Shown: one piece after another, positions 1 through 64,000 of the stretch
How positions within the stretch are numbered: position 1 is the stretch's first letter
Layout of the letters: each line of letters opens with the position of its first letter
The notes under the pieces: model-generated
Seen by the model: the letters and a program-made list of their open reading frames with translations, nothing else
Database searches by the model: none
What the model was told of the DNA's origin: nothing
Program-made: the position numbers and the translations under genes
Assembly: GCA_020057115.1 (NCBI GenBank)
Contig: JAGVGJ010000010.1
Location: forward strand, 615-64,614
Direction of reading: 5' to 3'
Length of the DNA stretch: 64,000 nucleotides
From: Candidatus Omnitrophota bacterium
GTDB lineage: Bacteria > Omnitrophota > Gorgyraeia > 2-01-FULL-45-10

Positions 1-26
1 TTTACGATCTCATTTCTCAAATAAGG

Positions 27-2057
27 ATGATAGAGGCATCCATGCGTCCAAAAGCCCGGCCCAGAAATGAAGACGGGACATTTAAGAACCATCCTGGTAA
101 GAGTCCGGGAGACGCATTAAAAGTCATCGCATTGTCGCGATTGTCCATCAATCAGCATTTTACATTGGAAGCATACCTGATGTTTTACGAAAAAGTACGC
201 CGAAATTATCCCGAACTCGGATTTGAGAAGCTCGCCAATAATCCCAAGACTACGGCCAAGCGGGACTTAAAAGCGCTTTTAAACCAGGGCTTCTTGGGAA
301 TGGTTTACCAGGGAGGAGTGTCCTACTATTTTCTTTCGGATAAAGGCTGGGACGAGATAGTAAAAAACCTTGGACAGAAGACTGGAAATAAAGACGAGAA
401 ACAGGCATTGATAGAAACTGTCCTTAACCGTAAGATCGCAGTATATAGCCTTCTTATAGATATATTGAGCCGCGTTCCTGGTCAGGAGAACCTGCATCTT
501 CAATATGTAAAGGAACTGCGAGATCTGTTGAAAGGCGAAAGGACTTCCGGGCAGAAAATAGCAATATGCGCGGGCCTCATAAAATCATGCAATATGAGTT
601 TCAAATATGAGGGCGTGATCATGCTGAGACAATTGCTCGCGAAAGCGCTTTATCGCGACGAACAGATAGCGATCAATAGCGCTCTTGCGGAAGCGTATAA
701 GCAGGAAACGGCCCAACTGCAACACTACGTATATGCCTTAAAAAATTTATCGGTCACGGATATAACGCTTGATCAAGAGATAGCAATATGTGCAGGGCTG
801 GTTAAGTCGCGCGACTACCCTACTAGGAGGGATTGCATAACCTCCCTGAAGAGTTTGCTTGGCGCTGGTCTTAGCGTTGACCAGAAGATAGCCGTGTATA
901 GCGCTTTCATAGAAGCGTACGGACAGGAGCATACCACTATACCCAGACAGAGTATATATGTAAGTAATCTTAAGGAGATGCTGAGCGGTAGCTTAAGTTT
1001 TGAACAGAAAGTCGCTGTCTATTCCGGCATGGCGAAGGCCATTGACGGCGATGTGCGCAAAGAAGCGCTGCTCATGCTGCTGAAAGAAGAGAAGGGGGAT
1101 AGCCAGTCCCGTGAAGCTGACGGCACGTTCGGCAGGAAGCTCGGTAGAAGCCCGGAAGACGCCATAACCATAATAGCCCGCTCCGGACTTTACATGAAAG
1201 AATCATTTACGATAGATGATTATCACGAAGCATATAATTCCGAAAAGGCGGCGCTGGGATTTTCTTCGCTTCCCGAAAATGCCGATTCACAGACCAGGCG
1301 CGATCTGGAAGCGCTTATAGAAAAAGGCCTGCTTTTTATAGAAAATCTGGGAGAGAGGGGCGTCCCTTATAGGTATAGCCCTACCCGGCAGGGGTTGGAT
1401 GTATTTTGGCACCTGGATATAGGCAGGATAATAGCACTTGTGACAGATACCGCAAAGTATATACCGACCCATCCGAACTATCGATACACGCTTCTTGTGA
1501 CATCCGAGTTCTTCGATAAAGGCGAGCTGAAGGCCCATCAGTCGAAGTTCGGGGACAGGTTCGAGCTTGACGGCGTGAGCGGTATTACAGACGGGCAATT
1601 TATCGACAATGCGCTCGCTAAGGCCAAAGATAAAGAGACCAGGACGGTCGTCCTTGTGCCGGACAATATCAATCCTGAGCAGCTCGAAAGATTGTCGAAG
1701 GCCGGGATCAGGTTCGTGCAGGTCAACGTAAGCGTGCTATTACAGTCGAAGATGGATGCGGCCAAAGACGGCGGAACCTACAGAGACGATTTTCAATTGA
1801 ATACCTATTGCATAATGCTCCTCGTACGCAGGGTAGATGACAGCATGGAGAAGGATTCTTCGATATACAGAACGCTGGAATTCTATATAAGGTCTCATTT
1901 TGATCTTACCGATAAAGTCGCCGTTACGGACTATATAAATGCTATAGTGAAAGGGGACGTGGCCCGGCTCATCAAAGGGTGCCTGGCATACAAGCCTTCG
2001 ACGTCATATATTATGCCAAGTTATAATAGTGTCTCAGCTGCGCTCATAAGCGCATAA
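27..2057 (+). CDS. hypothetical protein with an internally duplicated architecture (two winged-helix-like segments each followed by helical QKIA(I/V)(C/Y)(A/S)G-type repeats)
   Basis: Complete ORF with an AAGGA RBS 5 nt upstream of ATG at 27. Translation shows the N-terminal segment (EDGTFKNHPGKSPGDALKVIALSRL...TAKRDLKALLNQGFLG) repeated at about aa 360 (ADGTFGRKLGRSPEDAITIIARSGL...QTRRDLEALIEKGLLF). The motif QKIAICAGLIKS/QEIAICAGLVKS/QKIAVYSAFIEAY/QKVAVYSGMAKA recurs four times. No recognisable catalytic motif. Confidence 0.6.
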   Translation: MIEASMRPKARPRNEDGTFKNHPGKSPGDALKVIALSRLSINQHFTLEAYLMFYEKVRRNYPELGFEKLANNPKTTAKRDLKALLNQGFLGMVYQGGVSYYFLSDKGWDEIVKNLGQKTGNKDEKQALIETVLNRKIAVYSLLIDILSRVPGQENLHLQYVKELRDLLKGERTSGQKIAICAGLIKSCNMSFKYEGVIMLRQLLAKALYRDEQIAINSALAEAYKQETAQLQHYVYALKNLSVTDITLDQEIAICAGLVKSRDYPTRRDCITSLKSLLGAGLSVDQKIAVYSAFIEAYGQEHTTIPRQSIYVSNLKEMLSGSLSFEQKVAVYSGMAKAIDGDVRKEALLMLLKEEKGDSQSREADGTFGRKLGRSPEDAITIIARSGLYMKESFTIDDYHEAYNSEKAALGFSSLPENADSQTRRDLEALIEKGLLFIENLGERGVPYRYSPTRQGLDVFWHLDIGRIIALVTDTAKYIPTHPNYRYTLLVTSEFFDKGELKAHQSKFGDRFELDGVSGITDGQFIDNALAKAKDKETRTVVLVPDNINPEQLERLSKAGIRFVQVNVSVLLQSKMDAAKDGGTYRDDFQLNTYCIMLLVRRVDDSMEKDSSIYRTLEFYIRSHFDLTDKVAVTDYINAIVKGDVARLIKGCLAYKPSTSYIMPSYNSVSAALISA

Positions 2058-2092
2058 TATTATTCATAATTTAAGCTAATATTGATATAAAC

Positions 2093-2131
2093 GGACGCCC
2101 TTGTGCCATGCGAGGGCGTCCTCTTGTTTTT
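2093..2131 (+). terminator. rho-independent terminator-like hairpin (GGACGCCC...GGGCGTCC followed by TCTTGTTTTT)
   Basis: 8-bp GC-rich perfect stem with an 11-nt loop, immediately followed by a T-rich run. Located 36 nt downstream of the stop of the 27-2057 ORF. Confidence 0.55.
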
Positions 2132-2364
2132 ATCATGGATATGTGATACGATAACGTGAAAATAAGAATAAGCACACAGGATCGCATAATGCTCTCGTAT
2201 AGACAGAAGATATTGATAGATAGAACGCTTGGCGCGCTTGCCAGCGTTTTTATAAGCTGTTTCACAAGACTTATCAGTCTCATTTCGCTTACGGAAAATT
2301 TCTCCGCACGAAACCGCATTATATCACCGGTCATAGTTCCGCACCGAAAGACGCAGGTTCATAG

Positions 2365-3732
2365 ATGCTGATAGATACGCATTGCCATCTGGATTTCAAG
2401 GATTTTGACAACGACCGGGACGAGGTGATCGCACGCGCCAGGGATGCCGGCATTCTCAAAATAATAAATGTCGCAAGCTCCATAGAGGGGACGCGTCGCG
2501 CATCAGAGCTTGCAAAAAAATATGAGGCGGTCTATGCGACGGTCGGGATACACCCTCATGCGGCCGAGACTGTTACGGACGAAGCGATCGATGAGCTTAA
2601 GAAAATAGCTAAAGAAGACAAAGTCGTGGCTGTCGGCGAGGTCGGGCTTGACTATTACCGCAACCTCGCGCCTAAAGATAGGCAGGCGGATGCTTTTAGA
2701 AGGTTTATAAGGCTTGCCGTGGAAACCGGCAAGCCTTTGATCATCCATTCAAGAGAAGCGGATAATGACATTTTGGGCATATTGCGCGAGGAGTGCGGCA
2801 ATACGGTAAAAGGCGTAGTCCACTGCTTCGCCGGGGATGAGAAGTTCCTTGAGGATTGTCTCGGCATGGGGTTATATATATCGTTTACGGCAAATCTTAC
2901 TTTTAAGAAGGCGGATAATTTAAGGACGGTCGCGAAACGCGTTCCGATCGAGCGCCTGATGCTCGAGACGGATGCGCCGTTCCTGGCGCCGCAGGATGTT
3001 CGCGGGAAGAGGAATGAACCCGCTTACCTGACGTACCTGGTGAAGGAGTGGGAAAACATATCGGGGCTTTCCGCCGAGGATATCGCAAGGATAACGACCC
3101 ATAATGCCAACAGATTATTCGGCCTGAACATCCGCGAAGATACGAGGATCGTTTATCCGATAAGAGGATCCCTGTATCTCAACATAACCAACCGCTGCAC
3201 GAACAATTGCTATTTCTGCGTCCGCAATTCCACTGAGTTCGTAAAAGGGCACAACCTGAAGCTCGACAAGGAGCCTTCCGAGCCGGACGTCCTGGCAGCG
3301 ATGGGCGATCCTAAGAAGTATAAAGAGATAGTCTTCTGCGGGTATGGCGAGCCGACCATAAGGCTGGATGAGGTAAAGTCTATTTCACGGAAGATGAAGG
3401 CGCTGGGGCTTAAGGTGAGGCTTGTGACCAATGGCCACGGCGATCTCATAAATAAGCGTCCGATAGCCGCTGAATTGTCCGGGCTTATAGACAGGATATC
3501 GGTCAGCATGAATGCCGAAGACGCGGATAAGTACGAAAAGATATGCGAGCCGGCCTTCGGAGCTCTTTCGTACAAGGCGGTCCTGGATTTCATAAAGGAT
3601 TGCGTCAATAACAAGATCGATGTCGAGGTCACTTGTCTCGACCTTCCGGAGATCGATATGGCGAAGTGCGAATCCCTCGCGAGGTCTCTTGGGGCCAGGT
3701 TCCGCCCGAGGTCATACGGGGTGGTCGGATGA
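2365..3732 (+). CDS. TatD-family metal-dependent hydrolase fused to a C-terminal radical SAM domain (TatD-associated radical SAM type)
   Basis: N-terminus MLIDTHCHLDF plus internal HxH, HCF and ETDAPFL motifs typical of TatD DNase/hydrolase. From about aa 265, NITNRCTNNCYFCVRN (CxxxCxxC radical SAM cluster motif) and FCGYGEP resemble the small radical SAM family normally encoded next to tatD. Here both parts are in one continuous ORF. Confidence 0.8.
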   Translation: MLIDTHCHLDFKDFDNDRDEVIARARDAGILKIINVASSIEGTRRASELAKKYEAVYATVGIHPHAAETVTDEAIDELKKIAKEDKVVAVGEVGLDYYRNLAPKDRQADAFRRFIRLAVETGKPLIIHSREADNDILGILREECGNTVKGVVHCFAGDEKFLEDCLGMGLYISFTANLTFKKADNLRTVAKRVPIERLMLETDAPFLAPQDVRGKRNEPAYLTYLVKEWENISGLSAEDIARITTHNANRLFGLNIREDTRIVYPIRGSLYLNITNRCTNNCYFCVRNSTEFVKGHNLKLDKEPSEPDVLAAMGDPKKYKEIVFCGYGEPTIRLDEVKSISRKMKALGLKVRLVTNGHGDLINKRPIAAELSGLIDRISVSMNAEDADKYEKICEPAFGALSYKAVLDFIKDCVNNKIDVEVTCLDLPEIDMAKCESLARSLGARFRPRSYGVVG

Positions 3733-4811
3733 AGAAGATGCTCGAGTTCATGCGTAAAGAGAGGCTTTATCTGTTGCTTCTCTTATTCATCATTCTGGTC
3801 AATACCATAGTCATGACGGAAGGGGACGGAGAAAAGCAAAGGCCTGCTAAAACCAAAACGGAGCTCAAAACCTCCGCGGTGCCTGAGACTAAAGGCGTTG
3901 AAGAGAAGCGCCAGAACACCCTCTTCATGAAGCGCGAGCAACTCGAGGAGGCCCTTACCAAGAATAAGACGCTCGCGGCGCTATTTGGCCTCGTGTCCTT
4001 ATTTATAACGGTCATCCTTCTTCTGGGCATAGTGATAGATATCCTTCTTACATCATTACGGATGAGCAAGAAGAGCGCCGAGATCCACACCTACAGGCCT
4101 CCACCGGCCAGATGGAACATCTGGGATGTCGCGAGGGTGGTGATACTCTTCCTCTTCTTCGGCTACATGCTTGTGATAATAGAATCACTGCTTTTGCGGG
4201 TTATTCCAATACTTAAAGACGATAACTTCAGGATGATGGTAAATACCTCGATACTGGACACGCTTGCCGTAGTATTCATAATATACTTTACCGTGAACCA
4301 GTATAAAGAGGATCTCGTATCCCTCGGCCTGTCCGCAAAGAATTTCGTCAAGAACGTCTTCTACGGGCTGGTGGGGTATATAGCTGCCGCGCCTATACTC
4401 GTCTTGATACTCGCACTTGTGGCGCTAGTGGTCCAGATCACGAAATACGTCCCGGAAACGCAGCCGGTCGTGGAACTATTCCTTAAAGAGGAGAATGCGC
4501 CGTTCCTGGTATATACGAGCATATTTACCGCCGTGTTAGGCCCGGTCATAGAAGAGCTTTTCTTCAGGGCCTTCATGTATAATGCGTTCAAGAAGACGAT
4601 AGGGATATTCTGGGCGATGCTCATAACATCCGCGGTATTCGCGAGCCTCCATACGAATATCGTGGGGTTCTTCCCGATAATGGCCCTTGGCGTGCTCCTC
4701 GCGTATATGTATGAGAAGACGGGTACGCTGGTATCGTCGATAACTGTCCACATGCTGCATAATTTAAACATGGTCTTCCTGGTGTTCTTGATGAAACAGA
4801 TAAAGGCATGA
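3729..4811 (+). CDS. CPBP-family (CAAX/Abi-type) intramembrane metalloprotease, polytopic membrane protein
   Basis: Multiple hydrophobic helices. C-terminal motifs EELFFRAF (EExxxR), FASLH and HMLHN match the CPBP signature. Start placed at the ATG overlapping the upstream stop (ATGA) rather than the ORF-track start at 3633, which lies inside the previous gene. Confidence 0.75.
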   Translation: MKKMLEFMRKERLYLLLLLFIILVNTIVMTEGDGEKQRPAKTKTELKTSAVPETKGVEEKRQNTLFMKREQLEEALTKNKTLAALFGLVSLFITVILLLGIVIDILLTSLRMSKKSAEIHTYRPPPARWNIWDVARVVILFLFFGYMLVIIESLLLRVIPILKDDNFRMMVNTSILDTLAVVFIIYFTVNQYKEDLVSLGLSAKNFVKNVFYGLVGYIAAAPILVLILALVALVVQITKYVPETQPVVELFLKEENAPFLVYTSIFTAVLGPVIEELFFRAFMYNAFKKTIGIFWAMLITSAVFASLHTNIVGFFPIMALGVLLAYMYEKTGTLVSSITVHMLHNLNMVFLVFLMKQIKA

Positions 4812-5920
4812 CGTTAATGGCGAAAGTATCGATCGTGAGGTGTCAGGATTACGATAGCTCGAAGGTCTTCGAGGCCGTAAAGAGGTCGGTCGACCTTGTG
4901 GGCGGGATGGGAGAATACGTAAAGCCGGGGATGAAGGTCCTCATAAAGCCGAACCTCCTCTCTGACAGGAAGCCGGAGGACGGCGTAGATACGCATCCCG
5001 AGGTGGTGAGGGCTATAGTAAAGCTTGTAAAGGCATCGGGCGGGACCGTGATGATAGGCGATTCGCCGGGAGGATACGGGAAGAACATAGACGAGATATT
5101 CGAGTCGTCCGGCATGAAACTCGTGGCTGAAGAAGAGGGCGCAGAGCTCGTCAAATTTACGAACTCAAGGTTTGTCGACAACATACCTGTCGCCCGGCAG
5201 ATATTCGAGGTCGACAGGATCATCTCCGTGCCGAAACTTAAGACGCACTGCGTAACCGTCATAACTGCCGGGATAAAGAATGTCTTCGGCGCCGTTACGG
5301 GATTATACAAGGCGTCCTGCCATTCAAAGGCCCCGAAAGAAGAGGATCTGGCTAAGATCCTCGCCAAGGTATATTCAATAGTAAGGCCGCACCTTACGAT
5401 CCTTGACGGGATAGTCGCGATGGAAGGCGATGGCCCGTCATCCGGGACATTAAGGAAGATGGACCTTGTCATGGCAAGTGCCGACGCGGTGGCGATGGAC
5501 TCGTGCGTCGCCAGGGTGGTGGGCCTTGAACCGGGCGACATAAGGCTCATAACCGAGGCCCATTCTAACGGCCTCGGAGAGATGGACCTTAAAAAAATAG
5601 AGATAGTCGGGGATGACATAGGCTCGTTCGTCGCCAAGGATTTTAAGCTGCCGCAGACGGCGCCGCTGAAGATCCTGCCGCGCGCTTTATTGAACAGCCT
5701 TGCGGCGCTGGTCAAGTTCAACCCGGTTATAAACGCCGCCTTATGCGCCAGGTGTAACCTATGCAAAGTGACATGTCCGGTCAGCTGTATCACCATAGAG
5801 GAGAGGTCGTGCTCTATTGATTACGCGAAGTGCGTCAGATGCATGTGCTGTCACGAAGTCTGCCCGTACAGGGCGATAGATATAAAACGGAACTTTTTAG
5901 CGAAGGTCATATGGGGGTAA
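4808..5920 (+). CDS. DUF362-domain protein with C-terminal 2x[4Fe-4S] ferredoxin-type domain
   Basis: N-terminal region (VSIVRCQDYD...VKPGMKVLIKPNLL) resembles the DUF362 family. The C-terminus carries two CxxCxxCxxxCP ferredoxin motifs (CARCNLCKVTCP, CVRCMCCHEVCP). Confidence 0.75.
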   Translation: MTLMAKVSIVRCQDYDSSKVFEAVKRSVDLVGGMGEYVKPGMKVLIKPNLLSDRKPEDGVDTHPEVVRAIVKLVKASGGTVMIGDSPGGYGKNIDEIFESSGMKLVAEEEGAELVKFTNSRFVDNIPVARQIFEVDRIISVPKLKTHCVTVITAGIKNVFGAVTGLYKASCHSKAPKEEDLAKILAKVYSIVRPHLTILDGIVAMEGDGPSSGTLRKMDLVMASADAVAMDSCVARVVGLEPGDIRLITEAHSNGLGEMDLKKIEIVGDDIGSFVAKDFKLPQTAPLKILPRALLNSLAALVKFNPVINAALCARCNLCKVTCPVSCITIEERSCSIDYAKCVRCMCCHEVCPYRAIDIKRNFLAKVIWG

Positions 5921-5924
5921 CTGA

Positions 5925-6344
5925 ATGAGAAAGAGGACTAAGGCAAGGGAATGCGCGTTGCAGATACTGTATTCGATCGACTTGACGAAGGACAGCCCGG
6001 AGGAGCGGATGGAGGTCTTCTGGAAGCATATTGAGGAGGACGACGTCGAGATAAGAAAGTTCGCGAACTCGCTCGTCCGCTGCGTGATCGAGAATAGGAA
6101 GGCGATCGATGCCATTATATCGAAGCATGCCACTAACTGGCGCATCGGCAGGATGGCTGTCATAGACAGGAACATACTGCGTTTTGCGACATGCGAGCTC
6201 ATGTTCATGGACGACATACCGCCGAAGGTCTCGATAAACGAGGCCATAGACATAGCCAAGAGATACGGCGACAAAGATTCGGGGAAGTTCGTGAACGGCA
6301 TACTTGACAATATCCACAAGACCGAAGAGAAGAAGGCAAAATAG
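5925..6344 (+). CDS. nusB: transcription antitermination factor NusB
   Basis: 139 aa. ARECALQILYSIDL near the N-terminus and overall NusB-like sequence. Conserved position upstream of rib genes. Confidence 0.85.
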   Translation: MRKRTKARECALQILYSIDLTKDSPEERMEVFWKHIEEDDVEIRKFANSLVRCVIENRKAIDAIISKHATNWRIGRMAVIDRNILRFATCELMFMDDIPPKVSINEAIDIAKRYGDKDSGKFVNGILDNIHKTEEKKAK

Positions 6345-7181
6345 ATGAAATGCGCCGACCTGCACGTCCATACTTTCTATTCCGACTCCACTTTTTCCCC
6401 GGAAGAGGTGATGGCATGCGCGGCTGACAAGAAGCTATCGGCCATAGCCATCTGCGACCATGACTCCATAGGCGGAATAGGCCCGTGCGAGAGCCTGAGC
6501 GGGGAAACGGGCGTCGAGGTGATACCCGGCATAGAGATGACCGCGGAGAAAGTTGACGCGGAGATACACCTTTTGGGTTATTGCATAGACTGGAAGGCCG
6601 CGTGGTTCGTAAAGAGGCTTAAAGAGATCCAGAAGGCGAGGATAGCGCGCATCCATGTCATGGTCGAGAAGCTTAACGAGGCCGGTATAAACGTCAAGGC
6701 GGAAGAGATATTCAACCTCGCCGGCAGAGGGACCGTAGGGCGGCTCCATGTAGCCCAGGCGATGATGAAGACAGGAAAGCTTCGCAGCTATAAGGAGATA
6801 TTCGAGAAGTATATAGGTTTTCAGAAATCATGTTACGTGCCTTACGTCAAGTTCTCGCCGAAGGAGGCTATAGAGGCGATACTCAAGGTAGGAGGCGTTC
6901 CCGTCATAGCCCACCCGGCGCTCATGGGAAATGACGACTATATCCCTGAGCTCGTCGATTACGGCTTGAGGGGCATAGAGGTCTACCACACCGACCACAA
7001 GCAGGCCGCGAGGATGCGCTATGAGGAGATGGCCAGGCGCTATGGTCTTCTCATGACCGGCGGATCTGACTGCCACGGCCTGGGCAAGGGCAGGGTGTTG
7101 ATGGGTTCCGTGCGCGTGCCGTATATGCTTGTAGAGAAACTCAAAGAAGAGGCCGACTCCATAAAGCGGAGCAATAGATGA
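6345..7181 (+). CDS. PHP-domain (polymerase/histidinol phosphatase-like) metal-dependent phosphoesterase
   Basis: N-terminal CADLHVHTFYSDS motif (the HxH of PHP) and a later GGSDCHG motif. ATG immediately follows the nusB stop. Confidence 0.8.
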   Translation: MKCADLHVHTFYSDSTFSPEEVMACAADKKLSAIAICDHDSIGGIGPCESLSGETGVEVIPGIEMTAEKVDAEIHLLGYCIDWKAAWFVKRLKEIQKARIARIHVMVEKLNEAGINVKAEEIFNLAGRGTVGRLHVAQAMMKTGKLRSYKEIFEKYIGFQKSCYVPYVKFSPKEAIEAILKVGGVPVIAHPALMGNDDYIPELVDYGLRGIEVYHTDHKQAARMRYEEMARRYGLLMTGGSDCHGLGKGRVLMGSVRVPYMLVEKLKEEADSIKRSNR

Positions 7182-8263
7182 AACCAGACGAAAGATATAT
7201 GAGGATGGCGTTAAGCCTCGCTAAAAGGGCTGAAGGCATGACGAGTCCCAACCCTCTTGTCGGCGCCGTGATAGTAAGGGGCGGCAAGGTCGTAGGCAGC
7301 GGATACCATAAAAGGGCAGGGCTTCCGCACGCGGAGATAAACGCGATAGAGGATGCCGGCAGGAAGGCCAACGGCGCCGTTCTATACGTGACGCTTGAGC
7401 CGTGCGATCATTTCGGCAGGACGCCGCCGTGCACCGACGCCATAATAAATTCCGGGATAAAAACGGTGGTGATCGCAACGCCTGATCCGAACCCGCTCAC
7501 CGGAGGCAGGGGAATAAAGATGTTGAAACGCCACGGCATCAAAACGGTCGTAGGCATCCTTAAAGACGAGGCGAGATCCATGAATAAAGCGTTCGAAAAG
7601 CGCGTCACAAAAAATATGCCTTATGTGACAGTGAAGTCCGCGGAATCTATCGACGGAAAGATAGCTACAAGGACCGGAGATTCGAAGTGGATCACATCCG
7701 AAGATTCAAGGAGATATGTCCATAGATTACGCGCCTTGTCGGACGCCGTAATGGTAGGGGTGAATACAATTATAAAAGACGATCCACTGCTCACCAGCAG
7801 GATACAAGGCTCAAGGCAGCCTGTAAGGATAATAGTAGATTCGCACTTAAGGACTCCTTTAAATGCCAAAATATTCTCAAATATCAAACGCGCGCCTCTT
7901 ATCATTGTCACGATAGGCAAAAGTTCGAAAATCGGAAGGTATGTAGAGTTGGGCGCCGAGGTCATCATCGTGAAAGCCAAGGGCGGCATGGTGGACTTAA
8001 GGGCCCTTTTAAAAGAGCTTGCGAAGAGGGAGATAACGAGCATACTCGTAGAGGGCGGTGGGAATTTGAACGCTAAGCTCCTGGAAGAAAGCCTTGCCGA
8101 CAAAGTCCTGTTCTTCATATCGCCGAAGATAATAGGCGGGAGGGACGCCATTACGTCAGTAGAGGGGCGCGGAGCGAAGAATGTCAAAGACGCGGTAAAA
8201 TTGAAGAATATAAAACTGAAGAAGTTCAGGGACGACATCCTTATCGAAGCGGAGGTGGCATGA
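7178..8263 (+). CDS. ribD: bifunctional riboflavin biosynthesis protein RibD (pyrimidine deaminase / reductase)
   Basis: CMP/dCMP deaminase zinc motifs HAEINAI and LEPCDHFGRTPPC in the N-terminal half. C-terminal reductase domain (VEGGGNLNAKLL). Start overlaps the upstream stop (ATGA). Confidence 0.9.
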   Translation: MKPDERYMRMALSLAKRAEGMTSPNPLVGAVIVRGGKVVGSGYHKRAGLPHAEINAIEDAGRKANGAVLYVTLEPCDHFGRTPPCTDAIINSGIKTVVIATPDPNPLTGGRGIKMLKRHGIKTVVGILKDEARSMNKAFEKRVTKNMPYVTVKSAESIDGKIATRTGDSKWITSEDSRRYVHRLRALSDAVMVGVNTIIKDDPLLTSRIQGSRQPVRIIVDSHLRTPLNAKIFSNIKRAPLIIVTIGKSSKIGRYVELGAEVIIVKAKGGMVDLRALLKELAKREITSILVEGGGNLNAKLLEESLADKVLFFISPKIIGGRDAITSVEGRGAKNVKDAVKLKNIKLKKFRDDILIEAEVA

Positions 8264-8898
8264 TGTTTACCGGCCTTGTAAAAGAGCTTGGGAAAGTCTT
8301 AAATATCACCAGGTCCGGAGACATCCATAAACTTTCAATAGAAGCAAAGGCCGTTTCCAGGGACGCGAAGGCAGGAGACAGCATAGCTATTAACGGAGTA
8401 TGCCTGACAGTTACGGGGAAAAAGGGCGACACCCTGTCATTCGACGCCATGGAAGAGACTTTGCGCAGGACGGCTCTTGGGTCTTTGAAAGCGGGCGCTT
8501 TAGTCAACCTCGAAGGCGCGCTTAAAGCCGGCGATCCTGTCGGCGGCCATTTCGTCCTGGGGCACGTCGACTGCGTCGGGAAGATAACGGATGTTAAAAA
8601 GAGCGCTCAGAATGTCATGATAGAGGTGGCTATGCCTGAAAAGTTCGCCGGCCTTATCGTGGAAAAAGGGTCTATAGCCCTTGACGGCATAAGTCTTACC
8701 ATAGGTGAGGTGGCTCCGGGCATATTTAAGGTCTATATCATACCGCACACCATGAGCGAGACCACGTTGAAGGACAAGAAAGTCCGAAGCGATATCAATA
8801 TCGAGTTCGATATACTCGGCAAGTACATCCTGCGCCAGAAAGGTCTGGACAAGAAGACCATCACCGAAGAGTTCCTAAAAGAGCAGGGCTTCGTCTAA
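8260..8898 (+). CDS. ribE: riboflavin synthase alpha subunit
   Basis: MFTGLVKELGKV N-terminus and an internal duplicated lumazine-binding repeat (GDSIAINGVCLTV ... GSIALDGISLTI), characteristic of riboflavin synthase. Confidence 0.85.
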   Translation: MMFTGLVKELGKVLNITRSGDIHKLSIEAKAVSRDAKAGDSIAINGVCLTVTGKKGDTLSFDAMEETLRRTALGSLKAGALVNLEGALKAGDPVGGHFVLGHVDCVGKITDVKKSAQNVMIEVAMPEKFAGLIVEKGSIALDGISLTIGEVAPGIFKVYIIPHTMSETTLKDKKVRSDINIEFDILGKYILRQKGLDKKTITEEFLKEQGFV

Positions 8899-8940
8899 GA
8901 GCGCTGCACTCACTAAAGACGGGCCTCTACAGGTTACTCG

Positions 8941-9270
8941 CGCCCACAAGGAAGCAGGCTATCTTACGCGAACGCAAATTTTCCATAGAAAAATTTGCTC
9001 GGAATGTTACTATTTTCGTTGAAAAATAGCAACATTCAACGTCGCTTCAGATACCCTGCTTCCTTGTGGGCGTACGCACTAAACAAGAAAGCTCCGGCTA
9101 TCGCTCATTCTGCCTTTCGCAAGACGACCATCTGCTTCGGCGCTTAAGAGGATAGGGATGTCTGGAGCGACGTCGAAGAGCGCTAAATTACAACGAATTT
9201 AGCGCTCTTCCGAGCAAACTTTCCCTATGGGAAATTTGCGTTCGCGTAAGACATCCCTATCCTCTTAAGC
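8941..9270. repeat. nested long inverted repeats forming a highly structured 330-bp intergenic element. Candidate structured RNA or MITE-like repeat.
   Basis: Perfect 18-bp IR 8941-8958/9055-9072. A 26-bp IR 8966-8995/9226-9252 with one mismatch. Perfect 20-bp IR 9146-9165/9250-9270. A 15-bp hairpin 9173-9190/9199-9213. A small hairpin CTATTTTCGTTGAAAAATAG at 9009-9030. Confidence 0.55.
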
Positions 9271-9361
9271 GCTTCACCAGATAAAGGCGGAGAACATCGG
9301 AAATGATTTGAAAAGACGGCGTTGATATGCTATATTCGTACAAATAAAAAAGGGAGGTCAA

Positions 9362-9697
9362 ATGGCGAAGAGGATATTTTTCGTTGTCCTTATTTTGTTA
9401 TTGGTTGCGAGTTTTGCGGCTGACGCGTATTGCGATACGCCGATAAAGAAGATCGGAAGGGGTATCTGCAACATACTTACCTGCCCTCTTGAATTTGTAG
9501 CGCAGATAGGCCAGGTGAATAAATCAGACGGTCCCATGTCTGCCGTCACTTACGGCGTAGCCAAAGGCGTGGTGATGGTATTGGTAAGAGGCGTCGTCGG
9601 AGTCTACGAGACGGTGACGTTCCCGCTGCCTTTCCCGCCGGATTATAAACCGATATTGACAGATCCCGAATTCGTATTCGAGGACATGAGCTGGTAG
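9362..9697 (+). CDS. small secreted protein, paralog 1. Resembles the exosortase-system-associated small protein family (TIGR04073-like).
   Basis: Perfect SD AGGGAGG 6 nt upstream. N-terminal signal peptide. Conserved core KKIGRGICNILTCPLEF...GVAKGVVMVLVRGVVGVYETVTFPLP. Family assignment is from memory of the KLGRGxxNxxxxPxEI motif, not from a search. Confidence 0.6.
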   Translation: MAKRIFFVVLILLLVASFAADAYCDTPIKKIGRGICNILTCPLEFVAQIGQVNKSDGPMSAVTYGVAKGVVMVLVRGVVGVYETVTFPLPFPPDYKPILTDPEFVFEDMSW

Positions 9698-9707
9698 GAG
9701 GCCACAG

Positions 9708-10046
9708 ATGTTAAAGACGATCATTTCGATGCTGGTTGTTTTATCATTGGTATTAAGCTTTGCCGCTTTGGGTCATTGCGATACGGCGATACAGAAACTC
9801 GGAAGGGGAGCGAGCAATATCATGGCCTCTCCTTACGAAATATACCTGCAGAGCTCAAGGATGCATAAGACCGAAGGCCCTGTCAAGGCCATCGCCTTGG
9901 GCATGCCGCAGGGCATAGCTATGATGCTCGTAAGAGCGGTCGTAGGCGTCTATGAAGTATCGACGTTCCTCATACCTATACCTAAAGCTTACGGCCCGGT
10001 TCTCAAGGAAGAGCCGGAAGTGATACAGGATGCCCTTAAATGGTAG
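9708..10046 (+). CDS. small secreted protein, paralog 2 (tandem duplicate of 9362-9697)
   Basis: Same length and architecture as the upstream gene (QKLGRGASNIMASPYEI ... GMPQGIAMMLVRAVVGVYEVSTFLIP). Signal peptide present. Confidence 0.6.
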   Translation: MLKTIISMLVVLSLVLSFAALGHCDTAIQKLGRGASNIMASPYEIYLQSSRMHKTEGPVKAIALGMPQGIAMMLVRAVVGVYEVSTFLIPIPKAYGPVLKEEPEVIQDALKW

Positions 10047-10063
10047 AAGGTCGCTGACCGGAT

Positions 10064-10140
10064 CGGGAAGTAGCGCAGCTGGCTAGCGCGCTTGGTTCGG
10101 GACCAAGAGGTCGCGGGTTCAAATCCCGCCTTCCCGACCA
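10064..10140 (+). tRNA. tRNA-Pro (anticodon CGG)
   Basis: Cloverleaf readable by eye. Acceptor CGGGAAG/CTTCCCG. D-arm GCGC...GCGC. Anticodon stem CTTGG/CCAAG with loop TTCGGGA (anticodon CGG). T-arm GCGGGTTCAAATCCCGC. Discriminator A then an encoded CCA. Confidence 0.9.
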
Positions 10141-10145
10141 TTCTA

Positions 10146-10196
10146 AATAGGGACAGCGACTATTTTTCGCTTGAAAAATAGTCGCTGTCCCTATCT
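10146..10196. repeat. perfect 21-bp palindromic hairpin (ATAGGGACAGCGACTATTTTT-CGCTTG-AAAAATAGTCGCTGTCCCTAT). Possible terminator of the tRNA and a member of a CTATTTTCG..GAAAAATAG motif family.
   Basis: Directly follows the tRNA 3' end. Shares its core motif with the hairpin at 9009-9030. Confidence 0.5.
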
Positions 10197-10261
10197 CTTT
10201 ATAGTATAATATATGCTAATTATGATAATAGCCATCGGCGCGGTTCAAAAGACGGTAAAGG

Positions 10262-10537
10262 ATGAATAAGCGTCTGCATCTATACTGCTCGGGATCCGTT
10301 CAGGGGGTTGGTTTCAGGTACGCTGCCGAGAGGCTTGCCGAGGACCTGGGACTTGCCGGCTGGGTCAGGAATTTAACGGACGGTCGGGTCGAGGTGCTGG
10401 TTGAGGGTAAGGAGAGCGCGCTCGGGGAGTTCCTCAGTAAGATCGAAGAGATCTTTAGCGGCTATATACGCGATATCGATAAGAACTCAAGCGAAGCCAC
10501 GGGCGAGTTCGAAGGTTTTGAAGTGAGGTTTGATTGA
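10262..10537 (+). CDS. acyP: acylphosphatase
   Basis: 91 aa. GSVQGVGFRY and GWVRNLTDGRVEV motifs are classical acylphosphatase signatures. Confidence 0.8.
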   Translation: MNKRLHLYCSGSVQGVGFRYAAERLAEDLGLAGWVRNLTDGRVEVLVEGKESALGEFLSKIEEIFSGYIRDIDKNSSEATGEFEGFEVRFD

Positions 10538-10538
10538 T

Positions 10539-11261
10539 ATGAGATATGCCGTCATCTCCGACATACACGGCAACCTGGAGGCATTCCAGGCCGTGCTGGA
10601 AGCGATCTCGAAAGATAGGGTCGACAGGTACCTTTCTCTGGGCGATGTCGTGGGCTATGGCGCCGACCCATCGGCATGCATAAAGCTGCTTAAGACATTG
10701 TCTCCGGAAGTGCTGGTAGCAGGGAACCACGAATGGGGCGTCCTTGGGCAATTTGAGCTCGGGTATTTCAATGACGCCGCCAAGGCCGCTATCGAATGGA
10801 CGAAGACGAGGATCAGCAAGGAAGAGATCGAATATTTAAGGTCTTTCAAGCTTGCTTACGAGGGCAAGGATTTCGCGCTTGTTCACGGCTCATTGGACGC
10901 GCCGGAAGAATTCAGTTACATATTGAACGATTATGACGCCTACCACAACATGAAGTTCATGAAGCCTCCGGTATGTTTTGTGGGCCATTCTCACGTGGCG
11001 GGAATATTTTATTCCGGCACCAGGGTGAAGCTTGCGACCGGCAAGATAACGATCGAGCCTGACAGGAAATATGTGGCAAATGCGGGCAGCATAGGCCAGC
11101 CGCGCGACTCGGATCCGCTCGCCGCCTATGCGATATACGACGACAAAGAAGCTACCCTAGAGATCAAAAGGGTCTCCTACGACATAAAGAAAGCCCAGGA
11201 GAAGATACTGCAGGCGGGCCTGCCGCCGATACTTGCCTACAGGCTCGCCCAGGGACGGTAA
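10539..11261 (+). CDS. calcineurin-like metallophosphoesterase
   Basis: MRYAVISDIHGN, LGDVVGYG, GNHE and GHSH motifs match the metallophosphoesterase metal-binding motifs. ATG at 10539 with GAGG upstream chosen over the ORF-track TTG at 10530. Confidence 0.75.
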   Translation: MRYAVISDIHGNLEAFQAVLEAISKDRVDRYLSLGDVVGYGADPSACIKLLKTLSPEVLVAGNHEWGVLGQFELGYFNDAAKAAIEWTKTRISKEEIEYLRSFKLAYEGKDFALVHGSLDAPEEFSYILNDYDAYHNMKFMKPPVCFVGHSHVAGIFYSGTRVKLATGKITIEPDRKYVANAGSIGQPRDSDPLAAYAIYDDKEATLEIKRVSYDIKKAQEKILQAGLPPILAYRLAQGR

Positions 11262-13271
<2,010 letters not shown>

Positions 13272-13290
13272 CCTAAACAAGGAGTTATGC

Positions 13291-13920
13291 ATGAAAAGAT
13301 TTTCGAATATTTTGATAGTAACATGCCTCGCGATAAGTCTTGCCGGCTGTAGCCCGGAATGGCAGAAGAAGTTCACGAGAAAGAAGAAGGATGTCAAGAA
13401 GAGGCCCAAGATATACCAGGAGAGAAAATATCCGAAGAAACCGAGCCCCGAAATTTACAAAAAACATTATTCATACGTAGTGACATGGATGTCCGAGCTC
13501 TTATCCGACCTCGGGGGTAATCATAAAAAGGATGTCCGGTGCATGGAAGAGATAGTCTCGAACATGAAGGACATGCAGAACGTGCTTGTCCCGGAATGGC
13601 AAGACAAGTTCCAGGTGCATATAGACAGGATAATGAAAGTCAGAGAGATAATCCTTTATGAAGACCTCTCCAAGTTCAATATCGATTACGTGAAGAGCTC
13701 CCTCGAAAGGGAGGACAGGGCGATAAAGCGCGACTTCTCTTATAAGAGAGCAAAGGACCACCTTGTGAAGACTTCCGAGGAAGAGGCGCAAGTCACGCCG
13801 ACAAGCGTAGAGGCGCCCGTATCCGCATCCGTGGTCCAGACGCCGCCGGTCGAGGAAGCTAAAGCCGCAGAAAATAGCGAGGCAAAGGATGAAGCCAAGC
13901 CGCAAGGCGCTGGTCAATAG
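13291..13920 (+). CDS. hypothetical lipoprotein (lipobox LAGC), lysine-rich
   Basis: MKRFSNILIVTCLAISLAGCSPE signal and lipobox. Start chosen at the ATG just downstream of the ligA stop. The remainder is a charged low-complexity sequence. Confidence 0.55.
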   Translation: MKRFSNILIVTCLAISLAGCSPEWQKKFTRKKKDVKKRPKIYQERKYPKKPSPEIYKKHYSYVVTWMSELLSDLGGNHKKDVRCMEEIVSNMKDMQNVLVPEWQDKFQVHIDRIMKVREIILYEDLSKFNIDYVKSSLEREDRAIKRDFSYKRAKDHLVKTSEEEAQVTPTSVEAPVSASVVQTPPVEEAKAAENSEAKDEAKPQGAGQ

Positions 13921-14518
13921 GTTCGTCGTAGGACCGCTCGGGGTGAACTGCTATGTCGTGGCAGACCCGGACACAAAGGATGCCTGTGTCATAGACCCTG
14001 GCGCCGACGGAGACAAGATAAAGCGCTTCATAGACAAGAACGGCCTTAAGCTTAAGTTCATAATAAACACGCACGGCCACGGCGACCATATCGCTTCAAA
14101 TAAGGAGCTGGGCGCGCCCGTATATATCCATGCCGCAGACAAGGATTGCCTGACAGATCCGAAGAAGAACATGTCTGCCGGGATATTCATGTTCGACATA
14201 GTCTCGCCCGAAGCCGCGAGGCTTTTAAAGGACGGCGAATCAATAAGCCTGGGGTCGCTTGAGATGAAGGTATTACACACGCCGGGACATACCAGGGGCT
14301 CGATATCGCTGGTTTTGGATAATGTGATATTTACCGGCGATACGTTATTTCACGGCGGGGTAGGCCGCTCGGACCTTCCCGGAGGGGATGAAGACGAGAT
14401 CTTGAGTTCTATAAGGGAGAAACTCCTTACATTCGAAGACGATATCATTGTATACCCCGGGCATGGCGGGCCGTCGACGATAGGCGAGGAGAGGAAGAAT
14501 AATCCGTTTTTAGCATAG
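13889..14518 (+). CDS. MBL-fold metallo-hydrolase (glyoxalase II-like)
   Basis: VGPLGVNCYVV N-terminus, HGHGDH zinc motif, and downstream HTPGHTRGS and GDTLFHGGVGR motifs. The start overlaps the upstream ORF by 32 nt and is uncertain. Confidence 0.75.
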   Translation: MKPSRKALVNRFVVGPLGVNCYVVADPDTKDACVIDPGADGDKIKRFIDKNGLKLKFIINTHGHGDHIASNKELGAPVYIHAADKDCLTDPKKNMSAGIFMFDIVSPEAARLLKDGESISLGSLEMKVLHTPGHTRGSISLVLDNVIFTGDTLFHGGVGRSDLPGGDEDEILSSIREKLLTFEDDIIVYPGHGGPSTIGEERKNNPFLA

Positions 14519-14546
14519 GGTCCAGGGGCCAGGGTCAAGGGTCCAG
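14518..14546 (+). repeat. GGGTCCAGGGGCCAGGGTCAAGGGTCCAG intergenic repeat, copy 1
   Basis: 29-nt element made of GGGTCCAG/GGGCCAG/GGTCAAG units. Near-identical copies at 54694-54722 and 60889-60917 and an inverted variant at 61309-61337. Confidence 0.8.
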
Positions 14547-14564
14547 AGGTGCAAAATCAAGGCG

Positions 14565-15443
14565 ATGCTTGAAGAGTTCTTGAATTATATGACCGTAGAG
14601 AAGGGGCTGAGCAAGAACACGGTCGCCTCTTACCGGACGGATCTCGTCCATTTCATCGGGCATTTCGAGAAGATAGGCGTAAAGGATATCGACAGGATAA
14701 AGCGGCAGGATATAACCGATTACATGCTGGGCTTAAAAGAGAAGGGCCTGTCGAGCAACTCCATATCGCGGGCGCTTGTTGCCATAAAGATGTTCTACAG
14801 GTTCCTCGTCCAGGAGCATTTCATAAAGGATGATATCGCCGGTATCATCGAATCGCCGAAACTCATAAGGCCGCTTCCTAACGTGATGGGCATGCAGGAC
14901 GTGGAAAGGCTTCTCGACTCCCCGGATCTTCGCGACTGGATGGGCGTGCGTGATAAGGCGGCCCTCGAACTTATGTATGCGACCGGCATGCGCGTCTCGG
15001 AACTCGTCGAGCTGACCATGGAGGGGTTGAACCTGGACGTAGGTTTTATAAAATGCAGGGGCAAGGGCGACAAAGAGCGCATAGTCCCTATCGGCAAGAA
15101 GGCCAAAGAGGCCGTGATCCGCTATATGGAAAAGGTGAGGCCTAAGCTGCTCAAGAAGAGGCAGGACCCGCATCTTTTCATATCAAGGCTGGGAAAGAAG
15201 GTCTCGAGGGTATCTTTCTGGAAGATGATAAAAAGATGCTCCAAGGCGGCGCGCATAAAGAAGGATGTAACGCCTCATACCTTGAGGCACAGTTTTGCGA
15301 CCCATCTTTTGGAGCGCGGAGCGGACTTGAGGGTGGTGCAGGAGATGCTCGGGCATTCCGACATATCCACTACCCAGATATATACCCATATAAACAAAGA
15401 GAGATTAAAGTCTATACACAAACAGTTCCATCCGCGCCCTTAA
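14565..15443 (+). CDS. xerD: tyrosine site-specific recombinase, XerD-like
   Basis: N-terminal SAM-like domain (LSKNTVASYRTDL). C-terminal catalytic region with HTLRHSFATHLL, LGHSDISTTQIYTH and the catalytic Tyr. The HSD variant of the last motif favours XerD over XerC. Confidence 0.8.
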   Translation: MLEEFLNYMTVEKGLSKNTVASYRTDLVHFIGHFEKIGVKDIDRIKRQDITDYMLGLKEKGLSSNSISRALVAIKMFYRFLVQEHFIKDDIAGIIESPKLIRPLPNVMGMQDVERLLDSPDLRDWMGVRDKAALELMYATGMRVSELVELTMEGLNLDVGFIKCRGKGDKERIVPIGKKAKEAVIRYMEKVRPKLLKKRQDPHLFISRLGKKVSRVSFWKMIKRCSKAARIKKDVTPHTLRHSFATHLLERGADLRVVQEMLGHSDISTTQIYTHINKERLKSIHKQFHPRP

Positions 15444-15468
15444 AAGCGCGGTCATTAAAGGGGGCAAG

Positions 15469-16239
15469 ATGTCTTCATATTTTCGTGATCTAAAAGTTAT
15501 TTTTACGGTAGCGCTTGTAGCGTCATTACTTGCGGCATCGAGCGGTTGCGCTAAGAAGGCGAAGGTCCCCGCAGACGACGCGGTATTCAAGAAGGCCATG
15601 GAATATGCCAGGGATGGTAAAGCCGATGAAGCGATACTTGGATTCACAAAGGCTATAAAATTGAATCCGGAGAATGCCAACTCATACAATAATCGCGGCC
15701 ATATATATGCCGCAAGGGGCGAGATAGATCTTGCCATGGCCGATTACAATAAAGCGATAGAAGTAAATCCGAACCTTACCATGGCGTATTACAACCGCGG
15801 AGTATTGCGCGAAGGCAAAGGAGAGATCAAAGATGCTATTGATGATTATACGAGAGCCATCAATATGGGCATGGAACAGGCGCATCTGGTCTACAATAGC
15901 CGCGGACTTGCTTATGCAAAGAAGGGTAATTATGTCCAGTCGATATCAGATTGCACGAAGGCGATCGAATTAAATCCCGGATACCTGGAGGCCTATAATA
16001 ACAGGGGGCTTGCATATGCCGCTAAAGGGGATGTGGACCAAGCCATTTTAGATTTTAGCAAGATAATAATGTATAACCCGAATATCCCGCTTGCATATTT
16101 CAACCGGGCGGTGGCTTATTATAAGAAGGGGAACTACGATAAGAGCTGGGAGGATGTTTATAAAGCCCAGGCTATGGGGATGAAACCGGATCCGAGATTC
16201 CTGGATGCCCTGCAGAATGATTCCGGAAGGCGAAGGTAG
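15469..16239 (+). CDS. TPR-repeat lipoprotein
   Basis: Signal peptide with LAASSGC lipobox, followed by at least six 34-aa TPR units (AxxYNNRGxxYAxKGxxDxAIxDYxKAIELNP pattern). Confidence 0.75.
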   Translation: MSSYFRDLKVIFTVALVASLLAASSGCAKKAKVPADDAVFKKAMEYARDGKADEAILGFTKAIKLNPENANSYNNRGHIYAARGEIDLAMADYNKAIEVNPNLTMAYYNRGVLREGKGEIKDAIDDYTRAINMGMEQAHLVYNSRGLAYAKKGNYVQSISDCTKAIELNPGYLEAYNNRGLAYAAKGDVDQAILDFSKIIMYNPNIPLAYFNRAVAYYKKGNYDKSWEDVYKAQAMGMKPDPRFLDALQNDSGRRR

Positions 16240-18843
16240 ATGGACCTGATAACTACGCATGTAAATGCCGATTTCGACGCGCTTGGATCGCTTGTAGCGG
16301 CGAAGAAGCTCTATCCTGAATCGCGGCTTCTCTTGCCCGGCTCGCAGGAACAGGCGGTGAGGGAGTTTTTGTCGCTGGCAAAAGAGGCGATAATCGTTGA
16401 GTCGGAGAAGGAGTGCAGCCTCGACGGCATTGACAGGCTGATACTCGTCGATACGCGCCAGCCTTCCAGGATAGGGATAGCTGCAAAGCTGCTCGACAAG
16501 GGCGTTGAGGTCCATGTATATGACCACCATCCTCCGATGAAGGGCGATGTGGTCGCGGATAAGGATACTTCCGAAGAGGTCGGCTCGACCATCACCATAC
16601 TGGCCGACATGATAAAACGAAAGCATATCAAGCTCTCTTACCTTGAGGCCACGATAATGCTTCTCGGCATATACGAAGAGACCGGATCTTTGACATACAG
16701 GACGACGACGAACCTCGACGTTGACATGGTAAGCTTTCTCCTCTCGCAGGGGGCCAGCCTGTCCATGGTCTCAAGCTATATCAACAGGGAATTGACCGAA
16801 GCGGAGCTGTCGCTCCTCACCAGGCTCATCAATTCGACCGAGAGGGTGACCGTTAACGGCATCCACGTATCGATGATAGAGTTGTCCGGCGGGGATTACG
16901 TGGGCGAGCTCGGGATGCTGATACACAAACTTCTCGATGTGGAGAATATACCGGTATTATTCGTCCTTTTGGACAATTCCGGGCATGGCAGGGTCGACAT
17001 AATAGCGCGCTCCAAAATCCCGTCGGTAGATGTGAACAGGGTCCTGGCCTCTTTCGGCGGAGGAGGCCATCCGAGCGCTGCTGCAGCGAAGGTCCGCTCG
17101 CATGACGCCGGCGCCGTAAAAGAGAAGCTCATAAAAGTATTGAAGAGAAATATAAAACTCAAGATATGCGCGCTGGATATCATGTCCCGCGAAACGGAGA
17201 GCGTAAGGCCCGCCAGCAGGGTGGATGACACCAAACAGGCGCTTCTAAAAGCTCGCACGAGCGGCCTGCCTGTGGTGGATCGCGGCAGGATAGCCGGCAT
17301 CATCACTTTCGGGATGCTGAACAAGGCGATAAGGCGCGGCTACGGCCATTCAAAGGTGAAGGGCTACATGTCGAGTTCCTTCGTTACCGTAAAGCCCGAG
17401 ACCCCGCTTCATGAGATACACAGGATAATGCTGAAAGATAATATCGGGATACTGCCTGTCGTGAAATACGGGAAAATGGTGGGCATTATCAACAGGACCG
17501 ATGTCCTGCGCAGCGTCCACGCGTCACTCTATTCCGGCCCTAAAGTGGTAGAGAAGAAGGTGGTGGTGAACCTTGCCAAGAAGATGGACCAGTGTTTTCC
17601 CAAAAAGGTCACAACGGTTTTAAAACATATCGGAAGGCTCGCCAACTCGTTCGGATATACGGCATTCGTCGTAGGAGGGCTTGTGAGGGACCTTCTCCTG
17701 GGATGTAAGAACCTGGACCTCGATATCGTGATAGAACCGAATGCCATGGATTTCGGAAGGATACTCTCAAAAGATCTCGGAGGGACGCTCGTCGTGCATA
17801 AGAAGTTCGGCACATGCACGGTCTTCATGAAGAACGGAATGAAGATAGACCTTGCCACTGCGCGCAAAGAGACATATGAAAAGCCGGCAGCCCTTCCCAC
17901 GGTCGAATTTAGCTCTTTGAAAAATGACCTTATCCGCCGGGACTTTACGATAAATGCCATGGCCGCAAGCCTCAATAAGGAAAATTTCGGCCAGCTGATA
18001 GACTTCTTCGGAGGCGAGGCTGACCTGGCCCGCGGCAGGATAAGGGCGCTCCACGACAAGAGCTTTATAGATGACCCTACCAGGATATTCAGGGCCGTCC
18101 GTTTCGAGCAGCGCCTCGGGTTCGCCGTCGAAAAACACACCGAAGAGCTTATACTTGGGGCCGTAGAGAAGGAGATGATAGAAAAAGTCCAGCCCCAGCG
18201 CATAAGAGATGAGATAATGTTGATACTCCAGGAGGAAGGCGCGCTAAAAGCCCTTAAGAGGATGGCGGAACTGCACGAGCTTAAATTCATACACCATGAT
18301 CTTAAGCTGGATAGGAAGATGGTAGAGCTCTACGGCTCAATAGACATGACCTGCCGTGGGTACGGATCGCTTCCCGGTAAGGGGCCGGCTGAAAGATGGC
18401 TCATATACCTTATGGCGCTCCTGGAACAGCTGAGCCATAAAGAGATAGCCTCGATATGCCGCGAGTTCGTATTCCGGAAATCCGACACGATGCGGATACT
18501 CTCTTACAAGAGATACGGGAAGGCGGCCGCCCGGGCGCTGGCAGGGAATGCGAGGATGCGCCCGAGCGAGGTCTATAAGATACTGAACAAATTATCCGAC
18601 GAGGCGATGATGCTTCTTCTCGCCTCCGCTACCTCAAAACTTGCAAAGGCCAGGATAAAAGATTTCATCGGGAAGCACAGCCTTGTGCGGATAGCCGTAA
18701 AAGGCGATGATATAAAAGCGCTGGGACTGAAGCCCGGGCCGAAGTTCAAGAAGATATTGGACAAGGTATTGCATAAAAAGATAGATGGAGAGCTCAGGAC
18801 CAGGACGGACGAGCTCAAATTCATAAAGACGGAGATATCATGA
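16240..18843 (+). CDS. cca: multidomain tRNA nucleotidyltransferase (CCA-adding / poly(A) polymerase family) with N-terminal DHH-DHHA1 phosphoesterase and tandem CBS domains
   Basis: N-terminus MDLITTHVNADFDALGS and DHHPP (DHH). GGGGHPSAAAA (DHHA1 GGGH). Two CBS-like segments around aa 300-430. Then the nucleotidyltransferase head FVVGGLVRDLLLGC...DLDIV and the RF tail motif of the PolyA_pol family. This architecture is known in Aquificae/Thermotogae-type CCA enzymes. Confidence 0.8.
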   Translation: MDLITTHVNADFDALGSLVAAKKLYPESRLLLPGSQEQAVREFLSLAKEAIIVESEKECSLDGIDRLILVDTRQPSRIGIAAKLLDKGVEVHVYDHHPPMKGDVVADKDTSEEVGSTITILADMIKRKHIKLSYLEATIMLLGIYEETGSLTYRTTTNLDVDMVSFLLSQGASLSMVSSYINRELTEAELSLLTRLINSTERVTVNGIHVSMIELSGGDYVGELGMLIHKLLDVENIPVLFVLLDNSGHGRVDIIARSKIPSVDVNRVLASFGGGGHPSAAAAKVRSHDAGAVKEKLIKVLKRNIKLKICALDIMSRETESVRPASRVDDTKQALLKARTSGLPVVDRGRIAGIITFGMLNKAIRRGYGHSKVKGYMSSSFVTVKPETPLHEIHRIMLKDNIGILPVVKYGKMVGIINRTDVLRSVHASLYSGPKVVEKKVVVNLAKKMDQCFPKKVTTVLKHIGRLANSFGYTAFVVGGLVRDLLLGCKNLDLDIVIEPNAMDFGRILSKDLGGTLVVHKKFGTCTVFMKNGMKIDLATARKETYEKPAALPTVEFSSLKNDLIRRDFTINAMAASLNKENFGQLIDFFGGEADLARGRIRALHDKSFIDDPTRIFRAVRFEQRLGFAVEKHTEELILGAVEKEMIEKVQPQRIRDEIMLILQEEGALKALKRMAELHELKFIHHDLKLDRKMVELYGSIDMTCRGYGSLPGKGPAERWLIYLMALLEQLSHKEIASICREFVFRKSDTMRILSYKRYGKAAARALAGNARMRPSEVYKILNKLSDEAMMLLLASATSKLAKARIKDFIGKHSLVRIAVKGDDIKALGLKPGPKFKKILDKVLHKKIDGELRTRTDELKFIKTEIS

Positions 18844-19226
18844 CGACACAGAGGCCGGAGAGGGTCCAGGAAGCGATAAGGGAAGAGGTGGCAAAGATAG
18901 TCCAGCAGGAAATAAAAGATCCGAGGATAGGATTCATTACTATAACAAAAGTCGAGCTTACCAGGGACCTAAGGTTTGCCAGGATATATTTCAGCATCCT
19001 GGGAGATCCCAAGGACAAGCATAAGGCGCTAAAGGGGCTCAATAACGCGAAGGGCTATATCAAGGGGCGTCTGGCCGATAAGGTCAAACTAAGGTTCATG
19101 CCTGACATAGCCTTTAAGATAGACGACTCTTTTGAATATACGAAACATATATATGACCTGCTGGACAAGCTGAAGAAGGAGAGGAAAGAAGATGGACCAG
19201 ATAATCAAGACGATAAGGGCGAATAA
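18840..19226 (+). CDS. rbfA: ribosome-binding factor A
   Basis: 128 aa. RVQEAIREEVAKIVQQEIKDPRIGFITITKVELTRDLRFARIYFS is the canonical RbfA KH-like core. Overlaps the upstream stop (ATGA). Confidence 0.9.
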   Translation: MTTQRPERVQEAIREEVAKIVQQEIKDPRIGFITITKVELTRDLRFARIYFSILGDPKDKHKALKGLNNAKGYIKGRLADKVKLRFMPDIAFKIDDSFEYTKHIYDLLDKLKKERKEDGPDNQDDKGE

Positions 19227-20154
19227 TCGTTTTCTCATAACGGCGCATGTCAATCTCGAGGGAGATTCTCTCGGAAGCCAGCTTGCCATGAAGGAGCTCC
19301 TGGACGCTCTCGGCAAGGAGGCGTTCATATATGACGCCGACCAGGTCCCGGAGCATCTAAGGTTCCTTCCGAAAGCGGACCGGGTCCTGAACAAGATAAC
19401 ATCCGCGGACAAGTTCGACGTGGCGCTCGTTCTCGACTGCCCGACCTTAAAAAGGGTCGGGAAGGTCGCAGACTCCATAAAGGACAAATTCATTGTCAAC
19501 ATAGACCACCACATATCGAACGAGAAGTTCGGCAGGATAAACTGGGTCGACGCCAAGGCGAGCTCGGCAGGCGAGATGGTCTACAGGCTCTTCAAGGATA
19601 TGGATGTCGAGCTTACGAAAGAGGCGGCCCTCTGCCTTTATATAGCCATCCTGACAGATACCGGCTCATTCAATTATGATAATACGTCTAAGGTCACTCA
19701 CGAAATAGCCGGAGAGCTTTTGGGATATGGGTTGGACCCGGCCGAGGTTTCGGAGAACGTATACGAGCGCAGGGACATAGCCGACATAAAACTGCTCGGC
19801 CGCGTCCTTTCTACGGTAAAAGTGGACAAGACCGGGGACATAGCATATATGGAGCTTACGAAGAAGATGCTTGAAGAGACAGGCGCCGATATCTCGAAGT
19901 CCGAAGGCCTTGTGAATTATGCCAGGTCCATAGACAAGGTCATGGTGGCGATGTTATTCCGGGAGGACCCGAAGTATCCGGGCAAGATCCATGTCAGCTT
20001 CCGGGCCAAGGCAGATGCCGACGTGAACAAGATAGCCTCATCCTTCGGAGGCGGCGGCCACACGAAGGCCTCCGGCTGCGTTATAGACGGAACTCTTGCG
20101 GAAGTTGAGAATAAGGTGATCGCGAAAGTTGAGGAGATGCTCCATAAAGATTAA
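19192..20154 (+). CDS. nrnA: bifunctional oligoribonuclease / pAp phosphatase NrnA (DHH-DHHA1)
   Basis: ITAHVNLEGDSLGS (DHH motif I/II region), DHH at about aa 105, and C-terminal GGGGH. Typical position after rbfA. Confidence 0.8.
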   Translation: MDQIIKTIRANNRFLITAHVNLEGDSLGSQLAMKELLDALGKEAFIYDADQVPEHLRFLPKADRVLNKITSADKFDVALVLDCPTLKRVGKVADSIKDKFIVNIDHHISNEKFGRINWVDAKASSAGEMVYRLFKDMDVELTKEAALCLYIAILTDTGSFNYDNTSKVTHEIAGELLGYGLDPAEVSENVYERRDIADIKLLGRVLSTVKVDKTGDIAYMELTKKMLEETGADISKSEGLVNYARSIDKVMVAMLFREDPKYPGKIHVSFRAKADADVNKIASSFGGGGHTKASGCVIDGTLAEVENKVIAKVEEMLHKD

Positions 20155-20175
20155 GAAGAAGGCGCAGGTGAGGGC

Positions 20176-20553
20176 ATGATAAGAAAACTTCTTGTCGTAG
20201 ATGATGAACGCGATTTCGTCAAGTTCCTGAAGCTAAACCTCGAAGAAGCAGGATATGAAGTAGCCGCAGCCTATGACGGCGAGGAGGGGCTCGAGAAAGT
20301 CCTTAAAGAGAAGCCGGACCTGATGATCCTTGATATCACGCTGCCGAAGATGGACGGGTATCAGGTCTTAAGGCGCTTTAGGAGCGAAGAGAAGTACAGA
20401 GACTATAAAGATATGCCGGTCATAATGCTTACCAGTCATCATGATGCCAAAGACATAATGATGGGCATGGACATGGGCGCCGTATCATACATAGCAAAGC
20501 CGTTCCATGTGAGCGCGCTCTTGGGGATAATAGACGGTATAATCGGAAAGTAG
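20176..20553 (+). CDS. stand-alone response regulator receiver domain (CheY-like)
   Basis: 125 aa. LLVVDDERDF acidic pocket, phospho-acceptor Asp in LMILDITLPKMDG, and conserved T (LTSH) and K (IAKP) positions. Confidence 0.8.
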   Translation: MIRKLLVVDDERDFVKFLKLNLEEAGYEVAAAYDGEEGLEKVLKEKPDLMILDITLPKMDGYQVLRRFRSEEKYRDYKDMPVIMLTSHHDAKDIMMGMDMGAVSYIAKPFHVSALLGIIDGIIGK

Positions 20554-20572
20554 ACGGCTGGAGGCAGAGGGC

Positions 20573-21931
20573 ATGTCGGCAATAATCTCGATACTTATCT
20601 ATACATTGTTCATCTTCTACGTAACGCTATATCCTTTCGCGCTTAAGAGTTTCAGCCCCGCGGCGCTTCTCGAGAATACGTATAAACTTTTCCATCCTTC
20701 AAATATCAAATTCACCGACCTCGATATATTTGCTAATCTGGTGATCTTCGGTATTCTCGGAGGGTTGTGCGCCGTATTTTTCAGCGATTATAAAGACAGG
20801 GAAGAGACGGTTCTCGGGGCCCTCTATGTCGCTTTATATGCGTTCATGCTTAACTCTATAATAGAGATCCTCCAGGCGAGCATCCCCGGAAGGTTCTCTT
20901 CGCTCATTGACATAGGTACGAGCGTGATAGCCGCCGTATCCGGATACCTTAGCGTGGCAATTCTCAAGGATGTAGGGGTGATCAAGTTCCTTGCGGAAAG
21001 GTATAAGCCGATCCTCCGCGAGAATCCCGTCAGGTTGTTATGGACAACCATGGCTGCCGCATTCTTTATAGGCGGCACATACCCTTTCCGTCTTGTGCCG
21101 GATCTTTCATGCGCGGCGAAACGCATGGCCGGGTTCGGCACGAGCCTATTCCTGCCGGATATGCTGTCGTCAAGATTCTTTCTGGAAGGCATACCGTATC
21201 TTGTCTGGGGCGCAAGCGCCGTTGTGGCAAGCATGAAAGGGGATGGGGAGTTTTTGGGACGAGTCGTAAAAAAGACAACCCTGTCATTCGCATTGATAGT
21301 CTTTATCGAATCCTGCAAGCTCTTCATCGTGACACGGCAGCCATCCCTGCATAACATATGTGCCTATGCGTTCTGGATGTGTCTTGGCGCATGCATCGCC
21401 TATCCCTATGCGCTGAAATATAAAAGATATCCGATGCTCCGCTCAAGCGAAAATGCGAACAGGTCGATAGGGGAGTTCTTCCGGTTATGTTTTGTCCTGA
21501 CTGGGCTTCTGATTTTCCTCAAAGGGTTGCAACCGTTCAATTTTTGCATGGACGCGTCCTCGATCCGCGCTCAGATAAGCGGCGCTGAGCTCATACCTTT
21601 CCGGGCATATATAAATAATTTCAACATACTGACCATATGGGATGCGATGCAGAAGTCGGCGCTCTATTTTGCGCTCGGTTTAGAGATATTCTATTATATC
21701 CTGCACAAGCGTCTTATGCTGACGAATCGGGCCCTGGCTTATTCTGCTATCGCCTGTGGTCTGGTCGCAGCCTCGGTGACGACGCTTCAGTTGTTGGTTC
21801 CGGGCCGCTTGCCGTCGGTTTCCGATATATTGATAGCATCCGGAAGCGGTTTCGCCGGGGCTGTTTTTGCCAGGTACATATTTTTAAGCCATCAATATTT
21901 TAGTCCGCCGGTAAACGATGATAAAATTTAA
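20573..21931 (+). CDS. polytopic membrane protein, possibly tandem VanZ-like domains
   Basis: 452 aa with at least 10 predicted hydrophobic helices. N-terminal region (IYTLFIFYVTLYPFALKS) is reminiscent of the VanZ family. The assignment is weak. Confidence 0.5.
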   Translation: MSAIISILIYTLFIFYVTLYPFALKSFSPAALLENTYKLFHPSNIKFTDLDIFANLVIFGILGGLCAVFFSDYKDREETVLGALYVALYAFMLNSIIEILQASIPGRFSSLIDIGTSVIAAVSGYLSVAILKDVGVIKFLAERYKPILRENPVRLLWTTMAAAFFIGGTYPFRLVPDLSCAAKRMAGFGTSLFLPDMLSSRFFLEGIPYLVWGASAVVASMKGDGEFLGRVVKKTTLSFALIVFIESCKLFIVTRQPSLHNICAYAFWMCLGACIAYPYALKYKRYPMLRSSENANRSIGEFFRLCFVLTGLLIFLKGLQPFNFCMDASSIRAQISGAELIPFRAYINNFNILTIWDAMQKSALYFALGLEIFYYILHKRLMLTNRALAYSAIACGLVAASVTTLQLLVPGRLPSVSDILIASGSGFAGAVFARYIFLSHQYFSPPVNDDKI

Positions 21932-22043
21932 TATTATTATTTCAAAATATTTCTTGTAGAATATAAGATATCAGGTAAAATCAACTAAAAAGAAGCTCGC
22001 GGAATTCCTCGCGGAGAACAATGTCCTATAAAAAGGAGCCTTA

Positions 22044-22733
22044 ATGCGATCCCATCTTGTAGAGTACTTCAAGATAAACTTTGCGAGGCTCTTGATACTG
22101 ATGCTATCGATGCTCGTTATATTCATAGGGGCCGGCCGGATGGATTACTGGCAGGGATGGCTCTACATAGCGACTTCAGCGGTCCTCTTAGCGATATCTT
22201 ACGTGGTATTCCTCGAGAAGCTCGAGCTCCTGAAAGAGCGTATTAAGCCTGGACCCGGGGTCAAATGGTGGGACAGGATATTCATAGTAGCCTATATACC
22301 GGCATGCCTTGCCACTATATTCATAGCAAGCCTTGACGCGGGACGCTTCAGGTGGTCGCCGGAGCTGCCCACGATCGTTTACGTTATGAGCTCTCTTATT
22401 TACATGCTCTCCACCATCGTCAGCATGTGGGCCATGTTCAGGAACAGGTTCTATTCGAGCGCTGTCCGCATCCAGACGGACAGGGGGCACCATATTATCG
22501 ACGACGGCCCGTACCGCTACATAAGGCATCCCGGGTACCATGGAATGATCCTCTCTATCATAAGCGTGCCTTTCATCCTCGGATCGTTATGGGCCATCAT
22601 CCCGGCCGTCTTTGTAGAAAGCCTCCTCATAACGCGCGCATATCTGGAAGACAAGATGCTCCAGAAAGAGCTTGCCGGTTATGCGGAATATGCCTCGAGG
22701 GTAAAATACCGCATCCTGCCATTCGTCTGGTAG
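22044..22733 (+). CDS. isoprenylcysteine carboxyl methyltransferase (ICMT/PEMT) family membrane methyltransferase
   Basis: Multi-TM protein with the C-terminal family signature HHIIDDGPYRYIRHPGYHGMIL (RHPxY) and a trailing E in VFVESLLITRAYLEDKML. Confidence 0.7.
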   Translation: MRSHLVEYFKINFARLLILMLSMLVIFIGAGRMDYWQGWLYIATSAVLLAISYVVFLEKLELLKERIKPGPGVKWWDRIFIVAYIPACLATIFIASLDAGRFRWSPELPTIVYVMSSLIYMLSTIVSMWAMFRNRFYSSAVRIQTDRGHHIIDDGPYRYIRHPGYHGMILSIISVPFILGSLWAIIPAVFVESLLITRAYLEDKMLQKELAGYAEYASRVKYRILPFVW

Positions 22734-22760
22734 GGCAGGATACGGCGTTTTCAAGTAAAT

Positions 22761-23678
22761 ATGCCAAAAGAGATATTGAACCGCTATAGCAAGGAAGAAG
22801 AGCAGGCATTGGCTGTCAAGGTGGCCATAGCCGGATCCGCCGCGCTCTTCGTGATCGCCGCTGCGGCTGGCATTATCGCGGACTCTATAACATTGCTGCT
22901 CGACGCGGCGACGAACCTCGTCATATTAGTCACCGCCGTATTTACCCATACCTCGGTAAGAAAAGTGCACCGCCCCCCGGACCATATCTACAATTTCGGA
23001 TATACCAAATACGAGCCATTGACCATAGTGATGCAGGGCGCCCTCATAATCATGACGTGCCTTATCAGCGCGAAATTCGCCATACAGGATATGATCCATC
23101 CTGAAGACGTGGCAGGCTACGGGATCCCGGTTATAGCTGAGATAGTATCGGGCGTGATGGCGATAGCCATCACCTGGTATATAAACAGGATCGCCCATAG
23201 GACGGATTCTGCGATACTGAAGGGTTCCGTGATGCAGTGGAAGGTCGAGACGATCTTGTCATTCGGGATAGCGGCGGGTTTTCTCGCAGGGTTCGTGTTG
23301 CGCGAGCAAGGATATGCGAAGATAACTCCTTACGTAGATCCTGTAATGGCCATAATGCTTGCGCTGCTTTTAGTGCGCTCGCCGATCAAAGCCGTAGCTC
23401 ATAACATCCTCGAACTTCTGGATGCGGTGCCGGCGGAACATATCCAGGGCGCGGTGAGAAGGGTCGTGGAAAAGTACAAGCCAAGGTCATTCGGCGTCTC
23501 CAGGCTGAGGTCCCGGAAGGCCGGCAAGAAGATCTTCGTAGACGTATGTTTTATGGTGAAGAGCGACTTGACCGTCGGAGAGGTCGGAGAACTGGCGGAT
23601 AATTTTGAGAAGGACCTGAAAGAGCACCTCCCGGAGAGCGATACGGTAGTCTATTTTAAACCGAAACACGAACATTAG
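22761..23678 (+). CDS. cation diffusion facilitator (CDF) family metal efflux transporter
   Basis: Six TM helices with the CDF signature region ALAVKVAIAGSAALFVIAAAAGIIADSITLLLDAATNLV and HxxxD metal-site residues. C-terminal cytoplasmic domain. Confidence 0.8.
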   Translation: MPKEILNRYSKEEEQALAVKVAIAGSAALFVIAAAAGIIADSITLLLDAATNLVILVTAVFTHTSVRKVHRPPDHIYNFGYTKYEPLTIVMQGALIIMTCLISAKFAIQDMIHPEDVAGYGIPVIAEIVSGVMAIAITWYINRIAHRTDSAILKGSVMQWKVETILSFGIAAGFLAGFVLREQGYAKITPYVDPVMAIMLALLLVRSPIKAVAHNILELLDAVPAEHIQGAVRRVVEKYKPRSFGVSRLRSRKAGKKIFVDVCFMVKSDLTVGEVGELADNFEKDLKEHLPESDTVVYFKPKHEH

Positions 23679-23690
23679 GATAACAGGAAT

Positions 23691-24449
23691 ATGAGGAGAC
23701 GTCTCTACCCGTTTTTAATATTGGCGCTGGCAGCGATCCTGGCTTCATGCGCCAGGGCGCCGGCCCGGCCGGGCTCTTATTCCGGCCCGGTCACTTATTA
23801 TTTAGAGCCGGCAGGCGCAGCATTGCGGCAGGATACAGTCCACGTCGTAGGACCGGGCGAGACGCTATGGCGCATAGCAAAGATTTACGACATACCTATT
23901 GACGATATCATGAAAGCCAATAGATTGAGCGACTCGACGAAGCTTGAGATGGGGCAGCGTCTTCTCATCCCGAACGCCTCTCCGGTGAGGCCGGTCATCT
24001 CCATATATAAGACCGATAAATGGAAATACGTCGTAATACACCACAGCGCGACAGATGAAGGCAATGCTTTGGATTTTTATAAGGCCCATCGCGGCCGCGG
24101 ATGGGATACCATAGGCTACCACTTTGTCATAGATAACGGCACCGGGGGGAAACAGGACGGCCAGATAGAGCCTACGCCGCGCTGGACGAAACAGATGGAC
24201 GGGGCGCATTGCAAGGCAGGCGGCATGAATTCCGTCGGGATCGGCATATGCCTTGTCGGGAATTTTAACGAAGACAAGGTATCGCAGAAACAGATGGACT
24301 CTTTAGTCTGTCTGGTAAACACCTTGCGGGCAAATTACAAGATATCTTCTGCCAATACGGTCGGTCATGGCAAGGTCACCGGCGCGAAGACCGATTGTCC
24401 CGGGAAAAAATTCCCGTGGAGCGAATTTTACGCCAGGATCGGACGCTAG
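23691..24449 (+). CDS. LysM-domain N-acetylmuramoyl-L-alanine amidase (Amidase_2/PGRP fold)
   Basis: Signal peptide/lipobox (LASCA). LysM domain (HVVGPGETLWRIAKIYDIPIDDIMKANRLSDSTKLEMGQRLLIP). Amidase_2 motifs (VIHHSATDEG, GYHFVID, GHGKVTGAKTDCPG). Confidence 0.8.
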   Translation: MRRRLYPFLILALAAILASCARAPARPGSYSGPVTYYLEPAGAALRQDTVHVVGPGETLWRIAKIYDIPIDDIMKANRLSDSTKLEMGQRLLIPNASPVRPVISIYKTDKWKYVVIHHSATDEGNALDFYKAHRGRGWDTIGYHFVIDNGTGGKQDGQIEPTPRWTKQMDGAHCKAGGMNSVGIGICLVGNFNEDKVSQKQMDSLVCLVNTLRANYKISSANTVGHGKVTGAKTDCPGKKFPWSEFYARIGR

Positions 24450-24473
24450 AGAATCAGCGATGAGGAGCGGTAG

Positions 24474-25256
24474 ATGAGCGATCTGATAAAATGCGGTAAA
24501 TGCGGAAAAGAGACGAATAAGTATTCGCCTTCTTGCGAGCATTGTTTTGCGCCTTTAAAGCGGGATGATGCAAGCCAGACGAGCGAACCTGCCGAGACGA
24601 TAGAGAGTAAGGGCAAGGCTGTGCACGAAGCGTTGGAGAGATACGCTCATCCGACTAAAAGATGCCCCTTTTGCGCCGAGGAGATACAGGCCGAAGCGAT
24701 CAAGTGCAGATATTGCGGCGAGCGCATATACGACAAAAAGGCCGCCGCATCAAAAACAGGCGTATTTCTTCGGGCGGCGCTTGCGATCATCGGGATAGCT
24801 ATCGTTAGCATGCTGGCATATGCCGGATATGCCAGCATGCTCAATAAAGGCCATGCAAAGAACGGATACGATAAGAAGGTAGACCTGCCGAGCGCCGAAT
24901 TAAAAAAGGATCCGGTTAAAGCGGATTACGTAAAAAAGTACGTCGCTCTTTCCGGCACCGGGACGATCGACGAGGTAGACCCGAAATCCGCGGCCCCGAA
25001 AAAATATGTTTATGGGACCCTGAAGAATTCCGGAGATAAGCTCGTAATAAAACTTAAAGTGGCCGTCTATTATTTGGACAAGAACGGCAATATCCTCGCC
25101 GAAGGTTCGGTGTGGCCGATCTTTGGCAGCAAATCCCAGCCCGATTCGCTTAAGGCCGGCGGTTCTAAAGATTTTCAATGCCCGATAACGGATATGAATC
25201 CGGCATGGACCGGAAGGATAAAGGTCCGCGTTTCAGACATAGAATTTTTGGAATAA
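24474..25256 (+). CDS. double zinc-ribbon membrane-anchored protein with a C-terminal DUF4352-like domain
   Basis: Two CxxC...CxxC ribbons (CGKCGKE...CEHCFAPL and CPFCAEE...CRYCGERIY), one TM helix, then a beta-rich C-terminal domain. Confidence 0.5.
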   Translation: MSDLIKCGKCGKETNKYSPSCEHCFAPLKRDDASQTSEPAETIESKGKAVHEALERYAHPTKRCPFCAEEIQAEAIKCRYCGERIYDKKAAASKTGVFLRAALAIIGIAIVSMLAYAGYASMLNKGHAKNGYDKKVDLPSAELKKDPVKADYVKKYVALSGTGTIDEVDPKSAAPKKYVYGTLKNSGDKLVIKLKVAVYYLDKNGNILAEGSVWPIFGSKSQPDSLKAGGSKDFQCPITDMNPAWTGRIKVRVSDIEFLE

Positions 25257-25265
25257 CAGAATGAC

Positions 25266-26633
25266 ATGAAAATAAAGATCCGAAAAATATTATTCCCGTA
25301 CATAAAAGAGTATGATGAGGCGAAGACCGGCATCATGAGATCCCGCCTGCGCCTTTTCTGCGGCCTTACCATAGGCTTGTTCATAGGCGTGGGGATATTG
25401 GGCTTCGTTGTGGATCCTGTTTCGTATGACAATAGAGAGATATTCATAGATATCTTTCTCGTAGCGGCGGCTCTTCTGGCGATATCGGTGAGCAGGCCGG
25501 CGGCCACCCTGCTACAGGCGAAAATAGCGGCGTGGATATTCTCTCTGTCGGTCATAGCGGCCCTTACCGCGCTATTCATGATATATCCTTACTACATAAT
25601 GCAGAGTTCCGAGATATTCGCGTTAAGCGTATTTTTGATATCGTTCATAATGCCATGGGAGGTTTATGAGGTCGCGCTCACGGGCCTGTCCTTTGCGCTC
25701 GGGTATTCGGCGACATTCGCCTGGGTCGCGAAATTCGCTCCAATGGCGGAAGAGCCTATATTAAGGCCGGGCGGCTATGTGGATGGCCTGATATTTCTGG
25801 CGGTCTCTATAATTATCTGCGCCGTGATAAGGGAAAGGGACGAGGCCAGGGAGAAGGAGAACTTCCGATTATTGACGGAATTGGAGGAGAAGAACGAGCA
25901 GATGAGAATGGAACTTGCTCTTGCCAGAGATATACACAAAACCCTGATACCAAGATCGACAAAGACAGAACGGTCCGATATCGCCATTACTTACATACCG
26001 CTCTCAACGGTCGGAGGGGATTATGCCACTTTCCATACGACCAGGGACGGCTCGCTCTTCTTTTTGATCGGCGATGTCACGGGCCACGGCGTGCCGGCCG
26101 CTCTTCTCGTCAACAGGATATACGGCGAGGTCGAGAGCCTTGTGAACAAGAACCCGGAGCCCGGGCCGTTGATGAAGGAGCTGGACTCTTTCGTCCAGGA
26201 ACATTTCAGGCAGACGAACATGTACTTCAGCGTCTGTTCCGGACTTGTCGATTTCAGCAAGAAAGTGTTATACTATTCCAATTACGGCCATCCGCCTCAG
26301 ATACTGCACCGTCACGGCGACAATAATATACGCTTGCTGGAGTCGCAGACCTATTTTCTCGGCATAGACGTCGAGGGGCCGAGCTCGAAGATATTTGAAG
26401 GAAAGCTCGATTTCGGGTGCGGCGACAGGATAGTGCTGTTCACTGACGGGCTTACGGAGACAAAGGGGGAAGAGGACGAGCTGTTCGGGATGAAGAGGCT
26501 GGAGGATTTTGTCAAGATACGCGCCGGCGAGACTCCGGCAGTTTTCAATAATAGCTTGATCGAGGCGCTGAATAAATTCAGGATCGGGCCGGTCACCGAC
26601 GACATGTTCCTCGTCACGATAGATATCAAATGA
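25266..26633 (+). CDS. membrane-anchored PP2C-type serine/threonine phosphatase (SpoIIE/RsbU family)
   Basis: Five or six N-terminal TM helices, then PP2C motifs GGDYATF, GDVTGHGVPAALL, FTDGLTE and the C-terminal D in MFLVTIDIK. Confidence 0.8.
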   Translation: MKIKIRKILFPYIKEYDEAKTGIMRSRLRLFCGLTIGLFIGVGILGFVVDPVSYDNREIFIDIFLVAAALLAISVSRPAATLLQAKIAAWIFSLSVIAALTALFMIYPYYIMQSSEIFALSVFLISFIMPWEVYEVALTGLSFALGYSATFAWVAKFAPMAEEPILRPGGYVDGLIFLAVSIIICAVIRERDEAREKENFRLLTELEEKNEQMRMELALARDIHKTLIPRSTKTERSDIAITYIPLSTVGGDYATFHTTRDGSLFFLIGDVTGHGVPAALLVNRIYGEVESLVNKNPEPGPLMKELDSFVQEHFRQTNMYFSVCSGLVDFSKKVLYYSNYGHPPQILHRHGDNNIRLLESQTYFLGIDVEGPSSKIFEGKLDFGCGDRIVLFTDGLTETKGEEDELFGMKRLEDFVKIRAGETPAVFNNSLIEALNKFRIGPVTDDMFLVTIDIK

Positions 26634-27277
26634 TCCTAAAGTTATTTTTAGCGATAGCGCTGTTATCGTCGGCATATCTTCCCGGCTGCTGCGAGGCGAA
26701 GGTCGTAGAAGAGCATGTATATCTGGTGCCTGCCGGAGACATAGAAGAGAGCTTTATAGAAAAACTGAGAGACGCGATCCCGGATTCATTGCCGATGACC
26801 GCGGATGTCGAGATCGCGCCGAGAGAGGCCCTGCCCGAGAGCGCTTATGACGCTTCGCGCAAGCAGTATGATGCAGGATCCCTCTTAAATGAGATAGAAG
26901 GCCGGCTGACCGTCGATACGAGGGTCGAGCGGTACATGGCGGTAGTCGACGTCGATCTTTACGCGCCGGACCTCAGTTTCGTTTTCGGCGCAGCCGATGC
27001 CAGGAGTGGGGTCTTGATCATATCCGTTACCCGGCTTAAGAACGAGTATTACGGCTTAAAGCCCGACGACAAGCTATTTCTTAAGAGATCCGTGAAAGAG
27101 GCCGTCCATGAACTCGGGCACGCCTGGAGGCTCAGCCATTGTCCGGACAATAAATGCGTTATGTACTTTTCCAGCAGCCTCGCGGATACGGACAGGAAGA
27201 AAGACAGATTTTGCCGAGAGTGCAGGAGCAAGCTGCGCGCCAGGTACGACAGGCCGTTGATCAACATACAGTTCTAG
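26630..27277 (+). CDS. archaemetzincin-family zinc metallopeptidase
   Basis: HELGHAWRLSHCPDNKCVMYFSSSLADTDRKKDRFCRECRSKL reproduces the archaemetzincin HExxHxxGx3Cx4CxMx17CxxC signature. N-terminal signal peptide. Confidence 0.75.
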   Translation: MILKLFLAIALLSSAYLPGCCEAKVVEEHVYLVPAGDIEESFIEKLRDAIPDSLPMTADVEIAPREALPESAYDASRKQYDAGSLLNEIEGRLTVDTRVERYMAVVDVDLYAPDLSFVFGAADARSGVLIISVTRLKNEYYGLKPDDKLFLKRSVKEAVHELGHAWRLSHCPDNKCVMYFSSSLADTDRKKDRFCRECRSKLRARYDRPLINIQF

Positions 27278-27289
27278 AGGAGCAGCTAT

Positions 27290-27784
27290 ATGAACAGGAA
27301 GAACGATCCCGTAAAAAACATAGATCGCGAGAGGAGAGAATACCCCCGTTATGATACTGAGGTGAAGATATATTTTCACCTGAAATACGATATTCAGACT
27401 CGCGTCAAGTTCAAAGTTCTTGTGAGCAACCACAAGGCCTCGGACTCGCATAAATATTCGGGATTGAGCAAGAATGTCAGCGCAGAGGGCCTCTGCTTTA
27501 TTTCGAAGAAGAAGCTGGAAAAAGGAGACCTTCTCTTTATCGAGGTGTATGAGCCTAAGGTGAAAGGCCCTGTCAAGATGGAGGGGCAGGTCCGATGGTC
27601 CAGGAAGCTTCCCGGCAAGACAAGGGCAAAAGACGCCTATTTCACAGGCGTTAGGATAATACTCGTGGACAACAAGCTCGTCTCAGATACCATTTATTTT
27701 GACAAAAAATATAAAGTGATGTGGAGCACCATCCTTGAATCCCTCTTCGGTAATTTTGCAGCTACTTTAAAGAAAGCCAAGTGA
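27290..27784 (+). CDS. PilZ-domain protein (putative c-di-GMP receptor)
   Basis: RxxxR motif (RERREYPRYD) near the N-terminus and N/DxSxxG motif (NVSAEGLCF) about 60 residues later, the two PilZ c-di-GMP binding motifs. Confidence 0.65.
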   Translation: MNRKNDPVKNIDRERREYPRYDTEVKIYFHLKYDIQTRVKFKVLVSNHKASDSHKYSGLSKNVSAEGLCFISKKKLEKGDLLFIEVYEPKVKGPVKMEGQVRWSRKLPGKTRAKDAYFTGVRIILVDNKLVSDTIYFDKKYKVMWSTILESLFGNFAATLKKAK

Positions 27785-27899
27785 GCAATTCCGCGCACCG
27801 CCCTTTCTAATTAAAATATAAAAAAGGTGGTAACTTTTGTCTTGAAAGTTTAGCAAAAAGATGCTAAACTTGGTTTGACTTAACAATAAGAAAGGGTAT

Positions 27900-28001
27900 A
27901 TGGACATTGGTAAAATGTTTACATTGATCGGATCTCTGTGGCTCTTGGTCACAGGGATTTTTATTCTCGTCAACATCAATAAGACCGTTGGCAGAGGGTA
28001 A
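27900..28001 (+). CDS. candidate 33-aa single-TM small protein (MDIGKMFTLIGSLWLLVTGIFILVNINKTVGRG)
   Basis: ATG preceded by AAAGGG 6-8 nt upstream, in an otherwise unannotated 327-bp gap. Strongly hydrophobic core. Below the ORF-track size cutoff. Confidence 0.25.
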   Translation: MDIGKMFTLIGSLWLLVTGIFILVNINKTVGRG

Positions 28002-28111
28002 TCCCGGCAAATATCTGCGGATAAAGCATTGATGCGAGTCCGCATTTACAAAAACGATCCCAGGCAGAATATGCTTGGGATTTCGTATTTTAAGAGGTAT
28101 AATCCATATAT

Positions 28112-28807
28112 ATGGATGGGATATTAGCAGTAGACAAGCCGCAGGGAATGACAAGCCACGATGTCGTAGATTTTATACGCAAGCGTTTCGGCCTTAAAAA
28201 GGTCGGGCATGCGGGGACGCTCGATCCCATGGCTACGGGCCTTCTTATTATGTTGATCGGTAAAGCCACGAAAGAGTCGAACCGGCTGATGGCGCATGAT
28301 AAAGAGTATCGCGCCGAGATGACCCTCGGCCAGAGCTCCGATACCGGAGACGCGTGGGGAAAACTCTCTGCATCTGACAACACGATCGAGGTCACGGCAA
28401 AAGAGATAGAAGAGGCCTTCAAAAAGTTTACGGGAGAGATCGAGCAGATGCCGCCCATGTATTCGGCCGTGAAACATAACGGCAAAAAACTTTATGAACT
28501 CGCCCGAAAGGGCATAAGCGTCGATGTAAAACCGAGAAAGGTCACTATCTCAAAGCTTAAGATACTTAGCATGTCGCTCCCGCAGATAGAATTCGACGTG
28601 ACTTGTTCTAAGGGCACGTATATACGCCAGCTCTGCGTGGATATCGGCGAGAGTCTGAACTGCGGCGCCCACCTTTCAAGGTTGAGAAGAACGCGTTCCG
28701 GCGATTTTTCCGTAGACCAGGCGCTCGCACTCGACGAGCTTGCCCGAATGGACTCTAGCAGCCTCGCGAGGAGACTGGAAGCCCGGGAGCCTGCGGCAGC
28801 CGTATGA
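28112..28807 (+). CDS. truB: tRNA pseudouridine(55) synthase TruB
   Basis: MDGILAVDKPQGMTSHDVV, GHAGTLDP (catalytic Asp) and C-terminal PUA-less short form, 231 aa. Confidence 0.9.
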   Translation: MDGILAVDKPQGMTSHDVVDFIRKRFGLKKVGHAGTLDPMATGLLIMLIGKATKESNRLMAHDKEYRAEMTLGQSSDTGDAWGKLSASDNTIEVTAKEIEEAFKKFTGEIEQMPPMYSAVKHNGKKLYELARKGISVDVKPRKVTISKLKILSMSLPQIEFDVTCSKGTYIRQLCVDIGESLNCGAHLSRLRRTRSGDFSVDQALALDELARMDSSSLARRLEAREPAAAV

Positions 28808-29742
28808 AGATAATCCACGGTTTAAAGGCGCTCGATATACCTGCAAAAGGTTCCGTTGTCACTGTCGGTGTTTTTGACGGCGTCCATGTCGGGCATAAAA
28901 AGATAATATCGCATGCTGTGGCGCGCGCCCGGGCGCTTGGTTTAAAGAGCGTCGCCGTCACATTCGACCCGCACCCGCTTAAAGTCCTATATCCCAAAGT
29001 AAAGATACCGAGCCTCATATCATTGGAGCACAGGATCCGGACCATAAGGGCCCTTGGGATAGATTATGTGGCCCTTCTTGCTTTCACCAGGGCGATGTCC
29101 CGCATCTCTCCGGAGAAGTTCGTAAAAGATATCCTCATAGGTAAGCTCGGCATGAAGGAGATATATGTAGGAGACAACTTCTTCTTCGGAAGAGGGGCCA
29201 GGGCGGGCACGAGGATGCTGGAGAAGCTTTCATCCGAGACGGATTTCAAGGCCGTCGCCTTAAAGCATGTAAAGATAAACGGCCGCATAGTAAGCTCAAG
29301 CCTTATAAGACAGCTCATAGTGAAGGGCGATCTTAAACAGGCCTCCAGGATGCTTGGAAGGCCGGTATCGATACTCGGGACAGTGGTCCACGGCGCCAAG
29401 CGCGGCAGGCTATTGGGATTTCCCACGGCTAACATAAACCCCCACCATGAGGCTATACCGCCTTCGGCGGTCTATGCGGTTACCGTAAAGCTCAACCGAA
29501 AAATCTATAAAGCGGTATTGAACATAGGCATAAGACCGACATTCCACAGGTGGTCTCATGAGCTTGAGCCTACCGTAGAAGTCCATCTATTAGGATTCAA
29601 TGAGGATATTTATGGTAAAGATATAGAGGTAATATTTATAAAGAAGATGCGCGATCAGTTCAAATTCAAGACAAAAGAAGCCCTGATGGCCCAGATACAC
29701 AAGGACGTGAAGAGGGCGAGAGCCTATTTTGGCCATTCCTGA
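28804..29742 (+). CDS. ribF: bifunctional riboflavin kinase / FAD synthetase RibF
   Basis: N-terminal adenylyltransferase motifs (VTVGVFDGVHVGHKKII). C-terminal riboflavin kinase motifs (GRPVSILGTVVHGAKRGRLLGFPTANI, PTVEVHLLGFNEDIYGKDIEV). Confidence 0.9.
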   Translation: MKIIHGLKALDIPAKGSVVTVGVFDGVHVGHKKIISHAVARARALGLKSVAVTFDPHPLKVLYPKVKIPSLISLEHRIRTIRALGIDYVALLAFTRAMSRISPEKFVKDILIGKLGMKEIYVGDNFFFGRGARAGTRMLEKLSSETDFKAVALKHVKINGRIVSSSLIRQLIVKGDLKQASRMLGRPVSILGTVVHGAKRGRLLGFPTANINPHHEAIPPSAVYAVTVKLNRKIYKAVLNIGIRPTFHRWSHELEPTVEVHLLGFNEDIYGKDIEVIFIKKMRDQFKFKTKEALMAQIHKDVKRARAYFGHS

Positions 29743-29754
29743 CATAAAAATATG

Positions 29755-29783
29755 TTTACAAAAAATATGTCCTGTGTTAATAT
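29755..29783 (+). promoter_or_regulatory. sigma70-like promoter candidate for rpsO-pnp (TTTACA - 17 nt - TAATAT)
   Basis: -35 TTTACA at 29755-29760 and -10 TAATAT at 29778-29783 with a 17-nt spacer, about 48 nt upstream of the rpsO start. Confidence 0.35.
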
Positions 29784-29831
29784 CTTACAAAAGAGAGAAA
29801 ACTAAAGAGAAGATCAAGAAAGAGGTGTAAA

Positions 29832-30101
29832 TTGGCTTTAGCAAAAGAGAAGAAGACATCATTAATAGGCAGTTATAAAATAAACGAAAAAGATACGGGC
29901 TCACCCAATGTGCAGATAGCCTTGTTGACGGAGAGGATTAACTCTCTTTCAGACCACTTCAAGGCGCACAAAAAAGACCATCATTCCAGGCAGGGGTTGC
30001 TGCGCATGGTAAGCATAAGGCGCAGGCTCCTGGAGTATATAAAGCGAAAAGACCGCAAGGGTTATCAGGACCTTATCAAGAAGCTTGACCTGAGAAAATA
30101 G
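29832..30101 (+). CDS. rpsO: 30S ribosomal protein S15
   Basis: 89 aa. [47 protein letters not shown] is the canonical S15 sequence. Apparent TTG start. Confidence 0.9.
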
Positions 30102-30155
30102 TCCGCTTGAACGTTTTTTAACCGCAAAAACAACAAACCACACAAGAAAGAGAAT

Positions 30156-32297
30156 ATGATAAAAAAATTTGAGATAGCCCTGGGGGATAATAACCTTATA
30201 ATCGAAACCGGCAGGATGGCGAAACAGGCCGATGGCGCAGTTACAGTGACCCTGGGCGGGACCGTGGTGCTGGTCACGGCCGTATCATCCGAACCAAGGC
30301 AAGGGATAGACTTTTTCCCGTTGACTTGCGAATACCAGGAGAAGACATACGCCTCCGGCAAGATACCGGGCGGGTTCTTTAAGAGAGAGGGACGGCCCAC
30401 GGAGAAAGAGATACTTTCGGCGCGCTTGATGGACAGGCCCGTAAGGCCGCTATTCCCCAAGGGATTTATAAACGAAGTGCAGCTCGTCGCCATCGTCCTG
30501 TCGAGCGATGGAGAAAATGATTCCGACGTTCTTGCCATGGTGGGCGCTTCGACAGCCCTTACCATATCAGACATACCTTTCGACGGCCCCATAGGCACGG
30601 TAAGGGTCGGGAGGATAGACGGAAAGTTCGTTGCAAACCCCACGTTCCAGCAGCTCGGGTCAAGCGACATAGATATCATCGTTACAGGCACGCGCAAAGC
30701 CGTGGTGATGGTCGAATCGGGTTCCAACGAGCTTAGCGAAGAGGTCATATTTGACGCGATAAAGTTCGGCCACGAAAATCTCCAGGTTATCATAGATCTC
30801 CAGGAGAAGATGCAGAAAGAGATCGGCAAGAAGAAGAAAGACGTGAAGCTTTTCATAGTAGACGAGGGCCTTCTCAATAAGGTCAAAGAGCTGGCGGTCG
30901 CCAGGCTGGCCGAGATCAACAGGATGAACACCAAAGAGCAGAGGGAAGAAGCGATAAGCATCCTCTCCAAAGAGATCGACGAGAAGCTTGTTACCGACGA
31001 TTCAGAGATCGAGGCGAAAGATGTGAAGGCGGCCCTCCTCGAAGTAGAGGAAGAAGAGGTAAGGAAATTCATCATCACCCAGAAGAAGAGGGTCGACGGA
31101 AGGAAGTTCGACGAGATAAGGCAAATAACCTGCGAAGTCGGGGTATTGCCGAGGACGCACGGTTCAGGGTTATTTACCCGCGGCCAGACGCAGAGCCTCT
31201 CCGTTACTACCCTGGGGACGAGCGCCGACGAGCAGATGATAGAGTCTCTCGAGGGCGAGCTCCAGAAGAGTTTCATGCTCCACTATAATTTCCCGTCTTT
31301 CTCGGTAGGCGAAGTAAGGCCGATGAGGGGACCGGGAAGGCGCGAGATAGGCCACGGCGCGCTTGCCGAGAGAGCGCTTAAAGCCGTCATGCCGTCCAAG
31401 GAGCAGTTCCCATATACCGTAAGGGTCGTTTCCGAGATACTTGAGTCGAACGGCTCATCCTCCATGGCTACCGTCTGCGCGAGCACTCTTTCGCTCATGG
31501 ATGCCGGCGTTCCGATAAAGGAGCCTGTGAGCGGCATAGCGATCGGCCTCATAACAGGAGGCCCGGAGCCGATAATACTCACGGATATCGGCGGCGTTGA
31601 GGACCATTTCGGCGACATGGATTTCAAGGCTGCAGGCACGAAGAACGGCGTTACGGCGCTCCAGATGGACCTCAAGGTCCAGGGTATCAGCATGGATACG
31701 ATAAAGAAGGCCCTCGAGGTAGCAAAGAAGGCCAGGCTCTTCATCCTTGATAAGATGGTCTCCACGATATCAAGGCCTAAAGAGGCCGTATCAACATTTG
31801 CCCCGCGCCTTGTCAGCATAAAGCTTCCCGAAGACAAGATCGGCACGGTCATAGGGCCGGGCGGAAAGATGATAAAGAAGATCATACAGGAGACAGGCGC
31901 CACGGTAGATATCTCAGATGACGGCATGTGCCAGGTCGCTTCTGTCGATTCAGCATCCGTAGATAAGGCCGTTGCAATGATAAGAGGCCTTATAGAGGAG
32001 CCGATCGTAGGTACTGTCTATAATGGCACGATAAAGCGCATCATGGCGTTCGGCGCTTTCTGCGAAATAATGCCGGGCAGGGAAGGGTTGATACATGTCT
32101 CCGAATTATCCGGCACGTTCGTCAAGAACGTTGAGGATGTCGTGAAACTCGGCGACAAGGTCACCGTGAAACTTTTTGAGATAGATGATCAGGGCCGCCT
32201 GAACTTATCGGTAAAGAGAGCTGACCCGAACTGGAAGCCGGAAGAGGGTGCGAGCGAACAGGGCGGTGGTGGGCGCGATTCGCGCCGTAGAAGATAG
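30156..32297 (+). CDS. pnp: polynucleotide phosphorylase (polyribonucleotide nucleotidyltransferase)
   Basis: 713 aa. Two RNase PH domains, KH (GPGGKMIKKIIQETG) and S1 (GTVYNGTIKRIMAFGAFCEI) domains. Conserved rpsO-pnp order. Confidence 0.95.
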   Translation: MIKKFEIALGDNNLIIETGRMAKQADGAVTVTLGGTVVLVTAVSSEPRQGIDFFPLTCEYQEKTYASGKIPGGFFKREGRPTEKEILSARLMDRPVRPLFPKGFINEVQLVAIVLSSDGENDSDVLAMVGASTALTISDIPFDGPIGTVRVGRIDGKFVANPTFQQLGSSDIDIIVTGTRKAVVMVESGSNELSEEVIFDAIKFGHENLQVIIDLQEKMQKEIGKKKKDVKLFIVDEGLLNKVKELAVARLAEINRMNTKEQREEAISILSKEIDEKLVTDDSEIEAKDVKAALLEVEEEEVRKFIITQKKRVDGRKFDEIRQITCEVGVLPRTHGSGLFTRGQTQSLSVTTLGTSADEQMIESLEGELQKSFMLHYNFPSFSVGEVRPMRGPGRREIGHGALAERALKAVMPSKEQFPYTVRVVSEILESNGSSSMATVCASTLSLMDAGVPIKEPVSGIAIGLITGGPEPIILTDIGGVEDHFGDMDFKAAGTKNGVTALQMDLKVQGISMDTIKKALEVAKKARLFILDKMVSTISRPKEAVSTFAPRLVSIKLPEDKIGTVIGPGGKMIKKIIQETGATVDISDDGMCQVASVDSASVDKAVAMIRGLIEEPIVGTVYNGTIKRIMAFGAFCEIMPGREGLIHVSELSGTFVKNVEDVVKLGDKVTVKLFEIDDQGRLNLSVKRADPNWKPEEGASEQGGGGRDSRRRR

Positions 32298-32340
32298 TGG
32301 TTAATGTAGAGGCCGCGCCTCTGCAAATCTGGATTATTAC

Positions 32341-32790
32341 TTGGACAGTGTAAAGGTTCACCTTAAGAGAAAAGAAGGTTGCGAGGACCTGCCGCTTCCT
32401 AAATACGCCACGAACGGGTCGAGCGGGATGGACCTGTGCGCCGACGTAGAAGATGAAGCGATAATATTGCCAGGCGAGATAAAGCTTATCTCGGCTGGCA
32501 TTTATTTAAGTATTCCTCAGGGATACGAAGCCGAGATCCGCCCGCGTTCGGGGCTTGCGCTAAAGCACGGCATAAGCCTGGTGAACGCGCCAGGCACCAT
32601 AGATTCGGATTACCGCGGGTTATTGAGCGTGATCATGATAAACCACGGCAAAGAGCCCTTTAGGATAAAGCGAGGCGACAGGATAGCCCAGATGGTCATA
32701 AAGAAAGTGATAAGGGCTGACATAGAAGTCATGCCTGAGCTCGACGATACCGTAAGGTCGCACGGCGGTTTCGGCCATACCGGAAAGTGA
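32341..32790 (+). CDS. dut: dUTP diphosphatase
   Basis: NGSSGMDL, IRPRSGLALKHGI, GTIDSDYRG and RIAQMVI motifs (dUTPase motifs I-V). Start codon uncertain (TTG at 32341, no ATG available). Confidence 0.85.
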   Translation: MDSVKVHLKRKEGCEDLPLPKYATNGSSGMDLCADVEDEAIILPGEIKLISAGIYLSIPQGYEAEIRPRSGLALKHGISLVNAPGTIDSDYRGLLSVIMINHGKEPFRIKRGDRIAQMVIKKVIRADIEVMPELDDTVRSHGGFGHTGK

Positions 32791-32794
32791 CAGG

Positions 32795-33568
32795 ATGTCT
32801 ATAGTCGAAGCAGTAGTGTTAGGCGTTATTCAGGGTATCACGGAGTTCTTTCCCATTTCAAGTTCCGGACATCTTGTGATATTCCAGGGTCTGTTCGGGA
32901 TCAAAGAACCGCGGATCGCATTCGACATATTCCTGCATCTGGGCACTTTGGTCTCGATATTGTTATTCTTCTATAAAGACATACTCGCGCTCTTTAACAA
33001 AGAGAGAAAAACGCTCCTTTTTTTGGTAATAGCTTCAGTGCCGACATTCATAATAGCGCTTTTGTTTAAAGATGCGGTCGAGAATGCTTTCGGCGCGCCC
33101 AGGTTCGTCGGGTTCATGCTTCTGGTCACCGGGATATGGTTATTTATCTCAAGCGCTCTCTCGTTTTACTATGGCAAAAAAGGCTCAAGAAAAGAGCTAG
33201 GGTTTATCAGCTCTATTATGATAGGGATAGCGCAGGGGATAGCGATATTGCCTGGCATATCAAGAAGCGGCGCTACTATCGGCGCCGGCCTGGCCGCGGG
33301 GCTCGAGAAAGAGAAGGCCTTCAGGTTCGCGTTCCTTCTGGCGATACCGGCGATACTGGGAGCGAGCGTTTTTAAGGCGCGCGACATAACGGCCAGTTTG
33401 ACAGGAAGCGAGATGGTGTATTTTGCGGCAGGCGGGCTTGCCGCCATGTTGACAGGGCTTGCCGCCATAAAGATGCTTTTAAATATAATAAGAAGAGACA
33501 GGCTTTACATATTCGGCATATACTGTCTTATCGCCGGCGCGTGCGTGGTCTTTTTCTATAAAGGATGA
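32795..33568 (+). CDS. uppP: undecaprenyl-diphosphate phosphatase (BacA/UppP)
   Basis: MSIVEAVVLGVIQGITEFFPISSSGHLVI N-terminus and PGISRSGATI motif. Eight TM helices. Confidence 0.9.
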   Translation: MSIVEAVVLGVIQGITEFFPISSSGHLVIFQGLFGIKEPRIAFDIFLHLGTLVSILLFFYKDILALFNKERKTLLFLVIASVPTFIIALLFKDAVENAFGAPRFVGFMLLVTGIWLFISSALSFYYGKKGSRKELGFISSIMIGIAQGIAILPGISRSGATIGAGLAAGLEKEKAFRFAFLLAIPAILGASVFKARDITASLTGSEMVYFAAGGLAAMLTGLAAIKMLLNIIRRDRLYIFGIYCLIAGACVVFFYKG

Positions 33569-33572
33569 TATC

Positions 33573-35882
33573 ATGGCAAGAATACAGGAAGAGAAGACGA
33601 ACAGATGGAATGAGATACAGGCTGTAATACTCTTTGCCATAGTCATACTTATGTTCATAAGCCTGGCATCATTCGATTTCGCGGACCTGTCGATATTCAC
33701 GTCCAGGATAAATGCGCCCGCCAGGAATTTCGCGGGGCTCGTAGGGGCGTATCTCGGAGCCGCGCTATTCTTCGTTATGGGGATGAGCGCTTACGTGATG
33801 CCGCTATTGGTATTGAGCTGGGCCATAGCAAGGTTCTACGGCGTGACGCCGCAGAAGCTCTACTTCAAAGCATTCGGCACATTCTTCCTGATACTCGCTT
33901 CCAGCGCGATGTTCTCGATAATAGCCGTAGGCGACAATGCGTACCGTTTCCGCCTGGGAGGGATGCTCGGCCTCATATTCTCCGACTTTTTAATAAAATA
34001 TCTGGGCTACGCCGGATCGATGGTGGTCATAGGAGTCCTATTTTTACTGTCAGTCCTTCTTGCGACGGAATTCCTGCTCCTTCCGTTCTTGTCAGGCATA
34101 TTCAACAGGGTCAGGAATATCTCCGAAGATGTAGTCGAGCGGATGCCGAAGCCCAAAGAATCTACCAGGGTCGCAGTCAAGAGGCCTGTCACGGCGAACG
34201 TAAAGACTGAAGACAGATCCAACGGGTCCCTAAAGACCGAGAAGCCGAAGCTTCCGGACAAGCCGGTCAAGATAAATATCCCAGACATGAAGAAAGAGCC
34301 CGTGGCGCCGCCCAAGCCGGGCGTGAAAACGAACCTTCCTGCGCCTGTAACAAATGCGGCGGTCATCAATAAGCCGCAGGTGATCACGCCGGCCAAAGAA
34401 CCTGCCGCGGCCCGTAAGGCGCCGCCGGAGCTAAGCGAGTATAAGCTTCCGAGCATCAACCTGCTCCAGTCTCCGCCGGTTTCGGACACAAGAGTGGCAA
34501 AAGAAGATTTTAGCGCAAATGCCGCTACTCTCGAAGAGACGCTGGCAAGCTTCGGCATAGAGGCCAAGGTCATCGAGATAAGCCAGGGCCCTGTCGTGAC
34601 ATTGTATGAACTTGAGCCGGCGCCCGGAGTCAGGGTGCAAAGCGTCATGTCATTGTCGGACAATATAGCGCTTGCTATGAAAGCCGTATCCGTAAGGATA
34701 ATAGCGCCGGTCCCGGGCAAGGGCACGATAGGCGTGGAAGTGCCGAATGCCAAAGCCTCGCTAGTTTACCTTAAAGAGATCGTGGCATCAAAGGAATATG
34801 CCGAGCACACCGGTAAATTGAAGCTCGCGCTGGGCAAGGACATAGCCGGGAAACCGGTCATAGCGGACCTCGCCAAGATGCCGCATCTTTTGATCGCCGG
34901 CACTACGGGATCCGGAAAGAGCGTGTGCATCAACGCGGTCCTGACATCGCTCCTGTTGTCGTATTCGCCCGACGAATTGAAGTTCATCATGGTAGACCCT
35001 AAAAAAGTAGAGCTGTCGAATTTCAACGGCTTGCCGCACCTCTTGGCGCCGGTAGTGACGGATTCAAAGAAGGCTGCCGCGGTGCTTGAATGGGTCATCG
35101 GCGAAATGTCTAACAGGTTCGAGCTCCTCGCCGCTGCGGGAACGAAGAATATAGAGATATACAATGAGAAGGCCTCCAAGGGGACGGAGCCTAAGCTTCC
35201 GTACATGATAATAGTCCTGGATGAACTCGCCGATCTCATGGTCGTTGCGCAGGCCGAGGTCGAAGGCGTGATACAGAGGATAACGCAGCTTGCAAGAGCC
35301 GTCGGCATACATATGATAATAGCCACGCAGAGGCCTTCGGTCGACGTCATAACCGGCGTCATAAAGGCGAATCTGCCGGCGAGGATAGCGTTCAAGGTCG
35401 CTTCGAAGGTCGATTCGCGCACGATCCTGGACGATAACGGCGCCGATAAGCTGCTGGGCAAGGGCGACATGCTGTTCATAGAGCCCGGGTCGGAGAAACC
35501 GATGCGCGCGCAATGCAGCCTCATCGGGGAAAAAGAGATCGAGGCGATAACCGATTTCATAAAAAGCCAGCGGGAACCCAACTACATAGCCGAACTTGTA
35601 GAAGTGGATTCGAAAAGGGGCTCGTTCAAGAAATTCGACAAGGATGAGGTCTATGAAGAAGCGGTCAGGATGATACTCGAATCGAGGCAGGCCTCGGTTT
35701 CGGTCTTGCAAAGGCGCCTAGGGTTGGGATATACTAGAGCGGCAAGGCTCATAGACATGATGGAGGACGAGGGCATCGTGGGGCCGTATCAGGGCTCAAA
35801 GCCCCGGGACCTTTTAACTACGCTAGAGGAGTACCAGTCAAGAAGTGGAACAGCCGAATCCCCAGCAGATACAAGCAAGTAG
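33573..35882 (+). CDS. ftsK: DNA translocase FtsK
   Basis: N-terminal 4-TM domain, a Pro/Lys-rich linker, and a motor domain with Walker A GTTGSGKS and Walker B IIVLDELADLM. C-terminal gamma wHTH domain (GYTRAARLIDMMEDEGIVGP). Confidence 0.9.
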   Translation: MARIQEEKTNRWNEIQAVILFAIVILMFISLASFDFADLSIFTSRINAPARNFAGLVGAYLGAALFFVMGMSAYVMPLLVLSWAIARFYGVTPQKLYFKAFGTFFLILASSAMFSIIAVGDNAYRFRLGGMLGLIFSDFLIKYLGYAGSMVVIGVLFLLSVLLATEFLLLPFLSGIFNRVRNISEDVVERMPKPKESTRVAVKRPVTANVKTEDRSNGSLKTEKPKLPDKPVKINIPDMKKEPVAPPKPGVKTNLPAPVTNAAVINKPQVITPAKEPAAARKAPPELSEYKLPSINLLQSPPVSDTRVAKEDFSANAATLEETLASFGIEAKVIEISQGPVVTLYELEPAPGVRVQSVMSLSDNIALAMKAVSVRIIAPVPGKGTIGVEVPNAKASLVYLKEIVASKEYAEHTGKLKLALGKDIAGKPVIADLAKMPHLLIAGTTGSGKSVCINAVLTSLLLSYSPDELKFIMVDPKKVELSNFNGLPHLLAPVVTDSKKAAAVLEWVIGEMSNRFELLAAAGTKNIEIYNEKASKGTEPKLPYMIIVLDELADLMVVAQAEVEGVIQRITQLARAVGIHMIIATQRPSVDVITGVIKANLPARIAFKVASKVDSRTILDDNGADKLLGKGDMLFIEPGSEKPMRAQCSLIGEKEIEAITDFIKSQREPNYIAELVEVDSKRGSFKKFDKDEVYEEAVRMILESRQASVSVLQRRLGLGYTRAARLIDMMEDEGIVGPYQGSKPRDLLTTLEEYQSRSGTAESPADTSK

Positions 35883-35889
35883 AGTGGTC

Positions 35890-36765
35890 ATGCAGACCAT
35901 AGGCCACATGCTTAAGAAGACCAGGGAGTCGAAGTCTCTTACCGTCGACCAGGTCAACAAGAAGACGCGCATACACGCCGACGTCCTCGTCGCGCTTGAA
36001 GAGGGCTCGTGTGACCAGATACTGAGCTACACCTACGTAAAGAGCTTCCTGAAAAAATACTGCGATTTTCTGGGGCTAAACCCCGCGGAGATACTCCAGG
36101 GATATCCCGTGGCCCGTCAGGAGAAGATGTCCGACAGGCCCGTCCATCCGAAACCGGTGGAAGTAAACAGGACCGAGCCGGTCTCACCGGACAAGAAGCC
36201 TGTCGTCGCGGTATCCCGCCAGGAGGTGGAGGCGGCCAGGAGGGATCAGGCGTACGGCTTGCGCCCGGAGACCATAGTCAAATTCATATATGTCGCGACT
36301 TCGGTCATTCTTGCAGTATTGCTCATCTTCGCGGTCGGATTCATAGGAAAGAAGATAGCCGGCGCATTCAATAAGAAAAAGCCCAAGATAGTTTATACGA
36401 TAAAAAATAAGAGCGCGGCCCCTAAAAAGAAGGCTGCTGCCAAGCCGGCACCGGCGCCGCAAAAAACTGCCGCGGCCGTGAAAGACGAGACCTCCAAAGA
36501 GGCCGCCGCGAAGAGCGCGCCTATCACAGTCTCTATAAAGACGAAGCGCTCGGTCCTCGTCAAAGTGAAAAATGACGGCGTCCTGATAATGGAGAGGGTC
36601 CTGCCGAAAGGCGCGCACGAATCTTTCAAGGCGCAGGAAAAGATAGACCTCTATGTCGCCAGAGCCGAAGCGGTGGAAGTATCCTTGAACGGCAATCTTC
36701 TCGCGTCGCCTGGAAAAGGCATCAAGAATCTTGAGATAACCAGAAAAGGGATGAGGGCGCGCTAA
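35890..36765 (+). CDS. rodZ: RodZ-like cytoskeleton protein (XRE-type HTH, one TM helix, C-terminal DUF4115-like domain)
   Basis: MQTIGHMLKKTRESKSLTVDQVNKKTRI HTH. TM helix IVKFIYVATSVILAVLLIFAVGFI. Lys/Ala-rich linker and C-terminal VKVKNDGVLIMERVLPKGAHESF...YVARAEAVEVSLNG. Start at 35890 chosen over 35845, which overlaps ftsK. Confidence 0.65.
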   Translation: MQTIGHMLKKTRESKSLTVDQVNKKTRIHADVLVALEEGSCDQILSYTYVKSFLKKYCDFLGLNPAEILQGYPVARQEKMSDRPVHPKPVEVNRTEPVSPDKKPVVAVSRQEVEAARRDQAYGLRPETIVKFIYVATSVILAVLLIFAVGFIGKKIAGAFNKKKPKIVYTIKNKSAAPKKKAAAKPAPAPQKTAAAVKDETSKEAAAKSAPITVSIKTKRSVLVKVKNDGVLIMERVLPKGAHESFKAQEKIDLYVARAEAVEVSLNGNLLASPGKGIKNLEITRKGMRAR

Positions 36766-36780
36766 CCCCTTAAGCTCCCC

Positions 36781-38115
36781 ATGCCGAAAGTCGCCATAAC
36801 AAGCCTCGGTTGTCCAAGGAATCTCGTAGACTCCGAAGTCCTCCTCGGTACCCTTAAAAGACACGGTTACACCGTATCCGGCGCTGATAAGAACCCGGAT
36901 CTTTTGGTGATAAACACCTGTTCCTTCATCCAGTCGGCCCGCGAAGAATCCGTGGACGCCATAATGGAAGCCGCCAACCTTAAGAGAGAGGGGAAGGTCG
37001 GGCGCATCGTGGTCTGCGGTTGCCTGCCCCAGCTGTATAAAGGCAAACTTCTAGACGAACTTCCTGAAGTGGACGCTGTTTTCGGAACGAGCGATTTTGC
37101 GAAACTGTCGTCCTATCTTAAAAAGATAGAGCGCGGAGCAAGACACGAGGTCGTATCGAAAAAAGTCGACTACCTGTATGATGATAGTTCTCCGCGAGCG
37201 CTATTAACACCGAAACACTACGCATATATAAAAGTATCGGAAGGCTGCGACAATTTCTGCAGTTACTGCATAATCTCCCGCCTGCGCGGCCGCCTGAGGT
37301 CCAGGACGGTCGAATCTGTCTTGAAAGAGATAAAAAATGTGTCTCGCTCCGGATCCGTAAAAGAGCTCGAGATCGTCGGCCAGGACACCACGCTATTCGG
37401 CAAGGATAATTACGGAAGACCCATGCTGGCCGAGCTTTTAAAGAGGGCCTCATGCCTCAAGAACAGCGTCGAGTGGATAAGGGTGCTCTATACGCATCCC
37501 GCGCATTATACGGACGAACTTATCGATACAATAGCAGGCGAAGATAAGATCTGCAAGTATCTGGACATCCCCATACAGCATGCGAGCGACAGGATGCTTA
37601 AAAACATGAACAGAAAGACGAAAAAAAGAGATATAATGGACCTGATCGAAAAGTTGAGGGCGCGCATCCCGGGCATAGTCTTAAGGACGTCTGTCATTGT
37701 GGGATTCCCGGGTGAGACGGATAAGGACCTCAAAGAGCTTTTAGATCTTATTAAGGAAGTGAAGTTCCAGCGGCTTGGCGCTTTCAGCTATTCTAAAGAG
37801 GATGGTACCCCTGCATCTAAGATGCGCCCGCAGGTGCCGGAGAAAGTGAAACTACAGCGCCTCGACGAGGTCATGAGGGCCCAGCAGAAGATATCAGAAG
37901 CATATAACGCCTCTCTCGCAGGCAAGACCCTGAAGGTCCTAATAGATGAAAAGGTCGAAGGCGAACGAGGCGAGTTTTTAGGCAGGACAGAAAGCGACGC
38001 TCCCGAGATAGACGGCATAGTCTATGTGGCCGGCAAGGGCCTGAAGACAGGGCGTTTTTATGATGTCAAGATAACGGATTCTTTAGAATACGACCTGGTA
38101 GGAGAGGCTGTATGA
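36781..38115 (+). CDS. rimO: ribosomal protein S12 methylthiotransferase RimO
   Basis: MPKVAITSLGCPRN (MTTase N domain), radical SAM CDNFCSYC and a C-terminal TRAM domain. Size (444 aa) and N-terminal pattern favour RimO over MiaB. Confidence 0.85.
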   Translation: MPKVAITSLGCPRNLVDSEVLLGTLKRHGYTVSGADKNPDLLVINTCSFIQSAREESVDAIMEAANLKREGKVGRIVVCGCLPQLYKGKLLDELPEVDAVFGTSDFAKLSSYLKKIERGARHEVVSKKVDYLYDDSSPRALLTPKHYAYIKVSEGCDNFCSYCIISRLRGRLRSRTVESVLKEIKNVSRSGSVKELEIVGQDTTLFGKDNYGRPMLAELLKRASCLKNSVEWIRVLYTHPAHYTDELIDTIAGEDKICKYLDIPIQHASDRMLKNMNRKTKKRDIMDLIEKLRARIPGIVLRTSVIVGFPGETDKDLKELLDLIKEVKFQRLGAFSYSKEDGTPASKMRPQVPEKVKLQRLDEVMRAQQKISEAYNASLAGKTLKVLIDEKVEGERGEFLGRTESDAPEIDGIVYVAGKGLKTGRFYDVKITDSLEYDLVGEAV

Positions 38116-38702
38116 CGCTTCCCGACAAACTGACGATATCGAGGATATTCCTGACATTCGTATTCATGTTTTTTCTCTTCTGCGGCGGCGTTCTTGCGAA
38201 ATCACTCGCGCTCTTCACGTTCCTGATAGCCTCGTTCACAGATTTTCTAGACGGATTTATCGCAAGGGAGCAGAATATCTCCACCGATTTCGGGAAGCTC
38301 ATGGACCCGATAGCCGACAAAATACTCATACTTGCGGCATTCATGGCATTTGTGGAGTTAAAGCTCGTGCCTGCCTGGATGGTGGTCATTATAATGCTCA
38401 GGGAGATAACGATAACCGGCTTAAGGCTCTTCAGCCTCACGAAGGGCAAGGTGATACCCGCGGATATCGGCGGAAAGCAGAAGATGGTATCCCAGGTCGC
38501 TTCAATACTGGCGATACTCATATTCCTCATATTAAGGGAGGCTGGCATCAAGGTCTTCGGTTTCTGGACAGACAGGACAGAGATGATATACAAGGATACG
38601 ATATTTGCGCTCATGCTTGTCACGACCGCCCTTACCGTCATAAGCGGCGTCGGGTATCTGGTAAAGAACAGGGACGTATATTTCAATGCAAAGCATCATT
38701 AA
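38112..38702 (+). CDS. pgsA: CDP-diacylglycerol--glycerol-3-phosphate 3-phosphatidyltransferase
   Basis: CDP-alcohol phosphotransferase motif DGFIAREQNISTDFGKLMDPIADK (DGx2ARx8Gx3Dx3D). Membrane protein. Confidence 0.85.
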   Translation: MTLPDKLTISRIFLTFVFMFFLFCGGVLAKSLALFTFLIASFTDFLDGFIAREQNISTDFGKLMDPIADKILILAAFMAFVELKLVPAWMVVIIMLREITITGLRLFSLTKGKVIPADIGGKQKMVSQVASILAILIFLILREAGIKVFGFWTDRTEMIYKDTIFALMLVTTALTVISGVGYLVKNRDVYFNAKHH

Positions 38703-39138
38703 ATTTGTCACGAGTTTTCTTTATATCGGATATGCGCCGGTCGCTCCCGGGACATTCGGGAGCATAGGCGGGCTCGCGGTCTATCTTCTCGTAAAAGATA
38801 GCGCGGCCCTTTATGCGATATCATTTATCGCCATATTCGCACTTGGGATGGCATTTTCAGGAGAGGCAGAGAACCTCTTTAAGAGGAAGGACGCCGGGCA
38901 GATAGTTATCGACGAGGCCTGCGGCATGATGTTATCCCTGGCATTTTTACCATGCAAGCTATGGATAATAGTTGCAGGATTTTTACTCTTCAGGTTATTC
39001 GATATAATAAAACCTCCACCCATCAAAAGCCTTGAAAAACTTTCTGGATCTCTGGGCATAATGTTAGACGATATAATTGCAGCATTATATACAAATATCA
39101 TTCTCCAAATAATAGTTAAAATACAAAAAAGCTTGTAG
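38686..39138 (+). CDS. pgpA: phosphatidylglycerophosphatase A
   Basis: YIGYAPVAPGTFGSIGGL N-terminal PgpA signature. Downstream of pgsA. Confidence 0.8.
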   Translation: MQSIIKFVTSFLYIGYAPVAPGTFGSIGGLAVYLLVKDSAALYAISFIAIFALGMAFSGEAENLFKRKDAGQIVIDEACGMMLSLAFLPCKLWIIVAGFLLFRLFDIIKPPPIKSLEKLSGSLGIMLDDIIAALYTNIILQIIVKIQKSL

Positions 39139-39145
39139 CATTGAC

Positions 39146-39174
39146 TTGACATTCCCTGTCAATCATGGTATATT
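39146..39174 (+). promoter_or_regulatory. near-consensus sigma70 promoter with extended -10 (TTGACA - 17 nt - TGgTATATT) upstream of the giant ORF
   Basis: TTGACA at 39146-39151, a 17-nt spacer, TG at 39166-39167 and TATATT at 39169-39174. Lies 70 nt upstream of the ORF start in an AT-rich gap. Confidence 0.45.
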
Positions 39175-39243
39175 TTAGCTTATATTTACTAGGATATATT
39201 TATATTCTAGTTTTTTTAATCCACAAACGTTAAAAGAACAAAA

Positions 39244-42200
39244 TTGAAGACAAATAGACAAATAAAAAAATTCCCATTATTCATCAGGATCATTGCGACT
39301 ATATTACTGGTCACTTTTTTAGTCCAGGATATAGCGTGGGCGCATCCTGACCCATTTACAAAAGATCCTTCCCGTCATGCAACACTTGCTCCGGAGCCGA
39401 TGTTTGACCATCCGGAAGACAAAGTTACGGCAATTTCAACATTACTCCAATCAAAGATAGAAAGTCACGGCGTCTTTAAGGGTAATGTATCGCTTACTGC
39501 CGTTGAACACATACTGGATCTTGAGGATATCTCCAAATGGTGTGACGAAAACAAGATCGCTATTTCCACGGAGCACACGTTCACGGGCAAACCTACGGAG
39601 ATACGCCTGGTGATGCCGCACGGCCGCGTGCTGCGTTATTATGACCCAAATATAAAGACACACGAGAATAAGGATACGGCTGCTCGCGGTACGGTAGTTC
39701 GCATTAATGCCAATTTATCTAAGCAGGCCATCGAATCAAATGATTTTTACAAGAAAAACTCGCAGGTCGGCACAACCTCAACGCATGTTGATCTTCAGGC
39801 GGCGATACGAAAAGAAAAGTCATCCGCTCACATCTCTCCGTTCCAGAAAGTCCACCCATCTCTGTACGAGCGCATATCCAACTACGGATTGATCGCCGTT
39901 TCGGCAGGGCTTATCCTTGCGTATTGGCTCATAGATACGATAGCGTATATGTATGTATTCTCAGATTCAGACGTCCTCTCCGCCCTTATGCCAAGCGACC
40001 CGTACAGGTATTTTACACGCGCGGTAACCGCATGCATGATCTTTCTTTTTGGTTCGGTTATTCAATTTTTCGTGAACAGGAACAAGAAGAGGTCCATAGC
40101 GCTGTCGGAGAGAAACCATATGTTCTTCCAGGTATTTATGGATATGGGCGTGGCTGCGCACAGGCTGGACATTTCCGGTAATATACTGGATGTAAATACC
40201 AAGTGGTGCGAGTGGATGGGGTATAAGCGCGAAGAGGTCATAGATCGACCCATATTTGATTTTATAGACCCTGAGCATAGGGGCAATGCAAGGGACCGTC
40301 TACTTGGCAGGATAAGGGGATTTACTGAGGTCGAGATACCGCAGAGGACAGGCGACAGGAGATATATAAGGAAGGATGGCACGGCGATACTTTCCGACAC
40401 ATTCCATACGATATTAAAAGACAGGTTCGGCCGTCCGATAGAGATATTGACCCAATTCAGGGACATCACGGAACAGCGCAGTATGGAAAAGGAGCTTGAG
40501 AAGAGCTTGAAGGAGCTGAAGCTTGTGAGCGATACAGATAAGCTGACAGGCGCGTATAGCAGGAACTTCTGGGACAGGCAATTCAATGCCATACTTGAGG
40601 CATTCAGCCGTACGAAGATACCGATATCCGCGATAATGTGCGATCTGGACGATTTTAAAATCGTGAATGACACGCATGGTCATGCAACCGGAGATGAAGT
40701 TTTGAAAGAATACGCCAGGGTCATGCTAGCAGACCGCAGGAAGACAGACTTTGTCATACGAGCCGGCGACAAGGGAGACGAGTTCATAATAATCCTTTTC
40801 AATACAGATGCCAAGGGCGCGTCTATAGCGGCTAATCGTATTCTTGAAAATCTAGCCACGGATCATAATGTGTTAAGTCCTGACGGAAAGCCCATATCCA
40901 TAAGGGCGAGCATGGGGGTCGCCCAGTTCCGCGAAGGCCAGACGAAGGAAGATCTTGTAAAGGCGGCGGATGAGGCCCTTTATATTGCTAAACAGTCCGG
41001 AAAGAGCAAGGTAGTAGTGACGGCGCCTTCTTCCGCGCTTAGCGAAGGGGATGCTTCGCCTGAGAGCAAGATGGCCTTCAAGCGCGTAGTTGAGAATATA
41101 AGGACAAAGCCGCGCAAATATTCCGATATCACCATAAGCGAAAAGTTTATATCCAACATGGCAGAGATAAGAAACAGGCTCCGCAAACTTGGCATCGAGG
41201 ATATCCTTGGAGACTTAAGAGATCTGCGCGTTCTGACGACAGATGCGGTGGTCTTGGGGCACGGAGATTTTTCTGTAGGTTTTTATTCAAAGGCTGAGGA
41301 CGATAAAAATAATCTTATCTCCGTGCTCGGTGAAGACGGGTTCAATAAACTCTTCCCAAGGCCTACGCTCGTCCTGCCCAGGGAGATGTTCGATGAATAC
41401 GACGAGCTTATACAGCAGGATTACATACTCCACAGGATAATATGCCATTCCAAGGGGCATCATACTTCCATGTTCATACAGCAGGCGGTCTATCCCGAGA
41501 ATTACAATTATGGGGCGTATGAAGAGGAGGCCGGCAAAAAATATATGCCTGGCTGTAAGGGCGACCCCTCCAAGCCGTTTAAAGGGCGGACCGGAGAGGC
41601 TATACAAAATATCATAAACGCCATCACAAAAGACCCTATCACCACGGTAATTATGCATGACCTGAAGAACAAGATACAGGGAGGATATGTCCTCGACCTG
41701 GTATTGAATAAATACAAAAAAGATGGTTCGGCGTTATCCGAGGACCTGCTAATGCTGAAGAAATACAGAGATATGATGGGATCTATGGGCAAGACGACGC
41801 TATCATTCTATGCAAATGGCGCCAATGAGACCGAGGCCATCACGGCGCTCAGCGATATGCTCCCAGAGCTTAAGAAGATGACGACTGCCATCAAGTTAAA
41901 GCTTCGATACGGGGCATTCGACTATGACATGGAAGATAAAGAAAAAATAGCGATAGTCATAAAGAACAGCGAAGAAGGGGTTGTCCCCGGCATCAATACA
42001 GCCATCAATATGCTCGGCCGCTCTCCGGAAGAGATCGACGTAGGGAGATTCATAGAAGATATAATTTCCAGGGCAAAATCGATCTTTATAATACCGGAAA
42101 ACACGAGAGTGGATCTGTCCATACCAAGCGAAGTAAGGCGTCTCAGCGGTATCCTTACATACAAGCTTATACTAAAGCTGACGCTTGAAGAGCTTTTAAA

Positions 42201-45200
42201 GAATGCCTCAGTGGACGGTCAAGCCAACAGGATAAAGGTCTCGGTCTCTGCAACAAGCGAGGGAGAGCTTAAGGTCATGGTGAGAGATTACGGCAAGGGC
42301 ATGTCCGAGGAGAGCTTAAAACGGCTCTTCATGCCCGGTAATGCCGCAGTCGAAGATAAGCGTTACGGCTCGGGTTACGGCCTGGCTGTCCTCAAAGAGG
42401 CCATAGATTCCGTTGGGGGGACCATAATTTACGACAACAAGGTCACCGATGGGCCCTCTTTTACATTCACGCTTCCTTTGGATGCCCCGCTGGACAAACT
42501 TAAGCGGCGTGCGCTGAAAGAGCCGCTCATGGTCGCCATGTGCGGGCGCCGCGGGTCAGGCAGGAGCACGGTCGGCCGCATGATCGCAGCCACTTTCGGT
42601 TTGCGCTATGTCAACTCCGGGTTCATATTAAGGGCGGTGCTGTATAAGCTTATTGAGGCGAAGAAGAGAGGCTCCCCGGTTGATCTGGGTGATCCTAAAG
42701 CTGTCGGCGCATTCGCGCAGGATTTCTTTGAAAAGAAGAGGATAGACTATTCAAAAGAGCCTGTCGGGATAGATGGCGTGGATAGCGCCAGTATCCTTGT
42801 GGATGGCTTAAGCCTGCGCGACAAGATAAAGATGCTTATATCGAATAAAGAATTCACAGACGGGCAGTCGAACGAGGAGTGGATGCACCGAGTGGCCGGC
42901 TATAAGACCGTCGACGAAGCCCTTGAAAATTTTATAAGGACGCTTGCCGTAGAGACAAAGGCATACGGCAAGTATAACGGCATAATAAGGATGGCTTCGG
43001 ACCCTGTCAAGAACGAGGATATTATCAATATAATGCTCGACGCCCCTACCTATATAAGGGCCAAGAGGTCCAATACCCCCATAGAAGAGATAGAGAAGCT
43101 TGATAGCGCTACCGGCAGAAAGAGCATGACCGGCAGGTATGCCAGGGTGGACATGATGATAGATACTGCGCACCTTACTGTGCGGCAGGCAGCCATACAG
43201 GCCATACGCTACATAGACGCAAGGGTGCTGTCGAAGGAGGCTGCCGATGGATTTATAAGCCAGGGCGACGCGGCATTTACAAGGATGGCTGAAAATATCG
43301 CATCCGGCAAGGTCGTGGATGCGACGCACGACCCGAGAATAGTGCTTGATATAGAGCGCCTGAAGAACCGCTTGGGTTTGCGTTCGATCGACGATCTCAT
43401 GGGAGCAGGATCGGCAGTGCGCATACTCGTGACCAATGATGTCGTGATAAACGAAAAAGATTTTGCGCTGGGGCTCTATTCCGAATCGCCTGCCGTCAAG
43501 GCGCGGCTTATCCAGGTAATGGGAGAGGAAAAATTTAAACTGGCTTTTCCCAGACCTACCCTGGTATTGACGACCGAGGTGCTTCTTAATAAAGATGAGA
43601 ATATAAGGCAGGAATATATCTATCATGAGGCGATATGCCATGCGAAAGGGCATTATGAGGCCATCCTCGCCCAACAGAAGGTATTCCCGAAAAATTATAC
43701 GGGCGACTGCGAGGAGGGAGCAAACGGCCTTAAGTATGTGCGGGGTTTTGCCGGAGTGAAGGATAAGCCGTTCAAAGGCCGGTTAGGGAGCGCTCTTACA
43801 GCCACGATCAAGATGGCTACCGATCCTATAATAAGAGAGGTGCTGCATGATCTTAACAGTAAGTTCAGTACCGCGGGCGGCTTTGCTTTATACTCCGTAT
43901 TAAAGCGGTATTCGGAGGAAGAGATCGAAGCAGACAAAAGGCTCAAATTGCTTAAAGAATATTGTGCCCTGACGCTGGAGCTCAGGAACGCGTGTATCGG
44001 TTATCTTAGCGGGGAAGCGACCATGTCGGATGTCATGGATATATTTAATGAGCACCTGAAGAGGTTCACGTCATTGACCAGCAGCATTACCGAAAGATTT
44101 AATAACAACGAATATAACGATACCGAGAGGTCCAAGAACGGCATGAAAGTGCTGGTCGAGTATAGCGGCGTATCCATAAACCTCATGAACAGGGCCATGA
44201 ACTGGATAGGCAGGTCTATGGACTCTGTGGATGTAGAAGGCTATCTTGCAAATATCATAGGATCATACAGGGCATCGTTAAAAGAGAGCGCCACGCACGG
44301 AAATAAGTATGTAGAGATAAATGACGCCAAGATATCTCCCGAAGCAAGGCGCCTGAAAGATATCTTCACCTATAAAGAAGTCTTGCGCATGACCATAGAG
44401 GAGCTCGTAAAGAATGCTTTAAAATACAGCGGTACGGATAGTATCGATATAGAGGCATCTCTCACCAAGGACGGCGATCTTGAGTTCAAGGTCATAGACC
44501 ATGGTAAAGGCATCCCTGCGGATACGCTGAAAAAATTATTCACCCCGGGTTTCACGGAAGCTAAAGATTCCAGGATAGGAACAGGCTACGGCCTCGTGTC
44601 TCTCAAAGATGCCATAGGATCGGTAGGGGGCTCGATAAATGTAGAGAGCAAGGTCGGCGAGGGGACCACCTTCATATTTACTCTGCCGGCTAACGGAGAG
44701 ATAGGCGCCCTTAACAGGCCCAAGCTCTATGACCCGATCATAGTAGCCGTGAGCGGCTTGAGAGGGTCGGGTAGGACGGTGGTGTCGCGCTGGATCGCTT
44801 CAAGGCTGGGCTTGAGATATATAAATCCGCGGTTCATGATGAGGGCCATGGTAGCGACGCTTCTCGAAGCCAGAAAGAATGGCCGCGCCATCGACCTGAA
44901 AGACGGGGATGCCGTAGCCGCATTCGCCGAAGAGTTCTTCGGCAAAAGGAGGCTCGACTATTCTGTTGAACCTGTAAAGCTGGACGGCGTCGATACTTCT
45001 GTTCCGGATGAGAAGGACGGTCTCTCGCTGCGCGACAAGATAAAGACAGAGATAGACGACGGCATTACCGATGGAGAACCGAATACCACCATACTTGACA
45101 ATATAGCGCACTATAAAGGGGTCCAGGCAGCGCTTGAGAAGTTCATAAAATCGATCGCAAGCGAAGTAAGGGCATCCGGCAAATATAACGGCGTCATCCG

Positions 45201-48200
45201 GCCCGGGACGGAACCCGTAAAAGATAATGAAGTCATAAATATAATGCTGGACGCTTCGTCCTATATAAGGGCCTCCAGGGCCAATAGGGGCATGGATTGG
45301 ATAGCGTCAAAGGACGAACTCACTGACAGGAAAAATATGGCCGACAAGCATCCGTATATTGACATCATAGATACTTCATACAGCACGGTCGAGGAGACAG
45401 GAGCGCGCGCGCTGGGTTATATAATGGGACATATCCCTATCACAGACGGTATGGTGAGAAAAGGCGACAAGGCGTTCCGCAGGATGGTAGGCAATGTCAT
45501 TGCCGGGAATTTCGCGGAGACAGGGCTCATGGTAGCGCCTGACCTCGAGAATGTCGCGAAGATAACAGGGGCCTCATGCATGGAAGAGCTGATAGGAAGC
45601 GATAAGCCGCTCCGCGTCCTTGTCACCAATGCCGTTGTCTTGAACCAGTCCGACTTTTCTTTCGGGTTCTATTCGCATGCTCCGCCCATAATGGCAAAGA
45701 TAATCTCTTTAGTGGGCGAGGATACCTTTAATAGCACATTCCCGGAGCCGACACTTATCCTATCGGCCGAGATACTCGCCAATCCCAGTCCTCAGATCCG
45801 CCAAGAACACATCCTTCACGAGATATTCTGCCATACTAAAGGCCATTCTCCGGCTGTCTTCGAAGAGCAGAGGCTCTTCCCCGGAAATTATAGTGCCGGT
45901 ACGTTCGAAGAGCGCGGCAGTAAAAAATATATAGCAGGCTACGCCTGGAATGAGGCGATGCCTTTTGACGGCGCGTTCGGGGATGCCCTACGCCAGGTGA
46001 TCGACAAGAAGCTTGCCACGACCACGACCGGAGAATTTGCCCGGCCCAAGGGGAAGGAACATACGAAGACCAGCGCCGCCTTTATGACGGCCGATCTGAT
46101 CGCGCAGGCCGAGAAACTTAAAACGACGAGCATGCAGGAGCAGGCATGTGCTCTTATATTGAAGGCCTTGAGCATCGTCGCGGAATCAGACCAGCCTGTG
46201 CCGTACGAAAACATAGCAAATATCAGGGCTTTTATCTGGGACGAAAGATCCAGCGGGCACGTGCCGGTGAATTTCGATGTCCTGTTGCCGGTCATCGATG
46301 AATATATGAATGACTGCAACCTGACGAAATTTCGCATAAAACTGAGCGCTTTGCGCAAGCACATAGAGTCGACATATACCAATATCTTGGCGATGTATAT
46401 CTATAAACAGCTGTCTCATCTATTTTTCAATTCGCTCCCGACCATCACGAGGTTTACCATATTGATATCTTCCAGGAAATACCCGAACGATCCGTCGCTT
46501 AAAGAGATGATAGAGCTCTCAAGCGAGATGGATCGTTCCATGCGTAACCTCGGCGATGAATCGAACAGGTTAAGGAGCGTCGATTCTCTTATGAATTTTC
46601 TTACGGTATCCGATGAATCACTTTCAAGACAAAGGGCGCTCCTAGATGCGTTCAGAGCCGAGCATCCGGAGCTGCTGCGTCTCGACAGCCGCCTCAGGGG
46701 CAACATAGAAGCTATAAACGCTGAGCTCGAGAAGCTCGCGAGAGCGCGGAGCTTGCTGGCGCTTACGCTCGGTAACAAGCCTTCGCTCGAAGAGATAGCG
46801 GAGAGGGTCGATCTTGTAGTCGCCAAGATGGAGACCGGCGTTAAGACGCCGCGCATCGCATGGGTGGGCGGTCTGGTGCCATATTCCAATACTCTCTCCA
46901 CGGTGAAGGAAGGCGAGCCGGTCAAGGTAAGCATGCGTGTATATATACCGGGCTTTACTCCTCAGGAGATAGACTCAAAAACAGGTATCAAGAAATTTGC
47001 CGAAGGCTTCATAAGGGCCGAGATATGGACGAATGCCATATCTGATCCGGAGGCCAGTTCGGTGGAGGCCTTCAAACCGATAGATATGCGTTTTGACGGC
47101 GTAGGAGGGCGGGAAGGGCATGATTACATATTTACAGGCTTTATCCCTGCAAAATATGCCAGCCAGATAGACAGTAATGGCAGGCCGAAAGAATTCCGTT
47201 TTACGGCCCGAGCCGCTATAAAGAATGAGCTCGGAGGTATAGAAGGGGAATGGGCATATTCCGATAATCCGTATAAGACGAATGTCAACTGGCATGGCGA
47301 CGGAAGGATCGTCGTTCTGTCCAGGGATCCGGAAGAGGACCGCGGCAATCTGGTTGGGAGGGTCTTCAGCGATACGAACGGCAAGGATCAGGTGACTCAT
47401 AAGATATCCGGAAGGATCGAGAAGGGCTTCCTCAACAACGACTACCTCGTCCTTTACGGCGAGGATGGAAAGGTCTTATACGCTAAGGATGGCAAAGAGG
47501 CGCGTGTTAAACTTGAAAGTCCGGCCGTTAAGACAGATCTTGGCTATATTGTATACATGCTTGAGCCAAATGACCATATTCACGGTTTCGCCAGCCGCGA
47601 TAAAGTATTTATGGCAGATTTCATGTTCTATGACAGGGTCCTTTCGTATCATGAGATGAAAGAGGCATACTATAGCGTCCATCCGGATGAGGTTCCTGAA
47701 GGCATAGAACCGCACACTTATTTAAGAGGTTGCGGCAAAGGCATTAGGAACACGGCCGCTTATGCGGTACGTTACGAAAACCTTGATAAAAATTTTACCG
47801 CCGGTCAGCTTAAAACATGGATGAAAAATTCTCTGGCGCCTGAGGATAGGGGCACAGATTCCGAGATGCGGCTCATCGAACATAACGCTTCCAAGGGCAA
47901 GAAGGGCATGGAGCTTCTGTATGGTGAGCAGGACAGGGTATTCGGCCCGAAAGCCAACATGAGGGCCACGGAAAAGATATCAGGGAAGATAAAGAACAGA
48001 AATGATTATAGCCTAAGCAGGGACAAGGTCGTCCTTGTGGTAGAGTTGATGAAATTAAGGCCCGAGGCATTCCCTAACAGCATCGATGCAACCGTCAAGA
48101 TGTTGGGCGAAGGTTTTGATGTATTCAAGAAATATGATTTCCAGGGGCATACGCCTGTTGATGCGGCGCATTATCATTCGGACTACAAGAAGTGGCATGG

Positions 48201-51200
48201 AGCCTTGCTAAAGCTTATAGAATCCGATCCGTCCGTCCCGGCGCATTTTGATAGCATCTCAATGTCCTCCTTGCTTGAAGCCTTGCGCGATCAATACGGT
48301 TATATCAATGCCAAACTCAATTGGGCATGGGCTATTGAGGGCATGTGGAAAGATACGCTTGACGGTATGGAAAAGTATCCCAGAGAGAGCCAGATGGCGA
48401 GGTTCAAGGGCTTGGGCATATTTAAGCGGCACGATGATTTCATGAAGGATTATGCGGGTTCATATTATATAGAGAATGACGATGCTGTTAATAAGGCTAT
48501 GAAAGCGGTGGAAGAGACGCTAGGTTTTATAAATTCACGGGTGCCGTCGATATTTGTTAAGGACGAAAAGCCTGATGGGTCTGCTCCGGTAGCCGCCATA
48601 AAGAAGAATGCTCCACTGGGAGAACGTGCTATCAATTTTATGAAGAGCGGCAGGGCCAGCGAGATCGCCCAGTTCGTAGCGCTCGCTTTCATAATCTCTA
48701 TCGCATTATCCTGGGTTCTTCCGGCTAATTGGCTCACATTGTCTATAGCTATCATAGTTCCTATTACGCTCTTCTTCTTGTTGCCATGGACATGGAAGAC
48801 ATTGCTTGTGAATGTCGCGATAAGCGTCGTACTCTGGTATTGGCTGCCCTTGCCATGGTTCGGGCTCTCTATGGCCATTCTTACGATCGCAAACGTCGCT
48901 AAACACAACATAAAATTAAAGCCCCATCTTAAGCCTGAGGCTGTCCCTGCGGAAAGATCGGTTTTAGAGGAGAAGAAAGCCGAAAAAATATTATCCGATA
49001 TAACCATAGATAGAGAAATATTGGCCCGCATCCTGAAAGCGATAGAAGTTTCCAAAGAAGGGACCGATAAGGCCGATGCCAATGATGCGTTAAAGAAGCT
49101 CGACGATGCCGATATCATAACGCAGCTATTCGATTTCGGTTCAGGGACAAAAGGGTATGAAAAACCCGTTAAAGAAACCAAGGAGAAGCTGCGGCTCGGC
49201 GTAAGAAGGGCGTTCGATGATATCAAGGGCGGTCTCAACATAGAGTACAAGGATATGATAGAGCGCCTCAAGAACTGGAAGAATGAGAATGATGAAGCTT
49301 TAGCCGGAGCTCTCCAGGACCTGTCCCAGGAAGTCATGGATTTTATTATAAATTCGAATCATGCGGCAGACAATAAAGTCGACAGGCTTGCCGTAAGAGA
49401 GCTTATAGCCGAAGAGTGCGGGATAGATGCCGCGAGGTCAGAAACTATAAGGCTAAGGATGGCGCTGGATGTGCAGAAGGATGACGTAGCTTCAAATGAG
49501 ATGATAGGATCCGCATCAGCGAATGACCATTTCTTCCTGGCCGCTCTCCAGCTCAAATTTGGGAATTACATCAAGGCAGAGGAGAGCTTCGGACGCGCAG
49601 TAGACCTTGACCCGACCAATGCCGATTACAGGCTTGCGCTCGGGCTCGTTGAACATATATTTAGAAAATGGATGGCTGCGCGGACAGCTTATAATGCTGC
49701 TTCGAACTTCTATGATATCGAGGCCGGTGTATCGAAAGCCGCAAAGGCCAAGAAGGAACTTGCGGAATTCCTGAGGGAGAAAGCGCGCGCCGAAGCGCCT
49801 CTCATTATGGAGAAGAAAACCAACGGCAACTTGATCGGGAAACTATTCATAGACAAAGCCGCTACCGTTCAGATCAAAGAGGGCGTTATAGCCAAAGAAG
49901 AGATGGGCATCCTTAAGTTCTTCGCCCCCAATGGAGATATCCTTTATACCAAGAGCGGCGTTCCGGCGGCAGTGAAACTGACCGGCCAGATAATAAAGAC
50001 AAAGTCAGGCCACCAAATAAAGATCGTAGAGGACAATGAACATATACGCGGGTTCGCAGATAAGGATAATGCTTATCTTGCAGACTCCTTCGCAAAGAAT
50101 CCCATCGCCAAATACCATGAATTACAAGAGTCACATTACGCCGCCCACCCTGAAGAACTTCCCAAAGGCGTCAATTCCCATACCTATATAAGAGGATGCG
50201 GCAATGATGCCAGAGAAGCTTTAAGGACATCAAGAAAGAAAGATCTCCAGGATATCACCGCAGACGACCTCATCAAATACTTGAAGAAGAGGCTGCCGAA
50301 AGAAAGGCATAATGAGAATGAGTTCAACCTCATCAGATATAACGGCGAGCAAGGTAGAAAAGGGCTTGACCTTATATATGGCCTGCAGGATAGGGAATTC
50401 GGAGTAGAGGCAAATGAGCTATTCAGCGATGCGCTTATTATATTAGAGAAGCCTGAGCCTGCCGCCCAAGCTGCGCCTAAGACACAGCTAAGGACTGCTG
50501 ACGAAGTATTGTTCCGCGACTATTTTGAGGACCTGTTCGAGAAAAATATAGAAATGTTCATGCTCCTGTCGGTAAGGATGATGGGTAGCGATGCCGAAAA
50601 GAAGAGCGTTTTAAAGCGCCGGAATGCGCTCGTGCAGGAGCTTCTCGCGCTGACCGATAAATACAGGTCGCAGGATTTCGCAAAAGAGGAATACAGGAAA
50701 GTAGTCACATTTGTAAATGAAAAGATATTAAGGACTGTCGAGTTGGTAGACGGTGACAATGAACCGGCTGCTGCCTGGTGCTTGTTCGGCGCCATAAATG
50801 TGATAAGCGATACGCGCCTTGAGATGCAGGCCAAATGGCTCTCGGGAATAAAAGAACGCCGCGCCAGGATCTGGCGAAACGGCGGCATACTCACATATCC
50901 GAGAGGCGGCTATCGCATATTGGAAGGCTCGAAGCGCACTGTTATCGACCGCACGGAAGCCACGTTCAGCTCCATGTGGGAGGTTATGCGCTCGCTGTTC
51001 CATCAGGTGGACGGAGAGCTTGAAGAGAAGCGGAAAGTGTCCGGCCTGATATATGAGATAGACGGTTTCATGCTGGAGCTTTTCGACAAGAACTATGAGC
51101 TTAATGACGATGAGCGCGCCGCTATGAGCAAAAAGATCGGCCTCCTGGCAGCTTCCATGGCAAAGGAGAAAGGCGAGCTGAAGTATGAAGATAAGCGTAT

Positions 51201-54138
51201 AGCCAAACTTCTTTTGAATGCATCAGGCATGATCACGCGGCTAGGCGATCGTCACCTGAAGAGCGTCAAGGGCTTCCTTGAAATGGCGATGAGCCATCTC
51301 AGGATCAGGGAAGCGGATGCGATATCTATAGCCACTCATTGCAATAATTCCGGTCTCAACTGGGTATGGGTAGAGTCTTTAAAACGGGATTCCAGGATCA
51401 GGAACTTGGCCATTTCAGCCCTGAAGAGCATAGAAAGAAAAGACCGCAGGTCCGCGCTAGGCGCTATAAAGGGTATCACAAGATTAAATGAGATAAAGAA
51501 TGAGCCGGAATATAAGCCCATTTATAATATCCTCTGGCCTGTAGTAAAAGCCATAGAGGAAAATAAAAAGCCTCTCGAAAGCGCTATAGCCCCGCTCAAC
51601 CTCGTGTTGGAAAAATATAATAATTCGCGCCTTCTGCACAATATGCTTAGAGAATACAGGGATAAGCTTGTCGAAAAAGAGATGGCGTCGCTCGAACCTA
51701 TTGACAGGGATGCGTTCCTGAAAGATATATTTGACATGTCTGCAAAACAGAGCGACTTCCCCAAAACACCTAATCCGGTCCAGGCCCGCGCCAGATGGTG
51801 GGCAAAGCTACACCAGGCGGTGAATATACCGCTTATGATAGACGATCCTGTCAAACGCGGAGAGCGCATCCCTAATCCGGTATTTGAGGCGGCTTCGGAC
51901 TATGCGTATATCCTGGAATTCGGGAAATTGGATGAGCTGGTGAAGATGCCATTCATGCAGGCCGCTAAGCTCGGTGTGACAAGGCCGTATCTGGAGAATA
52001 TACTGAAGCGCCGGCCTTATAGCCATTTGATCCGTACGGATATGCCGAACCTTGTAGCGGCGCTATCCAAAGATTATGGCCTTGATCCTGACCAGGCAAG
52101 ACTTCTTGATGGATGTATCAGGATAGAAGAGTTTAGCGGCGCCACGCCTGCGGTTACGGCCGGGCCTCAGGTTCCTTCGATAGTTTCGCCTTTAAAGGTG
52201 CTTGATGGTATGCGGATAACAGATGAAAAGAGAGAGTCCTTCAGGCTGCGCATAGGGCGGTCGCTGAATAATAATAAATACTCGGACACCATATTCATCA
52301 CAAGAGAATCGGATGGCGAGTCGGTAGGCATGATAGAGACCATAGTGGCTGAGGATAGCAAAACCGGCTCGTGGTCGATAGAGCTTGGCCTTGCCAAGAT
52401 AAATCAAGACGTAAAAGGAACGAACTATAGGAATAGAGGCATATTCCTTAGAGTTATGAACCTCTTGGGCAAGGTCATACCCGAAGGGTCTGAGATGAGC
52501 ATAACCTCTGTCGAAGAGACCAGGACATTAAAGACCCTTGCCGGAGGAAAGAGCTGGTATCAGACCATGATGGGCAAGACATTATACAGGAGCGGCTGGA
52601 AGCTGCAGGAACTATTCATATTCGACAGGGGCAGCTCCAGTACTTATGTCTCTTTCGACAGGCTGGAGAAATGGAAAAGCGATTTTCCTGTAGATAAGGG
52701 CGGTTTTCAAAGCGCGCTCGCTCAGGCGATAAAGGATATCGACAAGACCGATGCGATAGATGATGCTACCGTAGGCGCGGTGTTATCTAAGATAGATAGG
52801 AGCGCAGTGGCTGAGGGCAAGGCCCGTATTGTGCAGCAAGCCGATAAAGGCATTCCTTCCGACAAACAACTTGTATGGATAAACATCCATGGTTTCGTTG
52901 ACCAGGCCAAAGGGCCTTTAGAGAAGAGGATACGGGAATCGATCGCAAAACAAGGTCTTATAAAGAATATACATGATGTCAGCTTGGGAGTGCTTCCCGA
53001 TGAAGTGCGTTCGCACGTGAAGAGCGTATTGGAAGACGAGGCCAAGCCTGTAAGCAATATAGTGCTATCGGGACATTTCTTTGCTACGATCTCGGAATAC
53101 CCCGGATGTATCGAGAGCGCGATACGGGGCGTCTGTGATGCGCTTGGGACCAGCGGCTATAGGATCATCCTGCCGCTCGACCTGATAGATAATAGCGATG
53201 AGACGGTCACGCCCGCCGATCTGGTATTTCTTTTGGGATTCACCCAGTTAGATAAAGAGAATAGCCTCGTATATATAGATGATGCTCCTGTGGCCAAATG
53301 GAGCGAGGCCAAGGCGGATAAAGGCGCTCCTGTCGAGGTCAGGTTATATACCACAAGTGAAAAGATGAAGGCGTATCTTGAAAAGAACGATGTCTCTGCG
53401 GGATCTTCGCGTGCGCCGGAGAGCAAAACATTGCCGGTGCCGAAAGAATCTCCCGAAATATTGTTCGCCAGATTTATGTCGAAGGCGGATATGATAAAAT
53501 ATTCCGCAGGCCAGGCGCTCGAAGGGTTTAGGCCGGGAGAATTCATAAAAGAGAAGGGCCTGATACTTTACGCCGACAGCATCCTTGAACATGGCGCTGT
53601 TGCAGAACTTGAAGATGCCTTGAAGAATACAGGGATATTTAATGAGATGAACATAGTGGTATATGGAAAGAAGCCCGGCATGGCCTGGCTCCTTGAAAAG
53701 ATAATAAGAGGGGCGAATAGCACAGTCAATGTAATAACCGTAAGCGAGGCAGATCTTATAGAAAAGTCCGGCACCAAAGAGATATACATAGATGAGACAA
53801 AGGAGCTTGATTCTATAATCAAATATGCCGGAGCCAAGGGGATAAATAACGGGAACCTCCTCGGCGTCATAAAGGGCTCTACGGCAGCCGCAAGCATAGG
53901 GAAGATAAGAGAGCTCTTAAGCGAGCGCAAGGTCCCGGTCGTCTCATTCGAATCCGCTGATGGCGTATACTCATTTGCAGCGGCCATCGGCATATTAGCA
54001 AAGTTAAAGAATAACATCGACCCGAAGATGAACAACTACTTCGCGGTACTTCCTCCGATAAAGAAGCTTTCGATAGAGTTGGACAGGACCTACCGGGAAT
54101 ACAGGGAAGCGCTCAAGAAGCTCCTCTCAAGCGCCTAA
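39244..54138 (+). CDS. giant multidomain membrane-associated signalling protein (4,964 aa). Domains: N-terminal TM, PAS, GGDEF-like, 2x [novel HExxCHxKGH domain - HATPase_c - cytidylate-kinase-like] supermodules plus a third novel-domain copy, 2x a second novel domain, an internal 3-TM cluster, TPR-like region.
   Basis: Uninterrupted 14,895-nt reading frame (apparent TTG start). A hydrophobic N-terminal anchor and two to three TM helices lie at 39880-40075. PAS spans about 40110-40500. The GGDEF-type domain spans about 40540-41010, with RAGDKGDEF at 40759-40785. Large internal repeats with about 2.2 kb periodicity lie at 41050-46000. HATPase_c N/G1/G2 boxes (ELLKNA...DYGKGM...GSGYGL and ELVKNA...DHGKGI...GTGYGL) lie at about 42150-42480 and 44350-44690. 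Cmk-like domains (CGRRGSGRST...GLRYVNSGFILRAV and SGLRGSGRTV...GLRYINPRFMMRAM) lie at about 42524-43120 and 44735-45300. Three TM helices lie at 48655-48900. Confidence 0.85.
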   Translation: MKTNRQIKKFPLFIRIIATILLVTFLVQDIAWAHPDPFTKDPSRHATLAPEPMFDHPEDKVTAISTLLQSKIESHGVFKGNVSLTAVEHILDLEDISKWCDENKIAISTEHTFTGKPTEIRLVMPHGRVLRYYDPNIKTHENKDTAARGTVVRINANLSKQAIESNDFYKKNSQVGTTSTHVDLQAAIRKEKSSAHISPFQKVHPSLYERISNYGLIAVSAGLILAYWLIDTIAYMYVFSDSDVLSALMPSDPYRYFTRAVTACMIFLFGSVIQFFVNRNKKRSIALSERNHMFFQVFMDMGVAAHRLDISGNILDVNTKWCEWMGYKREEVIDRPIFDFIDPEHRGNARDRLLGRIRGFTEVEIPQRTGDRRYIRKDGTAILSDTFHTILKDRFGRPIEILTQFRDITEQRSMEKELEKSLKELKLVSDTDKLTGAYSRNFWDRQFNAILEAFSRTKIPISAIMCDLDDFKIVNDTHGHATGDEVLKEYARVMLADRRKTDFVIRAGDKGDEFIIILFNTDAKGASIAANRILENLATDHNVLSPDGKPISIRASMGVAQFREGQTKEDLVKAADEALYIAKQSGKSKVVVTAPSSALSEGDASPESKMAFKRVVENIRTKPRKYSDITISEKFISNMAEIRNRLRKLGIEDILGDLRDLRVLTTDAVVLGHGDFSVGFYSKAEDDKNNLISVLGEDGFNKLFPRPTLVLPREMFDEYDELIQQDYILHRIICHSKGHHTSMFIQQAVYPENYNYGAYEEEAGKKYMPGCKGDPSKPFKGRTGEAIQNIINAITKDPITTVIMHDLKNKIQGGYVLDLVLNKYKKDGSALSEDLLMLKKYRDMMGSMGKTTLSFYANGANETEAITALSDMLPELKKMTTAIKLKLRYGAFDYDMEDKEKIAIVIKNSEEGVVPGINTAINMLGRSPEEIDVGRFIEDIISRAKSIFIIPENTRVDLSIPSEVRRLSGILTYKLILKLTLEELLKNASVDGQANRIKVSVSATSEGELKVMVRDYGKGMSEESLKRLFMPGNAAVEDKRYGSGYGLAVLKEAIDSVGGTIIYDNKVTDGPSFTFTLPLDAPLDKLKRRALKEPLMVAMCGRRGSGRSTVGRMIAATFGLRYVNSGFILRAVLYKLIEAKKRGSPVDLGDPKAVGAFAQDFFEKKRIDYSKEPVGIDGVDSASILVDGLSLRDKIKMLISNKEFTDGQSNEEWMHRVAGYKTVDEALENFIRTLAVETKAYGKYNGIIRMASDPVKNEDIINIMLDAPTYIRAKRSNTPIEEIEKLDSATGRKSMTGRYARVDMMIDTAHLTVRQAAIQAIRYIDARVLSKEAADGFISQGDAAFTRMAENIASGKVVDATHDPRIVLDIERLKNRLGLRSIDDLMGAGSAVRILVTNDVVINEKDFALGLYSESPAVKARLIQVMGEEKFKLAFPRPTLVLTTEVLLNKDENIRQEYIYHEAICHAKGHYEAILAQQKVFPKNYTGDCEEGANGLKYVRGFAGVKDKPFKGRLGSALTATIKMATDPIIREVLHDLNSKFSTAGGFALYSVLKRYSEEEIEADKRLKLLKEYCALTLELRNACIGYLSGEATMSDVMDIFNEHLKRFTSLTSSITERFNNNEYNDTERSKNGMKVLVEYSGVSINLMNRAMNWIGRSMDSVDVEGYLANIIGSYRASLKESATHGNKYVEINDAKISPEARRLKDIFTYKEVLRMTIEELVKNALKYSGTDSIDIEASLTKDGDLEFKVIDHGKGIPADTLKKLFTPGFTEAKDSRIGTGYGLVSLKDAIGSVGGSINVESKVGEGTTFIFTLPANGEIGALNRPKLYDPIIVAVSGLRGSGRTVVSRWIASRLGLRYINPRFMMRAMVATLLEARKNGRAIDLKDGDAVAAFAEEFFGKRRLDYSVEPVKLDGVDTSVPDEKDGLSLRDKIKTEIDDGITDGEPNTTILDNIAHYKGVQAALEKFIKSIASEVRASGKYNGVIRPGTEPVKDNEVINIMLDASSYIRASRANRGMDWIASKDELTDRKNMADKHPYIDIIDTSYSTVEETGARALGYIMGHIPITDGMVRKGDKAFRRMVGNVIAGNFAETGLMVAPDLENVAKITGASCMEELIGSDKPLRVLVTNAVVLNQSDFSFGFYSHAPPIMAKIISLVGEDTFNSTFPEPTLILSAEILANPSPQIRQEHILHEIFCHTKGHSPAVFEEQRLFPGNYSAGTFEERGSKKYIAGYAWNEAMPFDGAFGDALRQVIDKKLATTTTGEFARPKGKEHTKTSAAFMTADLIAQAEKLKTTSMQEQACALILKALSIVAESDQPVPYENIANIRAFIWDERSSGHVPVNFDVLLPVIDEYMNDCNLTKFRIKLSALRKHIESTYTNILAMYIYKQLSHLFFNSLPTITRFTILISSRKYPNDPSLKEMIELSSEMDRSMRNLGDESNRLRSVDSLMNFLTVSDESLSRQRALLDAFRAEHPELLRLDSRLRGNIEAINAELEKLARARSLLALTLGNKPSLEEIAERVDLVVAKMETGVKTPRIAWVGGLVPYSNTLSTVKEGEPVKVSMRVYIPGFTPQEIDSKTGIKKFAEGFIRAEIWTNAISDPEASSVEAFKPIDMRFDGVGGREGHDYIFTGFIPAKYASQIDSNGRPKEFRFTARAAIKNELGGIEGEWAYSDNPYKTNVNWHGDGRIVVLSRDPEEDRGNLVGRVFSDTNGKDQVTHKISGRIEKGFLNNDYLVLYGEDGKVLYAKDGKEARVKLESPAVKTDLGYIVYMLEPNDHIHGFASRDKVFMADFMFYDRVLSYHEMKEAYYSVHPDEVPEGIEPHTYLRGCGKGIRNTAAYAVRYENLDKNFTAGQLKTWMKNSLAPEDRGTDSEMRLIEHNASKGKKGMELLYGEQDRVFGPKANMRATEKISGKIKNRNDYSLSRDKVVLVVELMKLRPEAFPNSIDATVKMLGEGFDVFKKYDFQGHTPVDAAHYHSDYKKWHGALLKLIESDPSVPAHFDSISMSSLLEALRDQYGYINAKLNWAWAIEGMWKDTLDGMEKYPRESQMARFKGLGIFKRHDDFMKDYAGSYYIENDDAVNKAMKAVEETLGFINSRVPSIFVKDEKPDGSAPVAAIKKNAPLGERAINFMKSGRASEIAQFVALAFIISIALSWVLPANWLTLSIAIIVPITLFFLLPWTWKTLLVNVAISVVLWYWLPLPWFGLSMAILTIANVAKHNIKLKPHLKPEAVPAERSVLEEKKAEKILSDITIDREILARILKAIEVSKEGTDKADANDALKKLDDADIITQLFDFGSGTKGYEKPVKETKEKLRLGVRRAFDDIKGGLNIEYKDMIERLKNWKNENDEALAGALQDLSQEVMDFIINSNHAADNKVDRLAVRELIAEECGIDAARSETIRLRMALDVQKDDVASNEMIGSASANDHFFLAALQLKFGNYIKAEESFGRAVDLDPTNADYRLALGLVEHIFRKWMAARTAYNAASNFYDIEAGVSKAAKAKKELAEFLREKARAEAPLIMEKKTNGNLIGKLFIDKAATVQIKEGVIAKEEMGILKFFAPNGDILYTKSGVPAAVKLTGQIIKTKSGHQIKIVEDNEHIRGFADKDNAYLADSFAKNPIAKYHELQESHYAAHPEELPKGVNSHTYIRGCGNDAREALRTSRKKDLQDITADDLIKYLKKRLPKERHNENEFNLIRYNGEQGRKGLDLIYGLQDREFGVEANELFSDALIILEKPEPAAQAAPKTQLRTADEVLFRDYFEDLFEKNIEMFMLLSVRMMGSDAEKKSVLKRRNALVQELLALTDKYRSQDFAKEEYRKVVTFVNEKILRTVELVDGDNEPAAAWCLFGAINVISDTRLEMQAKWLSGIKERRARIWRNGGILTYPRGGYRILEGSKRTVIDRTEATFSSMWEVMRSLFHQVDGELEEKRKVSGLIYEIDGFMLELFDKNYELNDDERAAMSKKIGLLAASMAKEKGELKYEDKRIAKLLLNASGMITRLGDRHLKSVKGFLEMAMSHLRIREADAISIATHCNNSGLNWVWVESLKRDSRIRNLAISALKSIERKDRRSALGAIKGITRLNEIKNEPEYKPIYNILWPVVKAIEENKKPLESAIAPLNLVLEKYNNSRLLHNMLREYRDKLVEKEMASLEPIDRDAFLKDIFDMSAKQSDFPKTPNPVQARARWWAKLHQAVNIPLMIDDPVKRGERIPNPVFEAASDYAYILEFGKLDELVKMPFMQAAKLGVTRPYLENILKRRPYSHLIRTDMPNLVAALSKDYGLDPDQARLLDGCIRIEEFSGATPAVTAGPQVPSIVSPLKVLDGMRITDEKRESFRLRIGRSLNNNKYSDTIFITRESDGESVGMIETIVAEDSKTGSWSIELGLAKINQDVKGTNYRNRGIFLRVMNLLGKVIPEGSEMSITSVEETRTLKTLAGGKSWYQTMMGKTLYRSGWKLQELFIFDRGSSSTYVSFDRLEKWKSDFPVDKGGFQSALAQAIKDIDKTDAIDDATVGAVLSKIDRSAVAEGKARIVQQADKGIPSDKQLVWINIHGFVDQAKGPLEKRIRESIAKQGLIKNIHDVSLGVLPDEVRSHVKSVLEDEAKPVSNIVLSGHFFATISEYPGCIESAIRGVCDALGTSGYRIILPLDLIDNSDETVTPADLVFLLGFTQLDKENSLVYIDDAPVAKWSEAKADKGAPVEVRLYTTSEKMKAYLEKNDVSAGSSRAPESKTLPVPKESPEILFARFMSKADMIKYSAGQALEGFRPGEFIKEKGLILYADSILEHGAVAELEDALKNTGIFNEMNIVVYGKKPGMAWLLEKIIRGANSTVNVITVSEADLIEKSGTKEIYIDETKELDSIIKYAGAKGINNGNLLGVIKGSTAAASIGKIRELLSERKVPVVSFESADGVYSFAAAIGILAKLKNNIDPKMNNYFAVLPPIKKLSIELDRTYREYREALKKLLSSA

Positions 54139-54687
54139 TAATTTTGCTTCATGCAGTTTTGTGTATATCGAGCCTTTAGGGGTAAGCGTGCTCTTAAATA
54201 AGACGATCTCATTTATCTTGCAGCTTACAGCTGATAGCTTATAGCTTAACATCTTTTCTTTCAGCTTCTCTTTATTTTTTGGAGAGCGGACCCTTCCTAT
54301 CGTAAGATGAGCGGCGAATGACCTCGTCTCTTTCTCGAATCCCAGCTTAGACAGCGCCTCATCTACTTTTTCTGCAATTATTTTCAATTCACCGGCGCCT
54401 TTATCGATGCCGCCCCAGACGACTCTCGGATATTCAATTTTAGGAAATGCGCCCAGGTCTTTGATCGTAGTTTCGAAGGGTCTTGTCCCGGAGGCTATGT
54501 TATCAAGAATAGCTTTTATTTCTTCGACCTTCTTCTCATCCACCTCGCCTAAAAATTTCAGAGTAAGGTGGATATTATCCTTCTCGACCCATTTCACATC
54601 AGCTCCGGAATATTTAAGGTGGGCCTCTGCCTGGGCGAGGGATTCTTTGATCTCTTCGGAAAAATCTATGGCGATGAAAATGCGCAT
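54127..54687 (-). CDS. thpR: RNA 2',3'-cyclic phosphodiesterase (2H / LigT-ThpR family)
   Basis: 186 aa. Two HxT/S motifs (HLTLKF and HLTIGR) spaced about 80 residues apart, typical of 2H phosphoesterases. The 3' end overlaps the giant ORF stop by 12 nt (convergent). Confidence 0.8.
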   Translation of the reverse strand: MRIFIAIDFSEEIKESLAQAEAHLKYSGADVKWVEKDNIHLTLKFLGEVDEKKVEEIKAILDNIASGTRPFETTIKDLGAFPKIEYPRVVWGGIDKGAGELKIIAEKVDEALSKLGFEKETRSFAAHLTIGRVRSPKNKEKLKEKMLSYKLSAVSCKINEIVLFKSTLTPKGSIYTKLHEAKLLGA

Positions 54688-54693
54688 AATTTA

Positions 54694-54722
54694 GGGTCCA
54701 GAGGCCAGGGTCAAGGGTCCAG
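54694..54722 (+). repeat. GGGTCCAGAGGCCAGGGTCAAGGGTCCAG intergenic repeat, copy 2
   Basis: 28/29 identity to the copy at 14518-14546. Sits in the 52-bp gap between thpR and cinA. Confidence 0.8.
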
Positions 54723-54739
54723 TAAATGAATAAAATGGA

Positions 54740-55870
54740 TTATATGTTTCGTCTGATCATGTCCAGTGCGATCTGGGATGCCTGGAATTTCACTTCTTCG
54801 CGCGAGCCTTTGAACCTTAGCTCACGGACAACCTTCTTATTCTTTGCGGCGAGGGCTATGTAGACTAGACCCATCGGTTTTTTCTTCGTGCCGCCTGTCG
54901 GGCCTGCGATACCGGTTATCCCTACGCCGATATCAGAGCCGGCCTTTATGCGTATGCGATCTGCCATGGCAAGCGCGACAGGTTCCGACACTGCGCCAAA
55001 GTCTTTTATTAATATCTCAGGCACTCCGAGTATATCAATTTTAGCCGCATTAGAATATGTGATAAGTCCCATTAAAAAATAGTCCGAGCTCCCGCTTATA
55101 TTTGTGATGCGGTGGGCGAGAAGGCCCCCGGTGCAGGATTCGGCTGTAGCTATGGTCAGGCGTTTTTTGGAAAGGATCTTTCCGACAGCGCTTTCAAGCG
55201 TTTCGTCATCGTATCCGAATATCCGGTCTTTTAATTTTAGGCGTATCTTTCTTTCTATTTTTGCTATGGATCTTCGCGCAGCAGCTTTATCATTAGCCTT
55301 TGACATTATCTTGAGCTCGACCTGGCCAAGCTTGGCATAGATGCCCACGGTCGTAGGCGGCTTTAGTGCGAGGAGGTCTTTCACAAGGCCATTTACCTGC
55401 GATTCGGCAAGGCCCGTGGTCTTTATCGAGCGCGATATCATCGATACTTTTGCTCCGGACAGCCTCTTCAGGTAGGGGATGATATCTTTTTCGAACATCG
55501 GCTCTATCTCTCTAGGGGGGCCGGGCAAGGCGATGAGCGTCTTTCCTATATATTCTGTGATAAGCCCCGGAGCAGTGCCCACATTATTCCTTATCCACTT
55601 TACGCCTTTGCGCTTGATGAGCCTTGCGATCGTCTCGATGGTGATATCATCTACCGTGGGGCCGAGGCCGCCGGAAGTTATGACTATATCAGAACGAGCC
55701 GCAGCCTTCTTTATCGCTTCTTCCAGGCGTCCGGGATTATCGCCGACGGTGGTCTGGTAGTATACGTCGATGCCTATCTCGGCAAGTTTTTGAGACAGGA
55801 ATGCAGCGTTCGTATTAACTATATGTCCGAGCAAAAGTTCCGTGCCTATCGCGATTATCTCAGCTTTCAT
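54740..55870 (-). CDS. cinA: CinA-family competence/damage-inducible protein (MoaB/MogA-like N domain plus PncC nicotinamide-nucleotide amidohydrolase C domain)
   Basis: MKAEIIAIGTELLLGHIVNTNAAFLSQKL N-terminus is the hallmark of CinA. 376 aa two-domain length. Confidence 0.85.
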   Translation of the reverse strand: MKAEIIAIGTELLLGHIVNTNAAFLSQKLAEIGIDVYYQTTVGDNPGRLEEAIKKAAARSDIVITSGGLGPTVDDITIETIARLIKRKGVKWIRNNVGTAPGLITEYIGKTLIALPGPPREIEPMFEKDIIPYLKRLSGAKVSMISRSIKTTGLAESQVNGLVKDLLALKPPTTVGIYAKLGQVELKIMSKANDKAAARRSIAKIERKIRLKLKDRIFGYDDETLESAVGKILSKKRLTIATAESCTGGLLAHRITNISGSSDYFLMGLITYSNAAKIDILGVPEILIKDFGAVSEPVALAMADRIRIKAGSDIGVGITGIAGPTGGTKKKPMGLVYIALAAKNKKVVRELRFKGSREEVKFQASQIALDMIRRNI

Positions 55871-56014
55871 ATATTCGGATTATATATCATTGTCGTCGGA
55901 GGGTCAAGGATATTGCAAAATGTAGCGGTAAGATAAAAAAAAGCTAGCTGTCTTGCTATTGTAGATGTCGAGTATTATAGGTATACTTATAATTGAAAGA
56001 AGAAAGATGTTCTT

Positions 56015-56240
56015 TGCAACTCGAATACAATCGCAAACCCGAGGAAACTCGGCGACGTCCCACCAAAAATGCTGGGACCGCGCCTACGCGAAAACGCGGG
56101 CGTGGCAAAACTACAGGGCCTAACCCTCCAGCACGGAGATAATGGCAGCCAGTTGCCGTAGTAAAAGCTTACGTTAAAGCTAAATTGAGGAGTGTATCTA
56201 TTTCCAATCGATATGACGTTGGTTGGGATTTTTTTTATTT
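56015..56240 (+). ncRNA. candidate structured RNA / cis-regulatory leader (element R1) upstream of PEP-CTERM gene 1. Paralogous to 60515-60840.
   Basis: GCAAACC followed by a CGAG-GAAA-CTCG GNRA hairpin (56043-56065). Further GAAA-capped hairpins. Conserved blocks CAAAACTACAGGGCCTAACC (56116-56135) and ATGGCAGCCAGTTGCCGT (56152-56169, identical to 60749-60766). A T9 run at 56229-56240 lies about 20 nt before the RBS/ATG of the PEP-CTERM gene. Confidence 0.35.
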
Positions 56241-56261
56241 GTAAGATCCAAAGTCCAGGAG

Positions 56262-58741
56262 ATGAATATGAAAAAACTAACCATAGCGTTAATGATCCTC
56301 GCGGCGATCGGCATATTTGGATGCCTGTCGACCGCCTATGCCGAAAATAACACATGGGATGGTTCTGAATCTAATCTATGGAGTGCCCAGGCAACTGGAG
56401 CCTGGGTCATGATCCTAACCATGCCGGCTATGGCGGTGAAGTTGCCAGCCTAACATCATCTTATTCAGATCCGGTCCTTAACATGACTACCCCCGCACTC
56501 TCCGGCCTTACTATAGATTCAACGAACCTTACGGCGTCGGCAAGCGGTTTTACGCTCAACGTAGGAAGCGCCTCTTCATCCGCCAATATGATACTTAATA
56601 ACACGGCAGACACGCAAATGAATATTGGCAGTTCGGACTCTAGTTACAACTTTACCACGAAGGTATATGGCAACCTTACCGCAAATGATGACAAGATCAC
56701 CGTGTACAGCACTATAGACTTGATCACAGCTCCAAATAGTATTGAATTCAGGAACCCCGGCGGAGCGATATTTAAAAATGTAATTATGGAATTTAATGGC
56801 GGCAATACTAGTCGCATCGTTACCATGTATAACAATACCACGATAGATGGGAATCTGACCCTGCGGAATAATTTCTCAGGGAACGGAGGCATTAGTCTTA
56901 TGGGCTACGGCTCCCCGATCGTGGCAGTTATCGGTAATTTCGACATGCCATATTCAAGCGCCAACGCTGGTTTTAACAGATTCGGAGACGGCGGGCATAA
57001 TTTAAATTTTAGGTTAGGCGGTAACCTAACCGTGGGGGAGTATTATTCCGCAGCCCCTACCACCGAGATACTATTAGATGATATCACTTTCAATGGGACT
57101 GGCAACCAGGCGGTGAATATTACGCCAAACAATAGCATCGTCGGCACAAACCAGAAATCCGTATTCATCGTTAATAAAGATAGCGGCGCTGTGGCTTATG
57201 AGACAGGCAGCTATGCTCAAAAATATCTGCCCTGGTATATTAATAAAGGAGAGCTGGCCGGCACTATTGCGTCCGGCACTATAACGTCCGGAGCTATAAC
57301 TGCATATAATCATTTTGCCGCAACAACAGACGCGGTATTTAGCGGATCGTTATCGTCCAATCCGTCAACCGTAACATTAGATCCTATTTACTCAAATATA
57401 GAAGTTGATAATCCGAGCTCTACGGGGTTCACAAGGGTCGCATCGTTGCTTGGAGCAGATTATAAAGCCCCGGGCGGTGAGCATTTTAATGATCTTACGC
57501 TAATCACAGGGGCTGTTGGTTCCGGAGCTGGAGTTGGTCATGTCGCTTTTTACGGAAACGCAAGCACTAGCGATATCGATCTTTACGTAGACGGAACATT
57601 TAAGGTAGACAGGCCTGCCGGAGCCACGAATACCCTGTATGTCGATGGGTCAGCTAATAAACCGACGCTTCAGGTCTATGACGCCGTTTTTACAGGCACA
57701 AGCGGGACTTTTTCTGTAGGATCTGCATATGGCATGGACATAAATATAAGTAATGATTTTACGTTGAGTTATGCCAATGGTTCTATTAACAACACCACTT
57801 TAAAGTTTAACGGCGCTGACGAACAATTGTTTACATATACGGCGGGCACTATTCACGCTACTTCCTCGTTGGTGGTAGACAAACCGTCAGGCACGCTTAA
57901 ATTTATGAGTGATAATAAGACGAGCAATGCCTCGCTCACGGTTTCAAGCGGCACACTCGATCCTAACGGTAATACATTTACCGTCTATCAAAAAAATATC
58001 TCTATAGGAGCTGACGGCGTGATCCAGGGTAAAGGTACTATCGGTATTACGCAAGATGTTCCAAAGTCTTATACCTTCACCAATAACGGCAAGGTCATAG
58101 CCGATGGCGGCGGGGCTGACAGCACGCTAACCATCAACACTACGGGCGCGATCAAAAACACTTTTGATAATACCGGAGATTCCGGATGGTATGCTTTGAA
58201 TAAGGGCATGCTCGCGCTGCCCGGCCAGAGCATTACTACCGGATCGAATAAGACCGTCTATTGGGGTGAAGAGGCTGATGCCGATGCATTGCCTGATATG
58301 GTCAATAGCGCCAAGCTTACCTTTAACAATGTAAGTTCGGTAGGTACTTTCAGCATCAACCTTATGGCTTCGGATAGAAGCGATATCGAGGTCTCTCTGG
58401 ATAATCAAGCCTATGCGAGTTATTGGGATGTCAATTTTACCGGCGCCTTCAATTATGTTGACATGATATTTAAATATGACGATTCTATGGTTCAATCCCT
58501 TGGTATTGAGGAATCGACGCTGAAGTTCTACCACTTTACCGGTGGGGAATGGGTCGATGTCACCACACAGCTTGATACCGAAAATAATCTCCTCTATGCG
58601 TCTAATGTTACTTCGTTCAGCGATTTCAGCGCGCAAGGTAACATTACAGCCAATGTCCCCGAGCCCGCAACGATGGTGAGCTTATTGAGCGGACTGGCGA
58701 TGATAGGTTTCAGGAGAGTGCATAGATCAGGTAAGAAATAA
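56262..58741 (+). CDS. PEP-CTERM sorting-signal surface protein 1, with an apparent frameshift between signal peptide and body
   Basis: C-terminus VPEPATMVSLLSGLAMIGFRRVHRSGKK is a PEP-CTERM motif followed by a TM helix and Arg cluster. The Ser/Thr/Asn/Gly-rich body reads in one frame from 56378. A canonical signal peptide (MNMKKLTIALMILAAIGIFGCLSTAYA, SD AGGAG upstream) is encoded 56262-56350 in a different frame that terminates at 56453. Confidence 0.6.
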
Positions 58742-58801
58742 TAGCGTTCTTTATAAAAAGTGATAAAAAATAATTAACGAGAGCTAAAAAACGAGGCGGT
58801 T

Positions 58802-60445
58802 ATGAAAGCAAAATTGATGACGAGATGTTTGATCCTTACGATTGCAATAATCGCGTCTTTCGCGTTTACTACCGGTGCTCATGCGACCGATTTCACTGGG
58901 AATAATTCCAATGTCTCGAATATAAGCGAGGGCAACTTTTATGATACCAGCACTAATCTCTATCCAAACGGTAGAGTGACTACGGGTAATTTCTACAATT
59001 CGAGCAAGAATTACGGCACTGTCACGACCGGCATCTTCAACAATACCAGCTATAATTTAGCGACCGCCTCATTTAGGGGTACCGTTGGTACTGCCACATT
59101 TAATGGCGGAGCTAGTATAGCCCTTTCCAGTTACAACTTAGGCGACGTCACCAATGGCACATTCAATGCGTACAGCCGCAATACGGCGAACGGTGCTATC
59201 AGAGGTAATGTGGGCACCGGCATATTCAATGATAATAGCTACAACGCAGCCGACGTCACGAACGGCACATTCAATGAGGATAGCAGGAATTCCGGTATCG
59301 TTACCACGGGCACATTCACCGGCTATAGTTATAATGCTAGCAGCGGTACCGTAGGTACCGCCACGTTCCATGATTGTAGCGCGAACGAAGGCACCGTTAC
59401 CGGTACTGCGAAATACATGTACGCGGATGGAGGCCTTATTACTATAGGTAATGGCATGTACTGGGGCAGCGGATCGGCAGGATCTAATGTTGATCAGGAT
59501 GATAGCGCTATTACACAGTGGGTATTCACCGGGGATGATCCTTATGCGGCGGGCTACAATGACGGCGATCTCGAAGGGGCCACATTCAATGGTTATAGCT
59601 ACCACAACATGGGCGTTGTAACTACTGCAACATTCAATGACGATAGTTATAACTGGAATGAAGTCGTAAATGCCACATTCAATGATAACAGCTTCAATGC
59701 TTATGACGAATGGGGTATCGTCACCAATGCCACATTCAATGACAATAGCTACAACGCAGTCGGCGGCGAGATTGAGAATGCCACATTCACCGGTACAAAT
59801 GTCAATGACGGCGCCATCACCGGCACCACGACGATATCGGCCGGCGCGACGCTTAGCGGTACCGGCACGCTCGGCACCTTGATACAAGGATCAGGTACGA
59901 TCTCCAGCATGGATGTTGTTATAGGAGACGGCGTTATGATGTCTCCGGGCTCTAGCCCCGGCATCTTAACAATAAGCGATGGCACGCTTACTTGGGAAGG
60001 TGGCGGAACAGTGGTGTTCCAGATATATGACACCTCATTAGAGGCCGGAACAGGATGGGACCTGATAAGATTGACAAATGGGGCTTTGCTTGATATTACA
60101 GCTACTTCAGATGATAAGTTCAACATAATATTTGAAGGTCTGTCAGGATTACCTGATACATTGGGGCAGCCATTGAACTTTAACCCCGCGCAGAACTACA
60201 GCTGGCTATTTGTAGATAGCTCTGATGGTTTAATATCAGGATTTAACTTAAATAAATTCAATATTACGTATAGAGGATTTACGGATCTGGCAGGTGGTGG
60301 TTTTACATTGGAAGAGGGGAGTATTAGGACCAAGTTCGAAATAGGGGCAAGCCCGGTCCCCGAACCGGCGACGATGGTGAGCATATTGAGCGGACTGGCG
60401 ATGATGGGTTTCAGGAGAGTGCGTAGATTGGGGAAGAAGAGATAA
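58802..60445 (+). CDS. PEP-CTERM sorting-signal surface protein 2 with about 20-aa G-x-V-T-x-G-T-F-N-x-x-S-x-N repeats
   Basis: Signal peptide MKAKLMTRCLILTIAIIASFAFTTGAHA. At least 12 tandem TFN/FN-containing repeats. C-terminus PVPEPATMVSILSGLAMMGFRRVRRLGKKR is nearly identical to that of the upstream gene. Confidence 0.8.
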   Translation: MKAKLMTRCLILTIAIIASFAFTTGAHATDFTGNNSNVSNISEGNFYDTSTNLYPNGRVTTGNFYNSSKNYGTVTTGIFNNTSYNLATASFRGTVGTATFNGGASIALSSYNLGDVTNGTFNAYSRNTANGAIRGNVGTGIFNDNSYNAADVTNGTFNEDSRNSGIVTTGTFTGYSYNASSGTVGTATFHDCSANEGTVTGTAKYMYADGGLITIGNGMYWGSGSAGSNVDQDDSAITQWVFTGDDPYAAGYNDGDLEGATFNGYSYHNMGVVTTATFNDDSYNWNEVVNATFNDNSFNAYDEWGIVTNATFNDNSYNAVGGEIENATFTGTNVNDGAITGTTTISAGATLSGTGTLGTLIQGSGTISSMDVVIGDGVMMSPGSSPGILTISDGTLTWEGGGTVVFQIYDTSLEAGTGWDLIRLTNGALLDITATSDDKFNIIFEGLSGLPDTLGQPLNFNPAQNYSWLFVDSSDGLISGFNLNKFNITYRGFTDLAGGGFTLEEGSIRTKFEIGASPVPEPATMVSILSGLAMMGFRRVRRLGKKR

Positions 60446-60480
60446 TATTTGTAAAATGCACAAAAGCAAGATTTTACCTC

Positions 60481-60508
60481 TTGCATAATTTTTTCTTCAG
60501 GGTATACT
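60481..60508 (+). promoter_or_regulatory. sigma70-like promoter candidate (TTGCAT - 16 nt - TATACT) for the R2 RNA-like element
   Basis: -35-like TTGCAT at 60481-60486 and -10-like TATACT at 60503-60508. No protein-coding ORF of at least 60 aa follows. Only a 41-codon ORF without SD lies at 60547. Confidence 0.3.
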
Positions 60509-60514
60509 TAAAAT

Positions 60515-60840
60515 TAGGAAGAGAGAAAAACTGAAATCGTTCTTTATGAAGTACTTGGCTACCCATCCGAAAGGGTGTCCGCCTAAAACGGCGGAGCGGC
60601 TAATGCAAGCGAAGATGCCGTGGACATCCCGACGAAGAAATAGTAGACGGGATGGCGAAGGCGCGAGATAGCGCAGATTCGTCGCAAAGCTATAGGGCCT
60701 AATACCGCAGGATATCCGAACCTAAGGACAAGATATCCGCCAACGGTGATGGCAGCCAGTTGCCGTTCGCGTTAACGTATAACGCGAACACGGGATTACT
60801 CCAAGCCCGCTTATGAAAACATAGGCGGGCTTTTTATTTT
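60515..60840 (+). ncRNA. candidate stand-alone structured small RNA (element R2, about 300 nt) ending in an intrinsic terminator. Paralog of R1.
   Basis: Multiple hairpins (CCGCC-TAAAA-CGGCGG, ATCCCG...CGGGAT, GCGCGAGATAGCGC, GGATATCC...GGATATCC, CGCGTTAACGTATAACGCG). Conserved blocks GTCGCAAAGCTATAGGGCCTAATACC (60681-60706) and ATGGCAGCCAGTTGCCGT (60749-60766). Both R1 and R2 begin near a shared GTTCTTT motif. Confidence 0.4.
60804..60840 (+). terminator. rho-independent terminator (GCCCGCTTATG-AAAA-CATAGGCGGGC followed by TTTTTATTTT)
   Basis: 11-bp stem with one G-U pair, a 4-nt loop and a 10-nt T-rich tail. Confidence 0.7.
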
Positions 60841-60888
60841 AAAATAGTTTGCAACAATTTGGGGGTTTTGAGCGTCTTATATAGTAGG

Positions 60889-60917
60889 GGGTCCAGGGGC
60901 CAGGGTCAAGGGTCCAG
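60889..60917 (+). repeat. GGGTCCAGGGGCCAGGGTCAAGGGTCCAG repeat, copy 3 (left flank of the four-helix-bundle gene)
   Basis: Identical to the 14518-14546 copy. 40 nt upstream of the four-helix-bundle gene start. Confidence 0.8.
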
Positions 60918-60956
60918 GGTGAATAATCCGGAATAAAACAAAAAGAAGGGGTAGAA

Positions 60957-61334
60957 ATGAGCGAAGGCTTTAAAAATTTAATAGTATGGCATAAAGCATA
61001 CGAATTAACGTTGGAAATATACAAAATGACTGCAAGATATCCAAAGCACGAACAATATGGATTGGTTTCGCAGATCAGAAGAGCGGCTATATCGGTTAAT
61101 GGCAATATCGCTGAAGGATATGAGAGGCGCCACAGAAGAGAATATATCCAATTTTTGAATATGGCGAAAGGATCCCTGGGAGAGGTGGAAGCCTATCTCT
61201 TGTTTTCGCAAGACCTAGGATATATAAGCATGGAACTCTACCGCGATGTGGACCTAAAACGAAAGGAGGTGGGTAAATTGTTAACAGGACTCCTGCGTTC
61301 ATTATGTTCTGGACCCCGGACCCTGGCCCCTTGA
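60957..61334 (+). CDS. four-helix-bundle protein of the 23S rRNA intervening-sequence protein family (TIGR02436-like, Avd-like fold)
   Basis: 125 aa. LIVWHKAYELTLEIYKMTARYPKHEQYGLVSQIRRAAISVNGNIAEGYERRHRREYIQFLNMAKGSLGEVEAYLLFSQDLGYI matches the family consensus (VWQKA..L...IY..T..FPK.E.YGL.SQ.RRAA.S...NIAEG..R.....F..FL..A.GS..E). SD GAAGGGG upstream. The last 9 codons run into the flanking repeat. Confidence 0.8.
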   Translation: MSEGFKNLIVWHKAYELTLEIYKMTARYPKHEQYGLVSQIRRAAISVNGNIAEGYERRHRREYIQFLNMAKGSLGEVEAYLLFSQDLGYISMELYRDVDLKRKEVGKLLTGLLRSLCSGPRTLAP

Positions 61335-61337
61335 CCC
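61309..61337 (-). repeat. inverted, unit-shuffled copy of the GGGTCCAG/GGGCCAG/GGTCAAG repeat (right flank of the four-helix-bundle gene)
   Basis: Plus-strand reads CTGGACCCCGGACCCTGGCCCCTTGACCC. Its reverse complement is GGGTCAAGGGGCCAGGGTCCGGGGTCCAG, built from the same units as the other copies. Confidence 0.7.
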
Positions 61338-61352
61338 TTCGTGAATTTGACT

Positions 61353-61382
61353 TTACAACAAGGAGGTGATAAATGTATAATA
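61353..61382 (+). promoter_or_regulatory. promoter candidate upstream of recA (TTACAA - 18 nt - TGtATAATA extended -10)
   Basis: TG at 61374-61375 and ATAATA at 61377-61382 (TGTATAAT overall), with a weak -35 TTACAA at 61353-61358. Lies 66 nt upstream of the recA ATG, which has a GGAGAAG SD. Confidence 0.3.
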
Positions 61383-61447
61383 TTTTACTCAAGTAGCATA
61401 ATTATGATATAAAATATAATGTAATATAACCTATAAGGAGAAGCTAA

Positions 61448-62524
61448 ATGTCGTTTAAAACAAAAACCGTTGATAAGGAAGATGTTAAGAAGAGAGAAGT
61501 GACGGAGAAGAAAGACCTTTCTATAGAACAGAAGGTGAAGGCCCTTGATCTGGCCGTAGAACATATCGAGAAGCAATTCGGAAAGGGCGCCATAATGAAG
61601 CTCGGGCAGGATTTTAAGGTAGACATACCGGCCATATCTACCGGGTCTGTCACGATAGACCTGGCTTTGGGCGTAGGCGGAGTGCCGCGCGGCAGGGTCG
61701 TAGAGATATTCGGGCCGGAATCGAGCGGAAAGACGACGCTAACCTTGAGCATAATTGCGCAGGCGCAGAAGCTGGGCGGCCAGGCGGCATTTATTGACGC
61801 TGAGCACGCATTTGACGCCGCGTATGCCAAGAAGATCGGAGTCAATCTCGACAATCTCCTCATGTCCCAGCCTGATACCGGCGAACAGGCGCTTGACATA
61901 GCCGAGACGCTCGTAAAATCCAGCGCCATCGACGTTCTCGTAATAGACTCTGTCGCGGCTCTGACGCCGAAGGCGGAGATAGATGGGGAGATCGGCGCTT
62001 CGCATGTGGGTTTACAGGCGCGTCTCATGAGCCACGCCCTAAGAAAACTCTCCGGTTCCATATCAAAATCGAAGACATGCGTCATATTCATCAACCAGAT
62101 AAGGGAGAAGATAGGCGTCATGTTCGGGAACCCTGAAACGACTCCGGGTGGAAGGGCGCTAAAGTTCTACGCCTCCGTCAGGATAGACCTAAGGCGCATC
62201 GCGTCGCTCAAGAAGGGCGAAGAGGCTGTCGGCAACCGCGTCCGCGCATCGATAGTGAAAAATAAAGTAGCGCCGCCGTTCAGGAAAGCCGAGTTCGACA
62301 TAATGTTCGACGAAGGCATTTCCAGGGCGGGAAGCATTCTTGATATGGCGGAAACTCTCGCTATTATCTCAAAGAGCGGCACATGGCTCACTTACGGCGA
62401 AGATAAGCTCGGCCAGGGCAAGGAGAATGCAAGGGTGTATCTGAAAGAGAACCCGAAGATCCTTGAAAAACTGGAAAAAGAGATAAGGAATAAGGGCGAT
62501 GTCGCAGTATCCGTTAAAGAATAA
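61448..62524 (+). CDS. recA: recombinase RecA
   Basis: 358 aa. [12 protein letters not shown], Walker [10 protein letters not shown], and L1/L2 loop regions all canonical. Confidence 0.95.
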
Positions 62525-63920
62525 GGTCATAGCGGTATCTCTGGCTGCACTGACTCTGTGCCTCGCGCCTAGTGCGTGGGGCGCAGATGTCAGGGCGCTG
62601 GAGAATGACTTCACTAAGGTAGCCGAGACCGTTGGGCCTGCAGTCGTCACTGTCGCGATGGAGAGGACAGGCAAGGTAAAGATATTCGGGCCTGACCAGA
62701 TATTCAGGAACTATTTCGGGCAATTGCCGGAAAGGGAGGTCAAACAGCAGGGGCTCGGAAGCGGCGTCATATTCGACAAGCGCGGATATATCCTTACGAA
62801 TCAGCATGTCATAGAAGGCGCAAGCTCCATAGCCGTGATACTTCCTGACGGCAGGGCATTTCCTGCAAAATTGCTTGGAGAGGACAGGAGACGGGATATC
62901 GCGGTCCTTAAGATAGAAGGCGAAAATATCCCCGTAGCGGAGCTGGGCAGTTCGGATAAACTGAAACCCGGACAATGGGCTATAGCTATCGGTAATCCAT
63001 TCGGCCATATAGTCAAGAGCCCCCAGCCGACCGTTACGGTCGGCGTGATAAGCGCGCTCCACCGCTCGCTTCCTGTTGCGAACCAAGCCTCAGACAGGAT
63101 CTATGTCAACCTCATCCAGACGGATGCGGCGATAAATATCGGTAATTCAGGCGGGCCGCTGTGCGATCTAAACGGTAAGGTCATAGGGATAAATGTCGCG
63201 ATGCTTGGACAGTCAGGCGGAAACGTCGATATAGGATTTGCAATACCGATAGATACGGTGAAGTCTGTCCTGGATGATCTTATTAGCGGAAAGAAGATAG
63301 CTTATGGCTGGATCGGCATCGGAGCGCAGGATATCACCCCTGAAATGGCGAAGTATTTCGGCCTCGACTCCACGACAGGAGCATTGGTAGCTGCCATCGA
63401 TAATAACGGACCAGGGGCTAAAGCCGGGCTTAAGGCAGGGGATGTCGTTCTGAAATTTAACGGCGAGGCTGTGAACGGCAGCCAGTCGCTGATAGACAAG
63501 ATCAATAATTCAAAGGTAGGGGGCGCGGCCACCCTTGATATCATGAGGGATAAAAAACCTTCTGTTATCCGGGTCATAGTGGGCTTAAGGCCTGACAACC
63601 GCCCGATCGCTCCAGAGACTGAAAAGGCCCCATTAGGCAGAGAGTCTAAAGCAGAGTGGAGGGGCATGAGGGTCTCTTCCGTAACCGATGAACTTGCTAA
63701 GAAGCTTAATATCTCGGACAGGCGCGGGGTAGTGATAACAGACATGGCTTCCGAAGGCGCGGCATATGCTGCGGGCTTGAGGCCGGGCGATGTCATAAGA
63801 GAGATAAACAGGCGCGGGATAATCGGCGTGAATGATTTTGCGGTTGTCGCAAGGGCGGTAAAGGGGAATGCCCTTGTGAGGACGGACAAAGGTTATTATA
63901 TCGTAGGAGAAGGTAATTAG
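62499..63920 (+). CDS. htrA: Do/HtrA-family periplasmic serine endoprotease with two PDZ domains
   Basis: Signal peptide. Catalytic triad context (TNQHVIEGA His, DIAVLKI Asp, GNSGGPL Ser). Two C-terminal PDZ-like segments ([20 protein letters not shown]... and [18 protein letters not shown]...). Confidence 0.85.
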
Positions 63921-64000
63921 TTTGGAGACCGACAAGAAGAAGCAGAAGGCGCGTAACAATGCTTATTGCCTGATCCGTTCAAGACCGCGGAGCGAGCGCG

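Follow-up and report, generated by a model that had tools for sequence, protein, structure and literature searches.

A TatD hydrolase fused to a TIGR04038 radical SAM domain in Candidatus Omnitrophota: a typical member of a catalogued two-domain family

A single gene in a contig of a Candidatus Omnitrophota bacterium appears to encode two enzymes at once, a TatD-type hydrolase and a radical SAM protein of the kind associated with TatD. We asked whether this fusion is genuine, whether it is unusual, and on what a polypeptide carrying both a hydrolytic and a radical centre might act. The window, that is, the whole stretch of DNA analyzed, comprises 64,000 nucleotides; positions below are those of the window, and all features named lie on its forward strand.

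Domain architecture and catalytic centres

The reading frame extends from position 2365 to 3732 and is open throughout, with 455 codons followed by a TGA stop and without any internal stop or frameshift. Its first part (2365..3123, residues 1-253) encodes a TatD-type binuclear metal hydrolase domain: TIGR00010 matched residues 2-253 over the full length of the model with 285.1 bits (cut-off 206), and PF01026 matched residues 3-253 on model positions 1-253 with 295.9 bits (cut-off 27). A short variable linker (3124..3147, residues 254-261) leads into the C-terminal domain (3148..3729, residues 262-455), which scored 245 bits against TIGR04038 (cut-off 129.7; residues 262-451 on model positions 2-191 of 192) and 54.3 bits against the radical SAM superfamily model PF04055. 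E-values of 1e-73 to 1e-88 exclude a chance match of either half. The C-terminal half has the features by which the radical SAM superfamily is recognized, namely a CX3CX2C [4Fe-4S] motif (CTNNCYFC, 3196..3219, with C278, C282, and C285), a SAM-binding motif of the GGE type, and a partial TIM-barrel fold. We take FCGYGEP (3334..3354), which includes an invariant fourth cysteine, C325, to be the family's version of the GGE motif. A TIGR04038 domain is expected to be fused or adjacent to a TatD gene, and here both halves lie in one ORF. The sequence-only reading had proposed a TatD hydrolase in the N-terminal ~260 residues, a TatD-associated radical SAM protein in the C-terminal half, the motifs CTNNCYFC and FCGYGEP, and one covalent polypeptide; the profile searches and the frame bear out each of these, with both sets of catalytic motifs intact. 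We regard it as almost certain that the gene encodes a TatD domain fused to a TIGR04038 radical SAM domain.

In the TatD half, the metal ligands E92, H128, H153, and D203, whose identities were taken from PMC4176340, are all present and do not vary among the 72 fused orthologues compared, and H6 and H8 are kept in each of the 70 whose sequence extends over them. These two histidines form an HxH motif (H6-C-H8, 2380..2388) in the context DTHCHLD (residues 4-10); the motif defines the Group II TatD proteins, to which YcfH, YjjV, and TATDN3 belong and which hold two metal ions (PMC10085689, PMC4176340). The best solved relatives of this half, at 183-208 bits, are 1J6O, 2GZX, 6L25, and 1YIX, which comprise TM0667 of T. 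maritima, TatD of S. aureus, and two entries for YcfH; E. coli TatD (148 bits) and YjjV (126 bits) scored lower. Because the enterobacterial equivalog model NF008075 gave 218.8 bits, short of its cut-off of 438, we claim only clade-level relatedness to YcfH/YabD, and on its sequence we assign the TatD half to the YcfH/YabD clade of Group II. The predicted activity is that of an Mg2+/Mn2+-dependent 3'-5' exonuclease or AP endonuclease. YcfH acts as a 3'-exonuclease on single-stranded DNA and as an AP endonuclease on double-stranded DNA (PMC10085689). E. coli cells lacking all three TatD paralogues grow normally and are sensitive only to H2O2 (PMC10085689), which leaves even the natural substrate of the YcfH clade in doubt.

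The radical SAM domain was modelled by AlphaFold2 with a 112-sequence alignment, which gave a confident prediction (pLDDT 96.2, pTM 0.91) of a partial beta/alpha barrel with six strands, together with an N-terminal hairpin and the cluster loop; an auxiliary-cluster domain is absent. In a fold search with this minimal (beta/alpha)6 model, the nearest solved structure was the minimal core of the PFL-activating enzyme; a sequence search of the PDB with the same domain returned marginal matches only (PqqE, E = 0.004). The single-sequence model of the full-length protein had a pLDDT of 58 and is unusable for inter-domain geometry. C278, C282, C285, G326, G328, and E329 are likewise the same in all 72 fused orthologues, and beyond the cluster cysteines the family has invariant residues of its own (C325, Y264, Y271, N273, R352, S381, Y390, and R449). 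When conservation was compared block by block among the fused orthologues, the radical SAM half was conserved at least as well as the TatD half. The invariant catalytic residues together with this conservation indicate that both centres are under purifying selection and that the radical SAM domain has not degenerated into an Fe-S or binding module.

Distribution of the fusion and conservation of its junction

The sequence-only reading had called the radical SAM partner of TatD usually separate and had suggested a survey of how often the two are fused or adjacent. With the radical SAM half as query, HMMER was run exhaustively against the representatives of 1.84 billion 50%-identity clusters; 1652 clusters matched at E<=1e-3, of which 251 reached E<=1e-30, and the architecture of the best 150 clusters was assigned by a second search with the TatD half of the fusion. 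Among these nearest 150 clusters, 95 are fused (75 full-length, ~440-485 aa, and 20 N-terminally truncated), 42 are complete and free-standing (~195-215 aa), and the other 13 are fragments too short to be informative. Fusions become less frequent the farther a cluster stands from the query: they make up 29 of the 30 top ranks and 10 of the 30 ranks 121-150. Assuming that all clusters beyond the best 150 are free-standing, at least 95 of the 251 clusters at E<=1e-30 are fused. A word-indexed search, in which no match exceeded 347 aa, had pointed to fusions with a truncated TatD part; the exhaustive search yielded full-length proteins of 440-485 aa, and that reading was rejected.

Genome loci give the same picture. 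In a scan of one genome per GTDB species the family motif was found in at least 598 species-level genomes, among them members of the Omnitrophota, Planctomycetota, Nitrospirota, Nitrospinota, and Desulfuromonadales/Geobacter, and also of the Acidobacteriota, Elusimicrobia, Bacillota, Bacteroidota, and other groups. This distribution is centred on mostly anaerobic lineages. TatD and radical SAM share one open frame in 70 of the 80 best species-level loci, which come from many phyla. Among the remaining loci, TatD lies directly upstream in two and 3.7 kb upstream in one, one locus (L002) is cut by a contig end, and in five of the 80 no TatD gene was found within 4-8 kb of the free-standing radical SAM gene. 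Fusion is the majority architecture among near relatives, and the description of the partner as usually separate is not supported for this part of the family, where 95 of the 150 nearest clusters and 70 of the 80 best loci are fused.

The free-standing members were considered in their own right. We looked for a constant partner of the radical SAM genes that lack a TatD neighbour and found efflux, Crp, and oxidoreductase genes next to them, with no consistency between loci. One cluster has the same radical SAM domain joined to a GGACT domain and not to TatD, and in a further variant the domain follows an N-terminal part of unknown type. In a neighbour-joining tree of the radical SAM domains, drawn without support values, 25 of the 32 members of one clade are free-standing, and the other free-standing domains are interspersed. 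Free-standing members without TatD and the GGACT fusion suggest that the radical SAM chemistry may not need TatD.

The junction between the domains is conserved in length. We measured the linker between the aligned anchor residues 250 and 266 in the alignment of 72 fused orthologues and found an interval of 16-17 aa in 66 of them, the TatD part ending in …LFG(L/I) and the radical SAM part starting with …(I/V)xYxIRxSLYLN. Such a short linker of fixed length across phyla points to a fixed domain arrangement and makes an assembly artefact unlikely. In general terms, a mistake in sequencing or assembly could have merged two neighbouring genes of this contig, and errors of the opposite kind do exist in public assemblies. 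One locus (L001, P0060) was called as a shortened fusion, and its full fusion is broken by frameshifts in a frameshift-rich assembly. The closest "free-standing" relative, an Omnitrophota sequence with 64% identity (L082, P0009), has a single in-frame TAG that breaks conserved TatD sequence, and the reading continues beyond it into the radical SAM domain; it is a broken fusion, not a free-standing gene. An error in our contig is, however, hardly credible, given that the same in-frame junction and linker length recur in 70 independent species-level genomes and in 75 full-length cluster representatives; because the open junction frame is conserved across species, an assembly artefact is excluded in practice.

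Natural split forms are also found. In an Elusimicrobia locus (L036) the TatD gene ends with …LPLAGV-TAA and the ATG of the radical SAM gene follows in the same frame, the pair occupying the metG-tatD-rSAM slot as the fused forms do. According to this one-codon split, fused and split forms are equivalent, the fusion being interchangeable with a translationally coupled gene pair. A true two-gene arrangement, in which the frames differ, is seen in L080. Given a linker that is short and constant in length, a split form differing by one codon, and catalytic centres conserved on both sides, we think it reasonable to infer that the two halves cooperate obligately.

Within a widespread two-domain family, this gene is unremarkable. 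Its architecture is already catalogued, the instance in the window is typical, and no second copy of either the TatD or the radical SAM domain was found within the window. NCBIfam types TIGR04038 as a "subfamily_domain". The exact protein is deposited in NCBI and JGI/IMG as "TatD DNase family protein", and other full-length fusions as "TatD family hydrolase" or "YchF/TatD family DNA exonuclease", names that hide the radical SAM half; conversely, some "free-standing" database entries are broken fusions. Our literature search for a functional study of TIGR04038, IPR023821, or the TatD-associated radical SAM proteins found none, the only mention being of IPR023821 as a clustering example in a preprint. 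This agrees with the earlier statement that the substrate of the pairing is uncharacterized.

Gene neighbourhood and candidate functions

Neighbouring genes were clustered across the 80 best loci and the recurrent ones identified by Pfam. Upstream these are genes for thymidylate kinase, DNA polymerase III delta', PSP1/RicT, and methionyl-tRNA synthetase; downstream they encode a YabE-like G5/3D protein and RsmA/KsgA. The order in the relatives is tmk-holB-ricT-metG-[TatD::rSAM]-yabE-ksgA, with metG directly upstream in ~28 loci from many phyla. In E. coli the corresponding gene order is tmk-holB-ycfH. The B. subtilis gene yabD is listed as the orthologue of ycfH and is linked to metG and ksgA (PMC3814617). 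In the relatives, the fusion fills the housekeeping slot of the plain ycfH gene of E. coli and the plain yabD gene of Bacillus.

The window departs from this arrangement, as metG is missing upstream and a gene of 676 aa, of unknown function, stands there instead. A terminator-like hairpin follows the 676-aa gene (2093..2131; a 13-bp stem with 8 G-C pairs, then a T run), which suggests that the fusion gene starts a new transcription unit. Rfam and promoter scans found no riboswitch upstream of the fusion gene, only the terminator of the upstream gene. On the other side, the ATG of a CPBP/Rce1-like membrane protease gene (3729..4811) overlaps the TGA of the fusion as ATGA. This gene and a DUF362/ferredoxin gene, also downstream, are the neighbours in other Omnitrophota loci as well.

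Our preferred explanation, to which we give a probability of roughly 0.55, is that the gene encodes the catalogued fusion of a YcfH/YabD-type TatD protein with a TIGR04038 domain, a bifunctional enzyme acting on nucleic acid. The two domains would form one enzyme with one substrate, for which the 3' end of a nucleic acid or a lesion of the abasic type is the likeliest candidate. Reductive cleavage of SAM by the radical SAM domain would give a 5'-deoxyadenosyl radical able to abstract hydrogen from a sugar or from a base that is damaged, and the adjacent binuclear metal centre would carry out a hydrolytic step, as a 3'-exonuclease or AP endonuclease, before or after the radical step. The minimal, PflA-like open half-barrel would suit a macromolecular substrate, and the mostly anaerobic distribution would be compatible with an oxygen-sensitive accessory step on a housekeeping nuclease. 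We put forward this combination of radical and hydrolytic end processing only tentatively. It is likewise a speculative suggestion that anaerobes recruited a radical SAM domain to YcfH/YabD for an as yet undescribed reaction that couples hydrolysis with radical-initiated processing, the target being a nucleic-acid 3' end, a lesion, or an aminoacyl-tRNA that is aberrant. If true, this would amount to a repair or proofreading step specific to anaerobes and would reveal the physiological substrate of the YcfH clade.

The housekeeping slot can also be read in terms of translation. The fusion might serve quality control by acting on a tRNA 3' end or on an aberrant (e.g., D-) aminoacyl-tRNA, with the TatD domain cutting the ester or trimming the 3' end and the radical SAM domain acting on the attached group or the terminal ribose. 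The neighbourhood, with metG directly upstream in those ~28 loci and ksgA downstream, fits this proposal as well as it fits one based on DNA; the same operon also holds the replication genes tmk and holB, however, so that synteny does not discriminate. The GGACT domain found as an alternative partner belongs to a family that releases amino-acid derivatives, which favours a role in translation. So do the ties of yabD to translation genes (PMC3814617) and the recognition of DTD3 as the cyanobacterial chiral proofreader (PMC10954443). According to PMC10711561, which cites Wydau et al. 2009, the TatD-family protein DTD3 of Synechocystis and E. coli YcfH hydrolyse D-aminoacyl-tRNA, and TatD proper does not. 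On the other hand, YcfH has clear activities on DNA (PMC10085689), and radical chemistry has no known part in deacylation. We consider an action on tRNA rather unlikely, though it is the chief alternative to our preferred explanation.

Two further proposals assign the radical SAM domain a different kind of target. As an activase or maturase resembling the PFL-activating enzyme, it might modify a protein, possibly its own TatD domain; the minimal half-barrel predicted without an auxiliary-cluster domain would fit this, and the covalent link would hold enzyme and putative target together 1:1. To our knowledge, an activase works on its target as a catalyst and is seldom fused to it, which we count against such a role. 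The NrdG-type model TIGR02495 (NrdG2) reached 25.7 bits against a cut-off of 131, and the free-standing members without a TatD neighbour and the member fused to GGACT speak against it as well. The YcfH orthologues of aerobes, moreover, are active without any such partner (PMC10085689). A maturase role is thus improbable in our view. An anti-phage module, in which a QatD-like TatD nuclease would be combined with a viperin-like radical SAM enzyme making chain-terminating nucleotides, was considered as well and rejected as most improbable. QatD scored 114.2 bits (cut-off 230) and prokaryotic viperin 34.8 bits (cut-off 180) in the NCBIfam comparison, PADLOC matches were weak, the context (tmk, holB, metG, and ksgA) is a housekeeping one and not a defence island, and the gene keeps its position and occurs in at least 598 species-level genomes.

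Taken by itself, the fusion in this window is of little consequence, being typical of a family that is already catalogued. More attention is due to the family, whose radical SAM enzyme shows strong conservation, is functionally uncharacterized, and sits in a core housekeeping operon in at least about 600 species-level genomes. The role of YcfH/YabD is unsettled, DNA repair and D-aminoacyl-tRNA deacylation both having been proposed, and the fusion offers biochemistry a ready-made 1:1 complex, which makes the family a reasonable target for enzymology.

Comparison with named systems

The similarity to the PFL-activating enzyme (3C8F) is one of fold, as the radical SAM domain shares only 16% identity with it. 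A glycyl-radical enzyme partner was looked for in the neighbourhood of the fusion gene and none was found, and scores fell short of the activase family models. TIGR04100 (rSAM_pair_X), the model of another uncharacterized family, is the nearest sister by sequence; it gave 181.4 bits for the radical SAM domain and 190-235 bits for the relatives, below its cut-off of 262 in all cases tested.

The single-domain proteins YcfH, YabD, and TM0667 share the HxH motif and all metal ligands with the fusion, and their operon slot is that of the fusion's relatives, but they have no radical SAM partner. Synechocystis DTD3 belongs to the same TatD superfamily and is reportedly closer to YcfH than to TatD (PMC10711561), and it would allow the metG neighbourhood to be read in terms of tRNA; unlike the fusion it has no radical SAM domain.

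The closest named system is the TIGR04038/IPR023821 family, with which the window gene shares the motifs, the link to TatD, and a match over the full model, in an architecture found in 95 of the 150 nearest clusters. The differences are small: free-standing members score slightly higher on the model (252-282 bits, compared with 245 for the fusion), and many relatives have metG as a neighbour, whereas the window gene does not.

Genes flanking the fusion

The gene encoding the fused TatD hydrolase and radical SAM protein (window 2365-3732, + strand) is followed on the same strand by genes for a CPBP/Rce1-like membrane protease and then a DUF362 protein (window 3729-5920, + strand), and its stop codon overlaps the start of the protease gene in an ATGA (window 3729-3732). 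In Omnitrophota the gene order is fusion gene, CPBP/Rce1-like membrane protease and DUF362 protein, the last containing a 4Fe-4S ferredoxin domain. A DUF362 gene likewise lies downstream of the TatD::radical SAM gene in two relatives' loci, L082 (L082:5365-6354) and L002. The DUF362/ferredoxin protein may be functionally linked to the fusion, for example as a putative electron donor for the radical SAM cluster. Further downstream, window 9398-9474 (+ strand) gave a weak, sub-threshold Rfam match to the CyVA-1 sRNA (bit score 26.4, gathering score 41.4, E = 0.022), which is probably due to chance.

Upstream, the place of metG, the neighbour in relatives, is taken in the window by a 676-aa ORF (window 27-2057, + strand) with obvious internal repeats and no Pfam match. 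The motif QK(I/V)A(I/V)(C/Y)(A/S)G… occurs four times in this ORF, together with two 'EDGTF…SP.DA…IA' modules, and a strong terminator-like hairpin follows it at window 2093-2121.

Split, interrupted and fragmented forms in relatives

In the Elusimicrobia locus L036 (L036:7980-8000), the TatD gene ends in …LPLAGV-TAA and is followed at once, in the same frame, by the ATG of the radical SAM gene. The split amounts to one codon, and this difference of essentially one codon between fused and split forms suggests that the two L036 genes are translationally coupled.

The gene of the nearest relative, L082 (Omnitrophota GCA_026387155.1), is broken by one in-frame TAG (L082:4592-4594) at the position of S235 of the window protein, downstream of which conserved TatD sequence runs on into the radical SAM domain. 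Because of this TAG, gene callers output two products, a TatD of 236 aa and a 'free-standing' radical SAM protein of 200 aa (P0009); the codon could stem from a sequencing error, mark a pseudogene or be read through. In L001 (GCA_001312085.1, contig BBCX01000001.1), nearly all genes are broken into 2-3 fragments sharing one Pfam family, which indicates that the assembly is rich in frameshifts; the 303-aa 'TatD+radical SAM' protein encoded there (P0060) is a fragment of a full fusion.

Domain architecture and other N-terminal partners

With a 200-aa query, the word-indexed protein search returned no match longer than 347 aa and missed full-length fusions of 440-485 aa that were present, with equal or better domain scores, in the exhaustive HMMER search. 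Since the word-indexed search may restrict target length relative to the query, its length distributions are unfit for judging domain architecture and were not used for this purpose. The exhaustive search also found the TIGR04038-class domain (207-208 bits) with other N-terminal partners: a GGACT/AIG2-like gamma-glutamyl cyclotransferase domain in P0247 (334 aa), and a segment of about 140 aa without annotation in P0195 (336 aa). These two architectures could aid in finding the substrate.

Follow-up and report, generated by a model that had tools for sequence, protein, structure and literature searches.

Two inverted, branched palindromic modules inserted downstream of ribE in an Omnitrophota genome

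The region between ribE and the small secreted protein genes

The 64-kb stretch of DNA analysed here, called the window, contains a gap of 463 nt between ribE (8260-8898) and the first gene for a TIGR04073-like small secreted protein (9362-9697). A second gene of the same kind (9708-10046) follows in tandem, 10 nt away. A palindromic block, starting at a distance of 42 nt from the ribE stop codon, covers about three quarters of the gap; an earlier examination limited to the letters of the DNA (the sequence-only reading) had the repeats filling the whole of it, which is right for most of the gap only. The next gene has its own promoter, located downstream of the insertion and conserved among relatives. 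The main features of the locus are the following.

8896-8898: stop codon of ribE
8899-9301: insertion of 403 nt (an A run makes the length uncertain by 1 nt), between the ribE stop and AATGATTTGAAA
8941-9282: palindromic block, reaching 9291 when a further 9-bp helix is counted
9308-9336, + strand: promoter of the small secreted protein gene, sigma-70-like, TTGAAA-17-TATATT with TG
10147-10194, + strand: hairpin following tRNA-Pro, 22 bp perfect, terminator-like

RibE homologues place the window in the Omnitrophota, the best non-self match being 67% identical. Five syntenic loci from relatives have been read: L004 and L005, whose RibE proteins are 67% and 63% identical to that of the window; L023, the closest relative, with a small protein 79% identical; L006/L007 (GCA_028699255.1); and L008 (JGI 3300009538). 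The gene order NusB-PHP-RibD-RibE-small protein-tRNA-Pro-acylphosphatase-metallophosphoesterase-LigA is kept in all five. The distance from the ribE stop to the following ATG is 52-73 nt in these relatives against 463 nt in the window, and alignment identifies the short gap as the homologue of window positions 9302-9361. The -35 box is found 5-6 nt from the ribE stop in L004, L005 and L023, which are the three closest, 26 nt from it in L006, and immediately after it (0 nt) in L008.

The comparison of ribE-downstream regions, suggested by the sequence-only reading, gave a uniform answer, as the palindromic block is absent from all five relatives. Empty sites read TGA/AATGATTTGAAA...TATATT...GGAGG...ATG in L005 and TGA/AATCATTTGAAA... 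in L023, and the filled site of the window reads TAA/GAGCGC...CATCGGA/AATGATTTGAAA. AATGATTTGAAA, the right flank of the insertion, leads to the next gene's -35 box. Because the stop-to-promoter gap is short in five of five relatives, and a single gain is a simpler assumption than repeated exact losses, 8899-9301 is shown by the aligned loci to be an insertion specific to the lineage of the window. The GC content of the inserted DNA is 0.484, that of the window 0.498. No target-site duplication (TSD) longer than 1 nt emerged from the comparison of the L005 and L023 empty sites with the window, at most one A being doubled, and no inverted repeat is found at the ends of the 403-nt insert. A clean pair of filled and empty sites is thereby available for dating the insertion. 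L023 already has the tandem pair of small protein genes (462-797 and 808-1098) without the block, and the duplication of these genes is thus older than the palindromic insertion; L006 and L008 have a single copy.

Two inverted modules with a common core

The block consists of two modules, A and B, built on the same plan and laid down in opposite orientation. Their parts are listed here in order along the window.

8941-9072, + strand: module A, outer stem closing a three-way junction
8941-8958: outer stem of module A, left arm, 18 bp perfect with 9055-9072
8957-9056, + strand: core copy A, homologous to 9156-9256 in reverse complement
8963-8981 / 9232-9250: long-range pair, 19 bp perfect
8974-8998, + strand: small hairpin of core A, GCAAATTTT-CCATAGA-AAAATTTGC
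9002-9037, + strand: inner hairpin of core A, 15 bp with one A.C mismatch
9055-9072: outer stem of module A, right arm
9073-9129: spacer separating A from B, of which the final 21 nt are part of the outermost helix region of module B
9130-9282, - strand: module B, inverted paralogue of A
9140-9162: outer stem of module B, left arm, 23 bp perfect with 9250-9272
9156-9256, - strand: core copy B
9175-9210: inner hairpin of core B, 15 bp perfect (9175-9189 / 9196-9210), 6-nt loop
9214-9239, - strand: small hairpin of core B
9250-9272: outer stem of module B, right arm

From the outside inward, module A is made of the 18-bp stem, a 5-bp helix, a 3x3 internal loop, a 4-bp helix and the three-way junction. 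Module B can be extended to 9109-9291 by a 9-bp helix (9109-9117 / 9283-9291). The core motif is TCTTACGCGAACGCAAATTT...TTTGCTCGGAA...ACGTCGCTYCAGA, where TCTTACGCGAACGCAAATTT is the invariant 20-mer carried by core A.

All four inverted repeats described in the sequence-only reading have been found, with small corrections to coordinates and lengths. A perfect repeat given there as 20 bp is really 23 bp long, and a pair given as 26 bp exists but is perfect over 19 bp only, within a 40-nt match of 85% (8957-8996 / 9217-9256). The interlocking appearance of these repeats is accounted for by A and B being inverted copies of one sequence.

The alignment of A(+) with B(-) spans 133 columns and includes a single 1-nt indel. 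Within the core (columns 19-115, about 97 nt) 73 of 97 columns are identical (75%). The outer stems differ at 12 of 18 pairs, with a column identity of 33%, about that of unrelated sequence. Each of the 51 modelled pairs is formed in both copies, and 20 are changed on both sides, 6 of them in the inner hairpin. None of 500 shuffles reached this result, and slid controls gave 1-2 such pairs. As read from this alignment, the modules are shown to be inverted, diverged paralogues of one core of about 97 nt. Hairpins that stay perfect through about 25% divergence demonstrate that hairpin formation itself matters; either it is selected, or the arms are corrected one against the other at the DNA level.

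G.U pairs number at most one among 102 pair cells, and both DNA strands consequently fold nearly equally well. Three A.C mismatches of A(+)/B(-), excluded from the modelled pairs, all become G.U on A(-)/B(+). Module A is for this reason 12.8 kcal/mol more stable as - strand RNA (-77.6 kcal/mol, against -64.8 as + strand RNA); module B folds at -91.6 kcal/mol on the + strand and -90.1 on the - strand.

The claim that the block is too regular for ordinary intergenic DNA is well founded, its regularity being far beyond chance by shuffles, sliding fold and hairpin count. The minimum free energy (MFE) of 8899-9300 is -184.2 kcal/mol (z -12.6) on the + strand and -196.3 kcal/mol (z -15.9) on the - strand, and on neither strand did any of 100 shuffles fold as well. 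When the 64-kb window was folded in sliding segments of 150 nt, the two modules ranked at the top on both strands (z -6.1 to -8.6), followed by the tRNA-Pro region including its hairpin. Perfect hairpins of at least 11 bp are four in the 64 kb, against 0-1 in shuffled sequence. The other long intergenic gaps of the window, among which 60446-61443 (about 1 kb, upstream of recA) and 55871-56377 (about 0.5 kb), hold short, ordinary hairpins only. Perfect hairpins also occur inside genes, one of 15 bp (24807-24841) in the ORF 24474-25256 (double zinc ribbon) and one of 11 bp (2709-2737) in the ORF 2365-3732 (TatD/radical SAM).

An assembly artefact was considered and is unlikely. The JGI contig L001 (3300038438, Ga0394674_31474; 1,170 nt), identical to window 7941-9110, has an identical module A, and the inverted copies are just 75% alike. 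L001 stops at 9110, close to where the extended stem of module B starts (9109), and palindromes may be breaking assemblies of this organism. The idea that a core had landed in an existing terminator hairpin was discarded as well, since no hairpin occupies the site in relatives, and terminators of this lineage typically have A/T-tract flanks, which the outer stems are without.

Short direct matches connect the region of the ribE stop with the stems of module B. CGTCTAAGAGCGCT (8892-8905) resembles CGTCGAAGAGCGCT (9171-9184), the two being summarized as CGTCKAAGAGCGCT, at a score reached by 1 of 500 shuffles; AGCGCTGCAC (8900-8909) resembles AGCGCTTCAC (9268-9277), summarized as AGCGCTKCAC. ACKCACTAAA is similarly found at 8908-8917 and, just past module A, at 9074-9083. 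All three were evaluated as TSD-like repeats and rejected, because too short for significance (AGCGCT occurs 36 times in the window). These matches, of borderline significance, could be due to chance or could be a trace of the origin of the stems or of the insertion.

A sub-motif of the block recurs at the hairpin following tRNA-Pro, in agreement with the sequence-only reading: CTATTTT(N)CG(N)TTGAAAAATAG is present only at 9010-9029 and 10160-10181, with 0 occurrences expected. The similarity is limited to the apical 20-22 nt, corresponding to the motif CTATTTTCGTTGAAAAATAG of inner hairpin A; the core is not contained in the post-tRNA hairpin according to R1, a covariance model built from A and B. 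This hairpin has the makeup of an intrinsic terminator, and relatives have terminator-like hairpins with its foot motif, (A)ATAGGGACAG or AGTAGGGCAC (window 10147-10194; L008 11076-11138 and 2879-2925; L006 11053-11088). Long perfect hairpins with a common foot motif in three Omnitrophota genomes could represent a hairpin family spread through the lineage, or the form of terminator that it prefers. In L008 the intact tRNA-Pro(CGG) gene (11522-11598) is preceded, at a distance of about 200 nt, by a truncated second copy (11325-11385), which may be an old integration scar.

Transcription and folding of the block as RNA

A promoter scan detected no promoter-like site inside or beside the block on either strand, except the one of the downstream gene, so that the block would be transcribed only by read-through from ribD-ribE. 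No U-tract follows module A or module B, either on reading the sequence or in a terminator scan; the outer hairpins of A and B are flanked by TACGCAC and TTCACCAG, and do not have the form of intrinsic terminators. A 14-codon ORF in module B preceded by an SD-like AAGAGGA was dropped because A does not share it, and the remaining ORFs of 20 aa or more within the block are apparently spurious. Searched against Rfam at the gathering threshold and at E up to 10, the window yielded tRNA-Pro as sole match; within the block only sub-threshold noise resembling miRNAs and sRNAs was seen (E 3.6-5).

The sequence-only reading had raised the possibility of an RNA switch. It correctly recognized that the long-range pair 8963-8981 / 9232-9250 and the module hairpins are mutually exclusive, and a switch or attenuator based on this competition would regulate ribE or the downstream genes. 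The energetics are nevertheless adverse. The fold with the long-range helix forced has -137.6 kcal/mol against -184.2, a loss of 46.6 kcal/mol, and the probability of the long-range pair in the ensemble is about 5e-24. The competing pairing arises only from the homology of A and B as inverted copies, and module A would presumably be fully folded before B is transcribed. Riboswitches call for exclusive folds of comparable stability and for a 5' leader placed below a promoter and conserved in relatives. Here the conserved promoter 9308-9336 comes after the block and not before it, the block is missing in the five relatives, and neither an Rfam match nor an aptamer for FMN or other ligands was found. 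A switch is hence hardly credible, and a false riboswitch candidate downstream of rib genes is removed.

One or both modules might instead be selected for a role in a transcript, as a stabilizer in the ribD-ribE 3'-UTR, as a site of RNase III processing, or as a pair of sRNAs from the homologous strands (A -, B +). The maintenance of all pairs, with 20 double changes at 75% core identity, is what such selection would produce. On the A(-)/B(+) strand the three A.C mismatches turn into G.U, module A gains its 12.8 kcal/mol as RNA, and the 3x3 internal loop reads as G.A / A.G mismatches; a strand-consistent set of three mismatches is a weak hint of the RNA strand, expected in about 1 in 4 cases by chance. 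Wobble pairs are however almost absent, which is unusual for helices selected as RNA. The lack of promoter-like sites other than that of the downstream gene, of a U-tract terminator after either module and of Rfam matches also goes against this explanation, and absence in five of five relatives tells that the block is not a conserved function of the locus. A structured RNA is accordingly regarded as an unlikely explanation, deserving some weight.

Other copies, mobilizing genes and known palindromic systems

Self-BLAST (word size 7), a search for the 19-mer allowing 3 mismatches and model R1 run with filters off revealed no second copy of the core in the 64-kb window. In self-BLAST the block resembles nothing elsewhere in the window, and R1 retrieved generic hairpins that match only the outer stem of the model. 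The neighbouring sequence is therefore not the source of the inserted DNA. Omnitrophota loci of relatives, about 51 kb in all, similarly gave generic hairpins and no further copy, and the BLAST search for copies envisaged in the sequence-only reading thus had a negative outcome in both the window and the relatives. The invariant 19-mer was found once, evidently by chance, in 185,579 species-representative genomes (an intergenic site of Rikenellaceae) and once in the JGI metagenome collection (a flagellin gene); these collections evidently do not include the host genome, as the scans returned neither the 19-mer of the window itself nor L001. Phages and plasmids searched by blastn in distant mode gave no match to the block, and pattern scans of IMG/VR gave none, or matches in coding sequences such as the region of a recombinase zinc ribbon.

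Transposase, Y1_Tnp, RAYT-like and RT/RVT domains were not found by Pfam in the 38 ORFs of the window that were scanned. These are housekeeping genes only, including a Xer-like integrase (14565-15443) syntenic in relatives. Outside the scan are six large ORFs: the PHP-domain gene, ribD, ribE, ligA and the probable NusB gene, all identified by synteny with annotated relatives, and an ORF of 4964 aa. The latter is a single frame extending over 39244-54138 (+).

Module layout, with an outer stem similar to a1/a2, a short hairpin and a long variable hairpin, recalls the msr-msd organization of retron ncRNAs, and the block could be conceived as the remnant of a retron or of another ncRNA associated to a reverse transcriptase or transposase. 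Retrons have an RT gene at their side. The neighbours here are ribE and the genes for TIGR04073-like proteins, which directly flank the two inverted copies; no RT was found in the 38 scanned ORFs, where the syntenic Xer-like integrase is the only gene of mobile type, and Rfam reported no retron or group II match. This origin is very improbable.

A different possibility is that foreign or rearranged DNA was captured once by illegitimate recombination, and that its palindromes were made or kept by template switching (quasipalindrome correction, fold-back copying), no family existing. All searches, over the window, about 51 kb of relatives and collections that evidently lack the host genome, converge on a single locus. 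Neither TSDs nor terminal inverted repeats (TIRs) are present, the arms pair perfectly and show their symmetry on both strands, and module B is tied to the surroundings of the ribE stop by short direct matches. Complementary arms, with changes copied to both sides, would be explained by quasipalindrome correction and fold-back inverted duplication, but these are a mutational process rather than an element, and leave the source of 403 nt unexplained. Apart from matches of 10-14 nt, the 403 nt are unlike neighbouring sequence on both strands, and local fold-back copying cannot therefore have made the bulk of the insert. Moreover, two diverged inverted copies with unrelated outer stems require several events. 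Such a one-time, non-mobile product would be a minority explanation, to which we give a low but real chance.

The reading that we favour, though with no better than an even chance of being correct, is that 8899-9301 is a non-autonomous extragenic palindromic repeat element, similar to REPINs and MITEs, of new architecture, whose mobility we only infer. It is suggested by the insertion, by the layout as an inverted doublet with a spacer, and by hairpins kept perfect. Of the composite DNA element proposed in the sequence-only reading, the insertion and the two inverted paralogous modules are confirmed; the strict definition of a MITE does not apply, in the absence of a TSD and of conserved TIRs. 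Other data weigh against a mobile element. There is no second locus in the window or in the 51 kb of relatives, nor in the collections that evidently lack the host genome; the insertion shows no TSD above 1 nt and no inverted ends; the outer repeats differ between the copies, the opposite of TIRs recognized by a transposase; the 38 scanned ORFs include no transposase, RAYT-like or RT domain; and the modules are branched and 4-6 times the size of REPs.

Each core folds as a three-way junction with a short hairpin and a 15-bp hairpin, closed by the 4-bp and 5-bp helices and clamped by its own perfect inverted repeat of 18 or 23 bp, unrelated between the copies. Were the insertion such an element, its site, which directly follows a stop codon and precedes the next promoter, would be one where elements of this kind are tolerated. 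Hairpin formation would matter for propagation or repair as single-stranded DNA, or for the transcript. Two very stable branched hairpins lacking U-tracts would be where the RNA reading through from ribD-ribE ends or is processed, and they could block 3'-5' exonucleases or act as RNase III substrates. The hairpins would set the rib operon apart from the downstream promoter, and would neither sense a ligand nor switch conformation.

As a bolder and rather improbable extension, the modules could be the first members of an undescribed class of Omnitrophota hairpin elements, having a conserved core of about 97 nt and swappable perfect stems. The core would be recognized as single-stranded DNA or RNA, and moved or used by an enzyme of the HUH/Y1, IS110 or RT type that recognizes hairpins and is encoded elsewhere in the genome. 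The target might be specified by the variable stems, or be the template from which they are copied; the short matches between the stems of module B and the surroundings of the ribE stop hint at this. Should the core turn out to be repeated, the Omnitrophota, a phylum known almost only from metagenome-assembled genomes, would gain a new family of extragenic palindromes, with a bearing on how hairpin-recognizing mobilization or palindrome maintenance works. As a one-off the block would be an ordinary curiosity, and interest in it is modest until more copies turn up.

Among known systems, the intrinsic terminators of the lineage are comparable, as long perfect intergenic hairpins are common in relatives and found after tRNA-Pro. 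The modules differ from them in being branched and lacking flanking A/T tracts, and the relatives have no terminator at this position.

The MITE-like elements Correia/NEMIS, ERIC, RUP and bcr1 are in the same size class (100-400 bp), and the block shares with them intergenic insertion and absence from relatives. A further likeness is the folding into long, near-perfect hairpins upon co-transcription with the upstream gene, which makes for a potential RNase III substrate or mRNA stabilizer. What defines a MITE is a target-site duplication together with terminal inverted repeats that its copies have in common, and MITEs occur in a genome as multiple copies. The outer repeats of A and B are, in contrast, unrelated (33%) and are not TIRs in this sense, no TSD above 1 nt is present, and the searches described found no family members.

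REP doublets (REPINs and BIMEs, tagged by GTAG or CGTC) are similar in more respects. REP units are imperfect palindromes of 20-40 bp, tagged by GTAG or CGTC on one side, and REP dimers are made of inverted units, separated by a spacer of 20-100 bp, which are extragenic and located downstream of ORFs (PMC3733652). A(+) and B(-) fit this layout, at 57 nt from module to module and 99 nt from core to core. Like REP doublets, the block is extragenic and directly downstream of a coding region, has two inverted hairpin units with a spacer of tens of bases, and can fold as separate hairpins or as one large hairpin (PMC3733652). Partners with differing stems, as in a heterodimer, and the lack of a TSD are further likenesses. 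The modules are however branched and 132-183 nt long, and REPs are simple hairpins of 20-40 nt with stems of 8-9 bp. Module ends carry no GTAG or CGTC tag: CGTC occurs just before the inner hairpin of B (9171-9174) and reads CGTT in A, and membership of the CGTC REPs was rejected for mismatch of stem and size. REPs also come in high copy number and with an associated RAYT, a Y1 transposase; neither Y1_Tnp nor another transposase domain was encountered in the 38 scanned ORFs. In the modules the junction is the conserved part and the long stems are the variable part, an unusual architecture that is the reverse of that of MITEs and REPs.

Follow-up and report, generated by a model that had tools for sequence, protein, structure and literature searches.

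A predicted 4,964-residue mosaic signalling protein with two undescribed domain families encoded at a conserved chromosomal site of Candidatus Omnitrophota

The window analysed here is a stretch of 64,000 nucleotides from a Candidatus Omnitrophota bacterium (GCA_020057115.1 JAGVGJ010000010.1:615-64614), whose ORF listing contains a single ORF of 4,964 aa with a TTG start at 39244..54138 (+). The gene order around it is rimO-pgsA-pgpA, long gene, thpR-cinA-recA, with FtsK, RodZ, RimO, PgsA and PgpA encoded before the gene and ThpR, CinA and RecA after it, and the stop codon of the long gene overlaps the convergent thpR by 12 nt. The only stop in the translation is the terminal one; the other two forward frames hold 374 and 300 stops over the same interval, and the probability of finding none in 4,964 codons, given the base composition of the ORF, is ~1e-118. 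Scored by codon-usage log-odds derived from the window's remaining genes, every one of the 33 tiles (450 nt each) is positive in frame 0, and the other two frames are negative. The DNA of the ORF contains neither repeats of more than 28 nt nor tandem repeats that could have misled an assembler, and the identical 4,964-aa product is recorded at both NCBI and JGI/IMG, on a 98,931-bp contig. Stop statistics and a coding signal throughout thus bear out the original prediction of one uninterrupted frame far beyond chance. Its guess of an Omnitrophota origin was also right, as all named best matches of the PNPase encoded in the window are from Candidatus Omnitrophota (71-78% identity); the syntenic loci of relatives come from Omnitrophota MAGs as well. 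The interval 39244-54138 is, as far as these sequence data go, a genuine single gene of an Omnitrophota chromosome, predicted to be translated into a single chain.

Upstream of the gene, a sigma-70-type promoter (TTGACA, a 17-nt spacer and TG-n-TATATT) is found at 39146..39174 (+), which agrees in 11 of 12 positions and has the extended -10 form, as had been proposed. It is followed by a short 5' UTR at 39176..39243 (+), which holds a hairpin (CTAGGATAT..ATATTCTAG; fold -12.4 kcal/mol, z -2.66), then U7 and, directly before the start codon, a box, GTTAAAAGAACAAAA, that is kept in the relatives examined. At the position of this 5' UTR, the relatives carry a much longer structured leader RNA. 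No Rfam family matched either this leader or the 5' UTR of the window. Scanning for a 17-nt stretch of the RNA element yielded more than 120 matches, and because only 13 of these hold the full element, most of the 17-nt matches are attributed to chance. Of the 13 metagenome loci with the full element, 11 have pgsA-pgpA upstream, the upstream sequence of the remaining two being too short to judge.

The protein begins with a family-specific leader peptide (residues 1-33; 39244..39342, +), delimited by motif conservation and alignment, which consists of a basic N-terminus and a hydrophobic helix followed by DIAWAHPD. Of 86 family proteins, 19 have the strict form of this motif within their first 70 aa, against none of 20 controls, and elsewhere it occurs at only 2 internal sites in 218,621 aa; a leader of like kind stands at the head of all 13 further long ORFs from metagenome loci. 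The TTG codon is backed as the predicted start by this leader and by the alignment to relatives, in which it coincides with the ATG of the gene in locus L005. Met53 was considered as the true start and dropped, since it would delete a leader that is conserved in relatives. After the leader follows an N-domain cassette (residues 34-205; 39343..39858, +), recognised by its identity to proteins of relatives: 36-44% to the same position in L008, L113, L021 and P0003, and 28% to the N-terminus of P0027. This cassette has no match in Pfam or NCBIfam.

Every domain named in the original prediction was recovered by Pfam or by self-alignment. The first is a unit composed of two predicted transmembrane (TM) helices (residues 214-279; 39883..40080, +; KD scan), a PAS domain (residues 303-412; 40150..40479, +; Pfam PAS_9 at 44.4 bits, E 2.1e-11, cut-off 27) and a GGDEF domain (residues 430-590; 40531..41013, +; Pfam match at 430-588, E 9.5e-35). 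The latter scores 120.2 bits with PF00990 (cut-off 23.8) and 133 bits with TIGR00254. In the alignment to PleD and 3ign, its signature, G-DK-GDEF at 508-514, shows a 2-residue insertion between the two glycines, the RKTD at 499-502 aligns with the RxxD I-site of PleD, and the metal-binding DLDDF and ND residues are also aligned. The unit resembles PAS-GGDEF sensor diguanylate cyclases of the PleD, DosC and DgcZ type in the order of PAS and GGDEF, the two-TM N-terminal anchor, the RxxD I-site, the metal-binding Asp and the C-terminal Lys/Arg. It differs from them in the insertion within the signature, in the ~4,400 further residues fused to it, and in being a movable cassette, found internally in P0030, P0040, P0059 and P0002.

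Behind this unit lie two supermodules (599-1338 and 1338-2077, 35-47% identical), each built of a zincin-like domain X, a histidine-kinase core and a P-loop NMP-kinase-like domain; a third copy of X follows at 2077-2259 in the self-alignment. The kinase cores comprise residues 802-1085 (41647..42498, +; Pfam HATPase_c, motifs read from the sequence) and 1533-1820 (43840..44703, +; HATPase_c at 1714-1816; Pfam, PDB search), and both copies match PF02518 (E 2e-39). Their N, G1 and G2 motifs (KNA, DxGxG and GxGxGL) are located at 986/1015/1042 in copy 1 and at 1723/1752/1779 in copy 2. Core 1 also holds an H-box-like HDLKNK (His805) and a long helical insert, and core 2 an HDLNSK (His1535), these histidines being placed ~180 residues before the N-box instead of the usual ~110. 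No HisKA profile matched the protein in Pfam at E <= 1. Against the PDB, the CA domain of core 2 aligns with sensor kinases as best matches; in HK853-type chains, the part of the DHp that follows the phospho-acceptor His is aligned too, the His helix itself remaining outside the alignment. The cores share with HisKA/HATPase_c kinases such as ZraS, AtoS, WalK and HK853 a CA domain with N, G1 and G2 and an upstream H-box-like HDL(K/N)x. Unlike those kinases, they have no HisKA match, hold ~70 extra residues between the candidate His and the CA domain, are each fused to a P-loop NMP-kinase-like domain, and occur in a protein with neither a cis receiver nor an adjacent response regulator (no Response_reg domain was detected in the protein or in the neighbours scanned).

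The P-loop domains (residues 1095-1335, 42526..43248, +, Pfam Cytidylate_kin; residues 1830-2070, 44731..45453, +, self-alignment and Pfam Cytidylate_kin and Cytidylate_kin2) are 47% identical. Cytidylate_kin is matched twice (E 1.7e-10), in both cases only through positions 1-44 of the 211 of the model, that is, its N-terminal part, and the cytidylate kinases of the PDB align (E 2e-3) only over the P-loop and first helix. The Walker A sequences, GSGRST (1104-1109) and GSGRTV (1841-1846), have Arg in place of Lys, and the homologous module of P0019 has GSGAR. Neither the GxxGxGK(S/T) of cytidylate kinases nor a full-length profile match is therefore present. PADLOC returned only two marginal P-loop matches. 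The fusion of kinase core and P-loop domain recurs in P0019, also from Omnitrophota, and the whole X-kinase-P-loop supermodule in P0031 and in the upstream gene of locus L001.

The predicted protein carries two undescribed domain families, here called X and Y. X is present at residues 608-801 (41065..41646, +; X-profile E 1.6e-52), 1341-1532 (43264..43839, +; HEAICHAKGH) and 2074-2262 (45463..46029, +; HEIFCHTKGH; X-profile E 4.2e-53). According to its structure model, it folds as a zincin-like metallopeptidase, with a beta-sheet followed by an active-site helix, in which HExxC-x3-GH replaces HExxH. The His, Cys and final His of this motif are 83-84% conserved in a 69-copy profile alignment, and the Glu 50-80%; alignment A1 shows no variation at the final His and a conservation of at least 90% at the first His and at the Cys. 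Copy 1 reads HRIICHSKGH, an HRxxC form in which the catalytic Glu is replaced by Arg. X had no match among the curated peptidase families of Pfam and NCBIfam at E <= 5, nor, as a 50-sequence profile, among PDB sequences at E <= 10. In BlaR1/MecR1 (M56) and the M48/minigluzincin peptidases (selecase, abylysin, HtpX and Ste24), the counterparts of its active-site-helix His-Glu, Gly turn and further His can be recognised, and X resembles BlaR1 in lying within a membrane-tethered signalling protein. X differs from them in the Cys that replaces the second His of HExxH, in having no sequence match to peptidase families (Pfam, NCBIfam, PDB), in not being placed between TM helices, and in one of its three copies being devoid of the Glu; its activity is putative. 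As an H-box follows X in only ~5 of 65 copies, X is not a dedicated kinase input.

Y occurs as copy 1 (residues 2696-2911; 47329..47976, +; Y-profile E 7.5e-67) and copy 2 (residues 3523-3730; 49810..50433, +), with 37% identity between 2701-2905 and 3528-3724 in the self-alignment, and its conserved motifs are HExxE, H-x3-RGxG-x3-R and G-x-QD. Its structure model is confident and has no solved structural neighbour; the Y profile found nothing significant among PDB sequences. Homology between X and Y was considered and dropped (hhalign probability 1.6%); the short stretch aligned by hhalign pairs the two HE motifs. The idea that Y might exist as a small secreted protein was also abandoned, since P0043 is a long gene cut at a contig end, right after pgpA.

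The remaining regions are connected to these domains as follows. X copy 3 is succeeded by a linker region, L1 (residues 2263-2695; 46030..47328, +), which is colinear with P0031 and the upstream gene of L001; with its end (...GDGRIVVLSRDPEE), colinearity to the latter ceases. From there on, the protein corresponds to a second gene, as in L001, with a first Y, a four-helix membrane module, a TPR region, a second Y and a conserved C-terminal part. The membrane module, Z (residues 2912-3220; 47977..48903, +; 15-sequence alignment), is made up of a pre-TM region and four TM helices (3141-3220), and is homologous to positions ~380-700 of stand-alone proteins of 1.3-2.5 kaa. The helical region behind it (residues 3225-3522; 48916..49809, +) is TPR-like at 3428-3486, with a best Pfam TPR score of 21.5 bits, below the cut-off of 26.8, and with E 1e-4 to 1e-3 for a three-sequence profile against TPR chains of the PDB. 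The C-terminal regions C1-C4 (residues 3731-4964 plus stop; 50434..54138, +) are conserved in orthologues adjoining thpR: they are 56% identical to P0026 (L003) as far as the C-terminus and 38% identical to P0027 (L001), where the alignment reaches only residue 4516, and C4 matches the C-termini of P0039 and P0035. Neither L1 nor C1-C4 matched a curated family in Pfam or NCBIfam, and searches of the unassigned regions against PDB sequences gave nothing significant. For ~60% of the protein, no function can be assigned. A GNAT domain near residue 4,400, suggested by a YRNRG motif, was dropped because no profile supports it.

Comparison of the syntenic loci shows that the site between pgpA and thpR holds a fast-evolving, module-shuffled long gene in every relative examined, and that the occupant is different each time. 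The encoded length is 2,968 aa (L005), 4,816 aa (L007) or 9,640 aa (L008); L001 has a pair of 3,840 and 2,036 aa separated by a 48-nt gap, and L003 and L130 have truncated copies. Identity to relatives is 54-82% in the flanking genes, against 38-56% where stretches of the long gene itself are homologous. Homologues are rare (84 matches among 1.84 billion representatives), and the order of X, Y and Z varies among them. A search with the whole protein found the protein itself and partial matches to PAS and kinase proteins only; exact look-ups of it and of a neighbouring protein gave no locus in a contig index, a scan of a genome collection returned only the already known relative, and a first metagenome scan gave no matches. 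The cassettes belong to a rare family, apparently centred on Omnitrophota.

Since L001 carries the region as two genes, the ORF of the window equals those two genes joined through Y copy 1. That several genes had been joined by an assembly error was named with the original prediction as a finding that would refute it, and in part this applies: the two adjacent genes of this relative, the closest full locus with both flanks, are what such an artefact of assembly or sequencing would have merged into one frame, and the downstream gene of the pair bears its own leader. However, the junction is clean. Where L001 has a stop, the 48-nt gap and a new leader, the window has a complete Y domain (E 7.5e-67) in frame, with ~2 residues between it and the conserved end of L1, and neither a leader-like sequence nor a trace of a stop or frameshift was found there in any frame. 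The 286-aa tail, stop, gap, leader and N-domain of L001 have left no remnant in any frame, the codon signal is uniform across the junction, repeats that could seed a chimera are absent, and the same site is occupied in other genomes by single genes of 2,968-9,640 aa. An artefact is thus very improbable, and the one-gene state, judged by this complete in-frame junction domain, is most probably an evolutionary fusion of modules rather than an assembly error.

Seven TM segments in three clusters are predicted, at 7-35, 215-236, 259-279 and 3137-3220 (KD scan). The last cluster had been described as three helices near residue 3,140, a count corrected by the alignment of 15 homologues, which contains four conserved hydrophobic segments, that is, two hairpins. 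Both its flanks are net positive in the window protein, and the cluster at 214-279 has flanks of +1 and +4 and a loop of -2. The clusters at 214-279 and 3141-3220 look like hairpins that return the chain to the same side. It holds for the helices that the protein crosses the membrane at least twice, as was first claimed, but this need not place large domains on both sides. The leader, in turn, with its basic N-terminus and AWA before HP, resembles a Sec signal or signal anchor, which, if real, would put the following chain outside the cytoplasm and contradict the positive-inside reading of the hairpins. The same ambiguity of topology is described for the giant proteins of Omnitrophota (West-Roberts 2023, bioRxiv 10.1101/2023.11.21.568195).

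The likeliest role for the protein is that of a membrane-tethered, mostly cytoplasmic c-di-GMP and histidine-kinase signalling scaffold, possibly self-processing, and we regard as probable the overall explanation of a module-shuffled long gene at a conserved site that encodes such a membrane-tethered cytoplasmic signalling protein. The leader would anchor the nascent chain at the inner membrane, and both TM clusters would form hairpins, so that the nucleotide-using domains remain in the cytoplasm. PAS would gate the synthesis of c-di-GMP by GGDEF, and the two kinase cores may autophosphorylate and, because the protein has no receiver domain, hand the phosphate to partners encoded elsewhere. 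The Lys-to-Arg P-loop domains may bind nucleotide rather than turn it over. Where modules meet, X domains could serve as proteases, regulated or self-processing, in the manner of BlaR1; alternatively, they could provide Zn/thiol sensor inputs.

Unlikely, in our estimate, is an exported surface protein, in which the leader would be a Sec signal or anchor, most of the chain would lie outside with the TM hairpins dipping back in, and the whole would contribute to the cell-surface apparatus that has been suggested for Omnitrophota with a predatory or episymbiotic life. The basic N-terminus, hydrophobic core and small-x-small site (AWA before HP) of the leader would suit it, as would the position of Y directly after the leader in L130 and the published topology predictions, which assign most domains of the giants to the outside or predict a signal peptide plus TM for 39% of the giants. 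Nevertheless, the GTP or ATP on which GGDEF, histidine-kinase CA and P-loop domains depend is absent outside the cell; each of the two TM clusters is bordered by net-positive flanks; housekeeping genes, and not genes for secretion, pili or glycoside hydrolases, surround the long gene; and SecA_DEAD, dockerin and CAZyme domains are absent according to Pfam. Somewhat less credible is a self-processing polyprotein, cut at module boundaries by X, and perhaps by Y through its HExxE...H, to release separate enzymes. For the mature products it would then not matter whether the locus has one gene, as in the window, or two, as in L001. This reading is favoured by the recurrence of the zincin-fold X with HExxC-x3-GH at the supermodule boundaries 608, 1341 and 2074, by relatives that encode the modules as one gene or two, and by a published proposal of autoproteolysis for the Omnitrophota giants, which draws on different peptidase domains; it is opposed by the absence of a conserved linker motif, by the lack of known cleavage sites, and by X copy 1 having no catalytic Glu. 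More doubtful again is a wider version, in which the pgpA-thpR site would be a dedicated hypervariable locus for a new class of self-processing signalling polyproteins, with targeting by the leader, cutting by X (perhaps Y) and, in most relatives, gating of expression by an undescribed riboswitch-like 5' RNA with a terminator hairpin; this RNA would have been lost from the window genome, which kept only a strong promoter.

Long mosaic genes are already known in Omnitrophota, and the gene of the window is a further example; a study by Seymour et al. from 2023 (PMC10066038) is said to deal with such very long or giant mosaic proteins too. The core of the original prediction is supported: a single ORF encodes a mosaic signalling protein, associated with the membrane and of the long-protein type known from Omnitrophota. 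The word giant does not suit it, since 4,964 aa is far below the thresholds given in the literature, >30,000 aa (West-Roberts et al. 2023, bioRxiv 10.1101/2023.11.21.568195) or at least 10,000 aa (Nielsen & Lui 2026, bioRxiv 10.64898/2026.06.07.730766). With the giants, among whose commonest domains are HATPase_c, GGDEF and TPR, the protein shares the phylum, the mosaic of enzyme and signalling parts, TM helices along the chain, ancient internal domain repeats with no nucleotide tandems, mostly unannotated sequence and near uniqueness at the level of the whole protein. In contrast to the giants, it is devoid of SecA_DEAD, C39, S8, dockerin and carbohydrate-active domains, and its neighbours are housekeeping genes instead of T2SS, T4P, pilZ and glycoside-hydrolase genes. 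The combination of numerous TM helices and a divergent SecA_DEAD that marks the giants was not found, as no SecA-family Pfam match was obtained at E <= 1. The pgpA-thpR site, the leader motif and the X and Y families are not mentioned in the portions of the giant-protein literature considered.

Proteins of great length and mosaic build are a signature of Omnitrophota. The present example leaves the known picture of the phylum unchanged and makes questions about the synthesis, placement and use of such proteins testable: at ~5 kaa it is small enough for study, and its conserved site makes length and module order comparable across genomes. The natural pair of a one-gene and a two-gene state bears on whether these chains act whole or in pieces, and the family-specific leader on their targeting. 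X (HExxC, zincin-like) and Y are compact families, confidently modelled and accessible to expression and assay, and the conserved structured 5' leader of the relatives may control expression.

The long gene occupies one ORF on the forward strand (39244..54138; 4,964 codons), for which the ORF listing of the window gives TTG as the first possible start. Its translation holds zero internal stops, the remaining two forward frames have 374 and 300 across the same stretch, and the chance of 4,964 stop-free codons, given the ORF's own base composition, is about 1e-118. Codon-usage log-odds, trained on the window's other genes, are positive for frame 0 in 33/33 tiles of 450 nt and negative for both other frames, and the score shows no dip at domain borders. 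The uninterrupted frame claimed in the original prediction is therefore confirmed, as is the promoter (TTGACA, 17 nt, TG-n-TATATT at 39146-39174; 11/12 matches). A repeat search found no direct or inverted DNA repeats longer than 28 nt and no tandem repeats in or around the ORF, which indicates that the internal repeats of the protein are old and that no sequence feature invites repeat-driven misassembly. An identical product of 4,964 aa, encoded on a contig of 98,931 bp, has a record at NCBI and another at JGI/IMG. Its final codons and stop share 12 nt (54127-54138) with the 3' end of thpR, which is convergent, and no intrinsic terminator was found behind either of the two.

The only in-frame starts near the N-terminus are TTG (codon 1), Met53, and three more at codons 123-129. 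The TTG is directly preceded by the box GTTAAAAGAACAAAA, which relatives also conserve ahead of the start, and in one of them (L005) an ATG stands at a spacing from it identical to that of the window's TTG. The N-terminus of the protein, MKTNRQIKKFPLFIRIIATILLVTFLVQDIAWAHPDP...TLAP, matches a family leader common to the orthologous genes of four related loci (L005, L007, L008, and L130) and to 13/13 further long ORFs in metagenome loci. The strict leader motif occurs in 19/86 family proteins and in 0/20 unrelated long PAS-kinase proteins, with only two internal sites in 218,621 residues, and no other ORF in the window carries it at a plausible position. The position of the box, the ATG spacing in L005, and the leader shared with relatives together make the TTG start well supported.

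In the relatives examined (L005, L007, L008, and the metagenome loci), the box reads GTTAA(A/G)AGAA(C/T)A just 5' of the long-gene start; the window's copy (39229-39243) contains no classical Shine-Dalgarno sequence, and by fold prediction the U-run of the upstream hairpin can pair with it. The leader peptide (39244-39400, residues 1-52 in the window) consists of a basic stretch, often with (K/R)(K/R)FP, a hydrophobic helix, (Q/Y)D(I/V)xWA(H/Y/N)P(D/E), and (T/K)LAP about 10-20 residues on. It is found at the N-termini of P0003, P0027, P0030, P0037, P0039, P0059, P0063, P0101, and other homologous proteins, as well as in the 13 metagenome loci, and may be a signal dedicated to sorting or tethering.

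Relatives also share a conserved 5' leader RNA of about 145-180 nt between promoter and long gene (L005:18661-18828, L007:18833-19008, L008:18482-18639, and 11 metagenome loci in our alignment), for which no Rfam family was found. Besides the invariant blocks TTCTAGGA-CC, AACTCGGGG, and GGGTCTT, it has a middle hairpin that varies and another (GACCAGATWGCCTAGAA..GGCRATCTGGT) that, with the U-run after it, resembles a terminator. A TTCTAGG on the 5' side is complementary to CCTAGAA within the latter hairpin, a pairing that suggests an antiterminator or a pseudoknot. The window gene lacks the full element and keeps only a remnant at 39176-39243.

Among the parts proposed in the original prediction, PAS (residues 303-412), GGDEF (430-588), two HATPase_c copies, and two partial Cytidylate_kin matches were recovered by Pfam and NCBIfam. 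Self-comparison likewise returned the proposed repeats, namely two supermodules of X, histidine kinase core, and P-loop NMP-kinase-like domain (599-1338 and 1338-2077, 35-47% identical), a third copy of the His/Cys-motif domain X, and two copies of a second domain, Y, 37% identical to each other. The TPR-like stretch is weak in Pfam, and a small profile matches it to TPR chains in the PDB. Pfam-matched stretches cover only about 13% of the residues, and no curated family (Pfam, NCBIfam, E <= 5) covers the cassette following the leader (N-domain), X, the linker between the third X copy and the first Y (L1), Y, the region before the transmembrane (TM) cluster, or the C-terminal 1,230 residues.

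The GGDEF domain keeps its metal ligands and the I-site RxxD (RKTD, 499-502), and its signature is G-DK-GDEF, with two residues inserted relative to PleD. N, G1, and G2 boxes are present in each of the two kinase cores, as is a motif resembling an H-box, HDL(K/N)x (His805 and His1535); neither core matches any HisKA profile, and PDB alignments start past the His helix. Both cytidylate-kinase-like domains match real cytidylate kinases only in the P-loop and first helix, and the Walker A Lys is replaced by Arg in each (GSGRST and GSGRTV); the homologous module of P0019 has GSGAR at this position.

X was modelled by AlphaFold2 with a pLDDT of 96.7 from a 50-sequence alignment. The helix that corresponds to the active-site helix of zincins bears the conserved motif E-Y-x-x-H-E-x-x-C-x3-G-H, which reads as an HExxH with Cys for the second His and, after a Gly turn, a His as third ligand. 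The Glu of the motif is Arg in copy 1 and is kept in copies 2 and 3. Our profiles detected 69 copies of X in 46 proteins and 52 copies of Y in 42. Since an H-box follows X in only about five copies, X is a module that stands alone rather than an input specific to kinases. The model of Y (pLDDT 93.4) shows a beta-sheet subdomain and then a helical bundle, and its conserved residues (HExxE, H-x3-R-G-x-G-x3-R, E..LI..N, and G-x-Q-D) look like a putative active or binding site.

The buried TM cluster predicted near residue 3,140 is present as a conserved module, with four hydrophobic segments, not three, and the motifs LPVN..T, W-S/T-W, and LP..PWFGLS. In the window's protein it is net positive on both flanks, and in the two-TM unit at 214-279 an acidic loop lies between positive flanks. 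By the positive-inside rule, these charges would make both units hairpins, with the large domains in the cytoplasm, a placement that suits domains needing GTP and ATP. This conflicts with what the leader could imply: its strongly basic N-terminus and AWA-HP site resemble a Sec signal peptide or anchor, and if it acted as such, everything after it would lie outside. For Omnitrophota giants, the literature describes this same ambiguity of topology (West-Roberts 2023, bioRxiv 10.1101/2023.11.21.568195).

Whether the ORF wrongly joins separate genes can be judged from L001, a related locus with two genes in its place. The upstream one is colinear with residues ~1569-2695 of the long protein and the downstream one (P0027) with 2899-4516; between these parts the upstream gene runs on for a tail of 286 aa to its stop, a gap of 48 nt follows with a ribosome-binding site in it, and the downstream gene then opens with a new leader and N-domain, both similar to the long protein's own N-terminus. 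At this break, the long protein carries a complete Y domain (2696-2911; Y profile E 7.5e-67), beginning about two residues past the conserved end of L1, and no trace of the L001 tail, leader, or N-domain occurs in any frame of the window's junction region. Such a pattern is expected of a fusion or fission at the level of whole domains, and not of a frameshift or a chimeric join. In the best-supported account, two genes that are separate elsewhere are fused in the long gene; either state may be ancestral. The position of the TM helices at residue ~3,140 is explained by the two-gene and stand-alone forms, in which the membrane module lies ~350-700 residues from the N-terminus.

The gene order of the window is pnp, bacA, ftsK, rodZ, rimO, pgsA, pgpA, the long gene, convergent thpR and cinA, two extra genes, recA, and degP. 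Related loci, obtained via PNPase orthologues on long contigs, repeat the upstream string, and the long gene behind it differs in length from one to the next: after pgpA come 4,964 aa in the window, 2,968 in L005, 4,816 in L007, 9,640 in L008, and 3,840 + 2,036 in L001, the last followed by thpR-cinA-recA, with truncated copies 3' of pgpA in L130 and ahead of thpR-cinA in L003. Among 13 further metagenome loci with the full 5' element, pgsA-pgpA lies directly upstream of the leader-bearing ORF in 11, whose ORFs extend past the contig end; the other two have too little upstream sequence. Flanking genes are 54-82% identical to those of the window, versus 38-56% for homologous long-gene parts, and large parts are non-homologous. 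Shared flanks, variable length, and lower identity thus mark it as one allele of a gene that keeps its chromosomal position while evolving fast and shuffling its modules.

In all six relatives examined (L001, L003, L005, L007, L008, and L130), the long gene splits the widespread pgsA-(pgpA)-cinA-recA neighbourhood at one and the same point; it ranges from 2,968 to 9,640 aa and diverges much faster than its flanks (36781-39138 and 54127-55870 in the window). The two genes between cinA and recA (56378-58741 and 58802-60445) are missing from L001; the first product (787 aa; 717 aa by IMG, so that its start is disputed) has no family match, and the second (547 aa) ends in a PEP-CTERM motif (E 3.3e-4). 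Nearly all large ORFs of the window (1-64000) lie on the + strand, cumulative GC skew climbs almost unbroken, as expected on a leading strand, and there is one tRNA (10064-10137).

All organism-named entries among the 120 close PNPase homologues listed are Candidatus Omnitrophota or Omnitrophica (71-78% identity). A protein homology search of a 5.8-billion-cluster collection returned no full-length match to the long protein; for its C-terminal third there are two true homologues: P0026, which is 56% identical and comes from a short contig, and P0027, which is 38% identical and is a protein of 2,036 aa from an Omnitrophota MAG. Residues 2077-3276 have only 84 matches among 1.84 billion representatives in an exhaustive HMMER search, nearly all of them proteins of 1-8 kaa, and these sort by module, of which there are three, each independent of the others: X, Y, and Z (the TM cluster with the region before it). 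Mapped against the long protein, the matches vary widely in module order. P0030, P0040, P0059, and P0002 have the 2TM-PAS-GGDEF unit in their interior, Z lies ~380-700 residues from the N-terminus in stand-alone proteins of 1.3-2.5 kaa, and the X-kinase-P-loop supermodule recurs in P0031 and the upstream gene of L001. The kinase-P-loop part occurs without X in P0019, and so behaves as a movable unit. P0019 (MHB8155328.1, from an Omnitrophota MAG and annotated as a 4-alpha-glucanotransferase) carries the CA domain of a kinase joined to the P-loop NMP-kinase-like domain, whose Walker A is degenerate, at residues 2020-2504 within an otherwise glycan-metabolising architecture.

The published passages on very long mosaic proteins of Omnitrophota describe HATPase_c, GGDEF, TPR, internal TM helices, and ancient domain repeats, and the protein fits this kind. 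In contrast to those proteins as described there, it is far below their length thresholds, contains no peptidase domain (C39 or S8) and no SecA_DEAD, dockerin, or carbohydrate-active one, and has housekeeping neighbours instead of secretion or glycoside-hydrolase genes. The same passages make no mention of the pgpA-thpR site, the leader motif, the X and Y families, or the kinase and P-loop fusion. With corrections, the idea of a mosaic signalling protein of the Omnitrophota long-gene type is upheld. Architecture, synteny, start codon, and the folds assigned are established by this analysis; catalytic competence and topology, as well as any self-processing, are inferred. According to the best-supported account, this is a genuine single gene for a membrane-tethered, mostly cytoplasmic signalling scaffold, module-shuffled at a conserved hypervariable site.

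Follow-up and report, generated by a model that had tools for sequence, protein, structure and literature searches.

Two c-di-GMP-I class riboswitch units with expanded aptamers flank a PEP-CTERM gene pair in an Omnitrophota genome

R1 and R2, the two structured RNA elements that bracket a PEP-CTERM gene pair in the window (the whole 64,000 nt stretch of Candidatus Omnitrophota DNA analyzed here), are divergent copies of the known c-di-GMP-I (GEMM-I, RF01051) riboswitch class with extra hairpins, and not a new kind of RNA. We hold with good confidence that both are GEMM-I riboswitch units of the type common in Omnitrophota, that their aptamers are expanded, that R1 is the leader of the PEP-CTERM operon, and that R2 most likely stands alone. 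The homology of R1 and R2 to this class, their architecture, their conservation and their terminators were demonstrated in this analysis. Both elements are predicted to bind c-di-GMP; a PAS-GGDEF domain is encoded in the window, so the organism makes this molecule. The features of both units are listed in Table 1.

Table 1. Coordinates of the R1 and R2 units, the PEP-CTERM genes and the recA promoter-like site
Feature	Position	Strand	Details
R1 promoter-like site	55959..55987	+	TTGTAG, 17 nt, TATACT; -10 at 55982-55987; read from sequence
R1 aptamer, c-di-GMP-I type	56032..56158	+	RF01051 match, helix check; position-20 equivalent C 56032; P1a 56033-34 with 56105-06; P2 56039-56052, GAAA 56044-47; A47 equivalent 56107; stem 56109-56120 with 56144-56154; receptor CCUAA 56119-23, AAUGG 56141-45; P3 56126-56138; GCCG tail 56155-58
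R1 insertion	56057..56104	+	two hairpins between GAC linker and P1a 3′ strand: HPc 56057-56078; HPd 56079-56104, two-tiered
R1 post-aptamer hairpin H1	56166..56181	+	AGCUU/AAGCU, loop ACGUUA
R1 intrinsic-terminator-like hairpin and T run	56202..56236	+	hairpin 56202-56228, 11 pairs, G-U rich; T run 56229-56236
PEP-CTERM gene 1	56268..58741	+	PEP-CTERM domain by Pfam and NCBIfam; RBS AGGAG 56257-61; signal-peptide ORF 56268-56453, main ORF 56378-58741
PEP-CTERM gene 2	58802..60445	+	PEP-CTERM domain by Pfam and NCBIfam
R2 promoter-like site	60481..60508	+	TTGCAT, 16 nt, TATACT; read from sequence
R2 aptamer, c-di-GMP-I type, expanded	60557..60765	+	RF01051 match, helix check; G20 equivalent 60557; P1a 60558-59 with 60684-85; P2 60564-60577, GAAA 60569-72; A47 equivalent 60686; stem 60688-60699 with 60751-60761; receptor CCUAA 60698-60702, GAUGG 60748-52; long P3 60704-60747; GCCG tail 60762-65
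R2 insertion, four hairpins	60579..60682	+	HPa 60579-94, HPb 60596-60621, HPc 60625-54, HPd 60655-82
R2 post-aptamer hairpin H1	60765..60789	+	10 pairs, loop ACGUA; conserved in L088
R2 intrinsic terminator	60803..60842	+	hairpin 60803-60832, 13 pairs, 7 G-C, plus TTTTTATTTT
recA promoter-like site	61352..61381		3′ of R2; 11/12 matches, near-consensus

Family assignment

For both elements the top Rfam match was RF01051, aligned over model positions 1–87 with no rival family close. A first-pass annotation of this DNA had suspected a c-di-GMP-I (GEMM) riboswitch from several pieces (GCAAACC with a GAAA hairpin, CGCAAAGC, and the halves of a CCUAA...AUGG receptor), and these proved to be true features of the core. 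R2 scored 34.1 bits (E = 5e-4, 60644–60767) and R1 28.8 bits (E = 0.01) against a gathering cut-off of 35 bits, which is an operational threshold and not a structural feature; at that threshold Rfam lists neither R1 nor R2. The scores are low because additional hairpins, two in R1 and four in R2, separate the GAAA hairpin from the GCAAA junction, and the model leaves 48–104 nt of the elements uncovered. Their core, AGGGCCTAA...ATGGCAGCCAGTTGCCG, is identical in canonical Omnitrophota riboswitches that score 70–80 bits (L028, L065, L021, L004, L023 and L018). Relatives that bear insertions reach about 40 bits (L025, 42.4; L006, 40.6), a loss of 30–40 bits despite the same core.

The core structure of the class comprises the GC/GC mini-helix, the P2 hairpin and the stem in which AGCU..GG..GCC pairs with GGC..CC..AGUU. 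Once the inserts are taken out, R1 and R2 each form standard pairs at 16 of the 17 core positions, the sole miss being the outermost pair of P2, and all the helices proposed for the two elements, inserted hairpins included, consist of standard pairs. A core alignment was built from 31 canonical sequences together with R1, R2 and their relatives L088 and L025 (described below), the inserts having been excised by hand beforehand. In this alignment 97.3% of cells were paired; no shuffle matched the observed values, and slid controls paired 19–44% of cells. Nine of the 17 pairs had changed on both sides, so that covariation, proposed at the outset as a check on the structures, was found above both kinds of control. 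Fold stability relative to shuffled sequence gave z = -5.1 for R2 and z = -2.6 for R1.

Both elements carry the tetraloop/receptor motifs of type 1 GEMM-I RNAs, namely the GAAA loop and the CCUAA...AUGG receptor. At the ligand-contacting positions 20, 47 and 92, R2 has G-A-C and R1 has C-A-C, the last position corresponding in each to the CC of the GCCG tail. Neither R1 nor R2 has the A20 of GEMM-Ib or the combinations GGC or UAU at these positions.

The perfect 18-mer that had first drawn the two elements together, ATGGCAGCCAGTTGCCGT, does occur exactly twice (56142–56159 and 60749–60766), with no further copy even when three mismatches were allowed, and 0 of 100 shuffles held two matches. 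The ordered blocks claimed around it are likewise present: CAAAACTACAGGGCCTAA in R1 or CAAAGCTATAGGGCCTAA in R2, followed by a variable hairpin, the 18-mer, and a hairpin whose loop contains ACGT. In a genome scan, 83 loci with AGGGCCTAA...ATGGCAGCCNNNTGCCG were recovered from Clostridia, Planctomycetota and Omnitrophota, sharing the core AGGGCCTAA...ATGGCAGCC...TGCCG, and an identical ATGGCAGCCAGTTGCCG was found in 59 of these 83. The blocks common to R1 and R2 are therefore family-level conservation of the GEMM-I aptamer core, not private paralogy. A metagenome scan for close relatives with the pattern AGGGCCTAAN{16,46}ATGGCAGCCAGTTGCCGT gave only two loci, both unrelated and of Firmicute type.

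GEMM-I units in Omnitrophota and Planctomycetota were found ahead of pilin, PilZ and sigma-factor genes. In the Omnitrophota loci that were read, a TATACT-like -10 lies 30–110 nt before the aptamer (TATAAT in L028, TATAGT in L025). The H1 hairpin of R1 has its counterpart behind the aptamers of R2, L028 and L065, where the loop is of CGUUAA type. The general layout of a unit runs from a TATACT-type promoter through the aptamer, the short hairpin H1 and a linker to an intrinsic terminator.

R1 and the PEP-CTERM genes

The promoter-like site of R1 was not called by a consensus scan because its -35 is weak. The earlier description of R1 as leader- or attenuator-like agrees with its anatomy, in which a terminator-like hairpin stands before the PEP-CTERM pair; the T run was correctly placed as ending 20 nt before the ribosome binding site (AGGAG), although it is 8 T long and not nine. 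PEP-CTERM gene 2 lies only 60 nt 3′ of gene 1, so the two probably form one operon. The signal-peptide ORF and main ORF of gene 1 are in different frames, so the gene behind R1 is frameshifted. Homologues of gene 2 are PATR/autotransporter-associated beta-strand repeat proteins. The look-ups of these homologues included a phage context, judged irrelevant, and the L086 locus, where no riboswitch was found.

Terminator-like hairpins lie 3′ of both aptamers, and in thermodynamic folds of both elements the terminator forms with or without the aptamer. A search of R1 and R2 for anti-terminators, using truncated folds and duplex energies, gave only weak candidates, which were either wobble-rich or inside the R2-specific insert absent from L088. 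The best alternative in R1, between the aptamer 3′ strand and the terminator 3′ arm, is wobble-rich and reaches -8.6 kcal/mol, compared with -11.0 kcal/mol for the terminator. Pairing of the linker segment CGGGAU with the HPc 5′ arm was also considered and was rejected, as a 6-mer match is within chance. In the R1 leader, c-di-GMP would most likely set how frequently transcription passes the weak, G-U-rich terminator. By analogy with the GEMM-I switches that control adhesins, R1 would probably be ON at high c-di-GMP.

R2 and its orthologue

R2 forms its own unit, about 325 nt long, which closes with a strong terminator and lacks a gene of its own. An orthologue, L088, was found in a relative whose RecA is 92% identical. 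Identity between R2 and L088 is 90–100% in the core and 92% across the block of H1, linker and terminator. By comparison, the 5′ leader is 55% identical, distal P3 61%, and third codon positions of recA 61.5%. The conservation of core and platform indicates that R2 is kept under purifying selection in the sister lineage. The -10 and its surroundings are retained in L088 (TTGAAA, 16 nt, TATACT). HPa and HPb are missing there through a 39-nt indel, and HPc and HPd are retained with compensatory changes, their pairing surviving double changes among R1, R2 and L088.

The Rfam placement of the 5′ half of R2 (UGGCGAAG, about 60655) was rejected, as the Rfam alignment of L088 takes another segment, not homologous to it, for the 5′ half and drops P2. 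We placed the 5′ half of R2 at 60557–60578 instead because this segment, unlike Rfam's choice, is conserved in L088 and R1; the upstream GGCUAMC with its GAAA hairpin is conserved in R2, L088, R1 and L025. A peptide-coding function for R2 (41-codon ORF, 60546–60671) was rejected since the ORF is broken in the orthologue, and no conserved ORF was found inside R1 or R2. The first reading had given R2 its own promoter and terminator and no plausible ORF, which its anatomy bears out: promoter-like site and strong terminator are both retained in L088, and the genes that come next differ between the two genomes.

The proposed tie between R2 and the PEP-CTERM genes was not borne out. L088 lies directly 5′ of recA, and the 270 nt upstream of it contain no PEP-CTERM gene; the cinA-recA stretch of the closest relative holds no PEP-CTERM pair. 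The interval between R2 and recA is occupied here by a four-helix-bundle gene and in relatives, among them L092, by a Y1 transposase gene; on the contig P0024 (JGI 3300075153), 370 nt separate cinA from the Y1_Tnp gene. We also rejected R2 as a deeply conserved recA-upstream element: L089 and L092, from genomes with RecA about 88% identical, keep the block 3′ of the terminator yet lack R2. L025 is the other riboswitch in which a junction insertion was found, a promoter-aptamer-terminator unit that faces a convergent gene. The comparison set for the expanded type consists of one R2 orthologue (L088) and this one further example.

Interpretation of R2 and R1

R2 is gene-less, strongly terminated and under purifying selection, and is therefore most likely a stand-alone c-di-GMP-binding RNA. 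Its action would then be that of a sponge or of a trans-acting RNA, along the lines suggested for merRNA. This is a role that we infer, and we consider gating of read-through into downstream genes to be less likely.

In that second reading R2 would be an ordinary cis riboswitch: it would control whether transcripts started at its own promoter continue into the genes that follow, which are the four-helix-bundle gene and recA in this genome and recA directly in L088. We regard it as an improbable alternative. recA is indeed downstream on the same strand in both genomes, and the conserved platform of H1, linker and terminator matches in type those of L028 and L065, whose terminators are followed by the start of a gene about 25 nt further on. 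However, R2 has a strong terminator for which the search gave no alternative pairing, a near-consensus promoter-like site for recA itself lies downstream of R2, the stretch between the two accepts unrelated inserts, and L089 and L092 have kept the post-terminator block without R2. We therefore prefer R2 as a stand-alone RNA.

A question over R1 is its C at position 20, where the 69 canonical loci have G (56) or A (13) and never C, and R2, L088 and L025 all have G. The ligand or affinity of R1 may therefore differ, or R1 may be decaying. R1 could thus be a specificity or affinity variant or a degenerating copy, in which C20 alters the cyclic dinucleotide sensed, retunes the threshold, or marks a loss of function together with the frameshifted gene behind it. 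This seems unlikely to us, since R1 is otherwise intact, keeping 16 of the 17 core pairs together with its GAAA loop, receptor, A47, C92 and terminator, and the frameshift in PEP-CTERM gene 1, around 56380–56390, may stem from misassembly of a C run. Smith et al. in 2010 reportedly found that many position-20 mutants still have biologically useful affinity for c-di-GMP. On the other side, this position sets specificity: the G20A mutant of Vc2 binds both c-di-GMP and cGAMP (PMC6140456). We retain R1 as the leader of the PEP-CTERM operon.

It is very unlikely that R2 is a functionless remnant, whether it once led a third PEP-CTERM or pilin gene that has since been lost or arose when copies of the riboswitch recombined. 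R2 does lack its own gene, arrays that alternate riboswitch and gene do exist (L018, and in Methylophaga; PMC12530212), and the PEP-CTERM pair is missing in the closest relative, but the core and platform of R2 are 90–100% conserved against about 61% at neutral sites of the two lineages, and its HPd shows compensatory changes.

The first-pass suggestion of a divergent class, or of an undescribed RNA family specific to PEP-CTERM/exosortase cargo, can practically be set aside in favor of a known class with peripheral hairpin insertions: R1 and R2 do fall under the Rfam gathering score with 48–104 nt outside the model, but the RF01051 alignment is full-length, the core is identical to that of canonical members of the same phylum, the core pairs are kept along with the tetraloop/receptor, A47 and C92, the R2 orthologue has no PEP-CTERM gene beside it, and units of this class precede pilin, PilZ and sigma-factor genes elsewhere.

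A broader proposal can be offered only speculatively. The junction-insertion GEMM-I RNAs (R2, L088 and L025) might be lineage-specific stand-alone c-di-GMP-binding sRNAs in Omnitrophota that serve as buffers or trans regulators, with the extra hairpins as a functional add-on, and the cis copy R1, with its C20, might be retuned to another threshold or cyclic dinucleotide.

In the uncultured phylum Omnitrophota, expanded c-di-GMP-I riboswitches escape detection at the Rfam cut-off, and c-di-GMP regulons there are therefore under-annotated. To the Omnitrophota regulon the present locus would add a PEP-CTERM surface-protein gene pair under putative riboswitch control. It also presents two oddities, a conserved gene-less riboswitch unit (compare merRNA) and a natural C at ligand-contacting position 20, which leave understanding of the mechanism of the riboswitch class unchanged.

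Comparison with known systems

R1 and R2 share with Vc2-type GEMM-I riboswitches (RF01051, Vibrio cholerae) the GC/GC mini-helix with its AAA junction, the GAAA tetraloop of P2, the CCUAA...AUGG receptor in P3, A47, C92 and the 3′ core AGCC...UGCCG, as well as a platform with an intrinsic terminator and, in the case of R1, downstream genes for surface proteins. They differ in having 2–4 extra hairpins (48–104 nt) between P2 and the 3′ strand of the GC/GC helix, in the long P3 of R2, in the C that replaces G20 in R1, and in scores just below the Rfam cut-off. The described variants GEMM-Ib (cGAMP, A20), RF03167 (GGC) and RF03168 (UAU) are defined at positions 20, 47 and 92; R1 departs at position 20, and its combination C-A-C matches none of them.

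For R2, and for L025, the closest likeness is to merRNA of Bdellovibrio bacteriovorus, an orphan c-di-GMP riboswitch RNA for which a sponge or storage role has been proposed (PMC3627812). In each case a c-di-GMP riboswitch forms part of a discrete non-coding RNA, a predicted one for R2 and L025, that spans a few hundred nucleotides and has no conserved downstream ORF. However, merRNA is defined by its massive measured expression and R2 by its sequence, the phylum is another one, and sequence kinship is limited to the aptamer. A different possibility for R2 is offered by Vc2 as a 3′-end riboswitch that stabilizes upstream sRNAs (bioRxiv 10.1101/617340), since an aptamer at the 3′ end of an RNA could govern its stability and not a downstream ORF; there, however, the sRNA ends do not arise from termination and the cognate downstream gene is tfoY, whereas R2 has a strong intrinsic terminator.

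The arrangement of R1 has its counterpart in Methylophaga nitratireducenticrescens GP59, where several c-di-GMP riboswitches occur in one cluster, each by a PEP-CTERM/VPLPA-CTERM gene (PMC12530212). The link between riboswitch and PEP-CTERM gene that had been thought new had thus already been reported. In contrast to the present elements, the riboswitches of that gammaproteobacterial host are annotated as standard, with no expanded aptamers reported.

Assignment to the c-di-GMP-I riboswitch class

At the gathering threshold, an Rfam scan of the window returned tRNA only, and neither R1 nor R2, the RNA elements on either side of the PEP-CTERM gene pair, was listed. When the check was run in E-value mode, the c-di-GMP-I riboswitch (GEMM-I, RF01051), as suspected in the first-pass annotation, was the top match for both, with the whole model aligned (R2, 34.1 bits, E = 5e-4; R1, 28.8 bits, E = 0.01); both scores fall under the 35-bit cut-off, in alignments with long unaligned insertions. 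Canonical riboswitches with the same core in Candidatus Omnitrophota, to which RecA homologues assign the window, score 70–80 bits, and insertion-carrying relatives about 40 bits (L025, 42.4; L006, 40.6). We therefore attribute the sub-threshold scores to the insertions, which depress the score as in those two loci. Judged by sequence, R1 and R2 are very likely members of this already known class, and the suggestion of a new riboswitch class or undescribed family was not supported. What is non-standard here is the insertion of two to four hairpins at the junction, recurring in at least four Omnitrophota loci, the C at position 20 of R1, and the conserved R2 unit, which has no gene of its own.

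R1 and R2 do share the perfect 18-mer ATGGCAGCCAGTTGCCGT, with no third copy in the window at up to three mismatches; two matches to it were found in 0/100 shuffles. Proposed as a mark of paralogy, it is not private to the two elements but corresponds to the best-conserved part of the GEMM-I core, since a scan with the core pattern AGGGCCTAAN{16,46}ATGGCAGCCNNNTGCCG against 185,579 species genomes found 83 loci with the same core (Clostridia, Planctomycetota and Omnitrophota), 59 of them with an identical ATGGCAGCCAGTTGCCG. Direct reading of the region confirmed every ordered block described earlier. Terminator-like hairpins close both elements (13 pairs in R2), and both intervening ORFs have PEP-CTERM domains. 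The R1 T run sits after the hairpin and ends 20 nt 5' of AGGAG as described, but has eight T, not nine. Both elements were more stable than shuffled sequence (R1 z = -2.6, R2 z = -5.1).

Coordinates of features in the window and in the contigs compared with it
Feature	Sequence	Position
18-mer, R1 and R2	window	56142-56159; 60749-60766
RF01051 match, R1	window	56022-56160
RF01051 match, R2	window	60644-60767
Proposed 5' half, R2	window	60557-60578
Position-20 equivalent, R1	window	56032
Terminator-like hairpin, R1	window	56202-56228
Weak terminator, R1	window	56202-56236
AGGAG	window	56257-61
Terminator hairpin, R2	window	60803-60832
PEP-CTERM-1 signal-peptide ORF	window	56268-56453
PEP-CTERM-1 main body	window	56378-58741
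GCCC in PEP-CTERM-1	window	~56385-56388
ORF with PAS-GGDEF domains	window	39244-54138
IVS protein gene	window	60957-61334
Heptad repeat copies	window	14519-14548(+); 54695-54724(+); 60890-60919(+); 61307-61336(-)
Post-terminator block	window	60843-60889
Post-terminator block	L088	560-606
Post-terminator block	L089	150-195
Post-terminator block	L092	9140-9185
Inverted repeat	L088	1-180
REP-like repeats, ligT 3'-end copies	L092	8700-9900
Canonical GEMM-I pair	L018	1366-1461(-); 3281-3374(-)

Aptamer architecture and position 20

An R2 orthologue was located in L088, a metagenome contig with a 92% identical RecA. The alignment conserves the -10 box, the GGCUAMC element, a hairpin capped by GAAA, HPc and HPd from among the four hairpins inserted in R2, the core, the hairpin just after the aptamer (H1) and the terminator. 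We rejected Rfam's 5' half of R2, as it differs from Rfam's choice in L088, where P2 gets deleted; because of this inconsistency the true 5' half is placed at the position tabulated.

R1, R2, L088 and L025 (a further riboswitch with a junction insertion) have a common plan. Its 5' part comprises, in order, G/C20, GC, a 3-nt junction (AAA, except UAC in R2 and UAA in L088) and P2 with a GAAA loop, and its 3' part the inserted hairpins, GC-AAA, the CCUAA-receptor stem, P3 and a AUGGCAGCC-AGUUGCCG 3' core. The proposed helices of R1 and R2 have standard pairs throughout, and the proposed folds lie above the MFE by 4.6 and 12 kcal/mol, respectively, tertiary and ligand energy excluded. These four sequences, their inserts excised by hand before pair counts, were aligned with 31 canonical sequences. 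R1 and R2 each form 16/17 core pairs, and both have A47 and the GCCG tail; in the full alignment 97.3% of cells were paired, both-sided changes occurred at nine pairs, and pairing and double-change values far exceeded shuffled and slid controls. HPc/HPd pairing survives double changes across R1, R2 and L088 (for example, A-U/A-U in R2 vs U-G/C-G in L088).

A second type of expansion, two hairpins within the P2 5' strand, was seen in L006, L009, L033, L052, L057 and L071, in every case followed, at ~210–280 nt, by a conserved type IV pilin-like gene (GFTLVEIMIVVAIIVLLAAIAIPNLLRARL); the best model for L057 was the GGC variant (39.8 bits, under that model's cut-off).

Specificity is known to depend on position 20, the G20A variant binding c-di-GMP and cGAMP alike (PMC6140456). 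The R1 equivalent of position 20 is C, not G; across 69 canonical loci it is G in 56, A in 13 and C in none. Ten of the 13 A20 loci also carry GC-ACA and a GUC-GC linker (once GCC-GC, once UCC-GC), the signature linked to cGAMP-sensing GEMM-Ib. The A20 loci are from Christensenellaceae/Oscillospiraceae, including L007, L010, L015, L030, L034, L062, L063, L067, L069 and L074.

R1 and the probable PEP-CTERM operon

R1 would be transcribed from TTGTAG-17-TATACT as the leader of the PEP-CTERM operon, and c-di-GMP, presumably bound by the aptamer, would alter the fraction of transcripts passing the weak terminator. In thermodynamic folds this terminator formed in every context tested, and the sole alternative pairing was weak. 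By analogy with adhesin-controlling GEMM-I switches, we guess, with low confidence, that R1 is ON at high c-di-GMP. Giant ORFs are typical of Omnitrophota, and in the window a 4964-aa ORF has PAS-GGDEF domains (residues ~300–590), which puts a c-di-GMP synthase domain 2 kb 5' of R1.

The signal-peptide ORF and main body of PEP-CTERM-1 are out of frame with each other, and one added C in GCCC would fuse them (WSAPGNWSLG). Possible causes of the break are a genuine frameshift, phase variation and a mistake in assembly.

R2 as a putative stand-alone RNA

R2 transcription would start from TTGCAT-16-TATACT and end at the strong terminator, for which a competing pairing was looked for and none found. 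The best reading of R2 is a stand-alone RNA of ~325 nt that presumably binds c-di-GMP; L025, too, consists of promoter, aptamer and terminator, and it faces a convergent gene. The main rival, which we consider rather unlikely, is that R2 controls read-through toward recA in cis. R2 lacks a gene of its own: recA directly follows the R2 orthologue in L088, and in the window a four-helix-bundle (23S rRNA IVS protein) gene comes first.

Identity of R2 to L088 was 100% in the 3' core, 92% in H1, linker and terminator, 90% in the junction core, 61% in distal P3, 55% in the 5' leader and 37% in the insert; recA DNA was 84.8% identical, with 61.5% at third codon positions. Compared with the recA third positions, these identities indicate, for this single orthologue, that R2 is under purifying selection as an RNA; that it is a remnant seems very improbable.

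R2 was absent from the more distant relatives L089 and L092. The block after its terminator (TTTGCAAC(A)AT..., ~20 nt, GCGTCTTATATAGTAG) is kept in relatives without R2, always 5' of the gene preceding recA, and may be a promoter or operator.

Repeats and insertions upstream of recA

The window's lineage has an insertion hot spot in the interval 5' of recA, which is occupied by the IVS gene in the window and by a Y1_Tnp gene in each of two relatives. According to its gene table alone, the closest relative (RecA 94%) has a Y1 transposase gene and a gap of 370 nt between cinA and recA, and no PEP-CTERM pair there. The IVS gene is flanked by inverted copies, the last two, of a 7-nt-period repeat (GGTCCAG GGGCCAG GGTCAAG GGTCCAG; 13 pattern matches in the window vs 1.15 expected), an arrangement reminiscent of the termini of a small mobile cassette; a comparable CCAGG-rich run lies 5' of the IVS gene of L089. 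In L088, GGGACAG-type repeats are enclosed by an inverted repeat of 16 nt (GGGACGTTTTCAAAAT / ATTTTGAAAACGTCCC) immediately 5' of the R2 orthologue, and the whole resembles a MITE or structured element. Between ligT and recA, L092 has a Y1 transposase (RAYT-like) gene flanked by REP-like repeats (AACCTCGCAGGTTGCACCTCGCAGGTTATG) and duplicated ligT 3'-end copies.

Comparison with other riboswitch systems

Elsewhere in Omnitrophota, and in Planctomycetota, GEMM-I units lie upstream of pilin-like, PilZ-like and sigma-factor genes. L018 carries two canonical GEMM-I riboswitches 1.9 kb apart with a pilin-like gene between, the same riboswitch-gene-riboswitch layout as R1-PEP-CTERM-R2. In Methylophaga, c-di-GMP riboswitches flank PEP-CTERM genes (PMC12530212). 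The merRNA is a precedent for an orphan riboswitch RNA (PMC3627812), and Vc2 for a 3'-end riboswitch controlling sRNA stability (bioRxiv 10.1101/617340).
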